Shown here in pieces: positions 1-64,000 of a stretch of DNA of 64,000 nucleotides. Within the stretch, counting starts at the first letter, position 1; every line of letters begins with the position of its first letter. Below the pieces are notes generated by a model, which had not been told where the DNA came from, searched no databases, and was given only the letters and a program-made list of their open reading frames with translations. Origin of the DNA: Candidatus Omnitrophota bacterium. GTDB taxonomy: Bacteria; Omnitrophota; Omnitrophia; Omnitrophales; Aquincolibacteriaceae. A program made the translations under genes and the position numbers. The stretch covers positions 16,437-80,436 of the forward strand of contig JAFGHI010000025.1 in assembly GCA_016930235.1 (NCBI GenBank), in the 5' to 3' direction.

Positions 1-730
1 ATTTAGCGTCCGGAAACTGTTCGCTTAACTTCAAAAATGCTTCGGCTAGGAGATGGACTCCCTTTTGTTTAACCAAACGACCCACAAAAAGGATGATCGG
101 CCCCGATGAAATTCCGTGCTTACGCAGCATATCTTCCTTCGAATAATCTTTGCGGGTCCTCCTCGCAAAATCATTGAGAATGATCCCATTATGAAAAATT
201 CTTGTCCGCTCTACTGCCGCAGGAAACCGTCGGCAAATTTCATCAACGATAAACTGGCTAACACCGGTAATGGTATCGCACATGCGGATATTCTTGTCCG
301 TCCATACTTGACCACAACTCAAACTGCTTAGTTGGTGAATACTCAAGATAATGCCCACCTTGGGTAATGCCTTTCGAATATGCGGCACATAATGCATCCG
401 CGACATCACATTGACGATATCGGGATTGATCTTTTTAATTTGCGCAGCCGCCCATTTACCATAAAAGCATTCAAACCAAGGCGAAGCACTACGCTTAAAA
501 GGCAGTTTATAGGTACCTAACAAAACTTTCTCAATCCACGATCTTTTGTGGCGGATATAAGTAACATGGCCTTTGCATTCACGTCGCGGAAGCTCCGGGT
601 CACTAATCCCCAAAACATAAACCTCGTGTTCGGAAAGCTGGGTGGTCATCTCATGAATGATATTTTCAATAGCGCCTCCACGGATCGGAGGGACCGGAAA
701 TATTTCAGGGGCGAGAATCACAATCTTCAT
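1..730 (-). CDS. Glycosyltransferase family 4 (group 1), C-terminally truncated by the window edge
   Basis: Reverse-strand ATG at 730-728 (ATGA overlap with the downstream gene stop) opens a frame reading MKIVILAPEIFPVPPIRGGAIENIIHEMTTQLSEHEVYVLG..., which is typical of the GT4 N-terminal domain. The frame is open to position 1. It is not in the ORF track because it has no stop inside the window. Confidence 0.7.
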   Translation of the reverse strand, partial: MKIVILAPEIFPVPPIRGGAIENIIHEMTTQLSEHEVYVLGISDPELPRRECKGHVTYIRHKRSWIEKVLLGTYKLPFKRSASPWFECFYGKWAAAQIKKINPDIVNVMSRMHYVPHIRKALPKVGIILSIHQLSSLSCGQVWTDKNIRMCDTITGVSQFIVDEICRRFPAAVERTRIFHNGIILNDFARRTRKDYSKEDMLRKHGISSGPIILFVGRLVKQKGVHLLAEAFLKLSEQFPDAK

Positions 731-1695
731 GATACCCGCCTCCCCAGGGTTTGAAACAAACAAGCGAGATAAACAAGATAAGGCTTTATCAGATTGATAC
801 CAATCTGAAAAATACCCGAAGATCCCTCTATAAACTGTTTACCGACACACCGATCACGCACAATCGCTTGCTGCACCCTCCTTAATGCCTCATGCGCATC
901 TCCCCGTTTCAAATATTCAATCCCGAGTAAATATTGATAGCGCGTAATATAATTCTCTATAACTTGACGGCGCTTTCTAGATAGACAAGCCTCATAACGT
1001 TGAACGAGGCGATGCTGAAAACGCAAATAACCTTCATAGAGGTTTAATCGATTCGAAGCGGAATCCTCCGCATGACGTCGGACATAACTCACAACTTTAG
1101 GAATAAAAACCACTGGGTATTTCTCAGCGATGCGAAGCCATAAATCGATATCTTGGGCAATTAGAAGCCACGGATCAAACACGCCAACTTGTTCCAAACA
1201 CGATTTCTTAATCGCGGTCGCACATGTGTAAATCGATTGATGATCTCCATTTAATAATTCCTCGAAGTTCTTAGCCCCTACCGTAGGTTTTATTTCCGCA
1301 TCGGTCGATTGACACTCACGTATAAATTCAACCTGTCCATAAAATAATCCCGCGCCGGGGTTTCTTGATATCGCATCCGCCACGGCTGAAAGCATCTCCG
1401 GATGCCAATAATCGTCAGAGTCTAAAAACACAATATGAGATGCTCTAGCCCTCTCAATGCCGCGATTTCTCGCAATTGATTTTCCAGCATTCTCCTGATA
1501 TAAATAGTGGATCCGATTATCCCGGTATTTTTCCACAATCTCTTTCGTATTGTCCGATGACCCATCATCGACAACAATCAATTCCCAATCCTGTTCGTGT
1601 TGAGCAATAACAGACTCAATAGCCTGCGCAATCAAATCGTAACGGTTATACGTGGGCATAACGATACTAAATTTTGGACTATCGATTTGCGTCAT
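727..1695 (-). CDS. Glycosyltransferase family 2
   Basis: 322 aa. N-terminus FSIVMPTYNRYDLIAQAIESVIAQ...LIVVDDGSSDNT...FLDSDD carries the GT2 DXD signature. Confidence 0.85.
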   Translation of the reverse strand: MTQIDSPKFSIVMPTYNRYDLIAQAIESVIAQHEQDWELIVVDDGSSDNTKEIVEKYRDNRIHYLYQENAGKSIARNRGIERARASHIVFLDSDDYWHPEMLSAVADAISRNPGAGLFYGQVEFIRECQSTDAEIKPTVGAKNFEELLNGDHQSIYTCATAIKKSCLEQVGVFDPWLLIAQDIDLWLRIAEKYPVVFIPKVVSYVRRHAEDSASNRLNLYEGYLRFQHRLVQRYEACLSRKRRQVIENYITRYQYLLGIEYLKRGDAHEALRRVQQAIVRDRCVGKQFIEGSSGIFQIGINLIKPYLVYLACLFQTLGRRVS

Positions 1696-2684
1696 GGCTC
1701 ACTTATCTTCCTCATATTTAATTTTGTTCTTACAAACTCTGCTTTCGATATCCGCTTCCTCAATCGATCCCACATGGCGCCTAAGTAATAATACCTTCGA
1801 AGCCAGTGCCACAACGCATCATCCTTACTGCCTTTCAGAAAGGATTTCAATGCCTCAAAATGGAGTTGTACGAAGAATCGCATCATCCAAATGGGTATTC
1901 CTAAAACAGATTTACTAGATTTGCATCTCTCCTCATATCCGGCATCCGTTCTCATTCCATGATGAAAGAATCGTTTAGCGAAATATTTTTTTGAAAGACT
2001 AGACGAACGAATCTTGTGACGGACCTTCATCCTAGGTTGATAGATCAATTTGCAACCGCAAGATAAGAAAAAACGATAAATTTCATAGTCTTGATTTTTA
2101 TGATTAAGCTCAAATCCACCATATTTCATAAATAATTCCCGTTTATATGCCATATTGGGACCTACAAAAGGTGTCTCCAATGTGTTAGATGCAAACAATT
2201 CATCACCATGATTAACAATCGCCAATTGCCGAATTAAGCTAGCGCCAAGCCATTTAGGTCGTTCACCAATCCATTCTGCTTCTATTGGACCGCCCACACC
2301 ATCTGCCGCTGTCTCTTCAAATGTTCGATAAATATGGGACAACCAATCCTTCGGTATAAGCACGTCATCATCCGTAAGCGCAATATACTTTCCTCGGGAT
2401 TTCTCTATTCCTAAATTAAGGGCATACCCTTTCCCTATCCTGCTTTCATAAAGATATTCGAGCGAGACCGGATAATCGTTAATGAGCGCTTTAACTTTTC
2501 GGTTGGTATCATCATCAGAATTGTTATCGACGATAATGACTTCATAGAAAAACTTGCCTTCTGTAATTTGATCTCGCAAAAAACTCAATACTTCACAGAT
2601 TTCTTTCGACCTATTGCGAGTTGCTATAATCACACTGCAATCGATCACGGCGTTTTGAGCCAGACTGAAACTACCCTCATTCAT
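1692..2684 (-). CDS. Glycosyltransferase family 2
   Basis: 330 aa. CSVIIATRNRSKEICEVLSFL...IIVDNNSDDDT...ALTDDD is a GT2-A fold signature. There is a 4-nt overlap with the downstream gene. Confidence 0.85.
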   Translation of the reverse strand: MNEGSFSLAQNAVIDCSVIIATRNRSKEICEVLSFLRDQITEGKFFYEVIIVDNNSDDDTNRKVKALINDYPVSLEYLYESRIGKGYALNLGIEKSRGKYIALTDDDVLIPKDWLSHIYRTFEETAADGVGGPIEAEWIGERPKWLGASLIRQLAIVNHGDELFASNTLETPFVGPNMAYKRELFMKYGGFELNHKNQDYEIYRFFLSCGCKLIYQPRMKVRHKIRSSSLSKKYFAKRFFHHGMRTDAGYEERCKSSKSVLGIPIWMMRFFVQLHFEALKSFLKGSKDDALWHWLRRYYYLGAMWDRLRKRISKAEFVRTKLNMRKISEP

Positions 2685-2764
2685 TTAACGCTACCGCCTT
2701 TTCGATAAAAGAAACGATGCTTGAATCATATAATCGCTATTCGTATTCTTGCAATCTTACTCAA

Positions 2765-4294
2765 TCACACATGGTCCGATTGTAATTCATTTGAGTATTC
2801 ATATGTCTGTTGAATGTCGTCTTTCTTTTTTGTTTTTGGTTGATGCCTAAACAACATATCAATAATTTCTTGCACCAACGTACGATCGGCCCAATATAAA
2901 GTCAGAAGATAAACACTACCACCAACAGCAGATAAAATGGCTAATTTCAACGCGTAGAGTTCCCGCATAACGTTCATCTGCCCCATACCATACTTCGATA
3001 AAACAATTATGCTCGACATGGCTACGCATGCAATGAAAGTCGATTTAATTCGAATAACGAGTTCTCTCAGTCGGTAATCAACGATTCGTTTTACAAGATA
3101 GAGATTGATGGGTACAAAAATTAACGAAGTCAGAATCATAGCATAAACTGCACCCTCGGCACCCCACACATAGGCGAACCCGATTAAAACAGGCAATCGA
3201 AAAATAACACGGGCCAGATTTAATCGAAATTGATAGTCCGGCTTACCGCATCCCATAAATATTGGCCATGAACTTGCACCTAATGGACTAATGATCTGCA
3301 CAATTCCGAATAATTGCATGAGCGGGATCATCGGCACCCATTTCGCTCCATAAATAGTCAAAACAATCTCCTCTGCCGCCAGAATAATGAAAAAACTGAA
3401 CGGAAATGAAAGGCACGATATGAAACTGACGATTTTTAAAAAGGTCTTTCGAACCGTTGCAAGATTGTTCTGAATCGCAGCATAGGCGGGGAACATCACA
3501 CGGGAAATAAGCTGGGTGAAATGACTGTTAATAAAATTACCGATGTTGGACGCTAACGCAAAATACCCCAGAATAGTCGTCCCCAGCATTTTTCCGACTA
3601 CAATATTGTTCATGTTATCCATCACATAACTCAGAATCGAGAGCCCGACTATAAATTTGCCGAAACTAAATAATTCTTTAGCCGCTTTCTTCTCATATTG
3701 AAATTTGACACGATACCCTGAAGAGAAGAACAGCAAGATGACCATGACCACGCCCTTAATGATATAAGCCCACACCAGACTCCAAATTGTCGGCGATATT
3801 AATGCAAAGGAAATTGCACAAATGGAATTGACAAAAGAACTGGCAAGGCGAATAAACGAAATCGTCCGAAACTTCATCCTTCTTGTTAAAAGCGCCGAAG
3901 GTACTTTCCCAAAACTATTGATGACGAAAATGATACCCAACGCCTGGACCACAACGGTGACTTCAGGATTTCCGAAAAATTTACCGGCTAATGGTGCCAA
4001 CAGCATACACAAACTAAAAACAACAACGCCAAAAAATAAGATAACGGAGAATGCCGTGTGGTTGGCAATGTCACGACTGTCTTTGCGTTGAATGAGCCCT
4101 GAATCGATACCAAAACTCTGGAAGATCCCTAACCCATCAATCAAGATAAACGCCATAGCAAACAACCCAAAAACAGAAGGCTCAAGAATCCTCGCTAGAA
4201 TGGCAAAAGTCACCACCGACGACATCTTTTGAGTTATTTTGACAATCATCATCCACTTCACGCCCGATACAGCTTTTTGCTTAAGACCTTTCAT
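2765..4294 (-). CDS. Wzx-type oligosaccharide flippase (MOP/polysaccharide biosynthesis protein family)
   Basis: 509 aa, about 12-14 predicted hydrophobic helices, Wzx-like length and composition. It sits among GT genes. Confidence 0.75.
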   Translation of the reverse strand: MKGLKQKAVSGVKWMMIVKITQKMSSVVTFAILARILEPSVFGLFAMAFILIDGLGIFQSFGIDSGLIQRKDSRDIANHTAFSVILFFGVVVFSLCMLLAPLAGKFFGNPEVTVVVQALGIIFVINSFGKVPSALLTRRMKFRTISFIRLASSFVNSICAISFALISPTIWSLVWAYIIKGVVMVILLFFSSGYRVKFQYEKKAAKELFSFGKFIVGLSILSYVMDNMNNIVVGKMLGTTILGYFALASNIGNFINSHFTQLISRVMFPAYAAIQNNLATVRKTFLKIVSFISCLSFPFSFFIILAAEEIVLTIYGAKWVPMIPLMQLFGIVQIISPLGASSWPIFMGCGKPDYQFRLNLARVIFRLPVLIGFAYVWGAEGAVYAMILTSLIFVPINLYLVKRIVDYRLRELVIRIKSTFIACVAMSSIIVLSKYGMGQMNVMRELYALKLAILSAVGGSVYLLTLYWADRTLVQEIIDMLFRHQPKTKKKDDIQQTYEYSNELQSDHV

Positions 4295-4446
4295 GCGTTT
4301 AATCCTTTCATAATTCCATCATATTGAATTTATAAAAACCGTTTGTCATAATGCCCAATCACTGTGTCAAATAAACACAAAGTTTCCGCCGGCGGAAAAA
4401 TTCAAAAATATAAAGGCAACCTATACGAAAAAATAAGTTACCCCTT

Positions 4447-5478
4447 TCACCCCACGGTTACGACCTCGCACTGCTTTTTGTCTTCCTCTACAATCGCTGC
4501 TTTCGCCAGATCTCTTGAACCTTGATTGAATCCAACAAGATAAATGACAGCGCCCGTAACAGCCATTAACACCATCAAAGAATAATTGACGATCGAAAAC
4601 AAAAAAGCATTCTCCGGGAGTACCCCTACCAGCCCAAGGAAGTAAACAAATCCATTTTCCCGTATACCGATCCCATTGACTGTGATCGGAAGCATCGTAA
4701 GCGTTACGACCAGCATGGTCATTACCGAGACTGTCGCGAAACTCAAATCGAACCCGAAAGCCTTGGCAACTAAAAAATACCGAAGAAAAACAAACAACTG
4801 CATGACTAATGAAATCAGAAAAGCTTCCAAAATGACCCCATGCTGATTTCGATACGCCCGCAAAGTTTCAACGGCCTTTCCAATAACGGTAATCCTCTTC
4901 CCGAGTTTCTCAATCCACGCGCTTGAACTCATCAACCCATACCCTAAGATCATCGCTCCGATTAATAGAACGCTGAAAAACACCACATTCCCCCTCGATA
5001 TGTTAAAGATCTTCATCAGCGTGCCTGACAGCGATAAACAAATAGCCGCCAAAACCAGTATGGCCACTGTTCCAATGAGCCGGCCAATTAAGACGATGGT
5101 CATCGAACGCGTCTTGCCTACACCGTATTTGGACATCGAGTACGCCCGCACAAAATCACCGCCGATAATCGTCGGTAGAAAGTGACCGAAAAAATAACCG
5201 ATCATGTAACATTTCAGTGTATAGCGATATGGAACCTGAGCTCCGTTCGCGTGAAGAAGCCGCTTCCATCTCAGTGAATGCAAGGCAAACAGTCCCCACA
5301 TGGCAACATAGCCCGCAAAACACCATTCCCAGCGAATACTTTTAAAAACCTCTGTAAGATCCGCCCAATTCAGGTTGCGGATTAAAAACCCAATTAAAAT
5401 CAGGCTTATGCCGAGCTTTAATACCCATGAACGATGCCGAACTTTGTCTATCCACGCTTTTACCCCAGTCAAAATCAT
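4447..5478 (-). CDS. Flippase-like / lysylphosphatidylglycerol-synthase TM-region family (UPF0104) membrane protein
   Basis: 343 aa polytopic membrane protein. The N-terminus has RHRSWVLKLGISLILIGFLI...DL..V; this family is commonly paired with GT2 genes in EPS loci. Confidence 0.6.
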   Translation of the reverse strand: MILTGVKAWIDKVRHRSWVLKLGISLILIGFLIRNLNWADLTEVFKSIRWEWCFAGYVAMWGLFALHSLRWKRLLHANGAQVPYRYTLKCYMIGYFFGHFLPTIIGGDFVRAYSMSKYGVGKTRSMTIVLIGRLIGTVAILVLAAICLSLSGTLMKIFNISRGNVVFFSVLLIGAMILGYGLMSSSAWIEKLGKRITVIGKAVETLRAYRNQHGVILEAFLISLVMQLFVFLRYFLVAKAFGFDLSFATVSVMTMLVVTLTMLPITVNGIGIRENGFVYFLGLVGVLPENAFLFSIVNYSLMVLMAVTGAVIYLVGFNQGSRDLAKAAIVEEDKKQCEVVTVG

Positions 5479-5514
5479 TGATCGGAAACCTTCCTGGACA
5501 AATCCTCTACTTAA

Positions 5515-6327
5515 TCATGTCACCATAAATCCAAAGATAAAAATCGATGCCTGAACTGCGCGCACAAACGCTACGGACTCATGAATCTTAATCCTTTCCC
5601 GCATTTCAACCAAAGCGCTCACAACGGACCATATCGAAAAAACAATTGCGAGTTCAAAAAAGACCGGCTTTAAAAATGCCGGACTCATGAGAAACAAAAG
5701 GAAATCCTGAAACCCTTCAATATGGTGTATCGCCACCCCCAGACGCCCGACCTTTAAAAAAGGCAGTGAATATCCGTAAAGCTTCGAAGAAAAAGGCCAA
5801 AACAAAGGCACACCATAAGCGCTGAACATATCGAGAATCACGTGGGTGGAATAAGCCAAGAAGCTGAGAGCGAAGAGACGTAGCTCCTGTGACTTTTCTC
5901 GTATAAATTTTGAAATTCGAATCTCGAAACTCGAAACAAATCCGAATAAATCAAATCCTAATATCGAAACGGTTCTTTTGGAAGCAAGCCTATTCGCCAA
6001 ACTCCGGCATTTTTTATTATTGCCTTCTTCGGATTTCTGATTTGCTTCGAAATTCGGATTTCGGATTTCGGATTTAAGGCTCTTGACAAAGTGATATCCC
6101 CCTACAATCATGAAGGCTACGATGAAAGCAGCCGCCAGACTATGGGAAGGTCCTCGGTGAAACCGTGCTGCCTGTTGGATGAAAAGCCCGGGGAGAAAAT
6201 CAAAATCGGCTAGAGCGGCGAGCAGGACAAAAAAGAGAAGGTAGGGCCATCTCGTTTTCCGGTCCTTTTGTTTTGCAAAACAATAAACCGAATAACCCGC
6301 AAACGAATGTATCACCGGTAATGGCAT
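5515..6327 (-). CDS. DUF457/YdjM-type membrane-bound metal-dependent hydrolase carrying an in-frame ~190-nt repeat-element insertion
   Basis: HRGPSHSL and YSTHVILDMFSAYGVPLFWP match the YdjM motifs HRGFTHSL and YLSHILADM..GVPLLWP. The protein is 270 aa versus about 190 aa expected for the family. The extra ~63 residues (EIRNPNFEANQ...FIREKSQE) are encoded exactly by the family-1 repeat at 5883-6075. Confidence 0.7.
   Translation of the reverse strand: MPLPVIHSFAGYSVYCFAKQKDRKTRWPYLLFFVLLAALADFDFLPGLFIQQAARFHRGPSHSLAAAFIVAFMIVGGYHFVKSLKSEIRNPNFEANQKSEEGNNKKCRSLANRLASKRTVSILGFDLFGFVSSFEIRISKFIREKSQELRLFALSFLAYSTHVILDMFSAYGVPLFWPFSSKLYGYSLPFLKVGRLGVAIHHIEGFQDFLLFLMSPAFLKPVFFELAIVFSIWSVVSALVEMRERIKIHESVAFVRAVQASIFIFGFMVT
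5883..6075. mobile_element. Family-1 inverted-repeat miniature element, copy A, inserted in-frame inside the DUF457 gene
   Basis: Left arm gaaattcgaatctcgaaactcgaaacaaatccgaata... and right arm ...cttcgaaattcggatttcggatttcggattt are inverted copies of the cgaaat/tcggattt heptamer arrays seen at 6985, 8212, 10845 and 41617. Confidence 0.6.
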
Positions 6328-6333
6328 AGCGCA

Positions 6334-6792
6334 TCATACCCCCCGAAAAGGTTCGTGAGACGATGAACTCGTCCCGCTCAGAACCGGTGATTCGGAGAAA
6401 CGGCGAGACGGCGATTTAATGACCCACTTATCCGCACTTTCTATCATCATGACAATTTGACCCATGATACGATCCGTTTCCTCTTCAAGATGTTCTGCCT
6501 CTTCCTTTGTAATATAATTACATCTCCTTGCGATTTCAGACCATACTTGTGTTTCGCAAGCTTCTGTCTCAGCATCGCTGAGCTTACTTATGAATGCCGC
6601 TTTATACCGGCGCTTCCGCCAAGCTTCTGCCAAGTTTGAACAAACCGACCTCGAAGACCTTTTCATTTGATCCGTCAAAGAATATTTTTCCTCACTCGGA
6701 AATCTCTTCGTTATTCGAAATATTTCCATTGCCATATTCATTGCACGATCATAAACATTAAGCTCTTTATAACTCGATATTATCTTCCCCAT
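6334..6792 (-). CDS. Four-helix-bundle protein (TIGR02436, '23S rRNA intervening-sequence protein' family), copy 1
   Basis: LTDQMKRSSRSVCSNLAEAW matches the family core QLxRAAxSIxxNIAEG, and ETEACETQVWSEIARRCNYI matches the C-terminal helix. About 30 aa C-terminal extension. Its stop is 6 nt from the DUF457 start. Confidence 0.8.
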   Translation of the reverse strand: MGKIISSYKELNVYDRAMNMAMEIFRITKRFPSEEKYSLTDQMKRSSRSVCSNLAEAWRKRRYKAAFISKLSDAETEACETQVWSEIARRCNYITKEEAEHLEEETDRIMGQIVMMIESADKWVIKSPSRRFSESPVLSGTSSSSHEPFRGV

Positions 6793-6799
6793 CTCTTTT

Positions 6800-6960
6800 C
6801 CCGTTGCGCCGCTTCTCCGTCTCTCCGGCTCACCCGCTCTCGTCTCTCGCCCCTTGCCCCTGCTCTTTCACCGGTTCTTCGTTTCGCCTACCCCCGTCTC
6901 GTGTCTCTCGCCCCTTGCACCTGCTCTTGCCCCTGCCCCCTTAGGGAATCATTTCTTGAG
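6800..6960. repeat. CT-rich imperfect tandem direct repeat, two copies about 58 bp apart, core ctctcgccccttgc(c/a)cctgctctt
   Basis: Read directly: ccgctctcgtctctcgccccttgcccctgctctt at about 6832-6866 and ccgtctcgtgtctctcgccccttgcacctgctctt at about 6890-6925. Confidence 0.6.
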
Positions 6961-6984
6961 AACTAAGAACACGACCTCTTATAA

Positions 6985-7170
6985 ATCCGAATCCCGAAAT
7001 CCTAAGCACGAAACAAATTCGAATATCGAAATTCAAACAAAACCAAACTCTTCATTATCTTAAACACACATTGCATTTCTTTGCTTTTTTCTTTGCCGCA
7101 ATGTTTTATATTTATCTTTCTTATTTCTGATTTCGATATTGCTTCGGATTTCGATATTCGTATTTCGAAT
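6985..7170. mobile_element. Family-1 miniature element, copy B (arms plus about 90-bp spacer; internal-deletion derivative)
   Basis: Left arm atccgaatcccgaaatcctaagcacgaaacaaattcgaatatcgaaattcaaacaaaacc and right arm ttatttctgatttcgatattgcttcggatttcgatattcgtatttcgaattt. The spacer reverse complement reads ttgcggcaaagaaaaaagcaaag..., a degraded 4HB start (MAA.KK..). The right end abuts the BY-kinase stop codon at 7171. Confidence 0.6.
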
Positions 7171-8157
7171 TTACAGCCTTTGTTCCGTGTTCTTAGTCCT
7201 TTCTTTCTTCAGCACTGCCTTTTCCCACCAGCCCTGGAACCGCTCTTCCATATCCTTCAAATTAAAGCCGGCCCGCTTAAAATGATAATGAGCACGGTTG
7301 CGGCCCTCATCACTATATTCATCGTAATAGTTGTAATAGCGGTAGTCGGGCGATGAAAACTCCACATTGGTAAGAACATAACCAAGCATCTTGGCCCCGG
7401 CCTGTTTGAATAAAACCTGGGCATGAGAAATGACACTCTTGGGCGTCCTTCCGACCTGGATCACGAATAAAACACCATCCACCTCTTTGCCCAAGATTCC
7501 GGCATCCGCCACGGACATGATCGGAGGCGAATCAATGATGATGTAATCAAAGTGATGACGAAGTTCCCGTATGAAATACTGCAGCTTTGAAGAGCTCACA
7601 AGTTCGGCGGATTTCCGGGTCGCTTCCCCTCTCGGGATAATCACAAGATTCTTTAAGGAATTCTTGCACATAACCTGCTTTGGATTCAAATCCTCACGAA
7701 GCAGCTCAGTCAGTCCCTTCTTCTTGTCACCAAAACCCATATAATCGGAAATGTTCCCGCGTCTCAAGTCGGCATCAATCAAGGCCACTCGCGCTTCGCC
7801 GTTCTCGGCCAGAGAAAGAGCCAAGTTTGTCGCGGTCACCGTCTTCCCCTCTGAGTGAATGGAACTGGAAACGAGAATCACTTGTGCCTGCTGTTTCGTC
7901 AGCTGCGCCTTCAAGGAGGTGCGAAACATCCTGTATTGCTCGGCCAGCATGGAGTCCGGAAACCTTAGCATGATCAACCGACTGTCCGGGTTTGTATTTT
8001 TAATTGTCGTAATCCCACGCTCAAAAGATGAAACATTGTCAACGGCTTCATCTTCATGTGCCGGAAGTCGCAACCCCGGACTGCCATCAGAACCAGCGGC
8101 TTTCGCCTGGTCCCTTTCCTCTTGTAGTTTTTCAAGTGCTTTCGTGTATTTACTCAT
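7171..8157 (-). CDS. BY-family protein tyrosine kinase (CpsD/EpsG-like cytoplasmic ATPase, separate from the co-polymerase)
   Basis: Walker A HSEGKT, Walker A' ALIDADLRRG, Walker B DYIIIDSPP, and a C-terminal tyrosine cluster YRYYNYYDEY. 328 aa. Confidence 0.85.
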   Translation of the reverse strand: MSKYTKALEKLQEERDQAKAAGSDGSPGLRLPAHEDEAVDNVSSFERGITTIKNTNPDSRLIMLRFPDSMLAEQYRMFRTSLKAQLTKQQAQVILVSSSIHSEGKTVTATNLALSLAENGEARVALIDADLRRGNISDYMGFGDKKKGLTELLREDLNPKQVMCKNSLKNLVIIPRGEATRKSAELVSSSKLQYFIRELRHHFDYIIIDSPPIMSVADAGILGKEVDGVLFVIQVGRTPKSVISHAQVLFKQAGAKMLGYVLTNVEFSSPDYRYYNYYDEYSDEGRNRAHYHFKRAGFNLKDMEERFQGWWEKAVLKKERTKNTEQRL

Positions 8158-8211
8158 TTTGGTATGTCTCCTTTATTCCTTTATGATAACTATTTGCTAT
8201 AACTAAACTCG

Positions 8212-8748
8212 TTAAATACGAATCTCGAAACTCGAAATCCGAAACAAATTCGAATATCGAAATACAAATAAAACAAATAACACTAAAACAATACTCGCTT
8301 GTTCCTTCAGATTGACTTTCGTACAATAGAACCGAAAATGTTCATCAATTCCGTCGATTCTTGAATCAATGACTGCACTTCTTTTTCTAAACCGTTCGTA
8401 CAAACGCCCTCCAAAAGTCGAAGCCAATAACGGCTTTCTTTTGCCTCTTTCCTGCAGATCGTGATACGCATGCCAAAATCTTTTTTCCCTAACGACTCGT
8501 TGGCTTCGATATAGTTTGCGCCAACAGAGCCGGAGGCCCTCAATAACTGTCGCATATCATCCTGCACAATCCAGGACTTGTTCGCCTTCGATAATAGATC
8601 GCGCACTTGTACGGCAAATTTATAAGTCCGTTCCTCTAAATCGTATTTCTTTTCTTTTTTATCCGCTGCCATAACGATTTCGTTTTCTCTTTCTTATTTC
8701 GAATTTCGAAATTCCTTCGGATTTCGTGATTCGGATTTCGTATTTTCT
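8212..8748. mobile_element. Family-1 composite element, copy C: inverted heptamer-repeat arms flanking an intact four-helix-bundle gene
   Basis: Left arm 8212-8285 (cgaatctcgaaactcgaaatccgaaacaaattcgaatatcgaaatacaaataaaac) and right arm 8690-8748 (ttatttcgaatttcgaaattccttcggatttcgtgattcggatttcg) are inverted relative to each other and enclose ORF 8307..8672. Confidence 0.6.
8307..8672 (-). CDS. Four-helix-bundle protein (TIGR02436 family), copy 2, carried inside the family-1 element
   Basis: 121 aa. DDMRQLLRASGSVGANYIEANE and KDFGMRITICRKEAKESRYWLRLL match the family's two conserved helices. Confidence 0.85.
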   Translation of the reverse strand: MAADKKEKKYDLEERTYKFAVQVRDLLSKANKSWIVQDDMRQLLRASGSVGANYIEANESLGKKDFGMRITICRKEAKESRYWLRLLEGVCTNGLEKEVQSLIQESTELMNIFGSIVRKSI

Positions 8749-8767
8749 GCTGTTGCGCCTACTTCGG

Positions 8768-9586
8768 TTATCCGTGTCGAATCGTCGTCATGGCATCGCG
8801 TACGATCGCCTCATCGATTTTCTTGGTTTCGGCGATATAGCCCGCCAGGAGCGAATGATCACACAGATTATTAATCACTCGCGGGATCCCTTTGGTGAAT
8901 TCATAAATCAATCGATAAGATCCTTCCGGAAAAAGCCCCGAATAATCTTCGCCGTTGAGCTTGGCATGGTTTAAGCGATGGACGATGTAATTCTTCGTGT
9001 CTTCCGGACTTAACGCATTCAGATGATACTGAATCGATATCCTTTGTTTTAACTGGGCCAAACTCGACAACTCAAGCTTTCTTCGCAGTTCCGGCTGGCC
9101 CAACAAGATAATTTGGATCAATTTCTCCTTTTCGGTCTCTAAGTTTGAGAGCATTCTTACCTCTTCGAGGCAGGCCGGGCTCAGGTTCTGTGCTTCGTCG
9201 ATCATGAGAACCACATTCTGGTCGGAAGCCATCTGCTCTAAAAGATAATTATTGAGCTGAATCAGTAACTTATCTTTTGAACCATTCCGGTAATGGATGC
9301 CCAAATCTTCCATGATGAGCGTCAGAATACCTTTCGGACTTATCGTCGTATTGGTCACCAGCGCTGTTTTTACATCGCGGTCCAACTTCCGTAAAAGCGT
9401 CCGTGCAATGGTTGTTTTACCGGCACCCACTTCGCCGGTAATCACCACAAAACCCTTTCGCTGCCGAATCGCAAAGAGAAGCGCATCCAGGGCCGTTTTA
9501 TGTCCCAAGGATTCAAAGAAAAAACCTGAATCGGGCGTCTGGTTGAATGGATTTTCCTTAAATCCAAAAAATTTGTTATACACCAC
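8768..9586 (-). CDS. ExeA-like AAA ATPase (putative secretion ATPase of the EPS/PEP-CTERM locus type)
   Basis: 272 aa. P-loop VITGEVGAGKTTIARTLL, and DEAQNL as the Walker B region. Its position between the co-polymerase and the BY-kinase matches the known PEP-CTERM-locus arrangement. Confidence 0.75.
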   Translation of the reverse strand: MVYNKFFGFKENPFNQTPDSGFFFESLGHKTALDALLFAIRQRKGFVVITGEVGAGKTTIARTLLRKLDRDVKTALVTNTTISPKGILTLIMEDLGIHYRNGSKDKLLIQLNNYLLEQMASDQNVVLMIDEAQNLSPACLEEVRMLSNLETEKEKLIQIILLGQPELRRKLELSSLAQLKQRISIQYHLNALSPEDTKNYIVHRLNHAKLNGEDYSGLFPEGSYRLIYEFTKGIPRVINNLCDHSLLAGYIAETKKIDEAIVRDAMTTIRHG

Positions 9587-10790
9587 TTCCGGCCTTTAAC
9601 CTTTCTCCGAGAATCAGTTCCTCGGGACGAATCGTTGCGATCGCTCCGAAAATCGGAAGATCGAGTAGATTTCTCGCCTCTTCCAGATTCCGGATCGAGT
9701 TATCGCTCAGTTCGATCAGGTAAATGATGATGAGCCCCAAGGCCACTCCGACAATCAAGCCGCCGATAAAAAAGAGTGTCTTATTGGGTTTGACGGGCTC
9801 GAGCGGCAGCCTCGCCGGTTCCAAAATCCTGAATTTTGTCCCGCTTTCCGAATCTTCCAGCGTCTGGGACATTTTTGCCGTCTCCAGTTTCTGTAAAAGC
9901 CTTTGATAGATCTCGGCATTGACCGCATAATTTCTCTGCAGTTTCGCCAATTGCTGTTCCTGATAGGGCACGCTCGAGACCATTTTAGCGTATTGTTCGG
10001 GCTTGATTTCCAAGCCTTGGACTTCAGCCTGCGCCAAGAAAGCATCGCGCTGCTGTTCCAACTGGCCGATCATATTACGGACCTGAATCACACGCGGATG
10101 GGCCTCGGTGTTATCCACCAGCAGCTGATTCAATTCCATTTTTAAAGCCACAAGCTGTTCGTTCAGTCTCGTCGCAATCGGCAGCGAGGACATATACACC
10201 TCACGAAACTCCCGGAGGGCATTTTCGGATTCCTCAAGCTTCACCCGGTAAGTTTCGAGTTGATCGTCAATGAAACGAATCGCGCTGTTTGCTTCAAGAT
10301 CCGCAGAGGTAATATTCCCCCCAATAATGATGTCGGCCAGCGTCTTCACAATCAGTTGGGCCTTTTTCGGGTCCGGGCCCTCGTAGGAGATCGTAATCAT
10401 GTCCGCCCCGCGGAGTTTGATATCAATCTTCTTTCTAAGATTCCGAATAAGCCGATCCCTCTGGATGGGCGTAATTGCCTTCTTATCCAACACTAATTTC
10501 TCAATCAGCAAAGTCAGCCGCTCCCAAGATAAAAGTTCCTCCCGAAGCGTACTCATCCTTGCCCTCATCGAGGGTGAAATCGCAAGCCCGCGAATCAAAG
10601 GGTTCAAAATAGTCTCGCTTTCAACCAGGAGGACGGTCTCAGCCCTATAAATTTTGGGCAGCGTAAAAGCCATCAAAAGCGCAATGACGACCGATACAAT
10701 CAGGGCACCAAAAAACCACCCTTTATGCCGGACCCCCATGTAGTAATATTCCCTCAATCTTAATGTTTGTGTCATGTTGTTTAGATTCAT
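9576..10790 (-). CDS. Polysaccharide co-polymerase (Wzz/chain-length determinant, PCP family)
   Basis: 404 aa. N-terminal TM followed by the Wzz motif (PKIYRAETVLLVE), a long coiled-coil periplasmic region, and a C-terminal TM LFFIGGLIVGVALGLIIIYLIE. Confidence 0.8.
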   Translation of the reverse strand: MNLNNMTQTLRLREYYYMGVRHKGWFFGALIVSVVIALLMAFTLPKIYRAETVLLVESETILNPLIRGLAISPSMRARMSTLREELLSWERLTLLIEKLVLDKKAITPIQRDRLIRNLRKKIDIKLRGADMITISYEGPDPKKAQLIVKTLADIIIGGNITSADLEANSAIRFIDDQLETYRVKLEESENALREFREVYMSSLPIATRLNEQLVALKMELNQLLVDNTEAHPRVIQVRNMIGQLEQQRDAFLAQAEVQGLEIKPEQYAKMVSSVPYQEQQLAKLQRNYAVNAEIYQRLLQKLETAKMSQTLEDSESGTKFRILEPARLPLEPVKPNKTLFFIGGLIVGVALGLIIIYLIELSDNSIRNLEEARNLLDLPIFGAIATIRPEELILGERLKAGSGV

Positions 10791-10844
10791 GTGTTATCTA
10801 TCTCCTTAATTATGATTTCATATATTCATAAAAACTAAGCTTAA

Positions 10845-11040
10845 TAAATTCGAAATGCGAAACACGAAATCCGAAACAAATTCAAATATCGAAATTCAAA
10901 TAAAACCGAACGCTTCATTTCCTTAAATACAAACCGTATTACCTTCTTTTTTATCCACCGCCATATCGTTTTATACTTTTTCTTTTTTATTTCTAATTTC
11001 GAATTTGTTTCGTGCTTCGAAATTCGAATTTCGGATTTTC
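10845..11040. mobile_element. Family-1 miniature element, copy D (deletion derivative), directly adjacent to 4HB copy 3
   Basis: Arms cgaaatgcgaaacacgaaatccgaaacaaattcaaatatcgaaattcaaataaaacc and ttatttctaatttcgaatttgtttcgtgcttcgaaattcgaatttcggatttt. The spacer reverse complement reads ATG GCG GTG GAT AAA AAA GAA GGT... (MAVDKKEG), almost identical to the MAADKKEKK start of 4HB copy 2, then stops. Confidence 0.6.
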
Positions 11041-11064
11041 ATGAACGCGGTACGCGGTCCATGC

Positions 11065-11502
11065 TCAGTGTGTCAACGCACCCTTCCAATCCGAGTGGAG
11101 CTGGGAATAAATACAATAGTTTTCATGTAAACGATGAATGCGCTTGGACAATTCCTGATAGCCTCGAGTAAGCTGATCATATTCGGTTTTTTCGATATAC
11201 CCGCAGTTCAAGGCCAGACCTAAGCACACCAGAACATGATTGGCCGCACCGCACGCGTCTCTTAAATGTCTGCGAAGGACGGTTTCACGACGTCTTTTCG
11301 CCCAGCCTTCGGCGATATGGGCAGAAACACGCCTCGAACTATTCAAAGTTTGACTAAAAAGCGTGTGCCTTTCATAGTCTGGAAATTTCCGGACACATTT
11401 AAATATCTGGCCGGCCAAAGTCATACTGATTTTGTAACTTTCCAAATCCTCGAACCCGCCGATTTCCATCTCCGATGTCAATTCACTTTCACTCGTCATC
11501 AT
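11065..11502 (-). CDS. Four-helix-bundle protein (TIGR02436 family), copy 3
   Basis: 145 aa. FSQTLNSSRRVSAHIAEGW and LRDACGAANHVLVCLGLALNCGYI match the family helices. It is more divergent than copies 1 and 2. Confidence 0.75.
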   Translation of the reverse strand: MMTSESELTSEMEIGGFEDLESYKISMTLAGQIFKCVRKFPDYERHTLFSQTLNSSRRVSAHIAEGWAKRRRETVLRRHLRDACGAANHVLVCLGLALNCGYIEKTEYDQLTRGYQELSKRIHRLHENYCIYSQLHSDWKGALTH

Positions 11503-11719
11503 TTCGATTACCCCTCAATCATGTTCCAAAGATTTAAGACAACCCGAAAGACCAGCTTGCCGCCCATTACAATAAGTGGCCAGATGATGAGATTACTATA
11601 GGCTCTCAAGATTGCTTCCCGGCCTCTCTTTAAACTATTCTTCTTTTTCATCGTCTTCCTTTTTCTTCTTGATTCGTTATTAGGCGCTGAAATTCTCTTC
11701 TGCTCCGGAAACGCATCAA

Positions 11720-12757
11720 TTAATCTCCCTTTAAATACCCGTCCTGGCCTCCATAAGCCAATTCGTAAACAGCCGAGGCCTGGAACAGCGGCCCGACCAA
11801 TCTTGAAAAGTTGTTCACAAACTTATCGAAATAACGCTGGTGAACAACAATAGTATCGCCGGGCATCAGCATGAAATCGTTCGCCGAATCCCCTTTGTAG
11901 AGCAATTCTTTTAAATTCACTTTCTTTTTCTCGGCTTCCCCGCTCTCGGTATACTGAGAAGGCCTTATCACATAAACCCGCTTCAAAGCCCCGTCATAAG
12001 TCGGCAGACCTGCCGCCACAACGGCCTCTTTCACCGTGATATTGTCACCCTTCATGGCAAATTTTCCGGGACGATTGACATATCCGAAGATATAGACGGC
12101 TTTACTCCGGTATTCGGAGATCATCACGGCCACTTCGGGATACCGGACAAACTTCTTGAGAGCGCTGACGACATCTGCCTTGAGTTCTTCCTTGGTCTTC
12201 CCTTCGGCCTTAATGTCACCCACAAAGTTGTATTGAATATTTCCCTCCGGATCGATCACAAATCGGCCAGAAAAGTCAGGCTGGTTGCGGACAATGACCG
12301 TCACGACATCATCAATCCCAAGGGTGTAATCAGATCCCTCCCCGATGACTTCGATATAGGGCGAATATTTTGAATAGGGCGAAACTTCAGAGGCCATAAA
12401 AGGATCCTGGTTGGCTGTCTGCTGACCCGGCGGCGGCGGTGTATATTGCGGCTGCCCCATGAATTGATATTGGGCCGACAAATTCCCCTGAGTGTAGGGA
12501 GAATTCATAAAGCTCGCGTATGGGGAAAATTGCGTTGAATAATTGGTACTGTAATTAACCGGCATCACATTCGAATACCCCGGTTGAGTATTCTGGGTCT
12601 GCATCTGTGACGGATCGTTTTCTCCCATATAGAGAAGATCCTCCGCAAAAACAGGGGCCGACAGGATGAATGCGATAAAAACTCCCAAAATGGCGATTTT
12701 AAATATTTTGCTTTGTGATTTCATTTCTTCTTTCCTAACCTTTCGATAATTTTTCAA
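11720..12757 (-). CDS. Polysaccharide export protein (Wza-like; Poly_export plus SLBB domains) with a ~90-aa Q/Y/P/S/N-rich low-complexity insert
   Basis: 345 aa. Signal peptide, then a low-complexity stretch PSQMQTQNTQPGYSNVMPVNYSTNYSTQFSPYASFMNSPYTQGN...YTPPPPGQQ, then a Wza-like core (GDI..EGKTKEELKADVVSALKKF...VAVMISEYRSKAVYIFGYVNRPG...PGDTIVV). Confidence 0.8.
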   Translation of the reverse strand: MKNYRKVRKEEMKSQSKIFKIAILGVFIAFILSAPVFAEDLLYMGENDPSQMQTQNTQPGYSNVMPVNYSTNYSTQFSPYASFMNSPYTQGNLSAQYQFMGQPQYTPPPPGQQTANQDPFMASEVSPYSKYSPYIEVIGEGSDYTLGIDDVVTVIVRNQPDFSGRFVIDPEGNIQYNFVGDIKAEGKTKEELKADVVSALKKFVRYPEVAVMISEYRSKAVYIFGYVNRPGKFAMKGDNITVKEAVVAAGLPTYDGALKRVYVIRPSQYTESGEAEKKKVNLKELLYKGDSANDFMLMPGDTIVVHQRYFDKFVNNFSRLVGPLFQASAVYELAYGGQDGYLKGD

Positions 12758-12960
12758 GACTCATAAACCGTGCTCACGATCTGCTGAAGGGCCTCGAGAT
12801 CTTCTTCCAGATAGATCCGCCAGCCTTTCCAGTCGCGCTTCGGTTTGCGTATTCTTCCGGCCTTTTCCCACCGAATGATGGTTTTGGCCGTGACGCCGAC
12901 TTTCTCGGCAACCTCAGTTATTGTCATTCTCTCTTCAATCACGCTCGTTTCCTCCATCAA
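12754..12960 (-). CDS. Small excisionase/MerR-type HTH DNA-binding protein (putative locus regulator)
   Basis: 68 aa. MTITEVAEKVGVTAKTIIRWEKAGRI is a helix-turn-helix of the excisionase-family DNA-binding domain type. It is the first gene of the export operon. Confidence 0.6.
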   Translation of the reverse strand: MMEETSVIEERMTITEVAEKVGVTAKTIIRWEKAGRIRKPKRDWKGWRIYLEEDLEALQQIVSTVYES

Positions 12961-13296
12961 TATGATCCTTTAATGAGACTTGGTTAAACCTAACAAAACT
13001 GTCATACCTTTTCGCCGAACGTCCTACTCTGTCCGGGTAAGTCCTAGTATGTACACATTCCATGCCAACAATTATCTGACATTATTATTTGATCTGTCAT
13101 TGATCCCAATTCATTGGTAAAATTGATGATACAATGTTGAGAATTTACTTGGGTCGGAACTTTTATAATAGATTTCATTAGCGGTTAGACCTTCATTTGT
13201 CTGAACAAAAATCTTTGCATTTTCATAACATGTTGTCATATAATAAGTTACAAATGTTGCCATTTCTAGACAACATAGCTATCAGGGTAAGGTTGA
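12961..13296. promoter_or_regulatory. AT-rich divergent promoter region between the HTH/export operon (minus) and the asnB-like gene (plus), with repeated tgtcat/atgttg motifs and a palindrome atgttgtc...gacaacat
   Basis: A 336-bp non-coding interval between divergent starts. Motifs were read directly; no -35/-10 elements were assigned. Confidence 0.35.
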
Positions 13297-14847
13297 ATGA
13301 ATCATAGCGTTCCATTTTTTCACGCCACATTTCAAAATGGGAAAACCATTACTCGCGGTATTTCCCATTGTAATTTAGGTCATAAAATTCCCATCGGTAC
13401 TGACCGCATAGATGGGATATACGTCGACTGGAATTGGGATGGTCAAAGACTAGAAGTCAAAAATGACCTATATGGATTTTATCCGCTTTATGTTTACCAT
13501 GATCAAAACGAGATATGCATCTCGCCATCGATTGTCAAATTGCTCGCCGAAGGCGCAAAACGGGATCTTAATTGGCCTGCCCTGGGCGTTTTTATGCGGG
13601 CGGGATTTTTCATTAAAGACGATACCCCCTTCCGCTACATCCGCGCATTGCCACCAAATGCCAAATTTCTTTGGGGAAATGGCAAACTCAAAATTTCTGG
13701 ATCTTACACTCTAAGGGATGAAAATAAGCTGACTCTTTCTCAAGCCTTAGACGACTACATTGATCTTTTCCGGCAAGCCATAAAGCGAAGATTACCCCGA
13801 AACCGCGAGTGTTTTCTACCATTAAGCGGAGGCCGGGATTCGCGGCATATACTTTTTGAACTTCTAAAAAACGGCATTCGACCTCAATCATGCATTACTG
13901 TCGAACATTACACGCAGGGCTCTAATGAAGATGCGCGCATCGCCCAACTGCTAGCGTCAACATTCAGCCTAAAACACATTTTGCTCCGGCAAACCGTTCC
14001 TTTTTTTAATTCAGAGTACAGGAAAAATTTTCTTACGAATATGTGCACGGATGAACACACGCATTTCTTAATCATGGCGGACATACTCGCCAACTCTAAC
14101 CACGCTATCTACGATGGCATCGGAGGCGATATCTTGACCTCAAGTCGGACGCTTTCAAACACGATTCTACAACTATTCCGTTCAAGAAATTTCAGGGAAT
14201 TATCTAATCTCATTTTTCGATGCGACGAAAACCTTTTAAAATGGCTGCTGAGAAGAAATATCTACTCAAAGATGAATCGTGAATCAGCTATCGAGTACCT
14301 CACGACAGAGCTTGAGCAGCATACGGATGTTCCAAATCCCCCCGGATCGTTTTATTTCTGGAATCGCACACGAAGAGAAATTTCACTTTCCAGCTATGCC
14401 CTCTGCGGTTTTAACTCGCTCATTCATATGCCTTATATTGATTATGATCTTTTCAATTTCTTGGCCGGGATACCTACTTCTTTGCTTCTCAACCAAGATT
14501 TTCATACACGCGCCATTAGCCGCGCTTTTCCTGAATTCGATAACATTCCCTACCAGGATAAAACCGTTAAAGATGTTGACCGCGAAAGTCTCCAGGATCG
14601 GTTTTTCTATGACGTCCTGGCCTATTTGATGCGATATCCATTTTATAAGACTGAGATGCTCCAACTTGAGTCCTTAATCCCTCGATGCCTTCACGCGTTG
14701 ATCAGCCCTTCCAAACGACGCGACAGCATATGGTTTACAAAACCATTACTCTATCTCCTGCAGCTTGAAGAGTTGGCGACGAAACCGGCAGTGATTTCCA
14801 ACGCCTTACGAATCGTTGAGCGCCGAGATACCGTCAAGACAACTTGA
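13297..14847 (+). CDS. Asparagine-synthetase-family (PP-loop ATP pyrophosphatase) protein lacking the N-terminal Cys glutaminase nucleophile; putative sugar amidotransferase
   Basis: 516 aa. PP-loop FLPLSGGRDSRHI. The start is MNHS, not the Met-Cys of class-II GATase. One of only two plus-strand genes. Confidence 0.7.
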   Translation: MNHSVPFFHATFQNGKTITRGISHCNLGHKIPIGTDRIDGIYVDWNWDGQRLEVKNDLYGFYPLYVYHDQNEICISPSIVKLLAEGAKRDLNWPALGVFMRAGFFIKDDTPFRYIRALPPNAKFLWGNGKLKISGSYTLRDENKLTLSQALDDYIDLFRQAIKRRLPRNRECFLPLSGGRDSRHILFELLKNGIRPQSCITVEHYTQGSNEDARIAQLLASTFSLKHILLRQTVPFFNSEYRKNFLTNMCTDEHTHFLIMADILANSNHAIYDGIGGDILTSSRTLSNTILQLFRSRNFRELSNLIFRCDENLLKWLLRRNIYSKMNRESAIEYLTTELEQHTDVPNPPGSFYFWNRTRREISLSSYALCGFNSLIHMPYIDYDLFNFLAGIPTSLLLNQDFHTRAISRAFPEFDNIPYQDKTVKDVDRESLQDRFFYDVLAYLMRYPFYKTEMLQLESLIPRCLHALISPSKRRDSIWFTKPLLYLLQLEELATKPAVISNALRIVERRDTVKTT

Positions 14848-14928
14848 TGAGATTGATTTATTTTAAAAACGGACACGCCGCTTTGAGAAATCTACAAAGG
14901 CTTCGGAAGGCTTAACTCATTCTATGAA

Positions 14929-16041
14929 TCAGGAATTAGGAATTAAAACCGCATATCCCCGATCGAGGAGTATCTGATTTAAATAGATCAGGCGGTTTGA
15001 TCCCTTTTTAGAATAGAAGATGTCCACGACGTAGCGGCCCCACTTGCCTTTCCTGCCGGAAACATTGGATTTGACGGTGAGATATTCGGCCTGCGCGAGT
15101 TCGGACTCCACAAACTTTTTGGCCGCTCGGCCTTCCGATGTCTTCACTTCCGGGCAATCGATCCCCTTCAAACGGAACTTGTCGGTGAACCGGTGACCGA
15201 ATCCCAAATGGAGTTCGAGCTTGAGTGTGTCACCGTCAATCACCTTTTCCACATAAGCTTTATAGGTGTAAAGCGGCGGATCGTTGGCATCAGCCCCAAG
15301 ATCAAACTGTACGGGAGCTTTTTCGAGCCGGTACTTGCCTTTTTTATCTTTCACGCTCGAGACAATCAAACCCTCGACAAATTTGACACCGGGGAAAATC
15401 CCCGCCTCCAAACGCTGCGAAAATCCAAGATCCAGAAGGAGTTCATTTTTTTGCGAGTGAATATTTTGACGCTTCACGACCGAATACGTCTCAAAACTCC
15501 CAAGACAGACAAGCGGCAGCCTTGCCTTCGATAGATCTGCCTTCTTTAAGATGTGACTGACCTTGGATTGAAGCTCCTCGCATGTCCATTCCTCTTTCAC
15601 GGCTTGCTCCGTCAAACGCAAACGTGCTTTATTATCCCCAACAGCCATGAGGATTCGATAATGTGTCCAGTTCAATTCCGACCGTACGGTCGGAATCTGG
15701 GGGTAGGTCCGATAAAATTGGAGTGTCCGCTCCAGGAGCCGTGTGTTCAGTCCGAGATCTCCGGCAAGACGCTGAAGCACACGGTTTCCGTAATCCGCGC
15801 GTTCTTGATGATGCAGGAAATGTTCGTGAATGTAACGGCCGGTACGCCAGTAGGTTTCGACCTTGAGCCGTTCAATCTCTCGCCGCCCCTGAATGAGGGT
15901 CTCCCGGATGAGAGCGAGTAAGCCCGAGTAGGTTTCGCTACCGGGTTTGACCCCGGACTCACTCTTGCGTTCAAGTGTTCTTACCTCAGCCATCTTACTT
16001 ACCTCCTGGAAGGAATGCCGCCTGAGTCTTGATTGAGGCAT
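14929..16041 (-). CDS. Fusion of a YhcG-like DUF1016 N-terminal domain with a C-terminal staphylococcal-nuclease (SNase/thermonuclease) domain
   Basis: The N-terminal region YSGLLALIRETLIQGRREIERLKVETYWRTGRYI...YGNRVLQRLAGDLG resembles DUF1016_N. The C-terminal VIDGDTLKL...RLKGIDCPE...GKWGRYVVDIFY...LLDRGYAV matches SNase motifs. The likely true start is the internal Met at about 15993. Confidence 0.55.
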   Translation of the reverse strand: MPQSRLRRHSFQEVSKMAEVRTLERKSESGVKPGSETYSGLLALIRETLIQGRREIERLKVETYWRTGRYIHEHFLHHQERADYGNRVLQRLAGDLGLNTRLLERTLQFYRTYPQIPTVRSELNWTHYRILMAVGDNKARLRLTEQAVKEEWTCEELQSKVSHILKKADLSKARLPLVCLGSFETYSVVKRQNIHSQKNELLLDLGFSQRLEAGIFPGVKFVEGLIVSSVKDKKGKYRLEKAPVQFDLGADANDPPLYTYKAYVEKVIDGDTLKLELHLGFGHRFTDKFRLKGIDCPEVKTSEGRAAKKFVESELAQAEYLTVKSNVSGRKGKWGRYVVDIFYSKKGSNRLIYLNQILLDRGYAVLIPNS

Positions 16042-16283
16042 ATTTTACTCTAGCCTGCACGGTCGAATAAAGATCTTTTATTCCCTTCAGATAGAACAGA
16101 CTATCGTTAAAGACTGAAACAAAATAAAGGTTGGGGGCAAAATTGGCAGCCGAAAAAAATAGGCTCTTTAGCGACACACGAAGCACCCTTCGAGACATCG
16201 ATTTAACAACAACCGTAAAAACTCTACGCCGTACGCAACGCTTTGGTCATCAAAAGAAATTGTTTAATTGCAAGACTAAAACA

Positions 16284-16322
16284 AAAAACCGCAGGCCGGA
16301 TTTTGCATCCAGCCTGCGGTTT
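16284..16322 (-). terminator. Rho-independent terminator downstream of gap
   Basis: The minus-strand reading ccgcaggctggatgcaaaatccggcctgcgg is a GC-rich hairpin followed by TTTTTTG, 30 nt after the gap stop. Confidence 0.6.
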
Positions 16323-16351
16323 CTAGGTTAAGGCTCTCGATCTTTTTTAAA

Positions 16352-17413
<1,062 letters not shown>

Positions 17414-17536
17414 CTAGAGAGCTCAGTCTGTGGGGGCAGAGTCACGTCTAAGCGGTCGTGATTACAGATTAGTGGGACATTATAGAGACTATTTAAGGGC
17501 TGTCAAGGGGGGTAATCGAGGAGCGCTGGGAACCGC

Positions 17537-17812
17537 GATTTGCGATTTTGGATTTTAGATTTTGGATTGCGGATTGCCCGTTTGGGCGAAAATCCGAAGT
17601 ATGAAGTTCGAGGTACGAAGTAAGAGGTAAGATGTATGAAATTTCGGATTTGGGATTTTGGATTTTAGATTTTGGATTGCGGATTGCCCGTTTGGGCGAA
17701 TTTAACCCCTCACCCTTTCCCTCTCCCCTTTGGGGAGAGGGCAGAGATGAGGTGATAAATTTGCCTAAGCGTATAATCGAAAATCCAAAATCCGCACTCC
17801 CAAATCTAAAAT
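17537..17812. repeat. Family-2 miniature element, copy E: left arm duplicated in tandem, with internal palindrome ccctctcccctttggggagaggg
   Basis: gattttggattttagattttggattgcggattgcccgtttgggcgaa occurs twice (17547-17592 and 17655-17700). The right arm at about 17776-17812 (tcgaaaatccaaaatccgcactcccaaatctaaaatgg) is inverted. A segment gaagtatgaagttcgaggtacgaagtaagaggtaag is shared with 19888-20008. Confidence 0.6.
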
Positions 17813-17827
17813 GGGCCTCTTAACACT

Positions 17828-18935
17828 CTAGCCTACCACTTCTTGATAAACCCCGAATATCTCTCCGGCCACCCGAGTCAGAGTAAACCGTTCGGTTACA
17901 AGTTTCCGCGCCTCGCCGATGAGCTTCCGGCGAATCCCGCCCTCATCTAAAATTACCCGCGCTAAAGCTTTTTCAAGGGCGTCTTCATCCTTCGGAGGGA
18001 CTAGGAGACCGGTTTTTTCGTTTTCGACAATTTTATCCAGTGCCGGGATGGCCGTCAAAACAACGGGCTTCCGGCAGGCCATTGCCTCGGCTATCGTCAG
18101 CCCGAAACCTTCGCGATAAGTGGGGGTAAATGCAAATAGATCGATCGCCGCATAAACCTCCGTCACGTCACTTAAATTCCCCAAAAAGACAACATGTTCT
18201 TCCAGTCGGAGATCCCTGACCAGGTTCTCTAATGCCTGCCGATAGGTTCCCTCTCCGGCAATAAGTAGTTTTAAATTTTGGAATTTTCTCCTTAAGTCCT
18301 TGACCGCGCGGATCAGGTAGGAGTGTCCTTTATCTTCGACAATTCGCGAGACGACACCGATAACCGTATCGGTGGGCTCAAAACCGTAGGAACGCTTAAG
18401 TTCACTGGCGTCCTTTTCCCCCATCCGTTCATCCAGCTCCTCGACATCAACACCGTTTTCGACTAAGCGAATTTTCGACTCCTCCACGTGAAAAGTCTCT
18501 CTTAACATCACACGCACCGGATCACTGATGGCAATGACCCGATTGCCCCATGCCGGATGTAAACGCCTGCCCAACCGCGGTTTGTAAAATCCGTGGCACG
18601 TTGTCACATAAGGAATGCCGGTCAACACATGGATCCACGATGCCAAAACCTCGGTCACACGCGTATGCGCATGAAGGAGATCGATCTTTTCCCCTTGGAT
18701 CATTCGAATTATTCCAGGCAGATTCCAATAAATCTTCGGATTCAATTCACTTTTGGTCCGGATCGGAAAGACCCAGGTCTTAAAACCTTCCTTTTCGAAT
18801 TCATTAAGGGCCGTGCCGCCGCTCGATAAAAATTGAGTTTCAACACCATATTTCCGGAGTCCTTGAGAAAGCTTGAAGACATAAACCGTAATCCCGCCCG
18901 TATTAAGGTGAGTCGTGAGGTGCAGGACTTTCATG
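17828..18935 (-). CDS. Glycosyltransferase family 4
   Basis: GT4 C-terminal motifs (EGFGLTIAEAMACRKPVV). The start was adjusted to the internal MKVLHL Met at 18935, giving an ATGA overlap with the fmt stop. Confidence 0.8.
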
Positions 18936-19872
18936 ATTGGCCGAGGCAATACCCGGCGGTTAACCGTTTACCGTTCGCATAATCGGCACCCGACATTTCT
19001 TTTCTGCCTTCGGGTCGTAAGCGATCAATAAGAAGATGTCCTTTTCCCGTTTGGACCCGGATAAAACCGTCCTTGGAAATCTCTTTGATTTCACCGGGTT
19101 TTCCTGCGCTTTCAGTTTTATTCCCGCAACGCGCCTTCAAAATAAGGATCTGCTTCTTTTGATCAAAGGTATACGCCCTCGGCCACGGAACAAGACCGCG
19201 AATTTGCCGATGAATTTCCTCTGCAGGCTTCGACCAATCGATATGCCCGTCTTCTTTTGTCAGCTTGCGCGCATACGATGATGTGATATCACTTTGCGGA
19301 ATCCGAAGCTCGGTCCCCTTGCCGATCTGTCTTAAGACAAAGGCCACCACCTGATAAGACAGCTCCGCCAACTTCCCGTTTAAAACTTCAGAATCCCAAT
19401 CAGGATCAAGCGGGATCCGTATTTGATGGAAAATATCCCCCGCATCCAGACGATGGGTCACTTCCGCCACGGATACTCCGGTTTCACTGTCGCCGTTTAA
19501 GATCGGCCAATTGATCGGAGCAGCACCTCGATACCGCGGCAAGATCGAGGGATGGACATTCAACGCATATTTTGCGGGTACCGTCAACCACGTTGAAGGG
19601 ATAAAGAGGCCGTAGGATGAAACCACAAAAAGGTCCGGCGTTAAAGCTTTGATCTTCTCCAACAAGGCTTCGTCTTTGAGAGTCTCCGGCATCTCGCAGG
19701 GAAGCTGTCTTTCTTCGGCAAAGAGACGAACCGGGGTCGGCTGCATCACAAGACCGCGGCCCTTTTTCTTGTCCGGCGTCGTAATGATAAGAACAACCTC
19801 GTGCCCGCTCTCCAAGCAGGCCTCCAATGCCTTCATTGAAAAATCCGAAGATCCAAAGAATATAATTTTCAT
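18931..19872 (-). CDS. fmt: Methionyl-tRNA formyltransferase
   Basis: 313 aa. MKIIFFGSSDFS...HPSLLPRYRGAAPI are the formyltransferase motifs, with the C-terminal Fmt domain. It lies upstream of def. Confidence 0.9.
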   Translation of the reverse strand: MKIIFFGSSDFSMKALEACLESGHEVVLIITTPDKKKGRGLVMQPTPVRLFAEERQLPCEMPETLKDEALLEKIKALTPDLFVVSSYGLFIPSTWLTVPAKYALNVHPSILPRYRGAAPINWPILNGDSETGVSVAEVTHRLDAGDIFHQIRIPLDPDWDSEVLNGKLAELSYQVVAFVLRQIGKGTELRIPQSDITSSYARKLTKEDGHIDWSKPAEEIHRQIRGLVPWPRAYTFDQKKQILILKARCGNKTESAGKPGEIKEISKDGFIRVQTGKGHLLIDRLRPEGRKEMSGADYANGKRLTAGYCLGQS

Positions 19873-19887
19873 GGTATTTCCTTTATG

Positions 19888-20008
19888 CCTCGAAGTATGA
19901 AAATTCCTACTTCCCGCCTCTTACTTCGTACTTCCTACCTCATACTTCCGGCTTCCTACTTCTTACCTCTTACTTCCGACTTCTTACTTCATACTTCCTA
20001 TTTCCTGC
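19888..20008. repeat. Family-2-related tandem array of tacttc(g/c)tacttcct(a/t)cct units filling the fmt-def intergenic space
   Basis: The 19888-20008 sequence is tacttcccgcctcttacttcgtacttcctacctcatacttccggcttcctacttcttacctcttacttccgacttcttacttcatacttcc. It is the reverse complement of the gaagtatgaag/gaagtacgaagta segments in family-2 arms. Confidence 0.55.
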
Positions 20009-20010
20009 CC

Positions 20011-20547
20011 TTAAAGTCTCCGTCCCTTTTCCTTCTGGATTTGTTCGTATTGGGCGAGCAACTCCTGGCGGGTCCCAAAATCCACGCGATCCACAAAAAG
20101 TTTGCCGTTCAGGTGGTCTGTCTCATGCTGAATGACGCGCGCGTAAAAATCCTTGGCCGTCATCTCGCATTTTGTTCCCTCCCGGTCATAATATCGAAGC
20201 CGAATGGATTTGGCCCGTGGGACCTTCGCCGATATATTGGGAAGACTCAAACAACCTTCGACGTCTGTCTCCTCACCCTGCATCTGATCAATCTCGGGGT
20301 TGATGACGATAATTTCTTCTCCCTGTTTCATCGTCGGGCATGCCACGAATATTTGTTTTGCAACTCCCACTTGAGTCGCCGCCAAACCGACACCATCCTC
20401 CACATACATGGTTTCGATAAGGTCCTCAATGAACTCCTGGGTTTCGGGACCAAAATCAGACACCCTTTTCGCGGTCTTCAGTAAAATCGGAGCCGGATAA
20501 ACATATATTTTTAATACAGCCATAGTTTCACGACCTCCTAAGCGCAT
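20011..20547 (-). CDS. def: Peptide deformylase
   Basis: GLAATQVGV, EGCLS and QHETDHLNG are the three Def motifs. Confidence 0.95.
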   Translation of the reverse strand: MRLGGRETMAVLKIYVYPAPILLKTAKRVSDFGPETQEFIEDLIETMYVEDGVGLAATQVGVAKQIFVACPTMKQGEEIIVINPEIDQMQGEETDVEGCLSLPNISAKVPRAKSIRLRYYDREGTKCEMTAKDFYARVIQHETDHLNGKLFVDRVDFGTRQELLAQYEQIQKEKGRRL

Positions 20548-20577
20548 TATAACGAAACGCCCGAAACCGGATCAACA

Positions 20578-22644
20578 TCATAAAATCGATAAGGGGTCCA
20601 CATCGATAGCGACTTGAACCGCTGCGGGCTTTCGCAAAGATGCAAGGCATTGACTCACTCTTCCCGCAAGTTTCATCCCTCGAGCGAATTTGATCATGAT
20701 ATGCCACCTAAAATGACCGCGTAATTTATAAAACGGCAAGGGTGAGGGGCCCACAATTTGTGCCCACTCCGATTGTCCCGGCGCGGGGTTATCCCCGCTC
20801 ATGATGCCTTGAAATTCCTTTCGCAACTGGTCCCGCAGCTCCCTTGAAAACAGATACACCTTTTTCTCCTCGCGGGAACGGACAATGATGTTCATCAGCT
20901 GGTAAGCCGGAGGATAATGGAAAAGATGCCTTTCGGGAAGTTCCTGCTTATAAAAATTTAAGTAATCGTGATTTTTTGAAAACTTAACGCTGGGATGATC
21001 AGGGGAAAACGTTTGAACATAAACGCGCCCCGGCTGACTTCCTCGGCCGGCCCGTCCGGCTACCTGCGTTAAAAGCTGAAAGGTCCTTTCGGCCGATCGA
21101 AAATCCGGAAGCATCAAACCAACATCGGCAAGGATGACTCCGACAAGGGTCACGTGGGGAAAATCAAAACCTTTCGCAATCATCTGGGTCCCGATCAGGA
21201 TATCCGAATTGCCTTCCCGAAATCCTTTCAATATTTTTTCATGAGACCCTTTCCGGCGGACACTGTCGGCATCCAAACGCGAAATACGCGCCGTGGGAAA
21301 TTGTTTTGCAACTTCGCTCTCCACTTTCTCGGTTCCAAATCCGGCAAATTTCAGCATCGGAGACTTACATTGGCCGCAAATGACCGGTACGGGCTTCTCG
21401 GCATTGCAGTAATGGCACAAAAGCGAGTTGTCCTCCTGGTGAAATGTCAGTGACACCTGGCAGGAATCGCATTGTTCGACATAACCGCACTTCGGACAGT
21501 GGATATGGGTCGAAAACCCTCTCCGGTTTAAAAGCAGCAGCGTGCCTTCCTTGGCTTTCAGATTTTTTTCAATTTCGGTGGCGAGCGGAAAGCTGAGTAT
21601 CCCTTTTTTTCTAAATGCCGGTCCGCTATTTTTTAAATCGACAATATGCACTTCCGGAAGAGGCCGGTCTTCGATCCGGCTGGTTAAATCCAAACGGACA
21701 ATTTCACCGGTCTCGGCCTTGTACATCGTCTCCAAGGAAGGCGTTGCAGATCCCAGGACCATCACTGCATTTTCATTTTGAGCGCGGAATTGGGCGACTT
21801 CTCTGGCATGATATCGTGGATTGGTCTCCTGCTTATAAGAGTTTTCATGCTCTTCATCGATAATAATCAAGCCTAAATTCGGGACCGGGGCAAAAATGGC
21901 CGAACGCGGCCCCAACACCACGCGCTTTCGTCCGCTTTCGAGACGCTTCCAAGCCAGAAACCTTTCGGTATCATTCAACTTACTGTGCAGGATTTCGAGT
22001 TCATCCCCGAAGTGATCGTGGAAAAACCTCTTAATCTGTTCGGTTAAAGCAATCTCCGGTACCAGACAGATGGCCGACTGATTCTGCTTCAAAATATCCC
22101 GGATGGCCCGAATGTAAACTTCGCTCTTCCCGCTGCCGGTGATCCCGTAGAGGAGAATGGGCTTCGGATTTTCCTCGAGGAATCCCGAACGAATGGCCTC
22201 AAGCGCCCTTTTCTGATCGTCCGTCAAATTGAAATCTTCCTTCTTTTCCCAATCAACGACTTCCGCGATGGATTCCTTCTGAAGGGCTCTCTCGGCCTTC
22301 TTGCCGTACTTCACCCAGCGCGGCAAGGCATTTTCGATCGCCTCACCCCAACTGGACCCATAATATTCAGAGATCCATTTAGTCAGCTCAAGAACTTTTC
22401 CGGACAGAACCGGCTCATCGTCAAGAATATCCTTGATGTCCTTACAAGAAATGTCATCGGCGGCTTCCTTGCGATCGACGAGATAACCAATCAATTCCCT
22501 GTTTCTGAAAGGAATCGAGACGCGAACCCCGCGCTTAATTTTGGGTTCTAGTTCAGCCGGAACCGCGTAAGTAAAAAGTCCTGTGACGGGAAGGGGTACC
22601 GCAATATCGATCAATAATTTCGTCACTTCGGTTGTTTGGGACAT
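20578..22644 (-). CDS. priA: Primosomal protein N' (replication restart helicase)
   Basis: 688 aa. Walker A GITGSGKSEVY, DEEH box, and a Cys-rich zinc region CPKCGY...CDSC...CHYC...CGQC. Confidence 0.9.
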   Translation of the reverse strand: MSQTTEVTKLLIDIAVPLPVTGLFTYAVPAELEPKIKRGVRVSIPFRNRELIGYLVDRKEAADDISCKDIKDILDDEPVLSGKVLELTKWISEYYGSSWGEAIENALPRWVKYGKKAERALQKESIAEVVDWEKKEDFNLTDDQKRALEAIRSGFLEENPKPILLYGITGSGKSEVYIRAIRDILKQNQSAICLVPEIALTEQIKRFFHDHFGDELEILHSKLNDTERFLAWKRLESGRKRVVLGPRSAIFAPVPNLGLIIIDEEHENSYKQETNPRYHAREVAQFRAQNENAVMVLGSATPSLETMYKAETGEIVRLDLTSRIEDRPLPEVHIVDLKNSGPAFRKKGILSFPLATEIEKNLKAKEGTLLLLNRRGFSTHIHCPKCGYVEQCDSCQVSLTFHQEDNSLLCHYCNAEKPVPVICGQCKSPMLKFAGFGTEKVESEVAKQFPTARISRLDADSVRRKGSHEKILKGFREGNSDILIGTQMIAKGFDFPHVTLVGVILADVGLMLPDFRSAERTFQLLTQVAGRAGRGSQPGRVYVQTFSPDHPSVKFSKNHDYLNFYKQELPERHLFHYPPAYQLMNIIVRSREEKKVYLFSRELRDQLRKEFQGIMSGDNPAPGQSEWAQIVGPSPLPFYKLRGHFRWHIMIKFARGMKLAGRVSQCLASLRKPAAVQVAIDVDPLSIL

Positions 22645-22659
22645 CCAATAGCACCTTAT

Positions 22660-22901
22660 ATTTTAGATTTCGGATTGCGGAATGCGGATTGCCCGCTTAG
22701 GCAAAAATCCGAAGTATGAAGTATGAAATGTGAAAAAAGATGAATCGTAAGTAAATGAGTCCATAGCGACTATTTTTTCGCTTTTCTCTCCTACCGCGCA
22801 CATCATATTTTTTACGTCATATTCCATGCGTCCTTCATACTTCATACCTCGTACCTCATATTTCTTTATTCAATCCAAAATCCGAATTCCAAAATCCAAA
22901 A
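22660..22901. mobile_element. Family-2 miniature inverted-repeat element, copy I, between priA and the UDG gene
   Basis: The left arm ttttagatttcggattgcggaatgcggattgcccgcttaggcaaaaatccgaagtatgaagtatg and the right arm catacttcatacctcgtacctcata...caatccaaaatccgaattccaaaatccaaaat are inverted copies. The right end abuts the UDG stop codon (22902). The 60-aa ORF inside it is probably spurious. Confidence 0.55.
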
Positions 22902-23645
22902 TTAGAGTTTCACATCGCCCAAGTTATCCATTTCCCCCTTGATCTTTTTCATATCCTCCCAGACCTTACGCTTCTCCCCGGGATTGCGCAAAAGATAAGC
23001 CGGATGGTACGTGCAAAGAACCGGAATCCCGCGGTAGTCGTGGAATCTTCCCCGCATTTGAGAAATGGACGAGCCCGTTTTGAGAAGGGCTTGTGCGGCA
23101 AATGTTCCTAAGGCACAGATGATTTTGGGTTGAATCAAATCAATGGTCCCGCTCAAAAAAGGTTCGCAATTTAAAATTTCTTCCGGCTTGGGGGTGCGGT
23201 TTCCGGGCGGACGGCAGCGCAGGCAATTCGCTATAAAAACATCCGAACGCTTGAGCCCGATCGATTCGATAATCTTCGTCAAAAGCTGTCCGGCTTTTCC
23301 CACAAAGGGCAGCCCTTGAATATCCTCATCACGGCCGGGCGCTTCCCCGACGAACATTAATTTAGCTTGAACATTGCCCGCCCCAAAAACGACTTTGTTG
23401 CGCGTCGACGCTAATTCTTCACAAGCGGTACATTTCAAGGCTTGTTCACGCAAATCGATCAGTTTTTCTCGAACACTTTTGGCTTCCGTTGAGGATTTTA
23501 CCCGAACCGGTCCGGCATCGGCTCGAACGGCTACAGGCTTCGATGCGGGGGCAAGGTAAACCTCCTCAATCCCATCCTCTTTCAGCATTTGCATAAAAAG
23601 CTTGGCTTCCGAGGTCTTAAGCGCTGTCTCCTGACTCGGGTTCAT
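22902..23645 (-). CDS. Uracil-DNA glycosylase, family 4, with an N-terminal extension
   Basis: GEAPGRDEDIQGLPFVGKAG (the family-4 GEAPG motif) and a C-terminal HPAYLLR-type segment. 4-nt overlap with the upstream GT28 gene. Confidence 0.8.
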   Translation of the reverse strand: MNPSQETALKTSEAKLFMQMLKEDGIEEVYLAPASKPVAVRADAGPVRVKSSTEAKSVREKLIDLREQALKCTACEELASTRNKVVFGAGNVQAKLMFVGEAPGRDEDIQGLPFVGKAGQLLTKIIESIGLKRSDVFIANCLRCRPPGNRTPKPEEILNCEPFLSGTIDLIQPKIICALGTFAAQALLKTGSSISQMRGRFHDYRGIPVLCTYHPAYLLRNPGEKRKVWEDMKKIKGEMDNLGDVKL

Positions 23646-24763
23646 TTCTCAACACCTCTTAATGCTTCTCGCACAAGATCATCGGACGCATTCGGTTTCG
23701 CCAATTCCCGGATAATCCTTTTTTTCTCTTCCAGCATTCCGGGATTCTTGAAAATCGTGCCCATAATCAATCGGACATCTTCCGGTTTTTTCATCATAAA
23801 AGCCGCATTTCTCGTTTTCAAAATCTTCGTGTTCCACATTTCCTGCCCGGGAATGGGGTCGATGACGATCATCGGAACACCTTTGGCCAGGCTTTCGGTT
23901 GTTGTTGCTCCGCCGGGTTTGGCAATCATCAAATCACTGGCTTCCATCAAATCGTGCATAAAGTCAACGAAACCGAAAATCTTGACCGGAAAACGATAAC
24001 TTTTCGTTTCCAGCTGCCTTTTCATTTCTTCGTTATATCCGCAAACAACAAAACATTGAACCCGGTCATGAAAATCATCCAGGGCCTTCAAAATACCCTC
24101 CTGCGGCCCCAATCCGAAACTGCCGCTTGTCACCAAAACCGTCAACCGATCGTCTTGAAATCCCCATTTTTTCAAAATCTCCGATTTCTTGCCTCTGGGC
24201 AGAAAAATCGGATCGACGGGAATTCCGCCCACGCGAATATTTTTCTCCTCGACACCCTTCTTCATGAGGGCTTCCTTGCCCTCCTCGCTCATGATCCAGT
24301 AAAGATCCGTTCCCCGGCTCAGCCAATAAGCATGGGGATAGAAATCGGTCACCACGGTAATTAATTTAGACCGGAGTTTCCCTTCGCGTTTTGCCCGCGC
24401 AAATAGCTCGGCCGGAAAAAAATGCGTCGAAATAATCGCGTGAGGCTTTTCCTTCATCACTTCTTCGAGAACCCCCCGCCCCATGACCCGGTTCGAAAAA
24501 CTGTTGATCGGTCCGAATAAACGATCCATCTTCGGTTGATCCAAGGTTTCATAGATCCATCCCCATAGCCCCGGGCAATATTTCACCATATAAAAATAAA
24601 CGGCCGGGTACGCCTTGCGAAAATAGGCCGGGGTATGATCCAGGATATCCTCAAGCTTAACATCCTGGGCCGATAAACCGCTCCTCAAAAAGGCCTTTTC
24701 GAGGACCTCCGCCACACGTTTATGCCCTTGTCCGGCATTGGCATGATAAAGACGAATCTTCAT
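23642..24763 (-). CDS. MGDG-synthase/MurG-like glycosyltransferase (GT28; processive diacylglycerol glycosyltransferase family)
   Basis: 373 aa. An N-terminal MGDG_synth-like region (KIRLYHANAGQGHKRVAEVL) plus a GT28 C-terminal domain (KPGGATTTESLAKGVPMI). Confidence 0.7.
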   Translation of the reverse strand: MKIRLYHANAGQGHKRVAEVLEKAFLRSGLSAQDVKLEDILDHTPAYFRKAYPAVYFYMVKYCPGLWGWIYETLDQPKMDRLFGPINSFSNRVMGRGVLEEVMKEKPHAIISTHFFPAELFARAKREGKLRSKLITVVTDFYPHAYWLSRGTDLYWIMSEEGKEALMKKGVEEKNIRVGGIPVDPIFLPRGKKSEILKKWGFQDDRLTVLVTSGSFGLGPQEGILKALDDFHDRVQCFVVCGYNEEMKRQLETKSYRFPVKIFGFVDFMHDLMEASDLMIAKPGGATTTESLAKGVPMIVIDPIPGQEMWNTKILKTRNAAFMMKKPEDVRLIMGTIFKNPGMLEEKKRIIRELAKPNASDDLVREALRGVEK

Positions 24764-24765
24764 CC

Positions 24766-25314
24766 CTAACGGATCCCTTTCTTTAAGATCTCGACGGCCG
24801 ATCTCAGATTATCACAAACAGCATCGGGTCTCGATTCCTCGGTTAAGCGGGTTTCGTCACGTCTTCCATACCCCGTTCGGACAAGTATCGTCTTAAGGCC
24901 AAAACGCTTCCCCGCTAAAATGTCCGAGACCTTATCCCCGATCATATAGGTTTTTTGAGGATCATACTGAATATCTTTGACGGCCTCTTCAAGGAGCCCG
25001 ACCTCCGGCTTGCGGCATTTACACTTCTCATCCTTCCCATGAATACAGTACATCGCATCACGAATCGACACACCATGTCTTTTGAGTTCGGCGAGCATTT
25101 TATGATGGATTTCCCAAAGAATATCTTCGGAAAAGAGTCCGTCCCCAACTCCCGCTTGATTCGATATCATTATGATTTCAAGCCCCATCCTGGAAATCAA
25201 CTGGAGAGCTTCGATAGCCCCTTCTTCAAATTGGAAGTCCTCCCACTTGGTCACATAGTCCATCAAATCAACATTGACGACACCATCACGGTCAATAAAA
25301 ATAATCTTTTTCAT
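24766..25314 (-). CDS. gmhB: HAD-IIIA phosphatase, D,D-heptose 1,7-bisphosphate phosphatase-like
   Basis: IFIDRDGVVN (HAD motif I), ISNQAGV, a Cys cluster HGKDEKCKCRKP, and GDKVSDILAG. The start was moved to the internal MKKIIF Met. Confidence 0.7.
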   Translation of the reverse strand: MKKIIFIDRDGVVNVDLMDYVTKWEDFQFEEGAIEALQLISRMGLEIIMISNQAGVGDGLFSEDILWEIHHKMLAELKRHGVSIRDAMYCIHGKDEKCKCRKPEVGLLEEAVKDIQYDPQKTYMIGDKVSDILAGKRFGLKTILVRTGYGRRDETRLTEESRPDAVCDNLRSAVEILKKGIR

Positions 25315-25337
25315 CTTGAAATTTCCCTTTTGCATGA

Positions 25338-26471
25338 TCACTTTCGCCGGTAAAATTCGCGCGCCGCTTGATAAACGCGGTCAATTTCGGACTCTTCCAT
25401 TTCCGGGAACATGGGCAAAGCAACCACTTCCCGGCACAAGCGATCGGTTATAGGCAATCGTTGTGATTTCCGGACAAATTGACGGTAAGCAGGATGCCGG
25501 TGGACCGGCACCTCATAATGTATCATGGTTTGCACCCCTTCTTCGGCAAGCTTTTGGCGGAAATCATCTCTTTTCCCGCTCGGCACACGAACAACGTACA
25601 AATGATAAACATGGCGTGCTTGTTCGGGACGATACGGCAGGATAAGAGGCGTCTCTTTGAGGTACTCATCGTAAACCCCCGCGATTTCCTGGCGCCGCTC
25701 CGTCAATTCATCAAGATGTTTGAGTTTGACCCTCAGAATGGCCGCCTGAACGGCATCCAGGCGCGTGGCCCATCCCGCAACAACGTATTTCCCAGCTTCA
25801 TTTCGACCTACATTCCGAAACTCGCGCACCTTATTTCGGGTCTTTTCCGAAAGCGTTGTCACCATCCCGCCGTCACCGAAGGCCCCTAAATTTTTGGTCG
25901 GATAAAAACTAAAACAGCCGGCATCGCCAAAGCTTCCGACTCTCCGGGCACTCCATTCGGCCCCGTGGGCCTGAGCGCAATCTTCGATCAATTTCAATTT
26001 CTTTGTCCGAACAATCTGCATCAAGGCGTCCATGTCCGCCGAAAGCCCGTATAAGTGAACCGGGAGAATCGCTTTCGTCTTTTTCGAAAGCAATCTTTCC
26101 ACCGAAACGGGATCCAAGTTGAACGTCTTCGGATCAACATCCGCAAAAACGGGTTTCGCTCCGACATGCGTAATTGCATAAACAGTAGAAACAAAGGTAT
26201 AAGAAGGAACCAGGATCTCGTCTTTGGGTTGAATACCGACAGCCTTAAGGGCCAGTATCAAGGCATCGGTTCCCGAGCCGATGCCGATCGCATCAGGCGT
26301 CGTGCAATAAGCCGCAAATTCTTCTTCAAACGCCCTGACGATATCGCTCAAGATATAATTTCCGGAATCGAGAACCTGCGCGATGGCCTGATCGATTTCC
26401 GTTTTGAAGCGAAGATATTGTCTTGTCGTATTAAAATAAGGGACCTTTGTCATTTCCCGATGAACAGCCAC
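25338..26471 (-). CDS. DegT/DnrJ/EryC1/StrS-family PLP-dependent sugar aminotransferase
   Basis: 377 aa. Family-typical layout; ATRLDAVQAAILRVKL is the dimer-interface helix. Confidence 0.85.
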   Translation of the reverse strand: MAVHREMTKVPYFNTTRQYLRFKTEIDQAIAQVLDSGNYILSDIVRAFEEEFAAYCTTPDAIGIGSGTDALILALKAVGIQPKDEILVPSYTFVSTVYAITHVGAKPVFADVDPKTFNLDPVSVERLLSKKTKAILPVHLYGLSADMDALMQIVRTKKLKLIEDCAQAHGAEWSARRVGSFGDAGCFSFYPTKNLGAFGDGGMVTTLSEKTRNKVREFRNVGRNEAGKYVVAGWATRLDAVQAAILRVKLKHLDELTERRQEIAGVYDEYLKETPLILPYRPEQARHVYHLYVVRVPSGKRDDFRQKLAEEGVQTMIHYEVPVHRHPAYRQFVRKSQRLPITDRLCREVVALPMFPEMEESEIDRVYQAAREFYRRK

Positions 26472-27238
26472 CTAGGCCACCTCTTTCTTTCGTTTCATTT
26501 CACGGTACTTTGCGTAGGAAAAAAGCTGATAGAGTCCATGAAAGACGGACATAAGAAACCCCATGAATCCGTGTTTCCATCCTTGCTTCAGGAAATAGTT
26601 CTTGAGGAAACGGTCTGCGGTCTTCCTCAAGATAGTCGCCATCCGGACTTTTCGTCCGTCCTGGATCCACTTGTCGGCCTCAAGCGTTGTCTCCCGGTTA
26701 AATTTGCATATCCATTGCTGCAAGGTTTCGCAGGAATAGTGAAGGATGTCGCCTTTCAGTTGACCGCAGGTTCCCTCATAAATTACCCGAGGATGCACAC
26801 GCGCTTCTTCATAACGGAACTGTCCCTTCCTGAAAAATCTGGCCTTCGCCGCCGGATAATACCCTGCGCCCTGAATCCACTCATCCCCAATAAAGGTTTT
26901 GATCGGAATCGCGTAGCAAACATGCGGGGAAGCATTCTCTCGAGCAATCTCAGAAATTTCAACCGCAAGTTCCGGCGTGACCCGTTCATCGGCATCAAGA
27001 CTCAAGACCCAATGCTGAGTCGCCTTGTCGTAACCGAAATTCCTGTGCCGGCCCTCGATGTCCATCGCCCGCTCGAACACCTTGGCTCCGCACTTTTTGG
27101 CAATTTCAACCGTGCGGTCGGTACTCTGGTCATCAATCACGATGATTTCCCGGGCCCATGCCGCACTCTTCAAACAATCCTCTAAACGTTTCTCTTCGTT
27201 CTTGGCAATCACCACAACAGAAACGGGTGCTTTACTCA
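26472..27238 (-). CDS. Glycosyltransferase family 2
   Basis: VSVVVIAKNEEKRLEDCL...IIVIDDQSTDRT...LSLDADE. The start was set to the internal MSKAPV Met (27238), because the 5' extension in the ORF track is encoded by the family-3 repeat arm. Confidence 0.8.
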
Positions 27239-27244
27239 TTTTGA

Positions 27245-27390
27245 CTCCTTCGTAACAGACCAAAGACCGAAGACTCAAGACAACAGACCGAATTCTAAAA
27301 AAATACCTTCATATTCAACTTTTTTAAACCCATTTAAATCTTTCTCACCAAAGTTTTTGGTCTTTAGTCTTTGGTCTCCAGTCTTCGGTC
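27245..27390. mobile_element. Family-3 miniature inverted-repeat element (gaccgaa/ttcggtc heptamer arms)
   Basis: Left arm cagaccaaagaccgaagactcaagacaacagaccgaa (27257-27293) and right arm tttggtctttagtctttggtctccagtcttcggtcttc (27350-27387) are inverted, with a spacer of about 57 bp. The element fills the gap between two genes. Confidence 0.55.
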
Positions 27391-27394
27391 TTCA

Positions 27395-28822
27395 TTAATA
27401 CGCGTTTTTAAAACCTCTTGAGGTTAACGTCATCAGTAAAATTTCAATATCAAACAAAAGAGACCAGTTTTCCATATAAAAAAGATCATACTTAATGCGT
27501 TCTTGAATGGAGGTATTTCCCCGGTAACCGTTCACCTGGGCCCAGCCCGTAATGCCCGCTTTAACCTTATGCCGTGACATATATCGGGGTATAGCTTCTC
27601 GAAATTGACTGATAAAATGCGGGCGTTCGGGACGAGGTCCGATTAAACTCATTTCGCCTTTGAGCACATTCAAAAACTGAGGCAATTCGTCAAGGTTCCA
27701 GCGCCGCAAGAAATTGCCGATCCGGGTGCGGCGAGCATCTTTGACATTGGCCCAAACCGGACCCGAATCCTTTTCTGCATCTACCCGCATCGTCCTGAAC
27801 TTGAGCAAATTAAAAACTTTTTCGTCGCGCCCCATTCTCTCCTGACTGTAGAAAATAGGACCTCCGTCATCAAGCTTAATGAGCACAATCACAAATAACC
27901 ACAAAGGGAAACTCAAAAGAAGCAAGATGGATACCGCCAGAAGATCAAAACACCGCTTGGCAAACCGATTCCAAATATCGTCCAACGGTAAAGGCCTGAA
28001 TCCGAGTAACGGGACCGTGCTAATATAATCCACGTCAACGTTGCGGGATAATAACCCGTAAAAATCGGCTCCGATTTTAAATTCGATGAATTTATCTTCG
28101 CAGGCAGCCACCAAATCGGTGATCCTTTCCCGCGTAAAACTCGTATCCAAGAGAATGACCTCGTTGGGCTTCAGATGATCAATAAAACTTTCGCATTGAT
28201 CCGAGATGCCAAGAATCGGAACCCCTTCGACATGTTTGCCGACAAGACCGGGATCCTTTGCGAGGACTCCCACGATTTCACGCCCATAATGAGGGTTGTT
28301 TTTCGCCCATTGAATGATTTGGCGCGTATTGCGATTACTCCCAAGAAGAAGGATCCGTTTAATGTCCCGCTTCTTGATTTTTCTCCTGTATTCCCATTGG
28401 ATCATGAGATAACGCGAAAAAGTCAAAATAATCCCCGAAATGACCCACAAAGTCACCAGGTAAATTCTTGAATAGGAAAAACCACGGTAAAAGAATGTCA
28501 CGGCCATTAGAATGACAACCGAAAAGGTCACCGCTTTAGAAACCAAAAAGATCTCTTCGATCCTTCGAATATGCCGGTACGTTGAATACAATCCATATTC
28601 TCTGAAGAAGTAAAGATAAACCGGAAGAATCACCATAAGCGCCTGAACATAAGGCAGGAAACTGGGGATATTTTCGCTCGAAATCCAACCCGTCACAAAC
28701 CGCACGTAATAAGCAAAAAAGACACTCGCAATCACCGCACCGCAGTCGGCAAGGACCGTCAGGAAAATAAAATGGAGTCTCTTTTCAGTTGTCGGCATCG
28801 GCCACCGGATTATCTTCCTCAA
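27395..28822 (-). CDS. Initiating polyprenyl-phosphate sugar-phosphate transferase (WbaP/EpsB-type 'bacterial sugar transferase')
   Basis: 475 aa. 4-5 N-terminal TMs, a central linker, and a C-terminal catalytic domain KRCFDLL...PIFYSQERMGRDEKVFNLLKFRTM...DELPQFLNVLKGEMSLIGPRP. Confidence 0.9.
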   Translation of the reverse strand: MRKIIRWPMPTTEKRLHFIFLTVLADCGAVIASVFFAYYVRFVTGWISSENIPSFLPYVQALMVILPVYLYFFREYGLYSTYRHIRRIEEIFLVSKAVTFSVVILMAVTFFYRGFSYSRIYLVTLWVISGIILTFSRYLMIQWEYRRKIKKRDIKRILLLGSNRNTRQIIQWAKNNPHYGREIVGVLAKDPGLVGKHVEGVPILGISDQCESFIDHLKPNEVILLDTSFTRERITDLVAACEDKFIEFKIGADFYGLLSRNVDVDYISTVPLLGFRPLPLDDIWNRFAKRCFDLLAVSILLLLSFPLWLFVIVLIKLDDGGPIFYSQERMGRDEKVFNLLKFRTMRVDAEKDSGPVWANVKDARRTRIGNFLRRWNLDELPQFLNVLKGEMSLIGPRPERPHFISQFREAIPRYMSRHKVKAGITGWAQVNGYRGNTSIQERIKYDLFYMENWSLLFDIEILLMTLTSRGFKNAY

Positions 28823-29885
28823 TCAATCCTAGCATCTCTTCTTTAAAGCAAGGCTTGTCAAAATCCCGAATGTCCCCCGGGACATTTCCCCGCTCCCATG
28901 TTTTAGTCTCAAAATCCAGTATCTTTTCGCGAATCGCCCCGGGGCTTTGCTCCTCAAAGAAGAGACCGTTCATCACGCTCTCAAGGGCCCCACCCTTTTT
29001 GAACGCGATCACCGGAGTCCCGCAAGCCTGGGCCTCAAGCGGAACAATCCCGAAATCTTCATCGGTCGGGAAAATAACGGCCCGCGCCTCCGAATACAAT
29101 TTCCGAAGCTCTTCGGCTTGGACCACTCCCAAGAACCGAACCTTGGAACCTCCGGTTTCTTTGGCTTTTCGGCGATAAACTTCCTCTAAGGGGCCCGATC
29201 CGACAATCCATAGTTCCCGATCTAATCCTTGAAAAGCATCAATCACCAGATCCACTTTTTTATAAGGCACAAAAGCCGAGACAACGAGATAATAATTTTT
29301 TGGCTCCCCATCGGGATAAAATCCGGTCAGGTCAACGGGCGGATATATAACTTCAGCCTCGCGATGATAAAAAACCTCGATTCGTCTTCTAACATTCTCG
29401 GAATTGGCGATAAACCGATCAACGCTTGCATTGACCTGAAAGTCCCATTTCCTCAGGCTTGATAAAATCCATGCGATGAGCGGACGAATCCAACGAGGGA
29501 ATTTCCCGAAATAATCCTCTTCGTATCCCCACGCATACCGCATGGGCGTATGGCAATAACAGTAATGCCGTGCCCCTTTGGGGATTCGGACACCTTTGGC
29601 AACGCAATGCGAACTCGATATGACAATATCGCAAGGTTTGATTTGAAGGGTACGGACCACCCAGGGCAAAACCGGCAGCAACCACCGGTAATATTTTTTA
29701 ATGCCCGGCAAATACTGCAAAAAAGACGTCTTCACTTTTCTTTTTTTTAGAGTTTCGCTGATTTTATTTTTATCATAAAACAAGGTATGAATCACGGCCT
29801 CGGGATAAAGTTCCGCCAATGCCTCCAAAACTTTTTCCCCGCCACGCATATGAATCAACCAATCATGGACGAGCGCTACTTTCAT
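28785..29885 (-). CDS. Glycosyltransferase family 4
   Basis: MKVALVHDWLIHMRGGEKVL, with a GT4 C-terminal half. Confidence 0.8.
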   Translation of the reverse strand: MKVALVHDWLIHMRGGEKVLEALAELYPEAVIHTLFYDKNKISETLKKRKVKTSFLQYLPGIKKYYRWLLPVLPWVVRTLQIKPCDIVISSSHCVAKGVRIPKGARHYCYCHTPMRYAWGYEEDYFGKFPRWIRPLIAWILSSLRKWDFQVNASVDRFIANSENVRRRIEVFYHREAEVIYPPVDLTGFYPDGEPKNYYLVVSAFVPYKKVDLVIDAFQGLDRELWIVGSGPLEEVYRRKAKETGGSKVRFLGVVQAEELRKLYSEARAVIFPTDEDFGIVPLEAQACGTPVIAFKKGGALESVMNGLFFEEQSPGAIREKILDFETKTWERGNVPGDIRDFDKPCFKEEMLGLIEEDNPVADADN

Positions 29886-29994
29886 CGTGCCATATCCCAG
29901 TGATAAGTTTTAAGCAATAAGTTGTAAGGAAAAACAAATTTATTCATCGGCCAGAACCTTTTTGTGAAATCCTGATATCATTCGACCCACTTCA

Positions 29995-30052
29995 TCCAAT
30001 CCAAAATCCGCATTCCCCGCCTGCCAGCAGACGGGCAGGCAAAATCCAAAAT
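29995..30052. repeat. Small palindromic family-2-like element (caatccaaaatccg...cctgcc agcagac gggcagg...caaaatccaaaat)
   Basis: Read directly. A hairpin gcctgcc/ggcaggc flanked by inverted aaaatcc/ggatttt units. Confidence 0.4.
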
Positions 30053-30064
30053 TCTCCTGCGTTC

Positions 30065-31180
30065 TTATTTCCCAAGCACCCGCTCATAAACTTCCGCGGT
30101 TTCTTTGGCTGCATTTTCCCAACGGAATTGAGAGACATGCCTCAGGCCGCGCTTCTTGAAGTCTTCGCGCAGCGAATCTGATTTCTCGAGACGCACAATA
30201 GCATCCATCATTTCATGGTGGGCGCATGAATCAATCAAGCAGGCGGCATCTCCGACAACTTCCGGGATCGATGCCGCACGGCAAGCTAAAACCGGTGTTC
30301 CGCAAGCCATGGCTTCAAGCAGCGTCAATCCGAAGCCTTCGTAGAGGGACGGATGAATCAAAGCCAAGGCACCGCTATACAAATGCAAGAGCTCATCCTC
30401 CTCAACATAAGGGATATGAACGATGCGGTCCTTATTTTTTAAAGCCGATAACGCCTCATATCCGGCCGGATATTTTTTATCCTTCCGTCCCACAAGCACA
30501 AGTCCGGCATCGACACGGTTTTCCTCAATCAGATTGCCGAACAAATGGAGCAACCATAATACGTTCTTATGCGGCTTGATCATTCCGACATAAAGAAAAT
30601 AGGTCTCCGGAAGATTATATTTATCTCGCACAGCTTCAATTTTATTCACGTCTTCTGTCGGCCGAAACCGCTCATCAACACCTTCGTAAATAACCGAAAT
30701 CTTTTCGGGGTCAGCATCGAAATGCGTAATCAAATCATCGCGGGTTTTGCGGGATACCGCGATGATTTGATCTGCTTTTTTGACTGTCCGGGTCAACATT
30801 TTTCCGGCGTAAAGAGCCTGGAGAGGCGTAAAAAAATCTTTGCGAAATATCCAGTGGATCAAATCATGGATCGTCACCACCAACTTGGCATTGCCTTTCC
30901 AATAAGGAATGTTGTAATGCGGCGCATGCCACAATTCGCACTGCTGCAAGCATAAAGGATATTCAAGTTGTTCGGCGATGGAATAAATCGATGACCGGAA
31001 CGGATGGCAGGAAACTATATTTTGACCGTCCGGATCTGCATAAGACCCAAAATACTTGATGCTCCTGGCATTGACAACACCCGTCGCACGAAAAGCTTCG
31101 ACTAGACCTTGGATATAGGTGCCGATTCCCGTGTTACGGCTCATCCTGACATCGAATCCTACGCGGCAATTTCGCCCCAT
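30065..31180 (-). CDS. Glycosyltransferase family 4
   Basis: 371 aa. C-terminal EGFGLTLLEAMACGTPVLA. Confidence 0.85.
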   Translation of the reverse strand: MGRNCRVGFDVRMSRNTGIGTYIQGLVEAFRATGVVNARSIKYFGSYADPDGQNIVSCHPFRSSIYSIAEQLEYPLCLQQCELWHAPHYNIPYWKGNAKLVVTIHDLIHWIFRKDFFTPLQALYAGKMLTRTVKKADQIIAVSRKTRDDLITHFDADPEKISVIYEGVDERFRPTEDVNKIEAVRDKYNLPETYFLYVGMIKPHKNVLWLLHLFGNLIEENRVDAGLVLVGRKDKKYPAGYEALSALKNKDRIVHIPYVEEDELLHLYSGALALIHPSLYEGFGLTLLEAMACGTPVLACRAASIPEVVGDAACLIDSCAHHEMMDAIVRLEKSDSLREDFKKRGLRHVSQFRWENAAKETAEVYERVLGK

Positions 31181-31185
31181 GACTC

Positions 31186-32655
31186 TTATGCCTCCCTACT
31201 CGACAAATATTCTTTTGCCGGGTTCGCCCGCGACTGAGATCCCGACGCCCCTGAACCCATCGAAGGATGATCTTTAGAACCGAGGGCCAACCGCACTTTT
31301 TCAACGACTTCATCGACAGTCATTTTATTCATACAGTCATGATGTCCCAAAGGGCATGTTTTTTCCTCGCACGGAGAGCACGATACGGTATGGGAAAGCA
31401 GATAGAGTTTACGTGAAACCGGATGCCAAGCCTGCCATGGATTCGTCCCGCTAAAGAGACAAACACACGGGATCCCTTGTGCGGCGGCTAAATGGGACGG
31501 CCCGGAATCATTACCAATAAAAAGATCACAGTGATCAAATAAAATCGGAAGATCCTCCAACCGGGTTTTTCCCCTCAAATCAACGATCGCTTTCCCGTTG
31601 AAACCATGTAGAGGATAACGCATCTTATCACGCTCGGACCCTATCACCACAACCTGCCCCACACCTTCCCCGACCATCCGATCAATTAACGTCTCATAAT
31701 TTTCGTGCGGCCATTCTTTGGATGGATATCCCGCATAGGGGTGAATCACAATCCTCAATTTCTCTTTGGGTTCCAAAACGCTTCCGAAGGACCGCCAAAA
31801 ACGCTCTTTTTTCTCTTGGGAATAAGTATACGGGGATTCCATGCTATTCGGATTGACTCCAAAACGTTCGAGCAAACGTAAATTAAGTCCCATCTGATGC
31901 AGATCCCGGGAATAATTTCCTTTCTCGGTTAATAGAAACCCTCCGCCTGTCTCCGCATAGCCCAACCGGTATGGGATACCGCTTGAAAACATGAGTAGGA
32001 TATTCCGGAGATCTCCTCGAAAATCAATCGCGAGATCATAATTCTTTTTCCGGATCATCGAAGCGGCACGAATAAAACTTCGCACCCTCTTTCCCAGATT
32101 CGATTGTCTTGAAAACCAGTGATCGTCCATTCCGATCACTTGGCGAATGCCCCGGGAATCCTCAAAGAGAGGCTTTATTTCATGCGAAACAAGAAGGTCA
32201 ATTTCCGACGTCGGGAATGCCCGGCATAAAGCCTCTAACGCGGGTTTCGTCATCGTCACATCGCCGATATGATCAAGGCGAATTACCAAGATACGTCTGA
32301 AACAGTCCGAGGATACTTTTTTTCTGAAAAGACTAAATGGAAAGACAAGGATGTAGCCCCCTAGATCCAGCAGCATCATGACCCAACGTTTCCATCGGCT
32401 TTTAAAAACATATCGTGGAAAGATACCCAACATTTCACCTCGAAATAACCTTTCGCTTTCAATGATCATCACCGAACCGGCATGATCTTTTTTGAAGAAA
32501 CCCATCCCGCACAGCAACCCTTTTTTAGAAACAGCCGTGCCGGATATCGATCTTAAAACAGTGTGTAAATAAAAGGAGTCACGGCTGAACCTTGTGTAAA
32601 AACAATTAATGCCCCGAGTAAAAGCATGACGAGGACGATCGGCGTCAGCCACCAT
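31186..32655 (-). CDS. Glycosyltransferase family 9 (heptosyltransferase-like) with a ~130-aa N-terminal membrane-associated extension
   Basis: ILVIRLDHIGDVTMTKPALEAL, GNDSGPSHLAAAQGIPCVCLF, and C-terminal CSPCEEKTCPLGHHDCM. 489 aa. Confidence 0.75.
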   Translation of the reverse strand: MVADADRPRHAFTRGINCFYTRFSRDSFYLHTVLRSISGTAVSKKGLLCGMGFFKKDHAGSVMIIESERLFRGEMLGIFPRYVFKSRWKRWVMMLLDLGGYILVFPFSLFRKKVSSDCFRRILVIRLDHIGDVTMTKPALEALCRAFPTSEIDLLVSHEIKPLFEDSRGIRQVIGMDDHWFSRQSNLGKRVRSFIRAASMIRKKNYDLAIDFRGDLRNILLMFSSGIPYRLGYAETGGGFLLTEKGNYSRDLHQMGLNLRLLERFGVNPNSMESPYTYSQEKKERFWRSFGSVLEPKEKLRIVIHPYAGYPSKEWPHENYETLIDRMVGEGVGQVVVIGSERDKMRYPLHGFNGKAIVDLRGKTRLEDLPILFDHCDLFIGNDSGPSHLAAAQGIPCVCLFSGTNPWQAWHPVSRKLYLLSHTVSCSPCEEKTCPLGHHDCMNKMTVDEVVEKVRLALGSKDHPSMGSGASGSQSRANPAKEYLSSREA

Positions 32656-32725
32656 TTTTTTCTGACTTTAAGAAAATCCCAAAATTCCTTCAGGATCGAT
32701 AGTTTTCCCATATGGTTTTCCTTTT

Positions 32726-33142
32726 TTAATACTGAACCTCATACTTTTTAGGATTAAACTCACATTGTTCTCGATGAATCCAATAACTTTCCTTATTCTC
32801 CCGAAAGGATAGGTCTAAGAATCGTTTTCCCAATATTCGACTCAATAGCCCGATCGGCGTTACGACAAGATAAAACAAGATTGTTAAAATAATCCGCGTC
32901 ATGACCCACCCCATCATGAGCGCCAGCGTCATCCAGATTTTGTGGATAGGCCATAGTAAGACGGGTGCTATGAAACCGGCAAGAAAGAAGAAAGCCGCAG
33001 CATAAATCAGCACCACGGGCCGGACGCCATGGAGCCACCAGGCAAGCCCAAAAATCACGACGGAAGCAATGGTCATAACCTTCGCAAACGATCGCAATTC
33101 CTTTTTCCCGCTTTTGATGGTTTTCATTTCATGCAAAAACAC
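32726..33142 (-). CDS. Small 3-4 TM membrane protein immediately downstream of the carbamoyltransferase (possibly SxtJ-like)
   Basis: 138 aa, hydrophobic helices. The SxtJ-like assignment is a guess from context only. Confidence 0.35.
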   Translation of the reverse strand: MFLHEMKTIKSGKKELRSFAKVMTIASVVIFGLAWWLHGVRPVVLIYAAAFFFLAGFIAPVLLWPIHKIWMTLALMMGWVMTRIILTILFYLVVTPIGLLSRILGKRFLDLSFRENKESYWIHREQCEFNPKKYEVQY

Positions 33143-33154
33143 TTTTTTTCTCCC

Positions 33155-34972
33155 CTAATCTAACTCAAATTCTTTCAACCAATCGATATCTTTATCTAAC
33201 GGTTTTTGCTCTGTCTTTTCCAGCAAATATCGACCCATAATCAAATAATCCATGTTCGTTCTCATAAAGCACAGATAGGCATGTTCCGGACTGCAGACAA
33301 TCGGCTCGCCGCGAACGTTAAACGATGTATTGATAATCACCGGGCAGCCATATTTGTCGTTGAAGATCTTGATCATTTTATAATACCGGGGGTTATCTTC
33401 CTCCTTAATCGTCTGCAATCTTGCCGAAAAATCGACATGCGTCACCGCAGGGATATCCGACCGGATGGTATTCAACTTCGCCAATCCGAATCTCTTCTCT
33501 TCTTCATCGGTAAGCTGTTTTCTCCTGCCCCCCTGGACATCGGCGACAAGCTGCATATAAGGACTTTCACAATCGATATCAAAATATTCTTTTGTCTTTT
33601 CATAAAGGACCGTCGGAGCAAACGGACGAAAACTCTCACGGAATTTGATTTTCAGGTTCATGATTTCCTGCATCTTGGGTGAACGCGCATCTCCGATGAT
33701 CGAACGGTTTCCCAAGGCCCTCGGACCAAATTCCATTTTGCCTTGGAACCATCCGATAACATTTTCGGCGGCAATCAAATCAGCAATCTTCTCAGGGACT
33801 TCTTCGTCTTTGAGTTCGACATAAGGGACTCCTTTTTTATCCAGAAAAGATTTGACCGCCTCATCGGAAAATTCAGGCCCCAAGTAAGAAGCGGCCATTT
33901 GATCTTTCCTAGAATCAACATTTCGTTGATTCCCAAGGTATTGATACCAGGCTAATAAAGCCGCCCCTAAGGCACCTCCCGCATCACCGGCGGCCGGCTG
34001 GATCCAGATATTTTCAAACGGGCCGTTACGGAGGATTTTCCCGTTCGCAACACAGTTAAGGGCAACCCCCCCTGCTAAGCATAAATTTTTCATTCCGGTT
34101 ATTTTGTGCGAATATCGCGCCATTTTCATCATGACTTCCTCGGTCACATCTTGGACGGACCGCGCTAAGTCCATGTCCCGTTGCGTCAGCTTGGATTCTG
34201 GTTTTCTCGGAGGCCCTCCAAACAATCGGTGGAACCGGTCATTCGTCATTCTCAAACCGGCGCAGTAATCAAAGTATTTCATATTAAGCTTAAAAGAGCC
34301 GTCATCCTTGACATCGATCAGTTCTCTGAGAATGACGTCTTTGTATTTTGGAATGCCGTACGGCGCCAGCCCCATCACCTTATATTCTCCGGAATTCACC
34401 TTGAATCCCGTGTAGTACGTAAAAGCCGAATACAGAAGCCCTAAAGAGTGCGGAAAACGAATCTCCGACAAAAGCTCGATACGGTTCCCACGCCCCACGC
34501 CAATACTGGCAGTGGCCCATTCACCCACACCATCAGCCGTAATCACGGCAGCTTCTTCGAAGGGCGACGCATAAAAGGCCGACGCGATATGCGATTCGTG
34601 ATGCTCAGGAAATAGGATTCGGCCCTCATAATCCAGTTTTTCATTGATCAAGGACTTGATCCAAAGCTTTTGCTTAATCCAAAGGGGCATAGCTTTGATA
34701 AAAGACTGGATCCCATAAGGAGCAAAAGTCAGGTAGGTTTCTAAAAGCCTCTCAAATTTTACAAACGGCTTGTCATAAAAGGCTGCAAGATCCAAATCTT
34801 TGCCTTGAATTCCCCCTGCTTCCAGACAAAAACGGATAGCATTCTCCGGAAATTCATGATCATGCTTTTTACGGGTAAACCGCTCCTCTTGGGCCGCGGC
34901 GACTATACGGCCGTCCTCGACAAGGCATGCGGCCGAATCATGATAGTAAGCTGAAATGCCTAGAATTTTCAT
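33155..34972 (-). CDS. NodU/CmcH-family carbamoyltransferase
   Basis: 605 aa. MKILGISAYYHDSAACLVEDGRIVAAAQEERFTRKKHD and ...GGVALNCVANG... are family hallmarks. Confidence 0.9.
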   Translation of the reverse strand: MKILGISAYYHDSAACLVEDGRIVAAAQEERFTRKKHDHEFPENAIRFCLEAGGIQGKDLDLAAFYDKPFVKFERLLETYLTFAPYGIQSFIKAMPLWIKQKLWIKSLINEKLDYEGRILFPEHHESHIASAFYASPFEEAAVITADGVGEWATASIGVGRGNRIELLSEIRFPHSLGLLYSAFTYYTGFKVNSGEYKVMGLAPYGIPKYKDVILRELIDVKDDGSFKLNMKYFDYCAGLRMTNDRFHRLFGGPPRKPESKLTQRDMDLARSVQDVTEEVMMKMARYSHKITGMKNLCLAGGVALNCVANGKILRNGPFENIWIQPAAGDAGGALGAALLAWYQYLGNQRNVDSRKDQMAASYLGPEFSDEAVKSFLDKKGVPYVELKDEEVPEKIADLIAAENVIGWFQGKMEFGPRALGNRSIIGDARSPKMQEIMNLKIKFRESFRPFAPTVLYEKTKEYFDIDCESPYMQLVADVQGGRRKQLTDEEEKRFGLAKLNTIRSDIPAVTHVDFSARLQTIKEEDNPRYYKMIKIFNDKYGCPVIINTSFNVRGEPIVCSPEHAYLCFMRTNMDYLIMGRYLLEKTEQKPLDKDIDWLKEFELD

Positions 34973-35196
34973 ATCTCGTTTATTAACCGACAGTTACAAA
35001 CTATATTTCGGCATGAAAATGGCACAGTTTTTCTGTGGTAAATGTGTAGAATACCTTTTTTTATATATCGAATCAAGCTTCATTATTCCTTGTCATTTCG
35101 TCACTTAGAGCAAACTGAGCCGAAAATTTTGAGGTGGATAAGTCTGGAGGGTCAAGGCGAGCTATAGGACGAAAATCTTGGAAAGACCTGCCTATT

Positions 35197-36441
35197 TTAT
35201 GGTTCGGAGGCAGAGGCCATGTTCTGATACGCCCATTGAATCCCCATAAGAAACCAAAATTGCATGACAGGTTGCGGGTTATGAAGTACGGTATCGATCA
35301 AAGCCATGATTAAGAAGTTGAATAAACCGACAAGTAATCCGAACCGTAATGTTGTCACTCCGAACCACTTAGCATGTCCGCGGCTTAGCACTCCCTTGAG
35401 CGCTTTTGAAAAATAAAGAATCAAAAACAACAAAAATAGCAGCAAGCTCGGAATTCCCGTTTCGGCTGCCATTTGCAGATAACCGTTATGAGCGTAATAT
35501 CCAATTACCCGCTTATTACGCGTCTTGTCATATTTCCCGTGGGCCATCGCATAAGTATTAATCCCTGTCCCGCCAAGAGGCGCAGCCTGAATCACATGGA
35601 TAGCCCGGTCCCACAAATAATATCTCTCAACAAGCGATTGTTCTTTCCCTTCTGCGTCTAAGTGGATAATCATCCCCTTGGGTAGAACCCAGAATCCCGC
35701 CAAGGCCAGAGCGCCTATAACCGTTAGCCATTTCCACTGTTTTGCCAAGATAAGAGCTGCCAAAAGGCCTATGATGAACGCTAGCAAACATCCTCGAGAA
35801 CGTGTCATAAAAAGTAAGACAAGTCCTAATATAACTAATATCCCGAAAAAAGCTGTGGCCGCTTTTGATTTTTTCTTTTTGATGTTATCCACAGCCAAGG
35901 ATGCCATCACGGGAATCGTCATGATCAAATAAGCGCCCAATAATCCGTAGCTCTTGAAAGAAGCCGAAATGCGCAATCCCGCGCTCGATTCTTCGGGCGC
36001 ATAGCCTCGCAAAAAATCGTGCCCGAATAAATATTGGACAAATCCATCGATAACCATGACGGCAAATAAGGCCATAAAGACTTTTTCGAATTGGTTAAGC
36101 GCCTTTTGAGCACAGAAGACATCGGCGACCATCCAAAAAAGCATGACCTGTTGTAAAACCTTAAAGATACCCCGGTAACTCAGTCCCGGATAACTTGACC
36201 CAAAATAGGAAAGTATACAAATCAGGACGAATCCGATCAGGGGCCAAAAAATCCCCCACTTTGAGATCCGAGGCAAGACCGATCGATGCAAAAATTTGTT
36301 CAGGAGCCAGCATCCGAAAGCGATGGAGAAAGAAATTTCAATAAGCGCAGGCGAAAAAGCGGAGGATGCCCAGAAAACAAGCAACGTGTAAAAAGTCACT
36401 TTCTCCAAAACAACTTCGCCCTTGACCACTCGATCGCTCAC
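35197..36441 (-). CDS. O-antigen ligase/polymerase (Wzy-like) family membrane protein
   Basis: About 10-12 TMs with a large periplasmic loop. The ORF-track start overlaps the upstream GT2 by 118 nt, so the start was moved to a GTG just past that gene's stop. The exact start is uncertain. Confidence 0.6.
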   Translation of the reverse strand: MSDRVVKGEVVLEKVTFYTLLVFWASSAFSPALIEISFSIAFGCWLLNKFLHRSVLPRISKWGIFWPLIGFVLICILSYFGSSYPGLSYRGIFKVLQQVMLFWMVADVFCAQKALNQFEKVFMALFAVMVIDGFVQYLFGHDFLRGYAPEESSAGLRISASFKSYGLLGAYLIMTIPVMASLAVDNIKKKKSKAATAFFGILVILGLVLLFMTRSRGCLLAFIIGLLAALILAKQWKWLTVIGALALAGFWVLPKGMIIHLDAEGKEQSLVERYYLWDRAIHVIQAAPLGGTGINTYAMAHGKYDKTRNKRVIGYYAHNGYLQMAAETGIPSLLLFLLFLILYFSKALKGVLSRGHAKWFGVTTLRFGLLVGLFNFLIMALIDTVLHNPQPVMQFWFLMGIQWAYQNMASASEP

Positions 36442-36446
36442 GGTTT

Positions 36447-37196
36447 TCAAGAGCCCCCCCGACCGAAAGCTTTCAAGAAGCGCTGATATTTTAAAAAAAC
36501 ATAATAAGCCGACAGTCGAGCATACTGAAAACCTGCCCAACCGTCCCGCCAACCCGACTTCCAAATATAAAGAAAAAGAAATTTCCCCGAAGCTCTCAGG
36601 TACGGGTCCATTCTTCGTACTGACTGTCCCCGGTTTTGGATTACCTTCAATTCCAAAGGAATATATCGATCAAGCTTTTCTTGATAATGTTTCCGGTCTT
36701 GCGTGCTGAAATGAACAATGGTTTGATGCAAATATTCAACATCCAGCTTTGTCACCAGCTCTTCATGGACGGGTTGTGCATAATGAGCCTTGCCTCGGGG
36801 AAATAACCGGATCGGATAATCATCCTGTGTCCCGCTGAAACCGAGCCTCTTGCCGAAAAAAAAAGTCTGCCGCTTAATCCCATAAACACATTCTTCTTTG
36901 TCCTGCTGGACAATCTCTGATATTTCGGATTTGAGTCTCGGCGTGACCCTCTCATCGGCATCCAGAATCAATATCCAGTCTCCGGAGGCCTTTCGGATGG
37001 CTTCATTCTTCTGAGTTGAGAAATCCTTGAAGGGTATCCGAAAAACCTTGTCCGTATACTTTCTTGCAAGGGCCATGGTTTCATCACGGCTTCCCCCATC
37101 CACGACCACAATCTCATCGGCCCAACGCACCGACTCCAGACAGGATTCAATGTTTTCTTCTTCATTTAACGTGATCACAACCGCTGACAAGGTCAT
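36447..37196 (-). CDS. Glycosyltransferase family 2
   Basis: LSAVVITLNEEENIESCLESV...IVVVDGGSRDET...LILDADE. Confidence 0.85.
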   Translation of the reverse strand: MTLSAVVITLNEEENIESCLESVRWADEIVVVDGGSRDETMALARKYTDKVFRIPFKDFSTQKNEAIRKASGDWILILDADERVTPRLKSEISEIVQQDKEECVYGIKRQTFFFGKRLGFSGTQDDYPIRLFPRGKAHYAQPVHEELVTKLDVEYLHQTIVHFSTQDRKHYQEKLDRYIPLELKVIQNRGQSVRRMDPYLRASGKFLFLYIWKSGWRDGWAGFQYARLSAYYVFLKYQRFLKAFGRGGS

Positions 37197-38068
37197 CGTT
37201 CCCCCTTAAACCACAAAGCTTGCCAGAACCCCCTCACGAAAGCAACGTTTCCTCTCAGTAGTGAAAAAAGAATCCGCGGTGGCAAAAAAACAAGATGAGC
37301 TGTCCAGAAAGCGAACTCTCGAAAATTTTTCCACATGAAAAGAAAGGTATTCCGATAAGCTAAAACAGCAACTTCTCCGGCCCCAAAACGGCGCTTAAAA
37401 CTCACTTGCCCAAGATGATAGACAACACTCTTGGGTTCATAATAAAGCCGGTAACCGGCACGACGCGCCCGATGACACAAATCAACATCCTCCAGGATTC
37501 CCGGCAGATATCGCTCATCATATCCCCCCAATTCTAAAAATATCTTTCTTGAAAAGGCCCCGAAACCGGAGGAATAGGTTTCCGAAGCCTGATCTGCTTC
37601 CTTGTCATATCCCGGATATCTGGCATCACACCAAAACATTCCCCAGCGCATCCCCGCTTTTGAACGGGCTGCCTGAATTTCAGCGCCATCAAAACTCATC
37701 ACTTTCGGCGCAACCAAGAAAGTCTTCGAATCCTGCCGAAATCTCTCGATCAACGGATCGACAAAACCTTTGTCGACCCGGATATCGTTATTCAGCAAAA
37801 TGGCCACGGGCTCCTGCATAACCGTCAAATAATCGTTATAAGAGCAAAGAAGCTTGTTCGCCGGAGAGGTCCATAATTCGACCTCGGGATAATTTTTTCT
37901 GACATAATCAAGTCCGTCATCCGTGCTTAAATTGTCCAGGATAGTCACCCCTGTCGGACACTCCGCTTTTCTTGCCGCTTCGACGATACTCGGAAGACAC
38001 TGCGGCAAAAGATCTTGGCCGTTATAATTCAAGATGACTATTCGTGCTCTTAGCGTTTCAGTGCCCAT
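37193..38068 (-). CDS. Glycosyltransferase family 2
   Basis: IVILNYNGQDLLPQCLPSI...LLNNDIRV. Confidence 0.8.
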   Translation of the reverse strand: MGTETLRARIVILNYNGQDLLPQCLPSIVEAARKAECPTGVTILDNLSTDDGLDYVRKNYPEVELWTSPANKLLCSYNDYLTVMQEPVAILLNNDIRVDKGFVDPLIERFRQDSKTFLVAPKVMSFDGAEIQAARSKAGMRWGMFWCDARYPGYDKEADQASETYSSGFGAFSRKIFLELGGYDERYLPGILEDVDLCHRARRAGYRLYYEPKSVVYHLGQVSFKRRFGAGEVAVLAYRNTFLFMWKNFREFAFWTAHLVFLPPRILFSLLRGNVAFVRGFWQALWFKGER

Positions 38069-38240
38069 ATCCTCTTTTCGCGATCGCTTGATTCCCGTTT
38101 CAAACTACAAATGACATAGTCTAGCGGAAAACATTTCATTCGCAATGCTTTCTTCAATCTCCATCCGTACCCACTTCCCTGCCTCTATCCTCTTAAGCTT
38201 TCCCTTGACAATTTCTCCTCGTTTCGCTATTTTCCGGGTC

Positions 38241-39029
38241 ATGACAGCCAAGAATCCTTTTGTCAGCTTTATCATCCCCGTCTTCAACGAAGAGCTGAAC
38301 ATTACAGGCGTTTTCAAGGATCTCTACGACATTCTCCACCGCCACCCCGAATGGAACTGGGAAGTCATTGTGATCGAAGACGGCTCCAAAGACAATACCC
38401 GCCGAGTAATTCTTGACCTCGTTAAAACTTATCCCGAAACTCAATTAATTCTTCACGACCAGAACCGGGGCTACTGCGCCTCCATGCGTGACGGTCTGGC
38501 CAAGGCCCAGGGAGATTACTTGATGTATATCGGCGCCGACGAGGAATTCGATTGTTCAGAACTCCCTGCCTTCGTCGAGCCTTTACGTCAAGAAGGCGCC
38601 GGGCATGCGGACATTGTCCTGGGCGTACGATGGCAACGAAATGCCTATAAACTCCACCGTTTCTTTCTTTCCGTCATCTACATTTTCCTTTTGAATGCCA
38701 TGTTTCGAATGCGCGTCAACGACTACAACTGGTCTCAGGTGTGGTCCAGGGATTTCATCGACCGTTCACAAATTGAATCCAAATCCCTTTTTATGCTTCC
38801 CGAAATTATCATCAAAGCTTACGATGCGGGATATAAGATCAAGGAAGTCCCCTCCAATCACCGGGGTCGAAAATGGGGAAAATCATCACTCAATATGAAG
38901 ATCATGACGCATGCCCTTCTGGATGCCTTCCGCTTCTGGATTCATCGCCGTTCAAAAAAATACCGGCCGCTTAAACCATCTTCTCCGTCAAAAGAACTTG
39001 TGGAATCCCCCCAAGAAATCAAAAAGTAG
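38241..39029 (+). CDS. Glycosyltransferase family 2 (polyprenyl-phosphate sugar synthase-like)
   Basis: VSFIIPVFNEELNI...VIVIEDGSKDNT...IGADEE. The start is at the internal MTAKNPF Met. This is the only plus-strand gene in this block and is divergent from 37193..38068. Confidence 0.8.
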   Translation: MTAKNPFVSFIIPVFNEELNITGVFKDLYDILHRHPEWNWEVIVIEDGSKDNTRRVILDLVKTYPETQLILHDQNRGYCASMRDGLAKAQGDYLMYIGADEEFDCSELPAFVEPLRQEGAGHADIVLGVRWQRNAYKLHRFFLSVIYIFLLNAMFRMRVNDYNWSQVWSRDFIDRSQIESKSLFMLPEIIIKAYDAGYKIKEVPSNHRGRKWGKSSLNMKIMTHALLDAFRFWIHRRSKKYRPLKPSSPSKELVESPQEIKK

Positions 39030-39072
39030 GCACATGTTTTATCGTGGCGCTTAAAATCAAACCATCGAATTC

Positions 39073-40761
39073 CTAACTTCGCTTGGACACTCCGCGTAAT
39101 TGCATGGGACCGCCATTCATGATTCGATGCTCGGTCATGACATAGAAGTCATCTTCTTCATGAATGAGAAAATAACCGGCCTTCATCAGATCCGTCAGCT
39201 CTTCGGGAAGGCCCCGGGAATTCGGCTCCCAAAACTCCCGGTCAAAGATGACATAATCAGCCTGCTTTTGCTTGGCAATCTCCGCTTTCGTCGGCACGGC
39301 ATTATAATCAAACTGATAAATTTCCTTTCGATGAGCCAGTTGCGGAATAAAATTGTTATGGGTCAGCACGGAAGCTTCTTGCGGTACATCTTTTAAGATA
39401 AAACGAATATATTGACGCCTCGGACTGTTGTGTTGAGCGCTTTGCCAATAATAATAATATTCGGATGGCCCTGACCTCAAAAGACTCACAATCATCAAAC
39501 CGGCCGCGACACCATAACGATAACGATGAAACCAATTGTATTTTTCGGTCAAACGCTGAAAACCATAGATGGCGGATATGAATACGAAGGGAGTCAACCC
39601 CGCCGTGTAATGGTAAGCAAAGGACCTCATGACGGGATTCTCTGAGAGAAGATTTTGCGTCAGGATTGGCAAGGTCAACATCCAGGTCGGAAAATGAAAG
39701 AATGATAAAAACATGAGCGGCGAATAGACCTTCAAAATATATTCCCAGGTGTCCCCCGAAAAAATGACTTTGAGAATCCCTAAGGGCGAATTCATGAGAT
39801 ACACATAGAAACCCTGATACAAATAAGGTTTTTGGCTCAGTTTGGGAATGATCCAGGAAACCTCCGCCCAAAATAAAAGGGCCGCGAAGATCATGACGGA
39901 TAAACCCAGACGATATGCTTTTTTAAACGAAACGGCATAAAGCCCCAGCATAAAAGCTACCGCCAGCATATTTTCCTTGGCCAAAATAACAACGCCAAGC
40001 GTTAGCAGAAAACCCGTCCACTTTCGCTTCTCAAGAAATATAAAAGCTAAAAAGATGAACGGTTCCGCTAAGACTTCGGGGTGAAAATCCTCATGCAAGG
40101 CATTACGGGAAGGGAGAAAGAAAAAATACGCGATGACAAAAACAAATGCCAGGAAATAATCCCCGGTTCGTTCTTTCGCAATTTTTCCAATCAGGAAAAC
40201 GCAGCTTGCCGTCGCAAGCGCTTGAAGAATCAAGAGCATCCTCGGATCCGGCCAAATCAGATAAAATGGCGTTGCGACAAGCAGAATGGGACTCATATGA
40301 TCGCCCAACAGGCAGATTCCATCCTTGATCGAAGAATAAAGGAAATGCCCTTGCATCGTATTCCAAACTGCCTGGTCAAAGATCCCGAGATCAAAGGCAC
40401 GCGTTTCAAGAGCAAGGTGGCGAATCCACCCCACCGAAATGGTCATGCCGCTATAAAGCAAAAAAACTAAGCTCACAAAAACCCAGAAACTCCAGCCTTT
40501 CAATCCCTGAATCAAGCGCACAAACCATAACTGCCGGAAAACCTCGGGACACTTCCACCTAAGAAACAACAAGGGAACAGCTAGAAGCGCCACCCCCATA
40601 CGCATCATATTGACATATCGCGTTTTCGAACTCAATTCGCTCATGAGGCCCATCTGGATCAAAGGAATACCGTTGGTGAGGATGAAAAAAAGGCCGGCCA
40701 ATCCAAGAAATGTTGTTAACAACTGCCAATGGAATGTTCTAAAATCTGACTTCAAACTCAC
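39073..40761 (-). CDS. Large polytopic membrane protein, DUF2079-like (putative GT-C-type transferase)
   Basis: 562 aa, at least 12 TMs, an AFDLGIFDQAVWN motif, and a C-terminal soluble domain. The family assignment is from memory and was not verified. Confidence 0.4.
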   Translation of the reverse strand: MSLKSDFRTFHWQLLTTFLGLAGLFFILTNGIPLIQMGLMSELSSKTRYVNMMRMGVALLAVPLLFLRWKCPEVFRQLWFVRLIQGLKGWSFWVFVSLVFLLYSGMTISVGWIRHLALETRAFDLGIFDQAVWNTMQGHFLYSSIKDGICLLGDHMSPILLVATPFYLIWPDPRMLLILQALATASCVFLIGKIAKERTGDYFLAFVFVIAYFFFLPSRNALHEDFHPEVLAEPFIFLAFIFLEKRKWTGFLLTLGVVILAKENMLAVAFMLGLYAVSFKKAYRLGLSVMIFAALLFWAEVSWIIPKLSQKPYLYQGFYVYLMNSPLGILKVIFSGDTWEYILKVYSPLMFLSFFHFPTWMLTLPILTQNLLSENPVMRSFAYHYTAGLTPFVFISAIYGFQRLTEKYNWFHRYRYGVAAGLMIVSLLRSGPSEYYYYWQSAQHNSPRRQYIRFILKDVPQEASVLTHNNFIPQLAHRKEIYQFDYNAVPTKAEIAKQKQADYVIFDREFWEPNSRGLPEELTDLMKAGYFLIHEEDDFYVMTEHRIMNGGPMQLRGVSKRS

Positions 40762-41576
40762 GAACCCCTCGGCTCCTCGCCGATTGAACGCTCATAGTCG
40801 TTATCGATTTTTCGGGATGAAATCCAATACACCGTTTTTGTGACAGCCATCAAGGGTGCGGCAGCACTATAATAAATAAAACACAGTATCCGCACATCAA
40901 AATCTTTGAAAACCAACCCCTCGAGGACCGCACCGATTGTAAGGACGTTCATCACCACGTGGATTTCGCAACTCTTATGCAGCCAGGAAAAGACATCCCG
41001 GAAGCGCCCTTTCTTCACTTGATTCAGATGGTTATCAACGTGAGCGGCCTTGAAATAAAAAGATGTTTTTTCATGCGTCGACATTTTTTCATAAAATGTT
41101 TTATATTTCACGTCATGAAGGAGATTAAAAAGCGTAATGGCTAAGGCCGGGAGAAACCCCCATTTGATAAAAAAGGCAATGCCCGTCTCGTGATAAGCAT
41201 AAAGGCCAAATCCGAAGAACAAAGCCGCATGAATAAGATGATGGGTCAGGAAATCGAAAAACCGACCGGTCAAAGTCACCTGCTTGCGATACCTGGCTAT
41301 TTGGCCGTCCACATGATCGAGCAAATACCAAAGCTGAAGCAAAACAACCCCAATAAAAAAACCGCTCATCGCAGGCACCGTCAACCACGCAATTCCGAGA
41401 AACCCGATCCCGAGTGACATCAAAGTCACCTGATTCGCCGTTACGTTTGTATGCAAAAACAGCCAAGTGACCGGCAAGGCCGCATCCCGTACAAGATGAC
41501 GCGCCATCCAGTTCCCCTTCTTCTTATAATCAGGTTTTTGGACTATTTTGTTGAGTTCTTTGAGTGATTCCATCAT
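40758..41576 (-). CDS. CDP-alcohol phosphatidyltransferase family protein
   Basis: DHVDGQIARYRKQVTLTGRFFDFLTHH matches the D-x2-DG-x2-AR...G-x3-D motif. Multi-TM. Confidence 0.8.
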   Translation of the reverse strand: MMESLKELNKIVQKPDYKKKGNWMARHLVRDAALPVTWLFLHTNVTANQVTLMSLGIGFLGIAWLTVPAMSGFFIGVVLLQLWYLLDHVDGQIARYRKQVTLTGRFFDFLTHHLIHAALFFGFGLYAYHETGIAFFIKWGFLPALAITLFNLLHDVKYKTFYEKMSTHEKTSFYFKAAHVDNHLNQVKKGRFRDVFSWLHKSCEIHVVMNVLTIGAVLEGLVFKDFDVRILCFIYYSAAAPLMAVTKTVYWISSRKIDNDYERSIGEEPRGS

Positions 41577-41616
41577 AGCGTCTTCCTTTTATTGAGCCCG
41601 CCATTTTGGCGGATGT

Positions 41617-41782
41617 AAAATCCGAATCTCGAATTTCGAAGCACAAAACAAATACGAATATCGAAATTCAAATAAGGCAAACAAAAGATCTGTGTCCTAT
41701 GCCCTTCGTACCTTGTTTTTTTCTTTCCTATTTCGAATTTTGATATTTCTTCGAATTTCGGGATTCGCGCTTCGGATTTCCC
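41617..41782. mobile_element. Family-1 miniature element, copy G (35 kb away from the other copies)
   Basis: Arms aaaatccgaatctcgaatttcgaagcacaaaacaaatacgaatatcgaaattcaaataagg and ctatttcgaattttgatatttcttcgaatttcgggattcgcgcttcggattt. It abuts the methyltransferase stop at 41788. Confidence 0.55.
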
Positions 41783-41787
41783 TGTGC

Positions 41788-42483
41788 TTACGCTTGTTTG
41801 TTGCAAAAAAAGCAAAAGTGATAGGAAAAACGAGTCGGGATAAGCCAATCCTTGATCTGCTGTTTCCAGGATTGGCGAGCTATACCGTTATATTTTTCCG
41901 TTTTCATGACTTTAAGTCCGTGGTCTTCTAAGATTTGCTTCCACTCGCCCCAGCTGGCAAACTTTTCATGGGTTTGGTTCCTGGCGAATCGATCTCCTTT
42001 CAACAAAACCGAAAGGATGTCCTTATACCAAAAGATATTCGGAACCAGGATCAAAAAAAGGGCATCCCTTTTAGCTACCCTTTTCATCTCACGGATCGCT
42101 TCACCGATATCGAGAAAATGCTCCAGGCTGCCTAAACAAGTCACGCTGTCAAAAATCGCATCACCAAACGGCAATTTTTCCGCAACCGAATGAAGATAAG
42201 ACGCTTCCGGACATTCCTTCCTGGCAATTTCAAGAGCCCTTTCAGAAATATCAACACCCGTAAGGGATACCTTTCCTTGTACAACATGCCGGATATGTTT
42301 TAAAAAATAACCGCCGCCGCAAGCAATGTCCAAGACGGATTTCACCGATGGCTGATATTGAATCAGGCGGTTAGCAAACCACGCATAGGCCCGGTCTTCG
42401 TCCCGAATGGGTTCTTTCTCGTACAGCTGATTGTATTCCGCTTGGATATCTTTAAACTCTTTTTGATCGATTTCAACACTCAT
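41788..42483 (-). CDS. Class I SAM-dependent methyltransferase
   Basis: VLDIACGGGYF (motif I) and DAIFDSVTCL. Confidence 0.8.
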   Translation of the reverse strand: MSVEIDQKEFKDIQAEYNQLYEKEPIRDEDRAYAWFANRLIQYQPSVKSVLDIACGGGYFLKHIRHVVQGKVSLTGVDISERALEIARKECPEASYLHSVAEKLPFGDAIFDSVTCLGSLEHFLDIGEAIREMKRVAKRDALFLILVPNIFWYKDILSVLLKGDRFARNQTHEKFASWGEWKQILEDHGLKVMKTEKYNGIARQSWKQQIKDWLIPTRFSYHFCFFCNKQA

Positions 42484-42486
42484 GTC

Positions 42487-43572
42487 TCACACCGTCGATT
42501 CATACACTTTTATTGTTTCCCGAGCTGCCTTGTCCCAGGAAAAATTCTTGATCTGTTGGAATCCCTTTTCGACGAAATCACTCCGAACCGATTCATCATG
42601 ACCGAACGTGATCATACCTTCCACGATCTGCTGAGTTTGTGTGGGATCCACCAGCCAGGCGGCACTTCCTGCGACTTCCGGCAACGAGGATGTCTTCGAT
42701 GTCAACACCGGTGTCCCCGAAGCCATGGCCTCCAGAACCGGGATCCCGAATCCTTCATAAAGAGACGGAAAAATCAACGCTTGCGAGTTAGAGTATAACA
42801 AATTCAGTTCCTCTTGGCTCAAGTAATCCGTAAAAAGGATATCGTCCAGATTAGCCTGAGAACCATGCACAAGCAACTCGTACGCGCGCCCCTGCGCGAA
42901 AGATCTTGAACCGGCAATCACTAGCTGAAACCGCACATCGCCACGCTTTTGCTTTAAAAACTCGTCAAAAGCACGGATAACACGTTCCAAATTTTTTCTG
43001 GGTTCGAGCGTCCCGACGGACAGGAAATATTTCTCCGCAATGTTGAGACGTTTTTTCAGAATCTCCCACTTGGGATGATTTTTCATGTTCGAAAAACCTT
43101 CATGCCCTGAAGGATAGACGAGATGAATCTTCTTTTCAGGGATGCGTAATTCTTGCATGATATCGCGCTTGCTATTTTCAGAATCAGTAATGATCGCGTT
43201 CGCCGATCGAACAGCCACCGGGAGCCATTTCCCCCAGTAGAAACGGCTGGGCCAACCCATCTGATTGGGGAACTTCATCCCGATAAGGTCGTGCACCGTA
43301 ACGACAACTTTAAACGGTCTGATAATCGGAGGGGCAAAACAGGGTACATGCAAAAGACGGATCCTATCCTTGAAGGCAATCGAAAGGAGCTCATAATTCT
43401 CCCACTGCATACGTTCTGCGGTATTCCAATCTTTCTCACGTGGTTTTGCATAGCAGCGAATAATATGTCGATCGCGAGATTCCCGGATGATGGAGCGCAC
43501 AAGATTTTCGGTATAAACCCCAAGCCCCGTCTTCTGCCCAAAACAAGAGTGCGTATCAATACCTATCTTCAT
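42487..43572 (-). CDS. Glycosyltransferase family 4
   Basis: EGFGIPVLEAMASGTPVL. Confidence 0.85.
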   Translation of the reverse strand: MKIGIDTHSCFGQKTGLGVYTENLVRSIIRESRDRHIIRCYAKPREKDWNTAERMQWENYELLSIAFKDRIRLLHVPCFAPPIIRPFKVVVTVHDLIGMKFPNQMGWPSRFYWGKWLPVAVRSANAIITDSENSKRDIMQELRIPEKKIHLVYPSGHEGFSNMKNHPKWEILKKRLNIAEKYFLSVGTLEPRKNLERVIRAFDEFLKQKRGDVRFQLVIAGSRSFAQGRAYELLVHGSQANLDDILFTDYLSQEELNLLYSNSQALIFPSLYEGFGIPVLEAMASGTPVLTSKTSSLPEVAGSAAWLVDPTQTQQIVEGMITFGHDESVRSDFVEKGFQQIKNFSWDKAARETIKVYESTV

Positions 43573-45074
43573 AGCGCGTCACTCTCTGGCCGTTTTCCCA
43601 TTTTGTTTAACTGATCGGTCATGACCTTGCCCATCACGGTAAGCAGGCCTGTACGGCGATTCACATACCAGGCGCACGGTACCGTCAAAAGTACGTACAG
43701 CCCGCACCTAAGCAAGACGCCCAGAAAAGAAAAATCATTTCCGACCCGACTCAACAAAAATGTCAGCACGAAGAAATATCCGAGCATCAGAAAAAGCGCT
43801 CCGATAAACCGTATCACTTCGGCACTTCCCGAAAAATGACTTTTGGCATAAATAAGCATCATGAGATTATAAATCATAGAACCCAAAACGACACCCCAGG
43901 CAACTCCCACTAACCCCATGCCTGAGCGCACAAAAACAAAATCAAAAAGAGCAATGAGAAAAACTCCTACCATTAAAATGGGAAGCATTCGCCACTGCTT
44001 GTCAAGCGTAATCAAAAAAGTATTAGCTTGTTGGCCGATCGCCATAAAAAAAGTCGACAGTAGCAGCACTTTCATGGCCGGAAGACCCGCTGTGAATTTC
44101 GGAAGCAATGTGTGTATCAAAATAGGCCCTGCCAGAATAGCCAGTCCGATCAGGAATGCCGTTATCAAACCGACAACCCAGACGGGATAAAGCAAATATC
44201 CCTGGATCCCTGCCGCACTACCGCTTTCTCCGTATTTTTCTTGTAGCCGCGGGTACAGTACAATCGCCAGCATATTGGGAATTCCGATAATATACTGATG
44301 AAACATCAGTGCAATGGAATAATTTCCCAGGGCCGTGACACCCAAATAGGTAGCAATCATAATTTTATCGACGCTGCGAATAGTCTGCTGGCTAAGGCCG
44401 ACCAACAAAAGTGGGATACCGATGCCCATGATTTTTTGGAGTCCTTCACTCGAGAGTTTAAGCTTGAATCCATAATGCGTGCGCACATGAACAAAAAGAA
44501 GCCCAAGGGCTGTGCTCAAATACGACGCAACGAACAAACCGTATATTTTGAAAGGCTTCACCAAGATAAAAACAAATATCAAATTTAGAATTGCGCTGAG
44601 GACAGTAACTTGAGCGATATAATAAAACTCTTTATTCGCCCTCATGATGGTCGTGTAGTAGTCGTAAACGCGCTGGATTAGGATAATGGCTGCTACATAA
44701 AGCAATCCGATATACAAATAATTCGAGTGCTTTTCTTTCGTCCAGAAAGCGTAAATCGCAATACCAATCGCAGGGAGAAGGGCCATGAGCACCGTAAAAG
44801 TAAAAACCTCGTTCTTGATCTGCTCGGCCTTGTCCCATTCCTTGCGTCCACGGTAATAAGGTATTTCCCGAAAGGCGGCTTTGGAAGCCCCTAACGTCGC
44901 ATAATCGCAGTATCCGAGGATCACCTGCACAACATTCCAAACACCGACCATGGTAGGTCCCAAAAATCGCTTCGTTGCGACACTGATCACAAATCCCAGA
45001 AATTGCGCAATATAGTTGCTTGAAATGTAGAGCGACGAATCTTTAAATATAGCTTTCTTAGTTGCATGTCCCAT
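43569..45074 (-). CDS. Wzx-type flippase / polysaccharide biosynthesis protein (MOP superfamily), second copy
   Basis: 501 aa, about 14 TMs. Confidence 0.7.
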   Translation of the reverse strand: MGHATKKAIFKDSSLYISSNYIAQFLGFVISVATKRFLGPTMVGVWNVVQVILGYCDYATLGASKAAFREIPYYRGRKEWDKAEQIKNEVFTFTVLMALLPAIGIAIYAFWTKEKHSNYLYIGLLYVAAIILIQRVYDYYTTIMRANKEFYYIAQVTVLSAILNLIFVFILVKPFKIYGLFVASYLSTALGLLFVHVRTHYGFKLKLSSEGLQKIMGIGIPLLLVGLSQQTIRSVDKIMIATYLGVTALGNYSIALMFHQYIIGIPNMLAIVLYPRLQEKYGESGSAAGIQGYLLYPVWVVGLITAFLIGLAILAGPILIHTLLPKFTAGLPAMKVLLLSTFFMAIGQQANTFLITLDKQWRMLPILMVGVFLIALFDFVFVRSGMGLVGVAWGVVLGSMIYNLMMLIYAKSHFSGSAEVIRFIGALFLMLGYFFVLTFLLSRVGNDFSFLGVLLRCGLYVLLTVPCAWYVNRRTGLLTVMGKVMTDQLNKMGKRPESDAL

Positions 45075-45112
45075 AGTTACAGTCCTATCTAAATTAACCG
45101 GGATGCCAAGAT

Positions 45113-45769
45113 CTAAACGGTCCCCTTATTCTCCTCGTAAGCCCTCAAAACACTATCTCCTCTTATCACTTTGGGAGCATAAGTAACTAAACGGGGATCC
45201 TGGGGCCACCCTTGCGGGATTTTGCCGCCCCGAAAGAGATCGATTAAATCTGGAATCATGGAAGCTGCGAGAACGGCCGTTTTTTGAATCACCCTATTTT
45301 CTGTATCGCTTTCGGAAAGCGGCAGGGATCGCTGCAGAAGAATGTCACCTGCATCCAATTCCTCGGTAAGGTAATGGATGGAAACGCCTGTCTCCTTTTC
45401 TTTATTCTTGACGACGGCATAAAACGGACATGGCCCACGATACTTCGGCAGCAGAGAAGGATGGATATTCACAATTCCAAATTTCGGAATGTTAATGATT
45501 TGCCTGGGTACGATCTGGGCGAATGTTGCAACAATGATCAGATCGGGTTCCAGCGTTTTGATCAAATCAACCGAATTTAAAATTTTTTCGCCAGAACAGG
45601 TGATTTTCATTCGCTTGCATAAATCGACCAATGCTTCTTCCTCGTAATAAGGAAACTTGTTCTTGTAAATCGTCGTGAAAACAGCCGTAACCCAAACATC
45701 GGGGATATTAAGCAAAGCAGGAAGCACCGTATTTCCAAAACCCGTCAGACTGAACAAAATAATTTTCAT
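45113..45769 (-). CDS. Formyltransferase (Fmt N-terminal catalytic domain only; sugar N-formyltransferase candidate)
   Basis: IVNIHPSLLPKYRGPCP...ETGVSIHYLTEELDAGDIL. It lacks the Fmt C-terminal tRNA-binding domain. Confidence 0.75.
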   Translation of the reverse strand: MKIILFSLTGFGNTVLPALLNIPDVWVTAVFTTIYKNKFPYYEEEALVDLCKRMKITCSGEKILNSVDLIKTLEPDLIIVATFAQIVPRQIINIPKFGIVNIHPSLLPKYRGPCPFYAVVKNKEKETGVSIHYLTEELDAGDILLQRSLPLSESDTENRVIQKTAVLAASMIPDLIDLFRGGKIPQGWPQDPRLVTYAPKVIRGDSVLRAYEENKGTV

Positions 45770-45787
45770 GGCGGATATCCTCTTTCC

Positions 45788-46498
45788 CTAGCCCAATTTT
45801 TTAATCGCTTTTGCCGGAACCCCAACCGCAACAACGTGCGGCGGAACATCCTTTGTAACGACACTCCCGGCTCCTACAATGGCACCCGATCCGATGGTAA
45901 CCTTTTTCAGAATAACCGTTCTCGCTCCGATCCACGCATTCGATTCAATCCGGATGGGTCCGTGAATTTCCCCATGCATGCTAATTTGTCCCGTAGAAGA
46001 ATCCACTCGATGATCTGCATCAATGAGGAAAACGCCGGGTCCGATGATCACATGGTCCTCAATACTAAGATCTTTCCCGCCGATCCAGCAATCCCGGGCA
46101 ACCCATACTTCTTTCCCGATCCGTGAATTTCCCAAACTGGAAATCTGAGAATTTTTCAATAGCGATAAACGTTCCCCGATTGTCAAATGTCCTTCAACAA
46201 CAATCTGTGATTGGGCGCCAATAAAAGAAGAATCACCGACCACAAGTTCTCCGTCGGAAACGAAAAAGGAACTTCCCTCTTCAATGACCACGTTGCTGCC
46301 GATGATCGTCTTCTTAGCACCACGCAGAGAGATATATCCCGTAACGATCGAACCGCGCCCGAAAGCTCTGAAACGGCGCCGGTAATAAGCAGACCAAAAG
46401 ATTTTTTTTAGTCGGAAGAGTATTTTCTCCAAAACACCCAAAATCCCATCGGATTCATGCAACGTCTTAAGTTTGCTCATATTTTTGTCATTCCCCAA
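45788..46498 (-). CDS. Left-handed beta-helix (hexapeptide-repeat) acetyltransferase
   Basis: Repeated [LIV]G.....[IV] hexapeptides. IGARTVILKKVTIGSGAIVGAGSVV. Confidence 0.8.
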   Translation of the reverse strand: MGNDKNMSKLKTLHESDGILGVLEKILFRLKKIFWSAYYRRRFRAFGRGSIVTGYISLRGAKKTIIGSNVVIEEGSSFFVSDGELVVGDSSFIGAQSQIVVEGHLTIGERLSLLKNSQISSLGNSRIGKEVWVARDCWIGGKDLSIEDHVIIGPGVFLIDADHRVDSSTGQISMHGEIHGPIRIESNAWIGARTVILKKVTIGSGAIVGAGSVVTKDVPPHVVAVGVPAKAIKKLG

Positions 46499-46527
46499 TG
46501 TGCGTTTTTAAAATTGTGTGTATGAAT

Positions 46528-47586
46528 TTATTCGACCAAATCCCAACTTACCGGAATCCCGCGCTTCACATCCAATCTCACTTTCCGGCCGACGATCTCC
46601 TTCAAATATTTCGGAGCCAAACCGTCGGATGGCCTTATCGAACGGATATCCTCCGGAACAATGCAAGATCCTTTGCGGATATCCCGAGCAAAGAACAAAG
46701 AACGTCTGTAACGTTTATACGGTTTCTCATCTTCACTTAACTCATAACGAATCGATCCCACGGCCTCATGAGCAGCCTTGGATTCATCAACAAGAAGTTT
46801 TAACTCCGAAGGTTCGAGCGCATAAAAGTCATCCAAACCGCGATCCTTTCTGCTGAGAGTAAAGTGGCGTTCGATCAAAACAGCACCGAGTGCAGTTGCA
46901 GCGAGCGAGGCCCCAATACCCACAGTATGATCGGAAAACCCAGTCAAAACATGAAACGACTCCGCGAGATGATTCATGATCTTCAAATTGCTCAAACCGG
47001 CTGGAGAGGGATAGACCGTGGAACATCTCAAGAGGACAAGATCGCAGGGACCCACTTCCCGCGCGGTCTCCACCGCTTCCTTGATCTCATCAAAAGAGGC
47101 CATACCCGTCGACATAATTAAGGGTTTTCCTGTCCTTGCGCAGCATCGAATCAGTTCTAGATCCACGAGTTCACAGGATGCGATTTTGTAGGCAGGCGCA
47201 TCAAGCTTTTCAAGGAAATCAACCGCTGTCGAATCAAAAGGTGAACTAAAAACAGTGATTCCGATCTTTTTCCCAAGGTCGAAAATTTCTTTGTGCCATT
47301 CCCACGGCAAAGATGCCCGTTGGTAAAGTTCAAATAAGGACTGCCCCGCCCATGGATTGTCATTCGATACCCTAAATCGGGGATGATTGCTACGCATTGT
47401 GATCGTTTCCGCAGTAAATGTCTGCAACTTGACTGCGTGCGCACCTGCCTTCTGGGCCGCTTCGACAATTTGCAGGGCCCTTTTTAATGATCCGTTATGA
47501 TTTGCAGACATTTCTGCCACAATCATCGGCGGATGCGAAGGTCCGACCTTGTGATCACCGATTTGAATATCCCCTAAAGATATCAC
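46528..47586 (-). CDS. NeuB-family nonulosonic acid synthase (pseudaminic/legionaminic acid synthase-like)
   Basis: IGDHKVGPSHPPMIVAEMSANHNGSLKRALQIVEAAQKAGAHAVKLQTF, with a C-terminal SAF domain. Confidence 0.85.
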   Translation of the reverse strand: MISLGDIQIGDHKVGPSHPPMIVAEMSANHNGSLKRALQIVEAAQKAGAHAVKLQTFTAETITMRSNHPRFRVSNDNPWAGQSLFELYQRASLPWEWHKEIFDLGKKIGITVFSSPFDSTAVDFLEKLDAPAYKIASCELVDLELIRCCARTGKPLIMSTGMASFDEIKEAVETAREVGPCDLVLLRCSTVYPSPAGLSNLKIMNHLAESFHVLTGFSDHTVGIGASLAATALGAVLIERHFTLSRKDRGLDDFYALEPSELKLLVDESKAAHEAVGSIRYELSEDEKPYKRYRRSLFFARDIRKGSCIVPEDIRSIRPSDGLAPKYLKEIVGRKVRLDVKRGIPVSWDLVE

Positions 47587-47619
47587 TCAAATTCCCCCGA
47601 TTCGATAAGATCAGAAGTT

Positions 47620-48510
47620 TTAGGTTCGCACCGCGTAGGCAATGACCTGTCTTCCGAGATTCTGCTCGGCGAGCGATTGATAAAAACGCCTGAGTTCCCT
47701 CTGCCTACCGAGTTTCCGCATATTATTTTCAAAAGCCATTCGGCGTTCGTGGCATTGCCTTCCCAGATTTCCATCGCCAACATAGTTGTCTCCAAACAAC
47801 AAAAAAAGTTCCATCGGGAAAGAGGATTCGACAAGCCGAACCGAAAAACCTGTACCTTCAAGAAGTTTTTTTAACGAATCTGCGCTGAAGTAATTAAGAT
47901 GCCCCGGCGGAGCGACCCACCATTCCCCCAAATGATGCAGTTCTTTGGCACAAATCTGAAATACATTGAATTCGTTTGGAACGTCGATCGCCAAAACACC
48001 ACCCGGCTTAAGAACTTTCTTATAGATTTCTTCCAGAACGGTCACGGGATCAGCGAAATGTTCCAGAACGTTTAAAAGGGTTACGATATCAAAACGCTTA
48101 TCACCGAAAACCGCCATTTCTTCCATGCCCGCGGTGACGACATTCAATCCCTGTTTGCGGCCATACTCGATGGCTTCGGGCGCGGGATCAAAACCATAGC
48201 AGCTCAATCCGGTTTCCCTAAAAAAGAGCAACGCCTGTCCCCAGCCGCATCCGATATCAAGAATACTCTTTGATTTCAGTGACTCACCTAAAATATCGGA
48301 AAAAGCCTGTGTCATATCACTATAATGGCCCTGGTAAAAATCCCTGTCGCGTAATTGAATGTCTAAGGACGAATCATTAAACCGTTTGTAATCACCCGAA
48401 TAAAATTCATCAGTGTAGAATTTCGCTATTTCTTCCGCAGTTGGCGTTGGGTTGATTTGATAAAAACCGTACCGTGGATTTTTCTTCAATTGATAGGATT
48501 TTATATTCAT
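47620..48510 (-). CDS. Class I SAM-dependent methyltransferase
   Basis: ILDIGCGWGQALLFF and VLAIDVPN. Confidence 0.8.
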   Translation of the reverse strand: MNIKSYQLKKNPRYGFYQINPTPTAEEIAKFYTDEFYSGDYKRFNDSSLDIQLRDRDFYQGHYSDMTQAFSDILGESLKSKSILDIGCGWGQALLFFRETGLSCYGFDPAPEAIEYGRKQGLNVVTAGMEEMAVFGDKRFDIVTLLNVLEHFADPVTVLEEIYKKVLKPGGVLAIDVPNEFNVFQICAKELHHLGEWWVAPPGHLNYFSADSLKKLLEGTGFSVRLVESSFPMELFLLFGDNYVGDGNLGRQCHERRMAFENNMRKLGRQRELRRFYQSLAEQNLGRQVIAYAVRT

Positions 48511-48546
48511 TTCGACTCCCTTTCTCTGTTAACACAATGACCGAGC

Positions 48547-49491
48547 TTACTGTCTTCTCGGCTTGCAGTTGGTAAAAATCTCATATGCCATAAAATTTCC
48601 TCGCCAGTCGTGGTCGTCGTACATTTCAAGCGCAGCATGTGCGAGATCGTAACTTTTTTCGTCTCCATCCTTCAACAAAGGTGGCATGGGTTCCCAAAGA
48701 GAAAAACGCTTATCTTTGACCTCGAAACCGTAAGAAAGCAAATGCTTTTCTATCGTCAAAGGATTGTGCAATATCACCAGGTTTTTGTCCCGCAAGGAAT
48801 GGGCCCTGACAACCGGTTCTTCCGGATGGGTAATGAGTTGACGAAAACGAGAGACGGCTTTCTCCGGATCCACGTACTGCTCAATCGGTTTGAATGTTAG
48901 GACATTTCTTTTAAAAAAATCGACGGTATACCGGTTGAAGGACCAGACATCGAAAAGTTCATTCGTGAAGGTTACAACGAAACGGCCCGAGGGCTTCAAA
49001 ACTCTTCTGACCTTTCGGTAAAACTTCCGTTCCTCTTCCCGGTTCAAATAACGAACCAAGCCGGCCGCGGTTACAAAATCCAGGGAATTGGATCTGAATC
49101 GATCGAGAAAAGACAGATCAGCGCAAACTGCGCGCTCGGCGTTCAAATCAGATTTTTTAAGAAAGTCTTTTGCTTGTCTGATCATGTTGTCACTGTAATC
49201 AAAACCATAAGCATCATGGCCAAGTTGCAAAAGCCGTACAAGCAAATAGCCCGTTCCACATCCGACATCAACAATTCGATATTTCCTATGGTTCGAAATC
49301 GCTTCCAAAAACATTCGAAACCGGTGCATGGACTGGCGGTCTTCTTTGCGCTGGATATCCTCAAGCTGTTCCCCTTTGTAAAAATCCGCATACCATTTTG
49401 CCCAGTTATCGAACATTTTGATTTTTTGTCTCTTTTTAGCCTGACAAACGGATTTTACCTTTTTTCTATTCACTTTCGTTAATGCGCTCAT
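48547..49491 (-). CDS. Class I SAM-dependent methyltransferase
   Basis: IVDVGCGTGYLLVRL. Confidence 0.8.
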   Translation of the reverse strand: MSALTKVNRKKVKSVCQAKKRQKIKMFDNWAKWYADFYKGEQLEDIQRKEDRQSMHRFRMFLEAISNHRKYRIVDVGCGTGYLLVRLLQLGHDAYGFDYSDNMIRQAKDFLKKSDLNAERAVCADLSFLDRFRSNSLDFVTAAGLVRYLNREEERKFYRKVRRVLKPSGRFVVTFTNELFDVWSFNRYTVDFFKRNVLTFKPIEQYVDPEKAVSRFRQLITHPEEPVVRAHSLRDKNLVILHNPLTIEKHLLSYGFEVKDKRFSLWEPMPPLLKDGDEKSYDLAHAALEMYDDHDWRGNFMAYEIFTNCKPRRQ

Positions 49492-49495
49492 TAAA

Positions 49496-50233
49496 TCATC
49501 CTTTCAGATTGGTTGTATCAAATGTTGTTTTATCTGCGATATAATTTCCTGTTTTAACATAATGGGAAGCGGCTTCCCATCCGATATTAGCAATAACATC
49601 CAGAACCGACAAAAAACCGACGAATTTTTGAACATTTTTTTGAGGATATTCCCCCGGAATATAATTTTGAAATTGCAGACGGATGCATGAATGTTGAAAC
49701 GCCCCATCGTCCATGAGGTAATCACGAGAACCCAAAGGGCTCAAATATTCGTCACACGAGAAATGTCGGCAAATCGCAAGAAGCCTCTCCGAACGGGATC
49801 CCCCGATATCTAGCGCGCTTGATCTTGTAAATGTTTTCGCTAAACCAAGGCGTTCCGCAAGAGCCACAATGATCCTTATGTTCAAATCCGCCAACCGATT
49901 CGTCGAAGCATCCGCAATGATCTCAGTCACAAACGAAAATTCCTGGCCGTACGGGTGCTTGGAAAATTCTTGCGTAATGAGTCGGCAATGTTTTTCTCTC
50001 CAGCGCTGATGATCATCCAACCCTATCGTCATAATCAAGTCATTGAGGCCGGAGCGGACCGCTGGCACGGTTAGCCACTGCGGTTTCCCTTTCACAAGCA
50101 CTCGGTTGCGGTTCTGCCATGATGTTTTTTTATACTGCACGTCATCGAGGAAAACGAACGTATCCGACGATGCAATCAAATTAAAATAGCCTGCCCAAGG
50201 CAGATAAGTCGGCTGCATAATGACGCATCGCAT
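49496..50233 (-). CDS. WbqC-like family protein
   Basis: MRCVIMQPTYLPWAGYFNLIASSDTFVFLDDVQY. Typical WbqC N-terminus. Confidence 0.75.
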   Translation of the reverse strand: MRCVIMQPTYLPWAGYFNLIASSDTFVFLDDVQYKKTSWQNRNRVLVKGKPQWLTVPAVRSGLNDLIMTIGLDDHQRWREKHCRLITQEFSKHPYGQEFSFVTEIIADASTNRLADLNIRIIVALAERLGLAKTFTRSSALDIGGSRSERLLAICRHFSCDEYLSPLGSRDYLMDDGAFQHSCIRLQFQNYIPGEYPQKNVQKFVGFLSVLDVIANIGWEAASHYVKTGNYIADKTTFDTTNLKG

Positions 50234-50235
50234 AT

Positions 50236-51285
50236 TCAGTTACCTAAATGGTTGAGCAAATAATCCACAACCCGTTCAGTCCCCCTTCCGTCGACAGCCT
50301 GAAAACTCAAATCCCGCATCCGGCTTAATTGTCCGGTCTCCATCACAAATTTCCTGAACTGATTCAAAAACTCATTTTCGGTTATGGTTTCCGCGCTGCC
50401 GAAATATTCACAAAATCCGCTTTCTTTTAACCGCTTGAGGATAGGGATCTGATTTTGCGAAATCGACAGATAGGCACCGACGAGCCCCATGCACGCACGT
50501 TCCCATGTTGTCGTCCCCGGTGCGCCCACGGCCATGTTGCAAGGCAACATCGTCGATGCCATATTCTGCACGTCCTGCTGAAACCGGAATCGCGTTTCGT
50601 AAGACCTCTGCAAGCTCATGAGATCTTTCGGATAACGATAAGCTTTGCTCACTACAGCCGTTATCTCGATATCACTCAAAGATTCAAGAAGAAGCTTCGA
50701 AAAGCGGACCGTATGATTTCGTGTATCCATACCTCCAAAGAAAAGATGAATGTGGCGTCTATCCCACGTACGAGCGTTCGATCGAATGCATGCTCGTTCC
50801 TTCCGGAATTCGCTTTTCAACAAAACATATTTCGAACCAAAAAGCCCATGGCAATGTCCAGAGATCAAACCGCAGTATCTCGTACCATCTTCTCCGAACG
50901 TTGAATCAATTATGAGATCCCCTTCATGACGCCGGTTTGCGAGATCATCAATGATAATGATCTTACCGACACAATCCTTCACACGGTTTTCGCCCCGATG
51001 ATCCCATCCATAGTGATCAACAATGAGCCATTGCGCATCGCACCCTTCGCTCTCCAGTAACCGTCTGGTTTCTTCTGCATCCGCCGCCCAATTCGAAGCC
51101 GATATCAAATAAAATCGAAAGCCATGTTTCTGGAGCATTTGACTAGTATACCCTTCAGAATCATTGGTAATAAAAAAAACTTCGGCTCCGATATCTCTTA
51201 CAGCCTCTGCTAAAACCGTACAACGGATCAAATGCCCTGTCCCTATACGATTGGATGCATCGACTCTGAATGCAACCTTCAACAT
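50236..51285 (-). CDS. pseG: PseG-like UDP-sugar hydrolase (GT28-fold)
   Basis: MLKVAFRVDASNRIGTGHLIRCTVLA matches the PseG N-terminus (RADAS..IG.GH..R...LA). Confidence 0.7.
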   Translation of the reverse strand: MLKVAFRVDASNRIGTGHLIRCTVLAEAVRDIGAEVFFITNDSEGYTSQMLQKHGFRFYLISASNWAADAEETRRLLESEGCDAQWLIVDHYGWDHRGENRVKDCVGKIIIIDDLANRRHEGDLIIDSTFGEDGTRYCGLISGHCHGLFGSKYVLLKSEFRKERACIRSNARTWDRRHIHLFFGGMDTRNHTVRFSKLLLESLSDIEITAVVSKAYRYPKDLMSLQRSYETRFRFQQDVQNMASTMLPCNMAVGAPGTTTWERACMGLVGAYLSISQNQIPILKRLKESGFCEYFGSAETITENEFLNQFRKFVMETGQLSRMRDLSFQAVDGRGTERVVDYLLNHLGN

Positions 51286-52040
51286 AATGTCTCTTTGGCG
51301 CGGGACTTTGCATACCCCTCATTCCGTCCAACATGTTCGTTGATTTTCGTCATCTCAGGATGCCTCTTCAGCCAGTTGAGCACATCCTGCCAATCAAATT
51401 CCGGATTTCTGAAGTATAACGCTTCGTAAATTTTCGTGATCAACTCAAAATCCTCAGATTCGTCAACGGTCCAGCGCAAGCGTGAATAATCAATCGGCGA
51501 TTTAAAATTGCCAATTCGAAATTTCTCTTTATGATGATAAATAAAGGCCGTAACATGCTCGCGTTCTGATTTCAAGGCGGCTTCCTTCCACATACGTTTA
51601 AGACATGAATAGGTTAAAACTTCCGCATCAAGCCCGTCGGGATAGGTTGGCTCAAAAGCATTGCTTGTATAATCGTAGCCTCCACGCAAATGAAACTCGA
51701 TAATCTGATCAATCAGACCGGGATCCGCCAGAGGACAATCGCCTGTCAGACGCACGATCTGCCGCGCCTGGGTTTTCTGTGCCGCCTGATAAAACCGGTC
51801 CAGAACATCATCCAGAGATCCCCGGAAGCAATCGATGCTTTCTTTTTGACAAATTTTTTCGATTGGATCATCATCCTGGAGCTCGCTCGTCGCGACGATC
51901 AACTTGTCTATCCGGCGCGACCTTTTCAAGCGTTCAATTTGGCGAAGCAGCATGGGAACACCCAGCAAAGGTTTCAGAACTTTCTCGGAAAGCCTGCTGG
52001 ATGATGTTCTAGCCTGAAGAATACCGAGAATCATGAACAT
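51279..52040 (-). CDS. CMP-nonulosonic acid synthetase / acylneuraminate cytidylyltransferase-family protein (PseF/SpsF-like)
   Basis: ILQARTSSSRLSEKVLKPLLGVPML and RLTGDCPL. Confidence 0.75.
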   Translation of the reverse strand: MFMILGILQARTSSSRLSEKVLKPLLGVPMLLRQIERLKRSRRIDKLIVATSELQDDDPIEKICQKESIDCFRGSLDDVLDRFYQAAQKTQARQIVRLTGDCPLADPGLIDQIIEFHLRGGYDYTSNAFEPTYPDGLDAEVLTYSCLKRMWKEAALKSEREHVTAFIYHHKEKFRIGNFKSPIDYSRLRWTVDESEDFELITKIYEALYFRNPEFDWQDVLNWLKRHPEMTKINEHVGRNEGYAKSRAKETLC

Positions 52041-52079
52041 TTTCAGCTCCCCATTGAGGCACCTTCCGAAAAAACAATA

Positions 52080-53147
52080 TCAAATGTCATAGTCGGTGCA
52101 ATGTCTGCAGATCTCAATTTCTGCCATACGCCCTTGTTCATTGAGTTCGAGCAGCTTTCGTCTTTCATCGGAATTCCAGATATCGTATAGAGTCCGTTTC
52201 TGAATATTTCCCAGGCAGATCTCTCCATTATAAGCCGCATCACATGGGACAACTGAACCATCGGAACAAATGAAGCAGTCATTTCGGGAAATGCGGATAC
52301 AGTTCTTCAATTCCTTGCGCAAACGCTGTTTAGCCCCGAAAGCATTACTCGTAAAATGAACATACTCAAGCATATTGACTGAAACGATCTCGGCTTTGTC
52401 AAAATGCGCCTGAATAAAGCCATCGACTTCATATTGCGTCGCCTCCTGCTCAATCATTTGACAATGGAGAAAGGGTTTGCTGAGGATCCCGTTTTTGCCT
52501 TTCATTTTGTAAAACAGCTTCAGATTATCCTGGACAGTCTTGAAATCTCCTCTCGGAACCACCTTTTTATAGGTTTCTTCGGTAATAGCATGGGCTGAAA
52601 AATTGACGTAATCGATACACGAGCCGAGAACATATCGGATCGCTTCGGCATCGAATTTATGGCCATTCGTGCTCATCCAAATGTAGCCCAGATTCCTTTT
52701 CGTTGAAATATAGTCAACTAATTCTCTGAAATCCGGATGCAAAAGAGATTCTCCGAGGTGATATGTCGCGAGATATTCGATTCCGTATTGATCGATTTCA
52801 TCAAGAACTTTTTTGTAGAGCGCCTTATCGATATCCATACTCGCCCTTTTGAGTTCCTGGCGGGGGCACATATGGCAAAGCACATTGCAATGGCTCGTCA
52901 TTTCGAAAAGAATCCTTCGGGGAAATGTTAATCGATCTTTAAAATTCCGTTCCGGCAAAATCCGGCGGATCGGAACAACTCGAATTCCCTTTTTAGATAA
53001 TTCTTCGACATAACGAAGGTTAGCCTCTTCCTGGACCATCTGAAGTTCCTGGGTCAAATGGACCGGTTTCATTTTAAGCAATTCTTGAAAAGGCGGGATC
53101 TTCCCCTCATTGATTTTTGTATATCTTCCCAAGTCGGTAAATTCCAC
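52080..53147 (-). CDS. Radical SAM protein with a SPASM-type C-terminal Cys cluster
   Basis: CNVLCHMC (C-x3-C-x2-C), and C-terminal CFICSDGSVVPCD...CRHCTD. Confidence 0.8.
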   Translation of the reverse strand: MEFTDLGRYTKINEGKIPPFQELLKMKPVHLTQELQMVQEEANLRYVEELSKKGIRVVPIRRILPERNFKDRLTFPRRILFEMTSHCNVLCHMCPRQELKRASMDIDKALYKKVLDEIDQYGIEYLATYHLGESLLHPDFRELVDYISTKRNLGYIWMSTNGHKFDAEAIRYVLGSCIDYVNFSAHAITEETYKKVVPRGDFKTVQDNLKLFYKMKGKNGILSKPFLHCQMIEQEATQYEVDGFIQAHFDKAEIVSVNMLEYVHFTSNAFGAKQRLRKELKNCIRISRNDCFICSDGSVVPCDAAYNGEICLGNIQKRTLYDIWNSDERRKLLELNEQGRMAEIEICRHCTDYDI

Positions 53148-53181
53148 AAATTCCCTCCTAACTAATTTTTTAACTAGTTTT

Positions 53182-55014
53182 TCATAGATGAGACTGTTTC
53201 AAATGAAAAGCAATCACATCTTCCGGAGCCGCCTGCTGTCCCCTATTCAAGCAATCCCGGTAGGCTCCTTCACGATCCCCGATTGCTAACGTTTCAACGT
53301 CTTCGCACAACCGTTTAATCCAATTTGCAAGTGAACGCTTATCCTCCGCATAATGAAGCACCTGATATTTCCGATATTCGACAAGTAATGGGCTCCATTC
53401 GTCATGAAGCCAGATAACGGGTGTTCCCATCGCGAAGCCTTCGACGGCAAGGGTCGAACCATAGACGATCAGGAAATCGGCAGCCTTGGCTAATAGGAGT
53501 GGGTCATAATCCTCTACAATGATCAGCCGCTTTTCCAATTGGTGATCACTGATCCATTTCTCGCTGTAATTTCTGACCTCACAGTCCGATTTCCTTTTGA
53601 TCTTGATTAGAAATTGAACATCGGGAATTGAAGAAACCACTTGCAGCACTTCATAAAAGAATTCTTTCCATTTTTGTTCAAAAAACCTTAAACGGGAATA
53701 TTTGATCGGAGGAAATGCGATCACCGCCAATTTATTTCTACAATCGAGTTTCATATCCCGAACAACACGCTCCCGGATTTCTCTCTTATTCATATGAAGA
53801 TAAGCCGTATACCGGGTACAGCCGGACACTATAATTTTTTCTTCAGGAACTCCCCACGCTGCAAGTTTTACCTTTTGTGCAGTGCCCCAGACAAATATAA
53901 TATCGGCTGTTACTGGCGCGAATCCGCTCTTTTCTCCAAGAGCTCCGTGGCATTCCACAAAGGATCGGACACCGCAAAGACGGGCGATCTGGCACGCCGC
54001 ATTCTTGGTCGGGGCAACGTCCTCGTCCAGCAAGATTGAACGAATCGCCTTTTGACCGTTGAATAGTCGAAACAAGGCATCGATATCATAAAGGAGTTTC
54101 GGCAGCATCGGCCGGAATAACGATTCCAATCCAAGGCCTAAAAGCTTTCCTGCATCGAATCCATCAAAACCACTATTGGTAAATGGATTTTGGGTTTTCA
54201 GTCTTTCGATAAATTCCGAGGCTAAAGCCTTATATTTATGATCAGCTGAATGCTGGTAATTGTATTGATAAAATCCAAATCCTTTCAAGCGCGATTGAAG
54301 AAAAAGCCTAGGTGCTTTCACGTCGGTATAAAAAGCAACATTTCTCCAATTGAGTTTTTCAGAAACTCTGCGGACTTTCGAGAAATCTGAAAAGAGCAGG
54401 TATTCCAAAGAGCCCTGCGTCTTTGGACCGATTCTGGAAGGCCAAAAGCCTAGACCTCTTGACCAAGACATTCCATTGCCCGTCCGGTATCGATTTGTTT
54501 GGGAGGATTGGATATCGATCATCCTGGTCACCGACTTCAGCGAACTATTTTCATAAATCAACCGCGTCGGAACATTCACCTCGCTATCTTCGATGCAAAA
54601 ATCGGCGGGACCATATTTTTCCGCTATTTTCGATAATACAGCATAGCGGATTGCGAAATCGTTGGCGTAATTGAAAAGCTTTTTCTTAAAACACCAAAGG
54701 AGATCAACGCCCCGGTAAGAAAAGAATTCGCGAAATGCATTATTTTCAATCTGTTCGAGAAAAGCCTCATAAACTCGATAATAAATCTCCTGATACTGGG
54801 CCAGATCCAAATAATCACTCGGAAAAGAATCTGCGTTGTTCGGAAAAAACGAAAAAACATGATCGAAATTTTCCTTTATCTTCGGAATCCGATGCTCGAC
54901 GATCAAGATTCGATTTCGCCTATCCGTTTTCTCATTGAATGATGATTGAACCAACTCTTTCGAGCTCATCTTGTCCTCAACCTTGCTCTCCTTTAAAATT
55001 CGTTGCGAAAACAA
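53182..55014 (-). CDS. Large (610 aa) soluble protein of uncertain family inside the nonulosonic-acid block; candidate glycosyl/glycerophospho-transferase (TagF/KpsC-like or Maf-like)
   Basis: No family signature is certain. A weak resemblance of LIVYGSTLAVEGFAMGTPVIWL to TagF-type C-termini is a low-confidence guess. Confidence 0.3.
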   Translation of the reverse strand: MFSQRILKESKVEDKMSSKELVQSSFNEKTDRRNRILIVEHRIPKIKENFDHVFSFFPNNADSFPSDYLDLAQYQEIYYRVYEAFLEQIENNAFREFFSYRGVDLLWCFKKKLFNYANDFAIRYAVLSKIAEKYGPADFCIEDSEVNVPTRLIYENSSLKSVTRMIDIQSSQTNRYRTGNGMSWSRGLGFWPSRIGPKTQGSLEYLLFSDFSKVRRVSEKLNWRNVAFYTDVKAPRLFLQSRLKGFGFYQYNYQHSADHKYKALASEFIERLKTQNPFTNSGFDGFDAGKLLGLGLESLFRPMLPKLLYDIDALFRLFNGQKAIRSILLDEDVAPTKNAACQIARLCGVRSFVECHGALGEKSGFAPVTADIIFVWGTAQKVKLAAWGVPEEKIIVSGCTRYTAYLHMNKREIRERVVRDMKLDCRNKLAVIAFPPIKYSRLRFFEQKWKEFFYEVLQVVSSIPDVQFLIKIKRKSDCEVRNYSEKWISDHQLEKRLIIVEDYDPLLLAKAADFLIVYGSTLAVEGFAMGTPVIWLHDEWSPLLVEYRKYQVLHYAEDKRSLANWIKRLCEDVETLAIGDREGAYRDCLNRGQQAAPEDVIAFHLKQSHL

Positions 55015-55015
55015 T

Positions 55016-55948
55016 CTAAGACAAGGTCCACTTTCTTGGATCCGTCAAGTTGGAATCCTCGATCCGGATATCTTCTAACTCTTTCCGGATAGGGTGAAAT
55101 TCGTGGATTCGTTTGAGAGCGTTGACATTGTCAACAACTTCCGCCCTCGATTTCATTCCGATTAGCGTTGAATGAATTCCATCGCAGGTGACCGCAAAAA
55201 GCAGTGCCATTTCGCTGATGCTGAATCCTCGCTTCAAGGCAAGTCTCTCAAGGGATTTCTTGTAATCCAGCATGCCACCCAACTCGTCCGGCAATTGATC
55301 CATAGCCGCGGGAATCATTCCCTTCAAAAATACCGATCGACTGATCACGCCGATATTCAATTTCCGGAATGCCGGCAAAAATAGATCGAATGAATTATCG
55401 AAAATATTATAAGGAATTTGAATAAAATCAACTTCTTTTCCGGGATTTTTGATAATGCCCTCCACTTCCCGGGGTTCATAAACAGAAACACCGAAAAAAC
55501 GGATCCGCCCCATGTTTTTGGCCCGGTGAATTTCCTCCCAAAAAATATCCGAATCAGCCAGGCTTCCTATTGATTGGTGCAGTTGAAGAATGGGAATACA
55601 ATTCAAATCAAGCGACTCCATCGATTTTTCTATCGACTTCCAGATCCACTTTTTGAGCTTGTCTGGTTCTTGCTCCATCCCCTTTGGAATGACTTCCAGT
55701 TTTGTCGCGACAAGGAAGTCCGCATCTTGATGTCTCCTCTTAAAATTGCCGATTTTATTTTCGCTGTCGCCATAGCCCCGTGCCGTATCAATTAAATTAA
55801 TCCCCTCTGCGAGACTCGCCTCAAGCACAGCATCGGCTTCATCCTGAGATATTCGCTTCGTCAATCCGTAATCCATTCCGAATTGAACTGTTCCAAGGCC
55901 GATTATTGAAATTCGAATATCCGTTAACGGAACATGCTGGTAAATCAT
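55016..55948 (-). CDS. Aldo/keto reductase
   Basis: IGLGTVQFG...DTARGYGDSE. Confidence 0.85.
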   Translation of the reverse strand: MIYQHVPLTDIRISIIGLGTVQFGMDYGLTKRISQDEADAVLEASLAEGINLIDTARGYGDSENKIGNFKRRHQDADFLVATKLEVIPKGMEQEPDKLKKWIWKSIEKSMESLDLNCIPILQLHQSIGSLADSDIFWEEIHRAKNMGRIRFFGVSVYEPREVEGIIKNPGKEVDFIQIPYNIFDNSFDLFLPAFRKLNIGVISRSVFLKGMIPAAMDQLPDELGGMLDYKKSLERLALKRGFSISEMALLFAVTCDGIHSTLIGMKSRAEVVDNVNALKRIHEFHPIRKELEDIRIEDSNLTDPRKWTLS

Positions 55949-55955
55949 CGATTTA

Positions 55956-57308
55956 TCAATTTAACCTCATGAAACCCGAATGGCAAACGGGTCCTTCAAG
56001 GATTCTTTCAAGCGAACCACTTTTTAAACAGGCAGCGATTTTCCCAAAAACACCGTTCGCCGTTTCCAGATATCGTGTAATAATTTGGGGCGTATGAGCA
56101 TCCGATACAAAGATGACCGTTGAGGCAAGAAATCCCTTTTTCAACATTTCCTGTGTAAAAATGGTCTTAACCAAAAGAGGACTGCTTTCCTGGATGAGAA
56201 TCGTCGGAACACACGTAAGACCGCCAATTTCAATCTTCAAACCATGGCTTGAGAATATTTTTTTTAAGCCCGAACGAATTTGTTCTCCCCGCACCTGGAT
56301 ACGGTCCACAACTTGATGATTCTCGAATTGGTCAATTACAGCAAGAGCAGCTGCGAAACCAACTCGCTCGGTCCAATAAGTACTGCTGATAAATGTCCTC
56401 TGAGCTGCTTCCATAATGTCTTTCTTGCCGATCACTGCTGCGATCGGATAACCATTCCCCAGTGCTTTTCCCAGAACCACGATGTCAGGCTGCAAATCAT
56501 ACAAGACATGCATGCCACCTGTTCTTAACCGGAATCCGGATGTGACTTCATCGTAAATGAGAACGGCCCCAATACGTCTGGCAATTTTTTGCACGGCCCG
56601 CAAAAATTCAAGATCAATGTCTTTTGTCCGCTGAACCTCCATCATGATGACTCCAATATCTTCATTTTTTTTTAGGATATCTTCTAAACTCCGGATTTTT
56701 CCATAATAAAATGGAATAGAGGTTCCTTTTAAAGCCTTGGGAACCCCAATCGGTTCCAATCCCGGCAAGAGCTGCTCACGCAGATTTTCAGGATCTTCAA
56801 GATTCGCGGCTAAATACCAATCATTCCAGCCATGGTATCCGCAAAACGCAACTTTATCACGGCCCGAGAAAGCCCTGCCGATCCTGATTGCTAGCGCACA
56901 TGCCTCCCCACCTGTTCTTGCAAATCGAACCGAATCTGCCCACGAATGCAGGTCGATCAACTTTTCCGCAAGAACGACTTCTTCATAACAGTTCAAAGTG
57001 CTCATGTTTCCCAGTTTAATTGCTTGTCTGACTGCTCGGTTCACCGCCTGGTTGGCATATCCCAAAACACAACAACCCACTCCCATCAAACTCATATCAG
57101 TATATTGAACATTGTCGAGATCCCAAACCTGAACGCCCTTGGCTTTTTTGAAATAACTTGGCCAATAATCCGGCAAAAACATCTCAGGACGTTTTGAAAG
57201 TAACTGGTTTCCACCAGGAATAACCTTCTTTGCTCTACGCCATAACTCAATCCCCTGACAACTAGGCATCATACTGCCGGCTCCTTGTTTATTTTTCTTG
57301 CTCATCAA
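55956..57308 (-). CDS. Class-III PLP aminotransferase (glutamate-1-semialdehyde aminomutase-like)
   Basis: YDEVTSGFR and LGKALGNGYPIAAV (probable PLP-Lys region). Confidence 0.8.
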   Translation of the reverse strand: MMSKKNKQGAGSMMPSCQGIELWRRAKKVIPGGNQLLSKRPEMFLPDYWPSYFKKAKGVQVWDLDNVQYTDMSLMGVGCCVLGYANQAVNRAVRQAIKLGNMSTLNCYEEVVLAEKLIDLHSWADSVRFARTGGEACALAIRIGRAFSGRDKVAFCGYHGWNDWYLAANLEDPENLREQLLPGLEPIGVPKALKGTSIPFYYGKIRSLEDILKKNEDIGVIMMEVQRTKDIDLEFLRAVQKIARRIGAVLIYDEVTSGFRLRTGGMHVLYDLQPDIVVLGKALGNGYPIAAVIGKKDIMEAAQRTFISSTYWTERVGFAAALAVIDQFENHQVVDRIQVRGEQIRSGLKKIFSSHGLKIEIGGLTCVPTILIQESSPLLVKTIFTQEMLKKGFLASTVIFVSDAHTPQIITRYLETANGVFGKIAACLKSGSLERILEGPVCHSGFMRLN

Positions 57309-57416
57309 TAGCGAAATTCCCGGTTAACTGCTCCCCATACAAAAAAGAGTGAAGCATCGTTTTGTGAAAACTTTTAAGATTTCCAACAACAACTGCACCC
57401 ACCTCATCCATCGAAT

Positions 57417-58958
57417 TCATACCCGAGTCGATAAAGAATAAACAATTGCTCGCGGTGAATCGTCGACTCGTTCGTAATTGTCTTCCAAATACCTTTTCAA
57501 CATCGGCTCTCGATTGAGCTGATGCCGATCCGAAACTGCGAAATATTCAGCACCTTGCGATTTATAAAGTTCCAACTGATTGATTGAATTTGATTCTAAT
57601 TCGTCCTTGAAACGAACTGCGCGCTTCTTGCCAGAGCTGATTTGAAAAGCCCAGCCATCACGTTCGGTATAATACAAAAAAGATGTCGAGCTGCCATGAG
57701 ATGCAATCACCCGGCTAGCCTCTGGGACAATCTCTTTGACTTCCGACGAAGCCTCTAAAACATATCGGTCTTCGGCTGGTATGATTAAAAGCGGTGAAAT
57801 AGAAAACCGTATAGATAAGAGAATATTAAAAAATATAACGCTCGCTCCAATCATTCGCTTAAAGTGGAAACGGCGTAACAGATTAAATATTGATAAGCCG
57901 GCAAGAACAGCCAAAAAAGGAACCAAAGGTAAATAATAATACTCGAACTCAATAAATTTTCTGGGAGCGATCCAAAAACCAAGCGAGAATGCAAAAATGC
58001 TAAACCACAGGAAAGCAATTATATTTCTTCGGCCGCGCTGCATCATGAATACTGAAATAATCACAAAAACTATGCCGACTGGGGTTAAAAGCTTGTTCAT
58101 CATAATGTAAAAAACCGGCTTATAATAATCAATCCCATAAGCCATCTTGCTTCGGGTGGGATCATCGAGAACAAAGACACGTAAATTATCCAATAGACTG
58201 CTTTCAACATCGAGCGCCATTCCCTTATAGTACGCATATACATGCCATGCTATCGGAAGTGAAGATGAAATGAATATCAAAAGAAGACTATCCCTTATTT
58301 TGGAAATTCTCGGAGGACATCGTAAGAGCATCAGGAGAAGCGGCGGCATTAATAAAAGTGCGTAATAAATTCTCAAACTGATCATCACAGCAAAAAACAG
58401 TCCGCTGAAAATAAAATATCTTTTGGATGAATCCCAATATCCTTTTAAAAATAAACTATAGGCAAACAGGCCCGCTGTCAAAGCTGGGATTTCCAAAAGA
58501 AACGCTTGACCATAGATAACGGTTAGCGGAGAAAAAACATAAAAAAAAATGACCCATCCGACAACTTCTTTGTCTGGAAATATTCTTCGGAGAATGAAAT
58601 AGAAAGGAATCAGTGACAAAAAAAATAAAAAGGCTGAAAACCCGCGGCCCGATACTTCAATACCCAAACCGGTAATCTTACAAATTATTGCCACGATTGT
58701 CATGGTAAAGGGAATATCACCCAAGAATAAACGGGGCCGGCCATGCGCTAAAAAACGCATAGCGGGATGAAGGGGATCAATTCCTGTTTTTAACCATTTT
58801 TGAACAACCGTTGCATAATCCGTCTGATGTTGAGCAAAATTTCCAAGGAAAGGCTGTCCAATGCCGATTAAGTGAAGAGTTGTACCCAATAAAAGGACAA
58901 CTAAGATTAGAACAACGTTTGGTCGTAGAATATTTATTCCTTTTCGAGATTTAATCAT
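57417..58958 (-). CDS. GT-C-fold (ArnT/PMT-like) polytopic membrane glycosyltransferase with a C-terminal soluble domain
   Basis: 513 aa, about 11 TMs. Its C-terminal domain FSISPLLIIPAEDRYVLEA...HGSSTSFLYYTERDGW is shared with the partial gene at 63508+. Confidence 0.5.
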   Translation of the reverse strand: MIKSRKGINILRPNVVLILVVLLLGTTLHLIGIGQPFLGNFAQHQTDYATVVQKWLKTGIDPLHPAMRFLAHGRPRLFLGDIPFTMTIVAIICKITGLGIEVSGRGFSAFLFFLSLIPFYFILRRIFPDKEVVGWVIFFYVFSPLTVIYGQAFLLEIPALTAGLFAYSLFLKGYWDSSKRYFIFSGLFFAVMISLRIYYALLLMPPLLLMLLRCPPRISKIRDSLLLIFISSSLPIAWHVYAYYKGMALDVESSLLDNLRVFVLDDPTRSKMAYGIDYYKPVFYIMMNKLLTPVGIVFVIISVFMMQRGRRNIIAFLWFSIFAFSLGFWIAPRKFIEFEYYYLPLVPFLAVLAGLSIFNLLRRFHFKRMIGASVIFFNILLSIRFSISPLLIIPAEDRYVLEASSEVKEIVPEASRVIASHGSSTSFLYYTERDGWAFQISSGKKRAVRFKDELESNSINQLELYKSQGAEYFAVSDRHQLNREPMLKRYLEDNYERVDDSPRAIVYSLSTRV

Positions 58959-59043
58959 GAAAGTCGTTGTGCCAACATTTCAATTGCATATTGATTTTCA
59001 TTTTCTACAATCTAAATAACTTTTCGAATTCGCATAAGCCCAA

Positions 59044-60240
59044 CTAAAACACAACCGGTTTTTTCCGTTTCTTGCTTTTATTAAAAACACCATCAAGTAT
59101 TTCCTTGACTGCGGCAATAACCAACTGAACATCCCTTGACGTTAACCTTGGATACATCGGCAGACTTACAACTTCCTGGTAATACCGTTCGGTTTTAGGA
59201 TGCCTAAGGCTGGACTTCGCTAGATGCCTTTGGTAATAAGGATGATGCGTGATAGGAATATAATGAACCTGTGACATGACCCCGTACTCTTGTAAAGCTT
59301 CATAAAACCGCCGGCGATGAATGGAAGTTTTCTTTAAGTTGAGACGGAATAAATAGAGATGCCACGCATGTTTTCGATCGGGATAATGGAGTTTCGGTAA
59401 GATCACCTTTTCGCCCAAACTTTGGAGGGCTTCGCCATACTGTTCGGCGATTTCCCGTCTTCGCTTCAAAAAAAAGTCAAGCTTTCGTAACTGTGATAAT
59501 CCTAAAGCCGCCTGAAAATCCGTAATACGATAATTAAAACCGATATTGTTCATCTGATAAAACCAGTTTCCCACCCGCCTCCGAGCCGATTGAGGACGCC
59601 CGATCCCGTGATGCCTCATCTGTAACATCTTCTTGTAAAAATCCCTATTGTTGGTCGTAATACAGCCACCTTCACCGGTCGTAATGTGCTTAACGGGATG
59701 AAAGCTGAAGACAGTTATATCGGAATACTGGCAGGAGCCTATCTTTTTCCCGCGGTACTCAGCTCCGAGGGCATGACATGCATCCTCGATCACAATCAGA
59801 TCTCGACGGCGGGCAATCGCGGCGATCTCCTTGAGATCGACCGGTAATCCCGCAAAATGAACCGGAACAATCGCCTTCGAGCGTTTCGTAAGCTTCTTTT
59901 GGATTTCTTCAGGATCAATATTGACTGTGTCATAATCAATATCGGCGAAAATCGGTGTGGCTCCGGTAAAGACAGCAGCGTTGGCGGTTGCAAGAAAAGA
60001 CATGGGAGTCGTAATCACCTCATCGCCTTTTCCCATTCCCGCAACACAATAAGCCAAATGAAGACCCGCCGTTCCGCTCGAAACGGCAACGGCATATTTC
60101 GCTCCGCAATATTTCGCAATGGCTTCTTCAAATTCCCTAATTTTGGGTCCTTGAGACAGCCAATCGGATTTGAGAACTTTTACGACTTCATTGATATCAG
60201 ACTGATCGATCCATTGCCGCCCATATGGAATTTTCTTCAT
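59044..60240 (-). CDS. pseC: PseC-like DegT-family aminotransferase
   Basis: IPYGRQWIDQSDINEVVKVLKSDWLSQGPKI is a PseC-type N-terminus. The start was set at MKKIPY. Confidence 0.8.
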   Translation of the reverse strand: MKKIPYGRQWIDQSDINEVVKVLKSDWLSQGPKIREFEEAIAKYCGAKYAVAVSSGTAGLHLAYCVAGMGKGDEVITTPMSFLATANAAVFTGATPIFADIDYDTVNIDPEEIQKKLTKRSKAIVPVHFAGLPVDLKEIAAIARRRDLIVIEDACHALGAEYRGKKIGSCQYSDITVFSFHPVKHITTGEGGCITTNNRDFYKKMLQMRHHGIGRPQSARRRVGNWFYQMNNIGFNYRITDFQAALGLSQLRKLDFFLKRRREIAEQYGEALQSLGEKVILPKLHYPDRKHAWHLYLFRLNLKKTSIHRRRFYEALQEYGVMSQVHYIPITHHPYYQRHLAKSSLRHPKTERYYQEVVSLPMYPRLTSRDVQLVIAAVKEILDGVFNKSKKRKKPVVF

Positions 60241-61249
60241 TTTTTGTTTCTTCCTCATTGATCATGGTTTCGAGTTCCGGCACACTCAGCTGCCATTCTT
60301 GACCATCACTGCGGTAACCTTCAAAATCAGGTCCTAATGGCTTGGGTAAATCTTTCCGGGTCTGAGAAATAACTTTGGGGTAAGTAATGTAACGGTCTTT
60401 AAATTCATACGTAAAAGGGCCATCGTCGGATGCAATTAAAACCTCATGGAGTTTTTCACCGGGCCGTATCCCGACAACCTTCTGACGGCATCCCGGACAA
60501 ACAGCCTTGGCCAAATCGGTTATACGGATACTCGGTAATTTTGGAATAAAGATTTCTCCACCGACCATCTCTTCAAGTGATTGGATGACAAAATCCACTC
60601 CCTGGGGCAATGTAATCCAGAATCGTGTCATTCTTTCATCCGTAATAGGAACTTCTCCTTTGACCCTGCATTCCTTAAAAAAAGGCACAACGCTTCCTCT
60701 GGAGCCAAAAACATTTCCATAACGAACTACTGAAAATTTTGTCCCGAGAGGAGAATAGTTGTTCCCGGCGACAAACATCTTTTCGGCACAAAGCTTTGTG
60801 GCACCGTAAAGGTTGACCGGATTGGCGGCCTTGTCCGTGCTGAGAGCAAGCACCTTTTCAACGCCGTTATCGATCGCCACATTGATCACATTCTCTGCGC
60901 CAATAATGTTGGTTTTTACCGCTTCAAAAGGATTGTACTCGGCCGTCGGAACGATTTTTAAAGCCGCTGCGTGAACGATAATGTCGACGTTCTCAAAAGC
61001 ACGGTGCAACCGGTCAGCATCACGGACATCTCCGATAAAAAAACGAACCCGCCGTTCCGGGTCGTGGAGCTTCTGTTTCATCTCATATTGTTTCATCTCA
61101 TCGCGGCTGAATACGATGAGTTTTTTAGGGAGGCGTGTTTTTAACATCGTCTGAACAAACTGCTGTCCGAAGGAGCCCGTCCCTCCCGTTATCAAGACAA
61201 CTTTGCTTTTCCAATCAATCCCCATGTCGTAGCCCTCACTTTTCGTCAT
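60197..61249 (-). CDS. pseB: PseB-like UDP-GlcNAc 4,6-dehydratase (SDR, inverting type)
   Basis: VLITGGTGSFG...DVRD...YGATKLCAEK (Y-x3-K). Confidence 0.85.
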   Translation of the reverse strand: MTKSEGYDMGIDWKSKVVLITGGTGSFGQQFVQTMLKTRLPKKLIVFSRDEMKQYEMKQKLHDPERRVRFFIGDVRDADRLHRAFENVDIIVHAAALKIVPTAEYNPFEAVKTNIIGAENVINVAIDNGVEKVLALSTDKAANPVNLYGATKLCAEKMFVAGNNYSPLGTKFSVVRYGNVFGSRGSVVPFFKECRVKGEVPITDERMTRFWITLPQGVDFVIQSLEEMVGGEIFIPKLPSIRITDLAKAVCPGCRQKVVGIRPGEKLHEVLIASDDGPFTYEFKDRYITYPKVISQTRKDLPKPLGPDFEGYRSDGQEWQLSVPELETMINEEETKNEENSIWAAMDRSV

Positions 61250-61529
61250 TAATCTTCTGTTTCGCTTCGCTCACCACGTCGTCTTCGTGAAGCCATCGTC
61301 TTCCCTTGTTATAAATCTTCCCCACCCGGTCCTCAAGTTTCGGAGAAACCATCCTTAAGATTTCTTTTCCCAATATCCTGTATTGTTTACCCACTTTAGC
61401 CGCCCGGATAATACCCTTTTTGATTAATCGGGTCATCGTACTCGAGCTGACCTTAAGGATTTTCTGCGTCTCTTCCAGCGTATAGATCTCGTTTTCATTC
61501 ACGATCATAGGAAACCTCACAAACTGCAT
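61236..61529 (-). CDS. Small excisionase-family HTH DNA-binding protein (paralogous in type to 12754..12960)
   Basis: YTLEETQKILKVSSSTMTRLIKKGII. It is the first gene of the pse operon. Confidence 0.55.
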   Translation of the reverse strand: MQFVRFPMIVNENEIYTLEETQKILKVSSSTMTRLIKKGIIRAAKVGKQYRILGKEILRMVSPKLEDRVGKIYNKGRRWLHEDDVVSEAKQKINDEK

Positions 61530-61657
61530 TCGTAAATTATTAAACTAAGGGAAGGATTATAATCTACTCAATGCAACATGTCAATAGACGTCATCAGTAG
61601 TCATTGGTAGTCAATATCAGCATAACTCATAGGATAATTTGCCGTTCGATCATTAAC

Positions 61658-63511
61658 TTAGATGGGCTTTGTGGTGCGTCGGTAGACATCATACTTCAAG
61701 CCCTGAGATCCGACCTTTTCGCTGATATTCTCATAATAGCCAACTCGAGTTAATTCCTTAAAATACGGCTCAGGACGGAAACGATCTTCTGATTGTCTCG
61801 ATTGGGAATACGGATGAGAATCAGCCACAATCGCAATATGGCGGATGTCGTTTTTATCGAGCAATTGAACCGTTTTTTCTTCTCGGTCAAAATCAGGGTA
61901 TCGAGTAAAATTTCTAAAGGTCATCTCTCTTATCGCGATTAAATCATAATAATAGGCCTTGTTATCCCCCACGAGGAGCACTTTTTCCTTCGGGTTATTA
62001 ATCCTAGCGCTAACCCATTGCCCCATTCCTCGAGCAGGATCACTCGTGCGAACAAAAAAATCCTTTTTCACATGATAACCCGCCCATAGAAGCTGGATGA
62101 AGCCAATCAATACGAATGTTGCCCCCATCACTTGGGCCAAACGGGCATATCGCTTCTGAACGTTCGCAAATCCAATACCGGAAAGTACCGCCACTAAGGC
62201 CAAACCTGGAAGAAGATATCTTGTATATTGCGAAAGATTAAACCAGATCACTGTATAAACCAACAAAAAACACCACAGATACAAATGTTTTCGAAATGAA
62301 AAAAGCATAAGCGGAAAAGAGACCAGAAAAAGAAGGCCCAATTTGTCGCCTCCAAACAAAGCTGGCTTGAATGTCATGGAAACTGGAAGAAGAATAAAAT
62401 CAAGGACTCCTTTTCCTGTCCCTGCAATAAAATGACTGACATTCGAACCCACTAACCCAGCCTGAGTAAGCCCGTAACCAAAAGGCGTGCCGAATATCTT
62501 CTGCGCAAAAGGAAAGACAGGATTCCCATAAACTATCCAGGATCGGAGATAAAAAGGCAAGCCGGCCAACGTCAAACCAAACAAAAAGAGTAAGTTATTC
62601 CTGAAAACCTGTTTTTTTTGATGTCCTTGAAACCATTCCAACAAAATCACGGGGGACATTGCAACAACACCATAGAGCGCCAGATATTTTGTCGCAACCG
62701 CAGCGCCGCAGAAAAGACCTGCGAGAAAACTTACCCCCCATCCCTTTCCTTTGGAACTTTCCATTCTCATCAGAAGCAAAGCCATGATTAAGAAAGTAGA
62801 GAAAAATATATCATTGTAGGTCGACGGAGCATGGAAGAAAAAAACGGGACCGCCTGCAATTAGCAATGTAGTCAAAAGCGATGCTGTCATATTTTGAGTT
62901 CGAGTCCATACAAAATATCCGCACGAAAGACTGAGGGCCACGTAAAGCAAAAAGGAGACAGCCTTCGACAATACAATCGTATGGAGAACCTCGCCGGGCA
63001 CAAAACTCATTTCGGCAAGAAGCGGCCAAAAAGCGTGCTCCGAATAAGGAATATGCCAAATTTTTCCCATCAAGACGAACATTTTCGGCAAATAGAGATG
63101 GTATACAAGAGAATCGCCATCGACATAGGAAGCCCAGCATCGGGAAAACGTAAATAAAAAAATGACGAAAATCTCCGATGCAATAAGGACATTGATCCAT
63201 CCTGCATGTCGGATCTTCAGAAAAAACTTGCGAAAGGCTGCGGGCAAAAAACTAAGCTGCTTCCAACCCAAAATCAGGGATACAAGAGAAATTCCTCCAT
63301 AAAACCAGACCGAGTAGAGCCCAAGTAACCCTACGAGCCCCGTAACGAACCAAAAGTAGGCATAAAAAATAACTCCTGTAACAAACGCCGCTATAGAAAA
63401 GAAGAAAGAGGGTAAGTCATCATTCATGCGGAGGCGAATAATTTTCAGAAAAATGGTCCCATTAGCTAGGAAACTCAGACCCATAAATAAGAAGAGGAAA
63501 AGTTCCATCAT
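61658..63511 (-). CDS. Large polytopic membrane protein (617 aa; GT-C-like, family unknown) with a C-terminal soluble domain
   Basis: About 13 TMs and a C-terminal hydrophilic domain of roughly 150 aa. Confidence 0.4.
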   Translation of the reverse strand: MMELFLFLFMGLSFLANGTIFLKIIRLRMNDDLPSFFFSIAAFVTGVIFYAYFWFVTGLVGLLGLYSVWFYGGISLVSLILGWKQLSFLPAAFRKFFLKIRHAGWINVLIASEIFVIFLFTFSRCWASYVDGDSLVYHLYLPKMFVLMGKIWHIPYSEHAFWPLLAEMSFVPGEVLHTIVLSKAVSFLLYVALSLSCGYFVWTRTQNMTASLLTTLLIAGGPVFFFHAPSTYNDIFFSTFLIMALLLMRMESSKGKGWGVSFLAGLFCGAAVATKYLALYGVVAMSPVILLEWFQGHQKKQVFRNNLLFLFGLTLAGLPFYLRSWIVYGNPVFPFAQKIFGTPFGYGLTQAGLVGSNVSHFIAGTGKGVLDFILLPVSMTFKPALFGGDKLGLLFLVSFPLMLFSFRKHLYLWCFLLVYTVIWFNLSQYTRYLLPGLALVAVLSGIGFANVQKRYARLAQVMGATFVLIGFIQLLWAGYHVKKDFFVRTSDPARGMGQWVSARINNPKEKVLLVGDNKAYYYDLIAIREMTFRNFTRYPDFDREEKTVQLLDKNDIRHIAIVADSHPYSQSRQSEDRFRPEPYFKELTRVGYYENISEKVGSQGLKYDVYRRTTKPI

Positions 63512-64000
63512 GAAGATTTCTTCAGCAAGTAGACAAGAGAATGCTCCGATTGGTCGATGCGTTCATAATTCTGTGCCAGGTATTCATAAAATTCCGGAAC
63601 AGACGATATCTGACTTTTATCGGCCAACGCGAAATAATCGGCTCCTTGCGAGCGATATTTCTCAAGCTGAGCAATGGGCGTCGCTTCTTTATCATAAAAT
63701 TTACGGACAAGATTTCTCTCCTCACTTCTTGGACTGAGAGTCCAACCGTCCCGATTCGTGTAGTATAGAAAAGAAGTTGAACTTCCGTGTCTCGTCACCA
63801 CCTTTGACCTTTCGGGCACTAATGAACGAACCATCTCGGCCGCTTCCAGAACATATCGATCCTCAGCAGGAATAATTAAAAGCGGACTGATTGAAAAACG
63901 ACAAGCCAGCATGGCGTTAAAAAGAAGAATAGAAATCGTCAGAAACTTTCGAAATGACGGCGCTAAAGCGTAAATCCCCTGGACAGCGGTAGCAGCAAGA
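63508..64000 (-). CDS. C-terminal part of a second ArnT/PMT-like membrane protein, paralog of 57417..58958; N-terminus beyond the window
   Basis: FSISPLLIIPAEDRYVLEAAEMV...HGSSTSFLYYTNRDGW is nearly identical in pattern to the C-terminus of 57417..58958. The frame is open to the window end. Confidence 0.6.
   Translation of the reverse strand, partial: LAATAVQGIYALAPSFRKFLTISILLFNAMLACRFSISPLLIIPAEDRYVLEAAEMVRSLVPERSKVVTRHGSSTSFLYYTNRDGWTLSPRSEERNLVRKFYDKEATPIAQLEKYRSQGADYFALADKSQISSVPEFYEYLAQNYERIDQSEHSLVYLLKKSS

Follow-up and report, generated by a model that had tools for sequence, protein, structure and literature searches.

A five-gene cassette resembling the export block of exosortase/PEP-CTERM loci in a Candidatus Omnitrophota genome

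The locus analyzed here raised the question of whether a group of export genes in a Candidatus Omnitrophota MAG belongs to an exosortase/PEP-CTERM system, as an earlier note had proposed in describing it as a complete exopolysaccharide export module of the PEP-CTERM-locus type. In the window, i.e., the whole 64-kb stretch of DNA that was analyzed, five genes were found on the minus strand, at the limits given previously, for a MerR-type HTH protein, a Wza-like exporter, a Wzz-like protein, a GspA/ExeA-like ATPase, and a separate BY-kinase. All five ORFs were full-length with intact motifs, and domain or motif evidence obtained for each of them bore out the claim of a five-gene export module. 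The gene order HTH>Wza>Wzz>ATPase>kinase was found again in approximately 36 of 80 related loci, and thus the cassette was judged to be conserved beyond chance. It is a homolog of the XrtA/PEP-CTERM export block that here stands alone, and it probably provides export and chain-length control for a polysaccharide pathway of the Wzx/Wzy type, in a form kept in Omnitrophota and neighboring phyla.

Components of the cassette and its pathway

The first gene (12754–12960) encodes a small MerR-type HTH protein of 68 aa (Pfam MerR, 45.9 bits; MerR_1, 43.7 bits). Such a gene lies ahead of the one for the Wza-like protein at 31 related loci, and the two share a single ORF in 5 relatives. The Wza-like exporter gene (11720–12757; Poly_export, 69.2 bits; SLBB_2, 40.2 bits) probably starts at the ATG at 12724 (MKSQSK...). 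The only Pfam domains of the exporter were Poly_export, SLBB_2, and SLBB; the Pfam scan gave no match to Wza_C, and no membrane-spanning domain was detected. A single, signal-peptide-like hydrophobic segment was present at the N-terminus, and a lipobox Cys, for which the protein was inspected, was absent. Class-3 OPX proteins were defined by Saidi et al. (2022) by the architecture Poly_export-SLBB(n) without Wza_C or GfcC, and the exporter is, by its predicted domains (Poly_export and one SLBB, with neither Wza_C nor GfcC), a class-3-like OPX.

The exporter shares this architecture with the class-3 OPX systems of M. xanthus (WzaB/WzcB/WzpB; PMC9603273, PMC12819527), and the closest solved structure was in fact that of M. 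xanthus WzaB (9n9a), with the alignment covering residues 140–310. A YF aromatic pair of the exporter aligned with the FF pair through which the C-terminus of WzaB binds the porin. Unlike WzaB, however, the exporter carries a low-complexity N-terminal region of 140 residues and 35 extra residues past the aligned C-terminus, and unlike the M. xanthus systems, it lacks the lipobox cysteine, the window lacks a β-barrel porin, and the co-polymerase and kinase are separate proteins. An HMM built from the AlgE-like porin of relatives, where this gene lies upstream in only four loci (L019, L027, L033, and L035), found nothing in the window.

The Wzz-like protein (9576–10790) is a polysaccharide co-polymerase (PCP) without a kinase domain (GNVR, 47.4 bits; threshold, 27.7), whose hydrophobic segments at residues 22–40 and 336–354 fit the PCP layout of two TM segments flanking a GNVR-bearing periplasmic region. 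Between it and the kinase gene lies that of a soluble GspA/ExeA-like AAA+ ATPase of 272 aa (8768–9586; AAA_22, 105.6 bits; Walker A GEVGAGKTT; LMIDEAQ), which had no hydrophobic segment, matched only AAA-type Pfam families, and was 100% identical to a protein of an Omnitrophica MAG at NCBI. The last gene (7171–8157) encodes a cytoplasmic BY-kinase of 328 aa (TIGR01007, 154.8 bits; cut-off, 108.05) with Walker A (SIHSEGKT, residue 99), Walker A' (ALIDADLR, 125), and Walker B (IIIDSPP, 206) motifs and a tyrosine cluster, DYRYYNYYDEY, near the C-terminus.

As in the Gram-positive-type split PCP-2b systems (CapA/CapB and CpsC/CpsD), the cytoplasmic BY-kinase is not fused to the membrane chain-length protein, and the kinase aligned with CapB structures. 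The cassette differs from these systems in its additional ATPase and in an N-terminal extension of about 55 residues on the kinase, which bears a GspB-like motif; the homology of the kinase to Wzc and CapB begins at approximately residue 56. Moreover, unlike the organisms of the Gram-positive systems, the present one appears to be diderm, as OPX and LPS-core genes are present. Together, the Wzz-like protein and the kinase would stand in for Wzc in split form, and the kinase may tune polymerization and export through its autophosphorylation.

Downstream, on the same strand, profile matches identified a flippase-like membrane protein (4447–5478), a MOP/Wzx flippase (2765–4294; NF007773, 263 bits), and two GT2 glycosyltransferases (1692–2684 and 727–1695). 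Farther along the window, a WcaJ-type phosphotransferase (27395–28822; TIGR03025/TIGR03023) and a Wzy_C protein, the Wzy candidate (35197–36564), were encoded. A Wzx flippase, a Wzy candidate, and an initiating phosphotransferase are thereby all present in the window, and the distant two may serve the cassette. The Wzx flippase would flip repeat units made elsewhere in the window, which would then be polymerized. The phosphotransferase and the Wzy candidate lie 15–25 kb off, behind housekeeping genes, which is a point against the export-cassette explanation.

Meanwhile, the description of the module as complete proved to be overstated: the class-3-like exporter has no membrane-spanning domain, no porin or other outer-membrane pore component was found in the window, and no cognate phosphotyrosine phosphatase of the Wzb or PHP type was found among the scanned window ORFs. 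The missing pore partner and Wzb-type phosphatase likewise count against the export-cassette explanation.

Relationship to exosortase/PEP-CTERM loci

The strongest rival to a stand-alone export cassette is a genuine exosortase (XrtA-like)/PEP-CTERM system, in which the exosortase, EpsI, and the substrates would be encoded elsewhere in the genome, and the cassette would export the polysaccharide to which those substrates are linked. The profile searches favored this reading in that PEP-CTERM-locus models were the top NCBIfam matches of the exporter (TIGR03027), the chain-length protein (TIGR03007), and the ATPase (TIGR03015), and the second match of the kinase (TIGR03018). All four specific models, however, scored under their curated cut-offs (103 vs 180, 270.6 vs 278.85, 299.7 vs 324.5, and 147.6 vs 230.65 bits, respectively), although the chain-length protein fell short by only 8 bits. 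Furthermore, paralogs of the ATPase outside polysaccharide cassettes scored 293–313 bits against TIGR03015, and the ATPase of the D. vulgaris XrtA locus scored 427.7; since the non-cassette paralogs score like the window ATPase, the TIGR03015 match is not diagnostic for it.

The export block of XrtA/PEP-CTERM loci, e.g., that on the Nitratidesulfovibrio vulgaris plasmid pDV, likewise consists of a short OPX, a kinase-less chain-length determinant, a separate tyrosine autokinase, and a GspA-like ATPase, the last being 43% identical between the window and pDV. The gene order, which had been said to match, in fact differs, the kinase preceding the ATPase in the pDV-type reference and following it in the window. 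In addition, and again unlike the pDV-type locus, the cassette is headed by a MerR-type HTH gene, the sole phosphotransferase of the window is of the WcaJ type rather than TIGR03013, and neither a TPR protein nor the components listed below were found near the cassette.

No exosortase (EpsH/Xrt, PF09721) and no EpsI were found in the 64-kb window, nor were a TIGR03016 outer-membrane protein, a TIGR03013 transferase, a deacetylase, FemAB, or a TIGR03108 amidotransferase, and phmmer searches of the window with the D. vulgaris locus proteins returned only the exporter, chain-length protein, kinase, ATPase, and WcaJ-type transferase. A regex scan of all window ORFs for PEP-CTERM tails gave 0 matches; the same regex recovered 3 D. 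vulgaris proteins as a control and also had matches in a single Omnitrophota relative (L019) and in two Verrucomicrobia loci. Exosortase_EpsH, for which the D. vulgaris positive control scored 248.5 bits, had no match among the sampled multi-TM ORFs within 10 kb of the 80 related loci (32 ORFs) or in the window (2 ORFs).

Two further points speak for the exosortase reading: the components of a polysaccharide pathway can be dispersed over a genome (PMC9603273), and the relative L019, an Omnitrophota locus with the same cassette, encodes, 4 kb downstream of the kinase, a lipoprotein of 116 aa (15707–16057) that has a canonical VPEP-TM-RRKK tail. Against it stands the published statement that EpsH alone is confined to PEP-CTERM genomes and that close homologs of the remaining families of the locus occur in PEP-CTERM-negative genomes (Haft 2006; PMC1569441). 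On balance, we consider a genuine exosortase system in this genome less likely than not. As judged from the profile matches, the cassette resembles the export block of PEP-CTERM/exosortase loci, and the PEP-CTERM label is only partly supported: homology to the export block and the top-ranking models agreed with it, whereas the four sub-threshold scores and the absence of the defining components from 64 kb did not. Because no exosortase or PEP-CTERM protein was found nearby, the cassette is best regarded as a rather unremarkable form of a system already known.

The divergent neighbor (13297–14847, plus strand), previously called an asparagine-synthase-like amidotransferase, is weakly AsnB-like, lying just above the Pfam Asn_synthase threshold (23.2 vs 21 bits). 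The amidotransferase part of that name found no support in Pfam, which detected no glutamine-amidotransferase domain, and a role as the PEP-CTERM amidotransferase was rejected on the TIGR03108 score (20.5 bits; cut-off, 816.9). Relatives usually have rpoN at this position.

Hairpin elements and 4HB genes

The three interruptions of the module by repeat elements and four-helix-bundle (4HB; 23S rRNA IVS protein family) genes that had been reported were confirmed. The Wza/Wzz gap contains the minus-strand gene 4HBa (11065–11502; TIGR02436, 59.1 bits; PF05635, 69.1 bits) and the hairpin inverted-repeat element E4 (10845–11039; fold energy of the RNA, -50.4 kcal/mol), whose arms (10846–10905 and 10979–11038) were matched by nhmmer and which lacks a full 4HB gene, keeping about 8 codons of a 4HB start. 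The ATPase/kinase gap contains element E3 (8213–8745), with 80% complementary arms (8214–8264 and 8695–8745) and the minus-strand gene 4HBb carried within it (8307–8672; TIGR02436, 61 bits). Directly 3' of the kinase stop codon lies element E2 (6982–7173; -48.6 kcal/mol), and beyond it the minus-strand gene 4HBc (6334–6792; TIGR02436, 105.5 bits), which has its own pair of inverted arms (6381–6411 and 6801–6831) built from a different repeat sequence.

These insertions between genes are a point against the export-cassette explanation, and they could mean that the cassette is decaying, the invasion having uncoupled or silenced the operon so that the module is non-functional in this genome. The density of the insertions (four hairpin elements and three 4HB genes within 6 kb) and the intergenic gaps of 610–930 nt, compared with approximately 10–130 nt in relatives, would fit such decay, as would the location of element E1 (5905–6076) inside the ORF of the YdjM-family membrane protein (5515–6327, minus strand; Pfam YdjM, 70.6 bits, with an insertion relative to the profile), the reading frame of which is nevertheless still open. 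We nonetheless regard decay as improbable: the five ORFs are full-length with intact motifs, all insertions within the five-gene cassette are intergenic and co-oriented with the operon, and relatives with intact cassettes also have 4HB genes at the same junctions, which argues that the insertions are tolerated or even functional.

The ATPase and the N-terminal motif of the kinase

Another reading is that the ATPase helps to assemble a type II secretion system or type IV pilus (GspA/ExeA/MshM) and shares the locus without any part in polysaccharide export. In its favor, many homologs are named 'general secretion pathway protein A' by JGI, paralogs at 47–53% identity pair with GspB-like genes, and a Legionella homolog sits in an MSHA pilus operon. 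This reading is nonetheless very improbable: the place of the gene between the Wzz-like and kinase genes is fixed in approximately 36 loci, the cassette ATPases form their own clade, the TM and peptidoglycan-binding parts found in ExeA are missing from the protein, and no GspB-like gene or secretin was found in the window. The earlier note had named best matches to type II secretion ExeA proteins as one of the results that would speak against its assignment, and this was not the outcome: the ATPase is no classical long ExeA, and 36 of the 37 sequences in its clade occur in a polysaccharide-cassette context.

The export-cassette reading leaves room for a relationship with the GspA-GspB (ExeA-ExeB) secretin assembly factors, with which the cassette shares an AAA_22 ATPase bearing Walker A and DEAQ motifs, followed by a gene that opens with a MSxI(L)xxALxKA motif. 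The window ATPase, however, lacks the TM segment and periplasmic peptidoglycan-binding domain of GspA/ExeA, and the motif-bearing partner is a BY-kinase rather than GspB, with no secretin nearby. GspB itself has a short cytoplasmic N-terminus, and the periplasmic part is missing from some GspA proteins (PMC9239104).

The motif reads MSKYTKALEKLQ in the window kinase and MGKITDALKKA in relatives; the window kinase has Tyr at motif position 4 and therefore fails the strict pattern. The motif was present in 36 of 37 cassette kinases and in 35 of 43 genes directly 3' of non-cassette ATPase paralogs, compared with 2 of 1142 other ORFs, both of which were likewise ATPase neighbors. At the sequence level, the cassette kinases and the GspB-like partners of the paralogous ATPases thus have an N-terminal motif in common, which is a new lead.

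From this co-occurrence, the ATPase might dock on the N-terminal helix of the kinase (MSKYTKALEKLQ) and, by analogy with GspA-GspB for secretins, act as an assembly or remodeling factor for an envelope-spanning exporter. More broadly, and as a tentative proposal that we rate as possible, at somewhat less than even chances, the GspA-family ATPases (GspA/ExeA, MshM, and the TIGR03015 'PEP-CTERM ATPase') may all use one docking signal on a neighbor-encoded protein, namely an N-terminal cytoplasmic helix M-[GS]-x-[ILV]-x-x-A-L-x-[KR]-A. The carrier may be GspB or MshN in secretion and pilus systems; in polysaccharide cassettes, this role may fall to the BY-kinase or to an additional protein of roughly 190 aa that has a TM segment and a coiled coil. 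In that case, assembly or remodeling would be the task of the long-unexplained 'secretion ATPase' in PEP-CTERM-type loci, which would link the kinase/co-polymerase complex with the outer exporter, much as GspAB acts on secretins. The same N-terminal motif was also found in a GspB of Ideonella (annotated by PGAP), in an MshN-like Legionella protein, in a CapB-type kinase of Rhodovulum, and in the XrtA-locus kinase of D. vulgaris (MSRIEEALARA), and is hence common to the window cassette family and the pDV locus.

The five-gene cassette and its relatives

The earlier note had placed a five-gene export module at 7171-12960, and all five genes were indeed found there, intact and on the minus strand. 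The first encodes a MerR-type HTH protein of 68 aa (12754-12960). The Wza-like exporter (11720-12757) combines Poly_export with a single SLBB domain, and in the Wzz-like protein (9576-10790) a GNVR domain is accompanied by two hydrophobic segments. The remaining two products are an AAA_22 ATPase of 272 aa carrying the motifs GEVGAGKTT and LMIDEAQ (8768-9586) and a BY-kinase of 328 aa (7171-8157). The kinase, which exceeds the TIGR01007 cut-off, possesses Walker A, A' and B motifs and the tyrosine cluster DYRYYNYYDEY, and its homology to solved BY-kinases starts only at approximately residue 56. An additional small ORF (11508-11651, 47 aa) had no homologue in any related locus and is probably spurious.

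A Candidatus Omnitrophica MAG protein, named by NCBI only as "AAA family ATPase", matched the window ATPase at 100% identity. Scanning species-representative genomes with an ATPase profile yielded 80 loci, the best match being 61% identical, so that the source genome itself is not represented in this set. The order HTH>Wza>Wzz>ATPase>kinase recurred in approximately 36 of these 80 loci, mostly from Omnitrophota but including MAGs labelled Planctomycetes, and a neighbour-joining tree grouped the window ATPase in a 37-member clade with 36 members from the cassette context. Because of this recurrent gene order and clade structure, the cassette is a real, conserved unit. Omnitrophota possess a five-gene export cassette that is self-contained and that present annotation covers with "AAA family ATPase" and the like; it occurs also on the Omnitrophota chromosome CP070807.1.

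In many cassette loci the divergent upstream gene is that of sigma-54 (rpoN) rather than an AsnB-like gene, and sigma-54 promoters were therefore searched for; the scan returned 29 matches against 23 expected, none of them upstream of the HTH gene. Scans of 5.4-13.4 kb for sigma-70 promoters and terminators did not rise above shuffled controls.

Two variations were observed among the related loci (designated L0xx), which hold homologues of the window ATPase. In five of them (L018:626-1669, L021:7607-8653, L026:7653-8657, L032:7652-8626 and L038:1707-2846), a single ORF encodes both the MerR-like HTH and the Wza-like exporter and comprises HTH, linker, hydrophobic segment and OPX (outer polysaccharide export) domains, so that a periplasmic exporter anchored in the membrane would carry a DNA-binding domain on its cytoplasmic side. 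In eight cassettes (L009, L010, L013, L014, L016, L018, L020 and L023), an extra gene of approximately 180-213 aa, absent from the window, lies between ATPase and kinase; several of its products, inspected by eye, start with a sequence resembling MSKVIxAL and have a single TM segment and a C-terminus that resembles a coiled coil, and the two scanned with Pfam gave no match.

Relation to PEP-CTERM/exosortase loci

The module had been described as being of the PEP-CTERM-locus type, with a search using the corresponding models proposed as the check. These models were the top NCBIfam match for the exporter, chain-length protein and ATPase and the second for the kinase, yet all four scores fell below the curated cut-offs: 103 bits against 180 for the exporter, 270.6 against 278.85 for the chain-length protein, 299.7 against 324.5 for the ATPase (TIGR03015) and 147.6 against 230.65 for the kinase. 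As a control, Omnitrophota paralogues of the ATPase outside polysaccharide cassettes scored 293-313 bits on TIGR03015, whereas the ATPase of an authentic XrtA locus, carried by D. vulgaris plasmid pDV, reached 427.7 bits. The TIGR03015 match of the window ATPase is thus not diagnostic. The neighbours of the non-cassette paralogues were identified by Pfam as aroB, M50 peptidase, HD-domain proteins, UvrB and similar, and a pilus or type II secretion context for them was accordingly dropped.

The pDV XrtA locus differs further in containing a TPR protein, a TIGR03013 transferase, a TIGR03016 outer-membrane protein, a deacetylase and FemAB, as well as exosortase, EpsI and PEP-CTERM proteins. In phmmer searches with the D. 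vulgaris locus proteins, the 64-kb window yielded homologues only of the exporter, chain-length protein, kinase, ATPase and phosphotransferase, the last being WcaJ-type in the window and TIGR03013-type in pDV. A PEP-CTERM tail regex that recovered three D. vulgaris controls found none among all window ORFs, and Pfam Exosortase_EpsH found none among multi-TM ORFs sampled at up to 10 kb from the related loci (control, 248 bits). Of the locus families, EpsH alone is confined to PEP-CTERM genomes, and the others have close homologues where the system is absent (Haft et al. 2006, PMC1569441). The divergent gene, previously read as the asparagine-synthase-like amidotransferase of such loci, did not bear out that identification, being only weakly AsnB-like (Pfam, 23.2 bits) and scoring 20.5 bits on the amidotransferase model against a cut-off of 816.9.

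One finding points the other way: in the Omnitrophota cassette locus L019, the ORF at 15707-16057, which follows the kinase at a distance of 4 kb downstream, encodes a lipoprotein of 116 aa ending in a canonical VPEP-TM-RRKK tail. Exosortase systems therefore exist in the lineage, and the cassette could be linked to an exosortase encoded elsewhere in the genome. Literature searches on exosortase or PEP-CTERM in Omnitrophota returned nothing relevant. Taken together, kinship with the PEP-CTERM-locus export block stood, while assignment to that type was not borne out by the features that can be checked here; the locus represents a version, conserved in Omnitrophota, of a known kind of module for polysaccharide export. 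Best-match names from the PEP-CTERM-locus models are no evidence of an exosortase system in Omnitrophota.

Canonical PEP-CTERM tails were also observed on L055:6591-9863 and L079:17070-18008, Verrucomicrobia loci with ATPase paralogues. Furthermore, L086 (Rhodovulum plasmid pRSMBB, 1494-11181) shows the order ATPase>chain-length protein>CapB-type kinase, with a sugar transferase, a TPR protein, an export protein and a rhomboid-family protease on the divergent side; as no exosortase is annotated in that stretch, it counts as a further exosortase-free context of the ATPase family.

Probable export pathway and the N-terminal motif of the kinase

The description of the module as complete needed correction, since the exporter is class-3-like and neither a porin nor a phosphotyrosine phosphatase was found in the window. 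The exporter lacks both a Wza_C domain and a lipobox cysteine. Among solved structures it is closest to M. xanthus WzaB (entry 9n9a), from which it differs by 35 extra C-terminal residues, present in some form also in relatives. WzaB is the model class-3 OPX protein; members of this class have no membrane-spanning domain and rely on a second protein, a β-barrel porin (PMC9603273, PMC12819527). Four relatives encode an AlgE-like porin upstream of the cassette. A 138-aa ORF (32726-33142) was considered as the phosphatase and rejected, as it matched no solved structure. A Wzx flippase and two glycosyltransferases lie directly downstream of the cassette, and a phosphotransferase and a Wzy candidate 15-25 kb off, with housekeeping genes between.

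In the best-supported reading, the cassette is part of a Wzx/Wzy-type pathway with three working parts, in which the Wzz-like protein and the separate kinase would together correspond to a split Wzc, with the class-3-like exporter as periplasmic conduit and the soluble GspA-like ATPase as accessory factor. To our knowledge, the GspA-like ATPase in polysaccharide loci of this kind has had no known role ever since its family was described, and an N-terminal motif of the kinase provides a concrete, testable idea. The pattern M[GS]x[ILVMFT]xx[AK][LIM]x[KRH], counted in the first 30 residues of each ORF, occurred in 36 of the 37 kinases from cassettes (consensus MGKITDALKKA) and in 35 of the 43 genes that come directly after ATPase paralogues outside cassettes (consensus MSIINDALKKA). 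Of the 1142 other ORFs, only 2 carried it, and each of these likewise lies next to an ATPase. The paralogue partners are termed GspB-like by architecture and motif only, Pfam giving no match. The N-terminus of the window kinase, MSKYTKALEKLQ, fails the strict pattern through a Tyr at position 4. In addition, the motif opens the PGAP-annotated GspB of Ideonella (MSYILDALRRA), an MshN-like protein of Legionella, the XrtA-locus kinase of D. vulgaris (MSRIEEALARA) and a CapB-type kinase of Rhodovulum. Because the motif co-occurs with ATPase neighbours, we infer that its helix may serve as a docking site for GspA-family ATPases, the cassette kinase replacing GspB; this fits the findings that complex formation with ExeB needs the cytoplasmic ATPase domain of ExeA (PMC4098917) and that the cytoplasmic N-terminus of GspB is short (PMC9239104).

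A pseudaminic-acid-type gene set occupies 46528-53147. Its PseI (46528-47586) and PseG (50236-51285) score above their cut-offs and are accompanied by genes for a WbqC-like protein, for methyltransferases and for a radical SAM/SPASM protein, and by a cytidylyltransferase-like gene. With additional glycosyltransferases, a second flippase and a DUF2079 membrane protein encoded upstream at 35-45 kb, the set makes up a second large glycan cluster.

Hairpin elements and four-helix-bundle genes

The three interruptions of the module reported earlier proved to be real and consist of hairpin elements and four-helix-bundle (4HB) genes of the 23S rRNA IVS protein family. Between Wza and Wzz lie a 4HB gene (11065-11502) and a hairpin element (10845-11039) that retains only the first ~8 codons of a 4HB gene and resembles a deletion derivative; an element carrying a 4HB gene separates ATPase and kinase (8213-8745), and an element (6982-7173) and the 4HB gene 4HBc (6334-6792) follow the kinase. 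Two further elements lie at 41618-41779 and at 5905-6076, the latter inside a ydjM-family ORF (5515-6327) whose frame stays open across it and whose Pfam alignment shows an insertion there.

The five elements have inverted arms of ~60 nt made of ~7-nt CGAAATx-type tandem units, the short ones with fold energies of -45 to -50 kcal/mol. The arm sequence is specific to the window genome, and short Logan contigs of the same sample (SRR13394437) end in it. In relatives, 4HB genes are likewise flanked by inverted arms of tandem ~7-mers (L024:1245-1698, L037:6545-6997, L011:11650-12201, L016:12405-12921 and L025:10956-11397), with a different unit per lineage (GTATTGA, GTGACAA, GCAGTTA, GTTAATA, CAGGCAA), and the inverted arms of 4HBc (6381-6831) are of another sequence again, GAGACGG-like by eye. 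The flanking arms are conserved in structure but not in sequence. Almost nothing was found in the literature on 4HB genes with such arms.

All three 4HB genes of the window fall within 5.2 kb (6334-11502) of the 64 kb. Among the related loci, all 11 lie in cassette-type loci (531 kb; L011, L016, L017, L023, L024, L025, L026, L032, L037 and L056) versus none in 662 kb of the others, a concentration with a binomial p of ~1e-4 across lineages that are not independent. The N-terminal motif and this hotspot of hairpin-flanked 4HB genes are the more unusual features of the locus, and the 4HB genes may matter more than the cassette. Every 4HB gene in or after a cassette is co-oriented with the operon.

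Follow-up and report, generated by a model that had tools for sequence, protein, structure and literature searches.

The element considered here lies within a 64-kb window, by which we mean the whole stretch of 64,000 nt that was analysed, and its neighbours are all on the minus strand and are part of an XrtA/PEP-CTERM exopolysaccharide operon. The features of the locus are listed below, where 4HB stands for four helix bundle and hb1, hb2 and hb3 are the three 4HB genes of the region, hb2 being the focal one.

6334..6792, minus strand: hb1-type 4HB gene, of a second PF05635 subfamily, sitting between gene-less copies 1 and 2 of the element (given further below)
7171-8157, minus strand: tyrosine autokinase gene, neighbour of the focal element
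8214..8264, minus strand: arm downstream of the 4HB gene, containing the conserved core AAACAAATTCGAATATCGAAAT on the plus strand
8307..8672, minus strand: hb2-type 4HB gene (121 aa, pI 9.1), with PF05635 and TIGR02436 matches and four helices in the AlphaFold model
8673..8694, minus strand: leader from the upstream arm to the ATG, kept in gene-less copies 2 and 4 as aligned to the focal copy (copy 3)
8695..8745, minus strand: arm upstream of the 4HB gene (coding strand), an inverted repeat with an arm-profile match at 8747-8693, pairing with the other arm in the RNA fold
8768-9586, minus strand: ATPase gene (PEP-CTERM), neighbour of the focal element
9576-10790, minus strand: chain-length determinant gene of the same operon
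11065..11502, minus strand: hb3 4HB gene (PF05635), directly adjoining gene-less copy 4

The genes hb1 and hb3 belong to another subfamily than the focal hb2. The former has its own G-rich inverted arms with a period of 8 (6380-6413 and 6807-6840), and for the latter no own arms were detected. No rRNA was found by Rfam in the 64-kb window, 23S rRNA included, so that no flanks of a 23S rRNA intervening sequence (IVS) were at hand there for comparison. The XrtA/PEP-CTERM context bears out the preliminary description in that the 4HB/IVS ORF family is not specific to rRNA.

The longest inverted repeat around the 4HB gene consists of 8214-8264 and 8695-8745, that is, 51 nt that are 80% complementary, with 430 nt between them. 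The heptamer-rich tracts are slightly longer, at about 8212-8290 and 8677-8748, and the bracketing arms of about 70 and 58 bp that had been described before are thus roughly right; the arm strings quoted with them, cgaaatccgaaacaaattcgaatatcgaaat at 8233-8263 and atttcgaatttcgaaattccttcggatttcg at 8696-8726, are present as stated. The upstream arm is made of the degenerate heptamers AAATACG AAATCCG AATCACG AAATCCG and so on, and the heptamer consensus of both arms is AAATCCG. In the predicted RNA fold of the long copy, the arms pair around the ORF (z -4.6). The 22-nt core of the arm, AAACAAATNCRAATATCGAAAT, occurs 6 times in the window with at most 3 mismatches, compared with 0.02 occurrences expected from shuffles, the arm profile at E < 0.002 finds exactly 10 arms (5 pairs), and tracts with a period of 7 nt number 12, compared with 0-1 for periods 4-6 and 8-11. 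The core excess, the profile matches and the 7-nt periodicity together indicate a specific repeat family rather than generic AT-rich low complexity; the possibility that the arms are mere low-complexity sequence, allowed for in the preliminary description, is thus ruled out.

The arms or region matched no Rfam family at E <= 1, and at the gathering score no family at all, rRNA included, was found in the window and 7 related loci. A promoter and terminator scan gave no enrichment of sigma-70-type promoters or terminators, the counts being equal to those in shuffles, and a literature search with the arm sequence returned unrelated primers only. Compensatory changes between the arms are present (CG to TA, or CA/TG variants), which are expected under an RNA stem and under protein-recognised inverted ends alike.

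The protein encoded by ORF 8307-8672 matches PF05635 (23S_rRNA_IVP; E 3.9e-11, 43.5 bits with a curated cut-off of 33.8) and TIGR02436 (four helix bundle protein; E 1.1e-16, 61 bits with a curated cut-off of 24), and hb2 is therefore a bona fide member of both families. Its AlphaFold monomer model has four helices with a pLDDT of 87.5, for which the best PDB folds by Foldseek are 2rld (TM 0.77-0.86), 2gsc and 4dwl, and its sequence also matches 2rld_A at E 2e-10. Pentameric structures of the 4HB/S23p family were solved in 2006-2007; 2rld and 2gsc are pentameric, and 4dwl is the DGR Avd protein (bAvd). To our knowledge, this very abundant family has no known role. The motif RxxxSxxxNxxE, invariant in the alignment of relatives, is present in hb2 as R45-ASG-S49-VGA-N53-YI-E56; it is part of GxxRxxxSxxxNxxE (PMC3936711), of which the leading G is Q in hb2. 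Proteins of the hb2 type are basic, with a pI of about 9.1-9.7. The protein is 100% identical to P0001, 'four helix bundle protein [Candidatus Omnitrophica bacterium]', and P0002 is a second copy of the hb2-type gene (84% identical) on the same 84-kb contig outside the window. The subfamily is very large, with at least 8000 relatives at 60-68% identity among the matches listed. None of the PADLOC defence models matches hb1, hb2 or hb3.

A motif-cluster scan of the window gives five left/right arm pairs, all in the same orientation, of which four lie outside the focal 8214-8745. These are the four other sites at which the preliminary description had placed the arms, and they bear no 4HB gene, so that copies with and without the gene do exist of what is, as had been supposed, a dispersed inverted-repeat element carrying a 4HB gene in a protein-coding operon.

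5905..6079, no strand assigned: gene-less copy 1, an in-frame insertion in the ydjM-like ORF 5515-6327, found with the arm profile
6983..7171, no strand assigned: gene-less copy 2, derived by internal deletion, with the leader and some 15 codons of the 4HB gene retained
10846..11039, no strand assigned: gene-less copy 4, with the deletion junction of copy 2, retaining ATGGCGGTGGATAAAAAAG..., the start of the 4HB gene
41618..41780, no strand assigned: gene-less copy 5, found by motif scan, alignment and arm profile

Copy 1 corresponds to an insertion of about 60 aa (KSLKSEIRNP...SKFIRE) in the ydjM-like protein that is missing from 7 of 8 homologues. In copies 2 and 4, the match to copy 3 covers the 5' arm and the leader and runs past the ATG into roughly the first 15 codons (the retained gene start given above, for instance, is aligned with ATGGCAGCGGATAAAAAAG of copy 3); about 330 nt are then skipped before the alignment is taken up again in the 3' arm, the aligned columns being about 80% identical. 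By these alignments, the full-length form is the gene-bearing copy, from which copies 2 and 4 arose by internal deletion, not the reverse. Between themselves, copies 2 and 4 are 82% identical over 181 columns and are colinear across one deletion junction, which implies that one element, once deleted, gave rise to a copy at another locus. The shared junction shows that the gene-less form has propagated after the loss of the 4HB gene.

The element also occurs widely in other genomes. The exact 22-nt core is found in 110 stretches of species-representative genomes, of which about 105 are true elements and five are chance matches in coding sequence, the core-bearing MAGs belonging to Syntrophales, Desulfobacterales, Planctomycetota, Dehalococcoidia, Omnitrophota, Patescibacteria, Verrucomicrobiota, Nitrospirota and others. 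The core matches in Bacillus, Cytobacillus and Flavobacteriales are coding sequence with no arms and were not taken as elements. Most of the elements are short hairpins, whose usual layout is heptamer arm, AAACAAATTCGAATATCGAAAT, TCAAATGACCAAAAC, loop, GTTTTGGTCATTTGA and mirrored arm, and thirty of them, when folded, gave 26-55 predicted long-range pairs with a median z of -7.7. At four loci in three phyla, a close relative of hb2 (E 1e-38 to 1e-43) lies within the loop of the same arms, and the same cassette is present in Omnitrophota, Pirellulales and Phycisphaerae in unrelated gene contexts. The element occurs in assemblies made independently of one another, complete chromosomes and plasmids of isolates among them. 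On viral contigs, the single arm-core match is a chance match in coding sequence, and phages are thus no evident vector.

The association of the gene with the arms was quantified in two sets of loci. Among 80 metagenome loci taken, 70 had enough flank for the test of inverted flanks, and 52 of these have them, as compared with 1 of 159 control positions. Among 78 non-redundant, related (hb2-type) 4HB loci from public assemblies, arm-profile matches in inverted orientation are present on both sides at 58 (74%), on one side at 17 and on neither side at 3. About a quarter of hb2-type genes are thus without one or both arms, an observation that counts against the reading as a mobile cassette proposed below. 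The cassette starts directly after the upstream stop codon and ends just before the next start codon, and its 4HB gene is mostly co-oriented with the neighbours (44 of 55 upstream, 41 of 57 downstream). With respect to the ORF, the arm core of the window copy has a polarity opposite to that in most cassettes (28 upstream versus 3 downstream), which also counts against that reading, and relative to the neighbouring genes the polarity has a weak bias.

The dynamics of the cassette at one site can be seen in the groEL-dnaJ spacer of Sedimentisphaerales/Phycisphaerae relatives, whose GroEL proteins are 88-100% identical and where five states are present.

Arm, 4HB gene, arm: L121-L125, GroEL about 100% identical (L121 being the query)
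Arm, extra ORF of 255-290 aa, 4HB gene, arm: L219 (GroEL 93%), L220 (91%) and L093
Perfect 18-nt palindrome AAATCCGAA|TTCGGATTT only: L216, GroEL 95%
Left-arm remnant, GC-rich insert and hairpin of another heptamer type: L217 and L218, GroEL 94%
62-nt spacer with no arms: L221 and L222, GroEL 88%

The palindrome in L216 is a fusion of the outermost heptamers of the two arms. At their outer ends, the junctions are constant (...GATAA|AAATCCG ... CGAATTT|TAGAA...), with no target-site duplication visible at them. The longer forms of the element all carry the 4HB gene, some together with the extra ORF of 255-290 aa, which has no family match. These states show a cassette that has been gained, remodelled and lost at one fixed site among close relatives.

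Both the gene and the arms bear marks of selection. The dN/dS of the 4HB gene between cassettes is 0.04-0.15 for the pairs with measurable dS, which implies that the protein is functional. In pairs of cassettes with an identity of only 44-59% at third codon positions, the 85 nt after the stop codon, which form the arm, have an identity of 77-93%; the arm identity, although somewhat inflated by the alignment of repetitive sequence, stays high despite the saturation of synonymous sites. The arms are thus constrained in their primary sequence about as strongly as non-synonymous sites, which points to sequence-specific recognition rather than base pairing alone. The loci and comparisons given so far show the arms and the 4HB gene as a co-inherited and co-evolving unit, with both parts under purifying selection.

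The association of 4HB genes with repeat arms is not limited to the hb2 type. In 13 of 17 sampled non-hb2 4HB genes, the inverted complementarity of the flanks was reached by at most 1 of 200 shuffles, the tandem period of the arms being 7 in 8 of these genes and 8 in 5. Arms with a period of 7 are also present at 4HB genes of Chlorohelix, Monoglobus and Treponema, and the arms of hb1 are similar to the ones that flank genes of its type on plasmids of cyanobacteria (GCAGAGGAGCAGGGGG... on the upstream side, CCTCTGCTCCCCTGCT... on the downstream side). Further 4HB subfamilies on plasmids have a repeat unit each, as in the following cyanobacteria.

Nostoc flagelliforme: AATTCAA x4 upstream, TTTTGAA x4 downstream
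Nostoc punctiforme: GTCGGAG x4 upstream, CGACCTC/CGACTTC x4 downstream, in ...CGACCTCCGACTTCCGACCTCCGACTT...
Planktothrix: AATCCCC and AATCGTA upstream, mirrored downstream

The sampled genes show that different 4HB subfamilies carry different arms, made of repeats of 7 or 8 nt. We found no paper describing repeat arms as a hallmark of the 4HB family, although the coverage of the literature was incomplete and an earlier description is possible. Several of the non-hb2 4HB genes are placed between cas1 and cas2, between hsdS and hsdR, or between a helicase and a methylase gene. It is known that PF05635 proteins outside rRNA also occur as DGR Avd. Moreover, PF05635 genes inside cas operons have already been noted (PMC3936711; PMC10910872), so that the presence of the family outside rRNA was known before. 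Other PF05635 genes lie at several insertion sites of CPR 16S and 23S rRNA genes (10.1101/2024.02.27.582315).

Based on the above results, we propose, with confidence that is about evenly balanced, that the element is a widespread, evolutionarily mobile intercistronic hairpin cassette, in which inverted heptamer arrays enclose a 4HB gene with the S23p/IVS-protein/Avd fold. The word mobile is used here on comparative evidence, since neither a target-site duplication nor a recombinase was found. In the proposed mechanism, the cassette has no promoter of its own and would be transcribed passively with the host operon. The arms of the transcript would pair into a stem of about 50 bp enclosing the ORF, as in the 23S IVS, and by the same analogy the stem would probably be cut by RNase III, releasing the 4HB mRNA and uncoupling the flanking cistrons. 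The iterated heptamers would be putative sequence-specific sites for the element's own pentamer-type 4HB protein, which may act in cis on its own arms and in trans on the gene-less copies, and the complex of protein and repeat would underlie the maintenance or copying of the element. That the 4HB protein would bind its own repeats is suggested by the constraint on the arms, the iterated sites, the basic pentamer-type fold and the subfamily-specific arms. By contrast, the preliminary description regarded the gene as the passenger, or cargo, of a non-autonomous element. Since arms and gene are co-inherited (both sides at 58 of 78 genes), since subfamilies have arms of their own and since both parts are under purifying selection, the 4HB gene looks like the element's own; and since the 4HB-bearing copy is the full-length form, from which the gene-less copies 2 and 4 derive, the term non-autonomous does not fit it.

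A second explanation, to which we give a low though appreciable probability, is that the hairpins are domesticated, host-useful punctuation of operons, serving mRNA processing, stability or decoupling as REP/BIME and ERIC do, which spread anciently and are now immobile, with the 4HB protein being, as part of that reading, a trans-acting RNA-binding regulator of the hairpins. The location of the elements exactly between the stop and start codons of co-directional genes, the constraint on the arm sequence and the long predicted stems are consistent with it. Moreover, one gene-less copy is kept at the same site in about ten Syntrophales species (the orthologues being too conserved to yield covariation), which implies that some copies are stable and could be useful to the host. 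However, present immobility is difficult to reconcile with the variable occupation of one site among relatives having 88-100% identical GroEL, with the in-frame insertion of copy 1 in a coding gene, with the same internal deletion junction at two loci and with a near-identical 22-nt core across phyla where the flanking genes are unrelated. Also against it, the predicted stability of the two strands (G:U versus A:C pairs) has no consistent preference for the transcribed strand, an observation that does not favour an RNA-only role; the comparison thus does not tell an RNA-level from a DNA-level role, and one at the DNA level (cruciform or hairpin) is possible.

It could also be supposed, as a quite improbable alternative, that the element is a plain non-autonomous MITE, which would owe its mobility to a transposase from another locus, with the 4HB gene a chance passenger. 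The terminal inverted repeats, the small size, the many copies, some of them gene-less, and the absence of an internal transposase are indeed those of a MITE. Nevertheless, no target-site duplication, whether shared between copies, as the preliminary description had envisaged, or particular to one copy, was found for the five copies of the window or for the junctions in the groEL-dnaJ spacer. A parent element having matching ends and a transposase was not found either, the longer forms carrying the 4HB gene, and none of about 230 loci holds a related transposase-bearing element. The cassette is thus not a canonical MITE, and the lack of target duplication and recombinase together with the palindromic footprint argues against classical cut-and-paste transposition. 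Moreover, a chance passenger is at odds with the location of the gene between these arms at 74% of the related loci, in different phyla, with arms that differ between 4HB subfamilies, with the derivation of gene-less copies from a gene-bearing one rather than the reverse, and with the strong purifying selection on the protein.

Very improbable, in our opinion, is a retroelement-like route, where the 4HB protein would serve, as Avd does, as cofactor to a reverse transcriptase from another locus, and RNA of the hairpin would be copied and reinserted. Like DGR Avd, hb2 is small and basic and has the homologous four-helix-bundle fold (4dwl), hb1 matches Avd models weakly (including those of PHROGs), and the element would be transcribed within operons, all of which agree with such a route. 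Yet hb2 itself has no match to the Avd models PF22296, NF033474 and phrog_3206. Unlike DGR Avd, it also has no nearby reverse transcriptase or template/variable repeats, and its neighbours are polysaccharide-export genes, so that it does not belong with DGR Avd. A reverse transcriptase was found beside the cassette at none of the examined loci, which argues against a DGR-like route, as does the absence of the element from viral contigs, where the one match was by chance.

Finally, a chance resemblance between stretches of AT-rich low-complexity DNA, or an error of assembly, has a negligible probability, because, although the arms are AT-rich and repetitive and many of the related genes are on short contigs, it is refuted by the 6 core matches versus 0.02 expected, the periodicity specific to 7 nt, the colinearity of copies through the non-repeat interior and the independent assemblies that include complete chromosomes and isolate plasmids.

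The proposed hairpin cassette suggests a more general idea, which we advance tentatively and would not count as probable: PF05635 4HB proteins may be the specificity factor of previously unrecognised transposase-less hairpin elements, whose ends are subfamily-matched inverted arrays of 7-8 nt, and the ORF-bearing 23S IVS, the 4HB genes in cas, restriction-modification and other operons, and at least part of the unexplained intergenic heptamer repeats (cyanobacterial STRR etc.) may be the same system. If this idea is true, three old questions would be brought together and become testable, namely what the abundant 4HB/S23p family does, how ORF-bearing rRNA intervening sequences arose and whether they are mobile, as has been suspected, and what the intergenic heptamer repeats of scattered phyla mean. 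It is predicted from the comparative data that each 4HB subfamily binds its own repeat unit, and the Nostoc and Planktothrix plasmids, with perfect heptamer arms, are tractable test systems. Note also that the elements break metagenome assemblies, that they lead to genes being called with false N-terminal extensions and with in-frame insertions, and that they may account in part for the statistical link between '23S rRNA IVP' and CRISPR loci.

We now compare the cassette with known systems. The Correia elements of Neisseria, the RPEs of Rickettsia and ERIC/IRU are hairpin repeats of 100-200 bp that are intergenic in operons and co-transcribed. Correia elements have a TA target duplication and their transcripts are cut by RNase III, and RPEs, like copy 1 here, form in-frame insertions within coding genes. 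As far as we know, the Correia, RPE and ERIC/IRU repeats encode no protein of their own and each is confined to one genus or family. Unlike them, the cassette has arms made of heptamer arrays and a 4HB gene in its full-length form, with no target duplication seen.

Intergenic heptamer arrays have been described, and left unexplained, in Beggiatoaceae (TAACTGA), cyanobacteria (STRR) and some Bacteroidetes, their scatter across phyla suggesting horizontal transfer, in a paper that mentions no 4HB or 23S rRNA gene (PMC4679880). These arrays resemble the cassette arms in being tandem 7-nt units that are intergenic and lie just upstream of start codons, and heptamer arrays also flank 4HB genes on cyanobacterial plasmids. 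By contrast, the STRR and Beggiatoaceae repeats have been described mostly as direct arrays, whereas in the cassette they are inverted pairs around, or derived from, a 4HB gene.

The cassette is also to be compared with the 23S IVS. The idea of mobility and origin of ORF-bearing rRNA intervening sequences was reportedly proposed in 1993. The ORF-bearing 23S IVS have long been suspected to be selfish or mobile, and that of Coxiella has a 28-bp terminal stem cut by RNase III and 2-3 tandem heptamers (GACAGAT) upstream of the S23p ORF (PMC4990558), so that the link to 23S IVS made in the preliminary description is real in architecture. The 23S IVS (Leptospira, Coxiella burnetii) and the cassette both have terminal inverted repeats that pair into a long stem with a PF05635 ORF in its loop (by prediction, in the cassette), both have the ORF in sense orientation in the host transcript (again by prediction, in the cassette), and in both the ORF is decayed or deleted in some copies. 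They differ in the host, which is rRNA for the IVS and a protein-coding operon for the cassette; the flanks here are tyrosine-kinase and PEP-CTERM ATPase genes rather than helix 25 or 45, and because of this location the cassette is not a strict member of the 23S IVS. They also differ in that RNase III cleavage is known for the IVS, while the stem of the cassette is predicted from its sequence. Moreover, unlike the 23S IVS, the cassette has arms of 50-70 nt made of a different heptamer, with an arm sequence conserved across phyla, and it is present in several copies per genome, some gene-less and one inside a coding sequence. The finding is thus best filed as an IVS-type hairpin cassette in protein-coding operons, with MITE-like gene-less derivatives.

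Among 78 related loci, 28 cassettes have the arm core AAACAAAT... on the upstream side of the ORF and 3 have it on the downstream side. The rare polarity is shared by the window copy at 8214-8745, which bears the gene of a four-helix-bundle (4HB; PF05635/TIGR02436) protein, and by the gene-less copies derived from it. Such a polarity would fit an inversion of the loop via recombination between the inverted arms.

One of the gene-less copies, copy 1 (~5905-6079), is an in-frame hairpin within the gene of a ydjM-like membrane hydrolase (5515-6327), where it adds about 60 aa to the protein in a loop. Since a different insertion, about 30 aa long (…GRTHGSAPT…), is present in the same loop of the homologue P0122, this loop may be a preferred site for repeats to insert. 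It is noted that hb1, the 4HB gene of a second subfamily in the window (6334-6792, minus strand), has inverted arms of its own, which are G-rich with period 8 (6380-6413 / 6807-6840), with part of its downstream arm being taken into the ORF as a C-terminal extension, and that the region upstream of hb1 contains a 26-nt direct duplication (6842-6867 / 6903-6928).

The window also contains the following heptamer tracts and palindromes.

Other heptamer tracts and palindromes in the window
17595-17639, GTATGAA-type heptamers, within the gap 17513-17812
17641-17678 / 17775-17812, palindrome (82%), in the orientation opposite to that of the five main copies
19897-20014, solitary heptamer array of the CTTCTTA/CTTCATA type, in a gap between co-directional genes
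22640-22921, nested palindrome, separating two minus-strand genes
27345-27404, solitary heptamer array of the GGTCTTT type, in a gap between co-directional genes

The intergenic gap 17513-17812 is full of heptamer tracts other than those of the main-copy type, with the unit ATTTTGGATTTTAGATTTTGGATTGCGGATTGCCCGTTTGGGCGAA occurring twice there and once at ~22668. In the nested palindrome the outer arms are ATTTCGGATTGCGG... / ...CCAAAATCCGAATTCC, while the inner arms, GAAGTATGAAGTATGAA / TTCATACTTCATACC, are of a second heptamer type. No partner arm was found near either of the two solitary arrays in the window, and comparison of the whole 64 kb (1-64000) with Rfam gave no family at gathering score, whether tRNA, rRNA or other.

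In the groEL-dnaJ spacer, where relatives have the full cassette, the sole remnant in L216 (4124-4150) is a perfect 18-nt palindrome, AAATCCGAATTCGGATTT, which looks like the footprint of a palindrome-mediated deletion. In the same spacer of L217/L218 (4124-4297), a GC-rich palindromic insert (CCCAGCTTCGCCTACGGCTGCGCCGAGGCGAG) breaks up the left-arm remnant, and beyond it stands a hairpin made up of another heptamer, AACGTCG/AACATCA. In three related cassettes the upstream arm is separated from the 4HB gene by an additional ORF of 255-290 aa (L219, 4279-5046; L220, 4174-5046; L093, ~330-1170). This ORF matched no Pfam family and may, by eye only, contain a candidate PD-(D/E)XK-like D...EVK motif.

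Note also that at L111/L112 (2558-4142) the heptamer repeats have no stop codon in any frame, so that gene callers prolong the 4HB ORF and the neighbouring genes across the arms. The results are N-terminal extensions, for example MKENPKSEYRNSKQIR, and what look like 4-nt overlaps between genes. In L112 there is a PDDEXK_3 gene nearby.

In the plasmid loci L223, L215, L229 and L228 the 4HB genes are of other subfamilies and are located between cas2 and cas1, after cas1-cas2, between hsdS and hsdR, and between a helicase and an N6-methylase gene. That 4HB genes insert into defence operons may be the reason why '23S rRNA IVP' has been reported to be statistically associated with CRISPR loci.

Follow-up and report, generated by a model that had tools for sequence, protein, structure and literature searches.

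Gene-less hairpin modules of inverted seven-base-unit arrays in an uncultured Omnitrophota bacterium

The cyanobacterial STRR, short tandemly repeated repetitive heptanucleotides with the unit CCCCAGT and others, were reportedly described by Mazel and colleagues in 1990, and Elhai and colleagues are said to have treated the small dispersed repeats of Nostoc in 2008. PF05635 (TIGR02436) is a family of four-helix-bundle proteins whose genes are known from intervening sequences of 23S rRNA; Avd, a protein of diversity-generating retroelements, is a homologue. According to the summary in PMC4679880, Mrazek et al. 2007 reported that long simple-sequence repeats with heptamer units are generally in excess. 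The inverted GGGAATC heptamers of Xanthomonas and the GGGGA(T/C)T heptamers of Nostoc PCC 7120 are degenerate tandem units that are about 90% and 68% intergenic, respectively, have a mean distance of 28 nt to the preceding ORF, vary in length among close relatives and form 70-75 convergent, stem-loop-capable array pairs per genome (Rehm et al. 2015, PMC4692102). TAACTGA heptamers occur as direct repeats in Beggiatoaceae, Cyanobacteria and Bacteroidetes (MacGregor 2015, PMC4679880). Finally, the 23S intervening sequence of Coxiella combines terminal inverted repeats, an ORF of the PF05635 family and tandem heptamers that vary in number among strains, and is excised by RNase III (PMC4990558).

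Our analysis covers a window of 64,000 nt from an uncultured Omnitrophota bacterium, in which the second of two repeat families is made up of real, gene-less hairpin modules of inverted seven-base-unit arrays (Table 1). A preliminary description had placed them at 17537-17812 (gap 1), 19888-20008 (the def-fmt gap), 22660-22901 (gap 2) and 29995-30052 (the small form), and all four are present. Scored as the best local alignment against 300 dinucleotide shuffles, gap 1 resembles gap 2 (z = 27.7) and the def-fmt array (z = 17.7), gap 2 resembles the def-fmt array (z = 9.5), and the small form resembles gaps 1 and 2 (z = 6.7 and 7.8, respectively). Similarity between the sites is thus not below that of shuffled sequence, except that 19888-20008 and 29995-30052 show no mutual similarity by this measure (z = 1.4); each of the two matches other modules of the family.

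The arms are degenerate tandem 7-nt arrays of GGATTTT and GAAGTAT units and their complements, accompanied by a 27-nt GC mini-hairpin core. The order of modules (outer array, core, AAAATCC, GAAGTAT array) is common to two loci 5 kb apart, gaps 1 and 2, which share a stretch of about 80 nt at 79% identity (family D6) and have unrelated central parts. The 22-nt core GCGGATTGCCCGYTTRGGCRAA occurs three times (17569, 17679 and 22684) where dinucleotide shuffles predict 0.01, and exact copies of the junction AAAATCCGAAGTATGAAGT stand at 17589 and 22704. The consensus proposed for all four sites has a long non-repetitive part in the two large copies only, while the def-fmt array and the small form share just the heptamer arrays. 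As this non-repetitive sequence is common to two loci only, dispersal could come down to one local duplication over a distance of 5 kb.

Table 1. Coordinates of second-family modules and of related features in the window
Feature	Coordinates	Strand	Details
Gap 1, outer heptamer array L1	17537..17578	+	GATTTGC GATTTTG GATTTTA GATTTTG GATTGCG GATTGCC; TRF period 7 at 17539-17568
Gap 1, core mini-hairpin copy A	17570..17596	.	CGGATT-GCCC-GTTT-GGGC-GAAAATCCG; core pattern match
Gap 1, inner purine-rich array	17589..17645	+	AAAATCC GAAGTAT GAAGTTC GAGGTAC GAAGTAA GAGGTAA GATGTAT GAAATTT; inverted pairs I7, I10
Gap 1, duplicated outer array L2 and 5' half of core	17646..17700	+	17654-17700 is an exact 47-nt copy of 17544-17590
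Gap 1, central GC-rich hairpin, predicted tip of 81-nt-arm hairpin	17706..17754	.	CCCCTCACCCTTTCCCTCTCCCC TTT GGGGAGAGGGCAGAGATGAGGTG; fold predictions
Gap 1, right arm	17760..17812	+	TTTGCCTAAGCG (core-half complement), then AAAATCC-type array
Perfect sigma-70-type promoter of GAPDH gene	17479..17506	-	TTGACA-16-TATAAT, 12/12 matches; outside element
15-unit heptamer array (def-fmt gap)	19899..20010	+	CTTACTT / CCTACTT types; TRF period 7, 14.7 copies; pairs I7, I10
Gap 2, left outer array	22660..22694	+	ATTTTAG ATTTCGG ATTGCGG AATGCGG ATTGCCC
Gap 2, core mini-hairpin copy C	22685..22711	.	CGGATT-GCCCGCTTAGGC-AAAAATCCG; core match, fold z -2.5
Gap 2, inner left purine-rich array	22704..22737	+	AAAATCC GAAGTAT GAAGTAT GAAATGT GAAAAAA
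Gap 2, unique centre	22738..22826	.	No recognisable ORF remnant; unrelated to gap 1 centre
Gap 2, inner right pyrimidine-rich array	22827..22864	+	CTTCATA CTTCATA CCTCGTA CCTCATA; complement of inner left array
Gap 2, right outer array	22866..22904	+	AATCCAA AATCCGA ATTCCAA AATCCAA AAT; inverted pairs I18-I22
Small form	29995..30054	+	AAAATCC-type direct units flanking 7-bp GC hairpin 30018-30040; direct repeat D19
ORF-bearing full sister cassette	8212..8755	-	Heptamer arms 8695-8745 and 8214-8273 around PF05635 gene 8307-8672; pair I9
ORF-less sister copy	10835..11055	-	Retains first ~8 codons of PF05635 ORF

The tandem duplication noticed in the left arm of gap 1 is the 47-nt exact repeat listed in Table 1, and contigs of the Logan assembly of run SRR13394437, which are 100% identical to the window over 13390-17573 and 17671-20158, break exactly within it; the same contigs confirm the 19873-20010 array by independent assembly. 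Gap 1 holds the inverted pair I1, with 81-nt arms (17648-17728 and 17732-17812) that are 73% complementary; its core copy A folds at -12.8 kcal/mol over 17565-17600 (z -3.6), and its inner array opens with AAATCCGAA, an arm terminus common to PF05635 cassettes. Gap 2 had been called a complete inverted pair, and both its outer and its inner arrays are indeed inverted. Complementarity between arms of the family is only 70-73%. The def-fmt array, which reads GAAGTAN in the mRNA sense, is complementary to 17590-17650 and could form a duplex of -59 kcal/mol with it (z -7). The small form, taken for a miniature palindrome, turns out to have its units in direct orientation rather than as a palindromic arm pair. 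Fold prediction bears out the hairpin character of the large copies, as the predicted folds of gaps 1 and 2 are much more stable than those of shuffled sequence on both strands (z -5.4 to -7.6), while 29995-30052 shows no such advantage over its shuffles (z -0.5 and -1.9). An excess of G.U over A.C pairs would point to folding of the mRNA strand, and this asymmetry is weak, at 44 vs 27 when all hairpins are pooled (p about 0.06) and 15 vs 10 in the second family alone.

In terms of position, the period-7 arrays of the family are located in intergenic gaps, and all sites fall, as had been described, in short gaps of a gene array whose members point the same way, here on the minus strand; each site is 0-15 nt away from a stop codon. 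The 15-unit array starts right at the def stop codon (20011-20013) and fills the def-fmt gap; the UDG stop codon (22902-22904), which the right end of gap 2 had been said to touch, is contained in the terminal unit of the right outer array of gap 2. The array that ends at 17812 is separated by 15 nt from the closest stop codon, that of a GT4 gene (17828-18949), and the one that ends at 30054 by 10 nt from that of a GT gene (30065-31180). The window has 23 intergenic gaps of 40 nt or more, and strong period-7 arrays are present in 8 of them. It contains no rRNA and no other Rfam family, and all copies lie between protein-coding genes.

The first, or sister, family provides a context for these modules. 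ORFs 6334-6792, 8307-8672 and 11065-11502 belong to PF05635/TIGR02436, and we interpret the family as a cassette with such a gene between two inverted arrays of short period. Besides the ORF-less copy in Table 1, similar ones lie at 6975-7185, 41605-41790 and 5895-6085. The ORF-less copies align with both arms and the first codons of ORF 8307-8672 and are evidently internal deletions of this PF05635-bearing cassette. One sister copy is inserted in frame into a gene. Pairing between sister arms covers 91% of cells, and 12 cells carry double changes vs 4.6 in shuffles (none of 500 reaches the observed value), a compensatory signal confined to the correct register. Neither the PF05635 'intervening sequence protein' cassettes nor the general heptamer-repeat phenomenon figured in the preliminary description.

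The association of short-period arrays with PF05635 genes extends well outside the window. ORF 6334-6792 has relatives at 80 metagenome loci, where period-8 arrays reach 2.77/kb within 300 nt of the gene vs 0.32/kb elsewhere; the upstream arrays are purine-rich in 53 of 54 cases and the downstream ones pyrimidine-rich, and an inverted repeat between the upstream and downstream sides reaches z of 6 or more at 43 of 69 loci. The contexts of relatives of ORF 8307-8672 are unrelated to one another (groEL|dnaJ, rnc|X and X|cytochrome), yet the GAAATYC heptamer arms are the same, and at the groEL|dnaJ and X|cytochrome loci these arms begin at the upstream stop codon. Cyanobacterial plasmids hold copies of the same design, such as Nostoc punctiforme NPUN_RS36250. 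The array period follows the protein subfamily (8 with relatives of 6334-6792, 7 with relatives of 8307-8672), and the unit sequences vary freely among loci of one subfamily.

Against this background, the second-family modules appear to be stripped-down relatives of the widespread PF05635 cassette. The 12-mer AAATCCGAAGTA at the second-family arm terminus is identical to that of one retrieved PF05635 cassette (L174), where the arm starts with TAAATCCGAAGTACGAAA vs AAAATCCGAAGTATGAAG in the second family (17589 and 22704). Both large second-family copies, all five sister copies in the window, L174 and a further locus (L165) have the AAATCCGAA(G) terminus, while locus L169 has a related GAAATYC arm without the exact terminus. 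Six-frame translations of all four gaps contain no PF05635 ORF or remnant, and the outer GGATTTT arrays and GC core are absent from all PF05635 cassettes retrieved. All ORF-bearing cassettes retrieved are co-directional with their neighbours; in gap 2, if the purine-rich arm is taken to come first, the inner arms run antisense to the genes around them.

The reading we favour, as an evenly balanced call, is that the second family consists of ORF-less, slippage-expanded members of an intervening-sequence-like hairpin class that would form long double-stranded RNA stems in polycistronic transcripts. Having the AAATCCGAA(G) arm terminus of PF05635 cassettes, the family would then have amplified units of its own. 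Copies might arise beside stop codons by insertion or duplication, after which replication slippage would lengthen or shorten the arrays until the non-coding gap is filled, with arm-to-arm pairing kept throughout. Once transcribed in long co-directional operons, the arms could form long imperfect stems, possibly including a long-range stem of about 50 bp around fmt and a glycosyltransferase gene. By analogy with rRNA intervening sequences, such stems may be RNase III substrates, or at least structures that protect 3' ends, and so uncouple neighbouring cistrons. Insertion or dispersal of the second family is plausible because the sister family shows both full and internally deleted copies and one in-frame gene insertion. 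Several observations count against this reading: the modest complementarity of the arms, the lack of a PF05635 remnant in either large copy, outer arrays and a GC core that no retrieved PF05635 cassette has, non-repetitive sequence common to just two loci, the antisense inner arms of gap 2 and the weak G.U vs A.C asymmetry.

The main rival, which we consider unlikely, sees purely local heptanucleotide microsatellites grown in place by polymerase slippage, neither mobile nor functional, whose likeness reflects a slippage-prone unit and occasional gene conversion. It would account for the enrichment of period 7, alone among the tandem periods 3 to 12 scanned in the window (94 scan windows at 70% self-identity or more vs 0 at each of the others), for units that drift gradually along the arrays, and for arrays that fill gaps exactly to the stop codons, as expected if selection on coding sequence limits growth; it also agrees with published surveys of heptamer excess and polymerase slippage (PMC4679880, PMC4692102). 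Single unpaired arrays occur away from PF05635 in unrelated PriA loci (Planctomycetes, a spirochaete and a Clostridia MAG), and since the Planctomycetes loci have heptamer arrays with neither a partner arm nor PF05635 genes, arrays can arise on their own. However, slippage alone does not produce a complementary array on the other side, nor does this account fit a non-repetitive 22-nt core repeated with the same module order 5 kb apart, inverted pairs with significant folding, or a sister family with full and deleted versions, arms conserved across organisms and compensatory changes. That last signal, which indicates arm-to-arm pairing, also counts against an improbable reading in which the G-R-A-N4 units are putative iterated RNA or DNA sites for an oligomeric protein and the hairpin is secondary, the candidate binders being the pentameric four-helix-bundle protein itself or a TRAP-, HutP- or CsrA-like RNA binder. 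Nearly all units on the purine-rich strand begin GAA, GAG or GGA, and both the subfamily-specific period and the strict purine-then-pyrimidine polarity around the gene are in its favour, but the free variation of units within one subfamily argues against sequence-specific recognition.

The preliminary description had instead suggested a miniature element that inserts without disrupting genes, or one with terminator or promoter function. The confinement of related hairpin repeats to intergenic gaps stands, and inverted arms, a size of 60-275 nt, an intergenic location and several related copies would suit a classical MITE. Such an element is a DNA transposon that ends in inverted repeats, depends on a transposase supplied in trans and duplicates its target site. 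Yet we regard a MITE as highly improbable: being degenerate arrays, the termini are neither defined nor conserved, the two centres differ and the window holds no full-length homologous copies. The flanks of the two large copies (CACCTTAT / TAGAGTTT in gap 2, GAACCGC / GGGCCTC in gap 1) show no target-site duplication, and a Pfam scan of 20 repeat-adjacent ORFs found no transposase or RAYT-type gene. REP and REPIN elements were considered and rejected, as the sequences lack a GTAG or CGTC tag and the ORFs scanned include no Y1-transposase-like one. Regulatory signals, that is, intrinsic terminators of transcription units or promoter carriers for the downstream gene, are quite improbable too. 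A location directly after stop codons, stable stem-loops and the placement of gap 1 between a stop codon and the perfect GAPDH promoter all speak for them; this promoter (17506->17479, minus strand) is the only strong one and lies 31 nt beyond the element's left end. However, no copy contains a sigma-70 promoter or a canonical intrinsic terminator (stem plus U-tract), a scan of 16000-31500 gave no minus-strand intrinsic terminator within the copies and a total count equal to shuffle expectation, and the organism otherwise uses canonical terminators, such as 16324-16284 after GAPDH. The 19873-20010 gap lies inside the normally co-transcribed def-fmt pair, and the stems are much longer than terminators need.

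Compared with known systems, the modules share with the Xanthomonas and Nostoc heptamers their degenerate 7-nt tandem arrays and convergent pairs (I1, I18-I25) 0-15 nt from stop codons, but have other units that are not G-quadruplex-forming here and belong to the phylum Omnitrophota; Rehm et al. 2015 (PMC4692102) drew no link from their heptamers to PF05635 genes or to a shared non-repetitive core. STRR and heptamer simple-sequence repeats are likewise tandem heptamers dispersed in intergenic DNA, sporadic in their lineage distribution and with slippage as the proposed origin; what defines STRR, however, is just the unit, no arm/core/arm architecture is described for them, and the published units CCCCAGT, TTGGTCA and CAACAGT or GGGAATC are not found here, where GGATTTT, GAAGTAT and their variants occur. 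TAACTGA repeats also form intergenic heptamer arrays in housekeeping operons and are suspected of a post-transcriptional role, yet they use one fixed direct unit just upstream of start codons and have inverted partners in 1 of 170 sets (PMC4679880). Like MITEs and REP/REPIN elements (PMC3116915), the modules are short, palindromic, intergenic, multi-copy and non-coding, and the sister family's relationship of full copies to deletion derivatives is typical of MITEs; unlike them, they have no target-site duplication or GTAG/CGTC tag and no RAYT or transposase among the ORFs scanned, and their arms are tandem arrays instead of unique inverted repeats. The 23S rRNA intervening sequences of Leptospira and Coxiella sit in helix 25/45 of 23S rRNA, whereas the second family lies between protein-coding genes and has no ORF, and RNase III cleavage, demonstrated for the former (PMC4990558), may occur in the latter. 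The two nonetheless have in common inverted arms of long stems, the PF05635 family (here in the sister cassettes), tandem heptamers, which in the intervening sequences lie beside the ORF in variable copy number (PMC4990558), and transcription within a host RNA, predicted here.

The four sites of the second family (17537-17812, 19888-20008, 22660-22901 and 29995-30052) carry the sequences attributed to them in the preliminary description, and the likeness claimed between them lies above that of shuffled sequence (z 6.7-27.7 in local alignments against 300 dinucleotide shuffles), with the exception of the pair 19888-20008 and 29995-30052, which reaches z 1.4 because these two sites match different modules. 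The core, a 22-nt non-repetitive sequence (GCGGATTGCCCGYTTRGGCRAA) common to the two large copies (17537-17812 and 22660-22901), is present at 17569, 17679 and 22684 against an expectation of 0.01 from dinucleotide shuffles, and AAAATCCGAAGTATGAAGT has exact copies at 17589 and 22704. The left arm of 17537-17812, said to be tandemly duplicated, contains a 47-nt exact repeat (17544-17590 and 17654-17700). Run SRR13394437 yields two Logan contigs that match 13390-17573 and 17671-20158 at 100% identity; they end inside this duplication and confirm the array between def and fmt independently. An exact-pattern scan for the core returned no match in GTDB representative genomes and none in JGI metagenome contigs, in all the loci fetched for comparison the matches to the GGATTTT, GAAGTAT and core patterns were either weak or within coding sequence, and Rfam and tRNA scans of the window found no family and no tRNA.

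Both intergenic gaps that hold the large copies, gap 1 (with 17537-17812) and gap 2 (with 22660-22901), are built of arrays in inverted arrangement, whose module order is given in the table. The copy in gap 2 had been reported to touch the UDG stop at its right end, and indeed the stop codon is contained in the last unit of its outer array; all four sites lie within 15 nt of a stop codon. The description of 29995-30052 as a small palindromic arm pair needs correction, as the site is instead a 7-bp GC hairpin with AAAATCC units on both sides in direct orientation, and it folds no better than shuffles. Fold prediction, which had been suggested as a check, places gaps 1 and 2 far beyond shuffled sequence on either strand (z -5.4 to -7.6), and the core hairpins also fold (z -3.6 and -2.5). 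The inner array of gap 1 is without a local partner; its complement is found 2.3 kb away, where an array of 15 units fills the gap between def and fmt, and the possible duplex (-59 kcal/mol, z -7) would enclose fmt and the GT4 gene. Mismatches that read as G.U on the mRNA strand outnumber those of the opposite kind (44 vs 27 in all hairpins, 15 vs 10 in the second family), and a variant in one core forms a U.G wobble only on the minus strand. This wobble asymmetry is weakly suggestive of pairing at the RNA rather than the DNA level.

Repeat modules, PF05635 genes and further heptamer features of the window
Feature	Position	Strand	Description
Gap 2	22645-22901	+	modules 1 to 6, in order
Gap 2, module 1		+	outer array, GGATTKY units
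Gap 2, module 2		+	27-nt mini-hairpin, CGGATT-GCCCGCTTAGGC-AAAAATCCG
Gap 2, module 3		+	purine-rich inner array (AAAATCC GAAGTAT GAAGTAT ...)
Gap 2, module 4		+	unique centre, 89 nt
Gap 2, module 5		+	inner array complementary to module 3 (CTTCATA ...)
Gap 2, module 6		+	complementary outer array (AAAATCC ...), UDG stop codon in final unit
Gap 1, first modules	17378-17827		in order: outer array, core, inner array
Gap 1, later modules	17378-17827		in order: second outer array with half core, GC-rich hairpin tip, complement of the core half, one AAAATCC-type array
PF05635 ORF	6334-6792	minus	PF05635 / TIGR02436, "four helix bundle / 23S rRNA intervening sequence protein"; all three ORFs within 5 kb
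PF05635 ORF	8307-8672	minus	same annotation
PF05635 ORF	11065-11502	minus	same annotation
Third heptamer hairpin	27250-27400		units AAGACCA / GGTCTTY; arms 27263-27301 and 27354-27392, 77% complementary; overlaps start of GT2 gene 26472-27278
GAATTAG x3 run	14926-14945		3' end of DUF1016 / nuclease gene 14929-16041, stop codon overlapped

The window covers a housekeeping part of the chromosome, and 54 of the 56 gene models used lie on its minus strand; the genes around the second-family sites include GAPDH, a GT4 glycosyltransferase, fmt, def, priA, a UDG-family gene and further glycosyltransferases. All 2-kb bins across 1-64000 have a negative GC skew (cumulative -4.07), and the whole is a single co-directional gene array oriented with its replication arm. 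Only one tandem period is enriched in it: 94 windows of 42 nt show at least 70% self-identity at period 7, and none at any other period from 3 to 12. Tandem Repeats Finder (TRF) reports about twenty period-7 arrays, and among the 23 gaps that measure 40 nt or more, 8 give a strong signal. The array units almost always start with GAA, GAG or GGA when read on the purine-rich strand. Period-7 arrays are absent from most related Omnitrophota loci fetched via PriA relatives. The closest PriA relatives, the window's own organism aside, are at most 67% identical, which is too distant for an empty-site comparison.

A possible origin for such arrays is suggested by the neighbouring sister family of hairpin elements and by three ORFs of the PF05635 family, all distantly Avd-like. 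One of these, 8307-8672, lies exactly between inverted heptamer arms at 8214-8278 and 8677-8745 (alignment score 56, shuffle maximum 27), and in another of the three genes a purine-rich arm on the upstream side pairs with the 3' end of the gene's own coding sequence (6807-6840 with 6380-6413). A fourth paralogue (P0122, 84% identical) lies on the same contig outside the window. The ORF-less sister copies of about 200 nt (10835-11055, 6975-7185, 41605-41790 and 5895-6085) align to both arms, and the first two retain the first codons of the ORF (ATGGCGGTGGATAAAAAAGAA versus ATGGCAGCGGATAAAAAAGAA); from these alignments we read the ORF-less copies as probable internal-deletion derivatives. The copy at 5895-6085 sits in frame and without stop codons inside a YdjM-like membrane hydrolase ORF (5515-6327, minus strand), to which it adds about 60 residues (roughly amino acids 84-146), and the Pfam match of this ORF spans 225 residues for 159 profile positions; this is either a tolerated loop insertion or a split or dead gene. 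Sister-family arms keep their pairing through compensatory changes. Over seven copies, of which five lie in the window and two belong to other organisms, pairing holds in 91% of cells, and 12 cells carry double changes against 4.6 in shuffles, a count reached in 0 of 500 shuffles; the signal vanishes when the register is slid by 1-3 columns.

The association of short-period arrays with PF05635 genes extends across the class. Relatives of ORF 6334-6792 were collected from 80 metagenome loci (50-66% identity), 69 of them with both flanks, and in these 69 a period-8 array occurs on 97 flanks, a period-7 array on 3 and an array of any other period on none. Arrays number 2.77 per kb within 300 nt of the gene vs 0.32 per kb elsewhere, and in 43 of the 69 loci an inverted repeat between the upstream and downstream flanks reaches a z of 6 or more. 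The unit differs by locus (GGAGGAGT, AAGGAGAC, GGGTGACG and others), and on the sense strand upstream arrays are purine-rich in 53 of 54 cases and downstream arrays pyrimidine-rich in 56 of 64. Downstream of its PF05635 gene (1501-1902), one metagenome locus (Ga0163210_1005484) carries another (GGAGGAGT)n array, followed by a short GC hairpin and (ACTCCTCC)n, so that two purine arrays compete for one pyrimidine array, which is the layout of the duplicated left arm in gap 1. Relatives of ORF 8307-8672 (63-66% identity) are co-directional with their neighbours, standing between groEL and dnaJ, after rnc or before a cytochrome gene, and have on both sides the GAAATYC heptamer arms seen in the window; at the groEL-dnaJ and cytochrome loci the arms start at the upstream stop codon. 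The position directly downstream of rnc (L169-L171, JGI / ENA contigs; gene 3001-3360 of L169) is curious, since RNase III excises intervening sequences, and represents a single genomic context.

No relatives of ORF 8307-8672 were found on viral contigs. All 23 plasmid matches are cyanobacterial, 14 of them from Nostoc, and three of the four plasmid loci read have the inverted design, as in Nostoc punctiforme, where NPUN_RS36250 is preceded by (GGGGAGCA)n and followed by the complement of this array. This locus (strain PCC 73102, pNPUN02) and that of Nostoc sp. MS1, both from cultured, genetically tractable hosts, carry G-rich arrays of 7-8 nt (GCAGGGG / GGGGAGCA) with their complement, and in MS1 the array begins at the upstream stop codon. 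The classic G-rich heptamer repeats of cyanobacteria may thus be linked to the PF05635 cassette via the Nostoc loci. Planctomycetes PriA loci also have period-7 arrays, of up to about 30 units (L038 12347-12575; L048 2584-2681, 7740-7830 and 9055-9117; L055 758-858; L066 276-491), and in L038 an inverted pair (TTAGGAG / CTCCTAA) encloses a GC hairpin, the pair beginning directly at the stop codon of PriA. A jackhmmer search found no PF05635 gene in the 80 PriA loci, and these four Planctomycetes loci carry none.

How does the second family relate to these cassettes? The inner arm of both large copies begins AAAATCCGAAGTATGAAG, the arm of the cytochrome-locus cassette begins TAAATCCGAAGTACGAAA, and every sister copy in the window as well as the groEL cassette has the arm start (A)AAATCCGAA. 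Because these arm starts are shared, the second family appears to belong to this arm type as a sub-lineage that amplified units of its own, and not to be an unrelated element. Its centres contain no PF05635 ORF remnant, and the other cassettes fetched showed neither its outer GGATTTT arrays nor its GC core. As a tentative and rather speculative proposal, a PF05635 gene (encoding an Avd-like four-helix bundle) with an inverted pair of 7- or 8-nt arrays might constitute a widespread, undescribed class of mobile hairpin cassettes that insert between housekeeping genes, at a stop codon or beside it, and on occasion in rRNA, where they would be the intervening sequences. ORF-less, slippage-expanded derivatives, the second family included, might then explain part of the heptamer excess in bacteria such as Nostoc, Xanthomonas, Planctomycetes and Omnitrophota, and the encoded protein may set the array period. 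The second-family copies would derive from an ORF-bearing cassette or its arms. Their arrays would lengthen and shorten through slippage, and polymerase slippage is the standard proposal for heptamer arrays (PMC4679880); heptamer number varies between strains in the Coxiella intervening sequence (PMC4990558). Arms within polycistronic minus-strand transcripts could form long imperfect double-stranded RNA stems, and these stems may be targets of RNase III, which excises intervening-sequence stems in Salmonella, Leptospira and Coxiella (PMC4990558), or may protect 3' ends.

The main alternative to this cassette origin is that the arrays are purely local heptamer microsatellites, and unpaired arrays in loci that lack a PF05635 gene do exist in Planctomycetes. 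A single local duplication may also lie behind the second-family similarity, given that the unique sequence is common to two loci only. The preliminary description had suggested a miniature element, or else terminator or promoter function; of these, a miniature inverted-repeat transposable element (MITE) in the strict sense and a terminator or promoter element now seem less likely. The strict MITE is disfavored by the lack of a target-site duplication, a sharp conserved terminus and a full-length homologous copy, and no transposase is present among the 20 ORFs scanned. A consensus scan found no stem with U-tract on the gene strand inside any copy, and the perfect TTGACA-16-TATAAT promoter at 17506->17479 is 31 nt outside the element. 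This promoter (17479-17506, minus strand), a perfect sigma-70 consensus, precedes GAPDH, which is followed at 16284-16324 (minus strand) by an 18-bp intrinsic terminator of textbook form; canonical signals are thus in use in this organism, and that the repeat elements lack them is informative. An array for protein binding is likewise a less likely explanation. A CRISPR-like array is ruled out by the period of 7 and the absence of spacers, and coding repeats by stop codons in all frames. G-quadruplex repeats are rejected as well, since the arrays have no G-runs of three or more, such runs being restricted to the GC hairpins at 17706-17754 and 30018-30040.

Cyanobacterial STRR heptamers have reportedly been on record since 1990, and surveys from 2007 are said to have found an excess of tandem heptamers in bacterial genomes, for which, to our knowledge, there is no agreed origin. 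We know of intervening sequences with S23p ORFs and heptamers only within 23S rRNA. In open-access text, we found no link between PF05635 genes outside rRNA and flanking inverted 7/8-nt arrays or ORF-less derivatives, and the connection to the PF05635 cassette would be the new part, if it holds. Where rRNA intervening sequences and their "S23p" ORFs come from, and what they do, is still termed unclear (PMC4990558), and the heptamer excess and the origin of these sequences may be one phenomenon. Should the inverted short-period arrays prove to be arms of a mobile cassette built on an Avd-like gene, both puzzles would become testable in culturable organisms such as Nostoc punctiforme (NPUN_RS36250) and Xanthomonas. 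In this genome, the elements mark likely points of RNA processing or insulation within very long co-directional operons; they also interrupt short-read assemblies and may sit in frame within genes. The nearest published analogue of the second family is the inverted GGGAATC heptamer pairs of Xanthomonas, of which about 90% are intergenic, at an average of 28 nt from the upstream ORF, with 70-75 convergent pairs per genome, and which were interpreted as G-quadruplex sequences (PMC4692102). Compared with these, the heptamer inverted-repeat hairpins of the second family occur in another phylum and have a common core.
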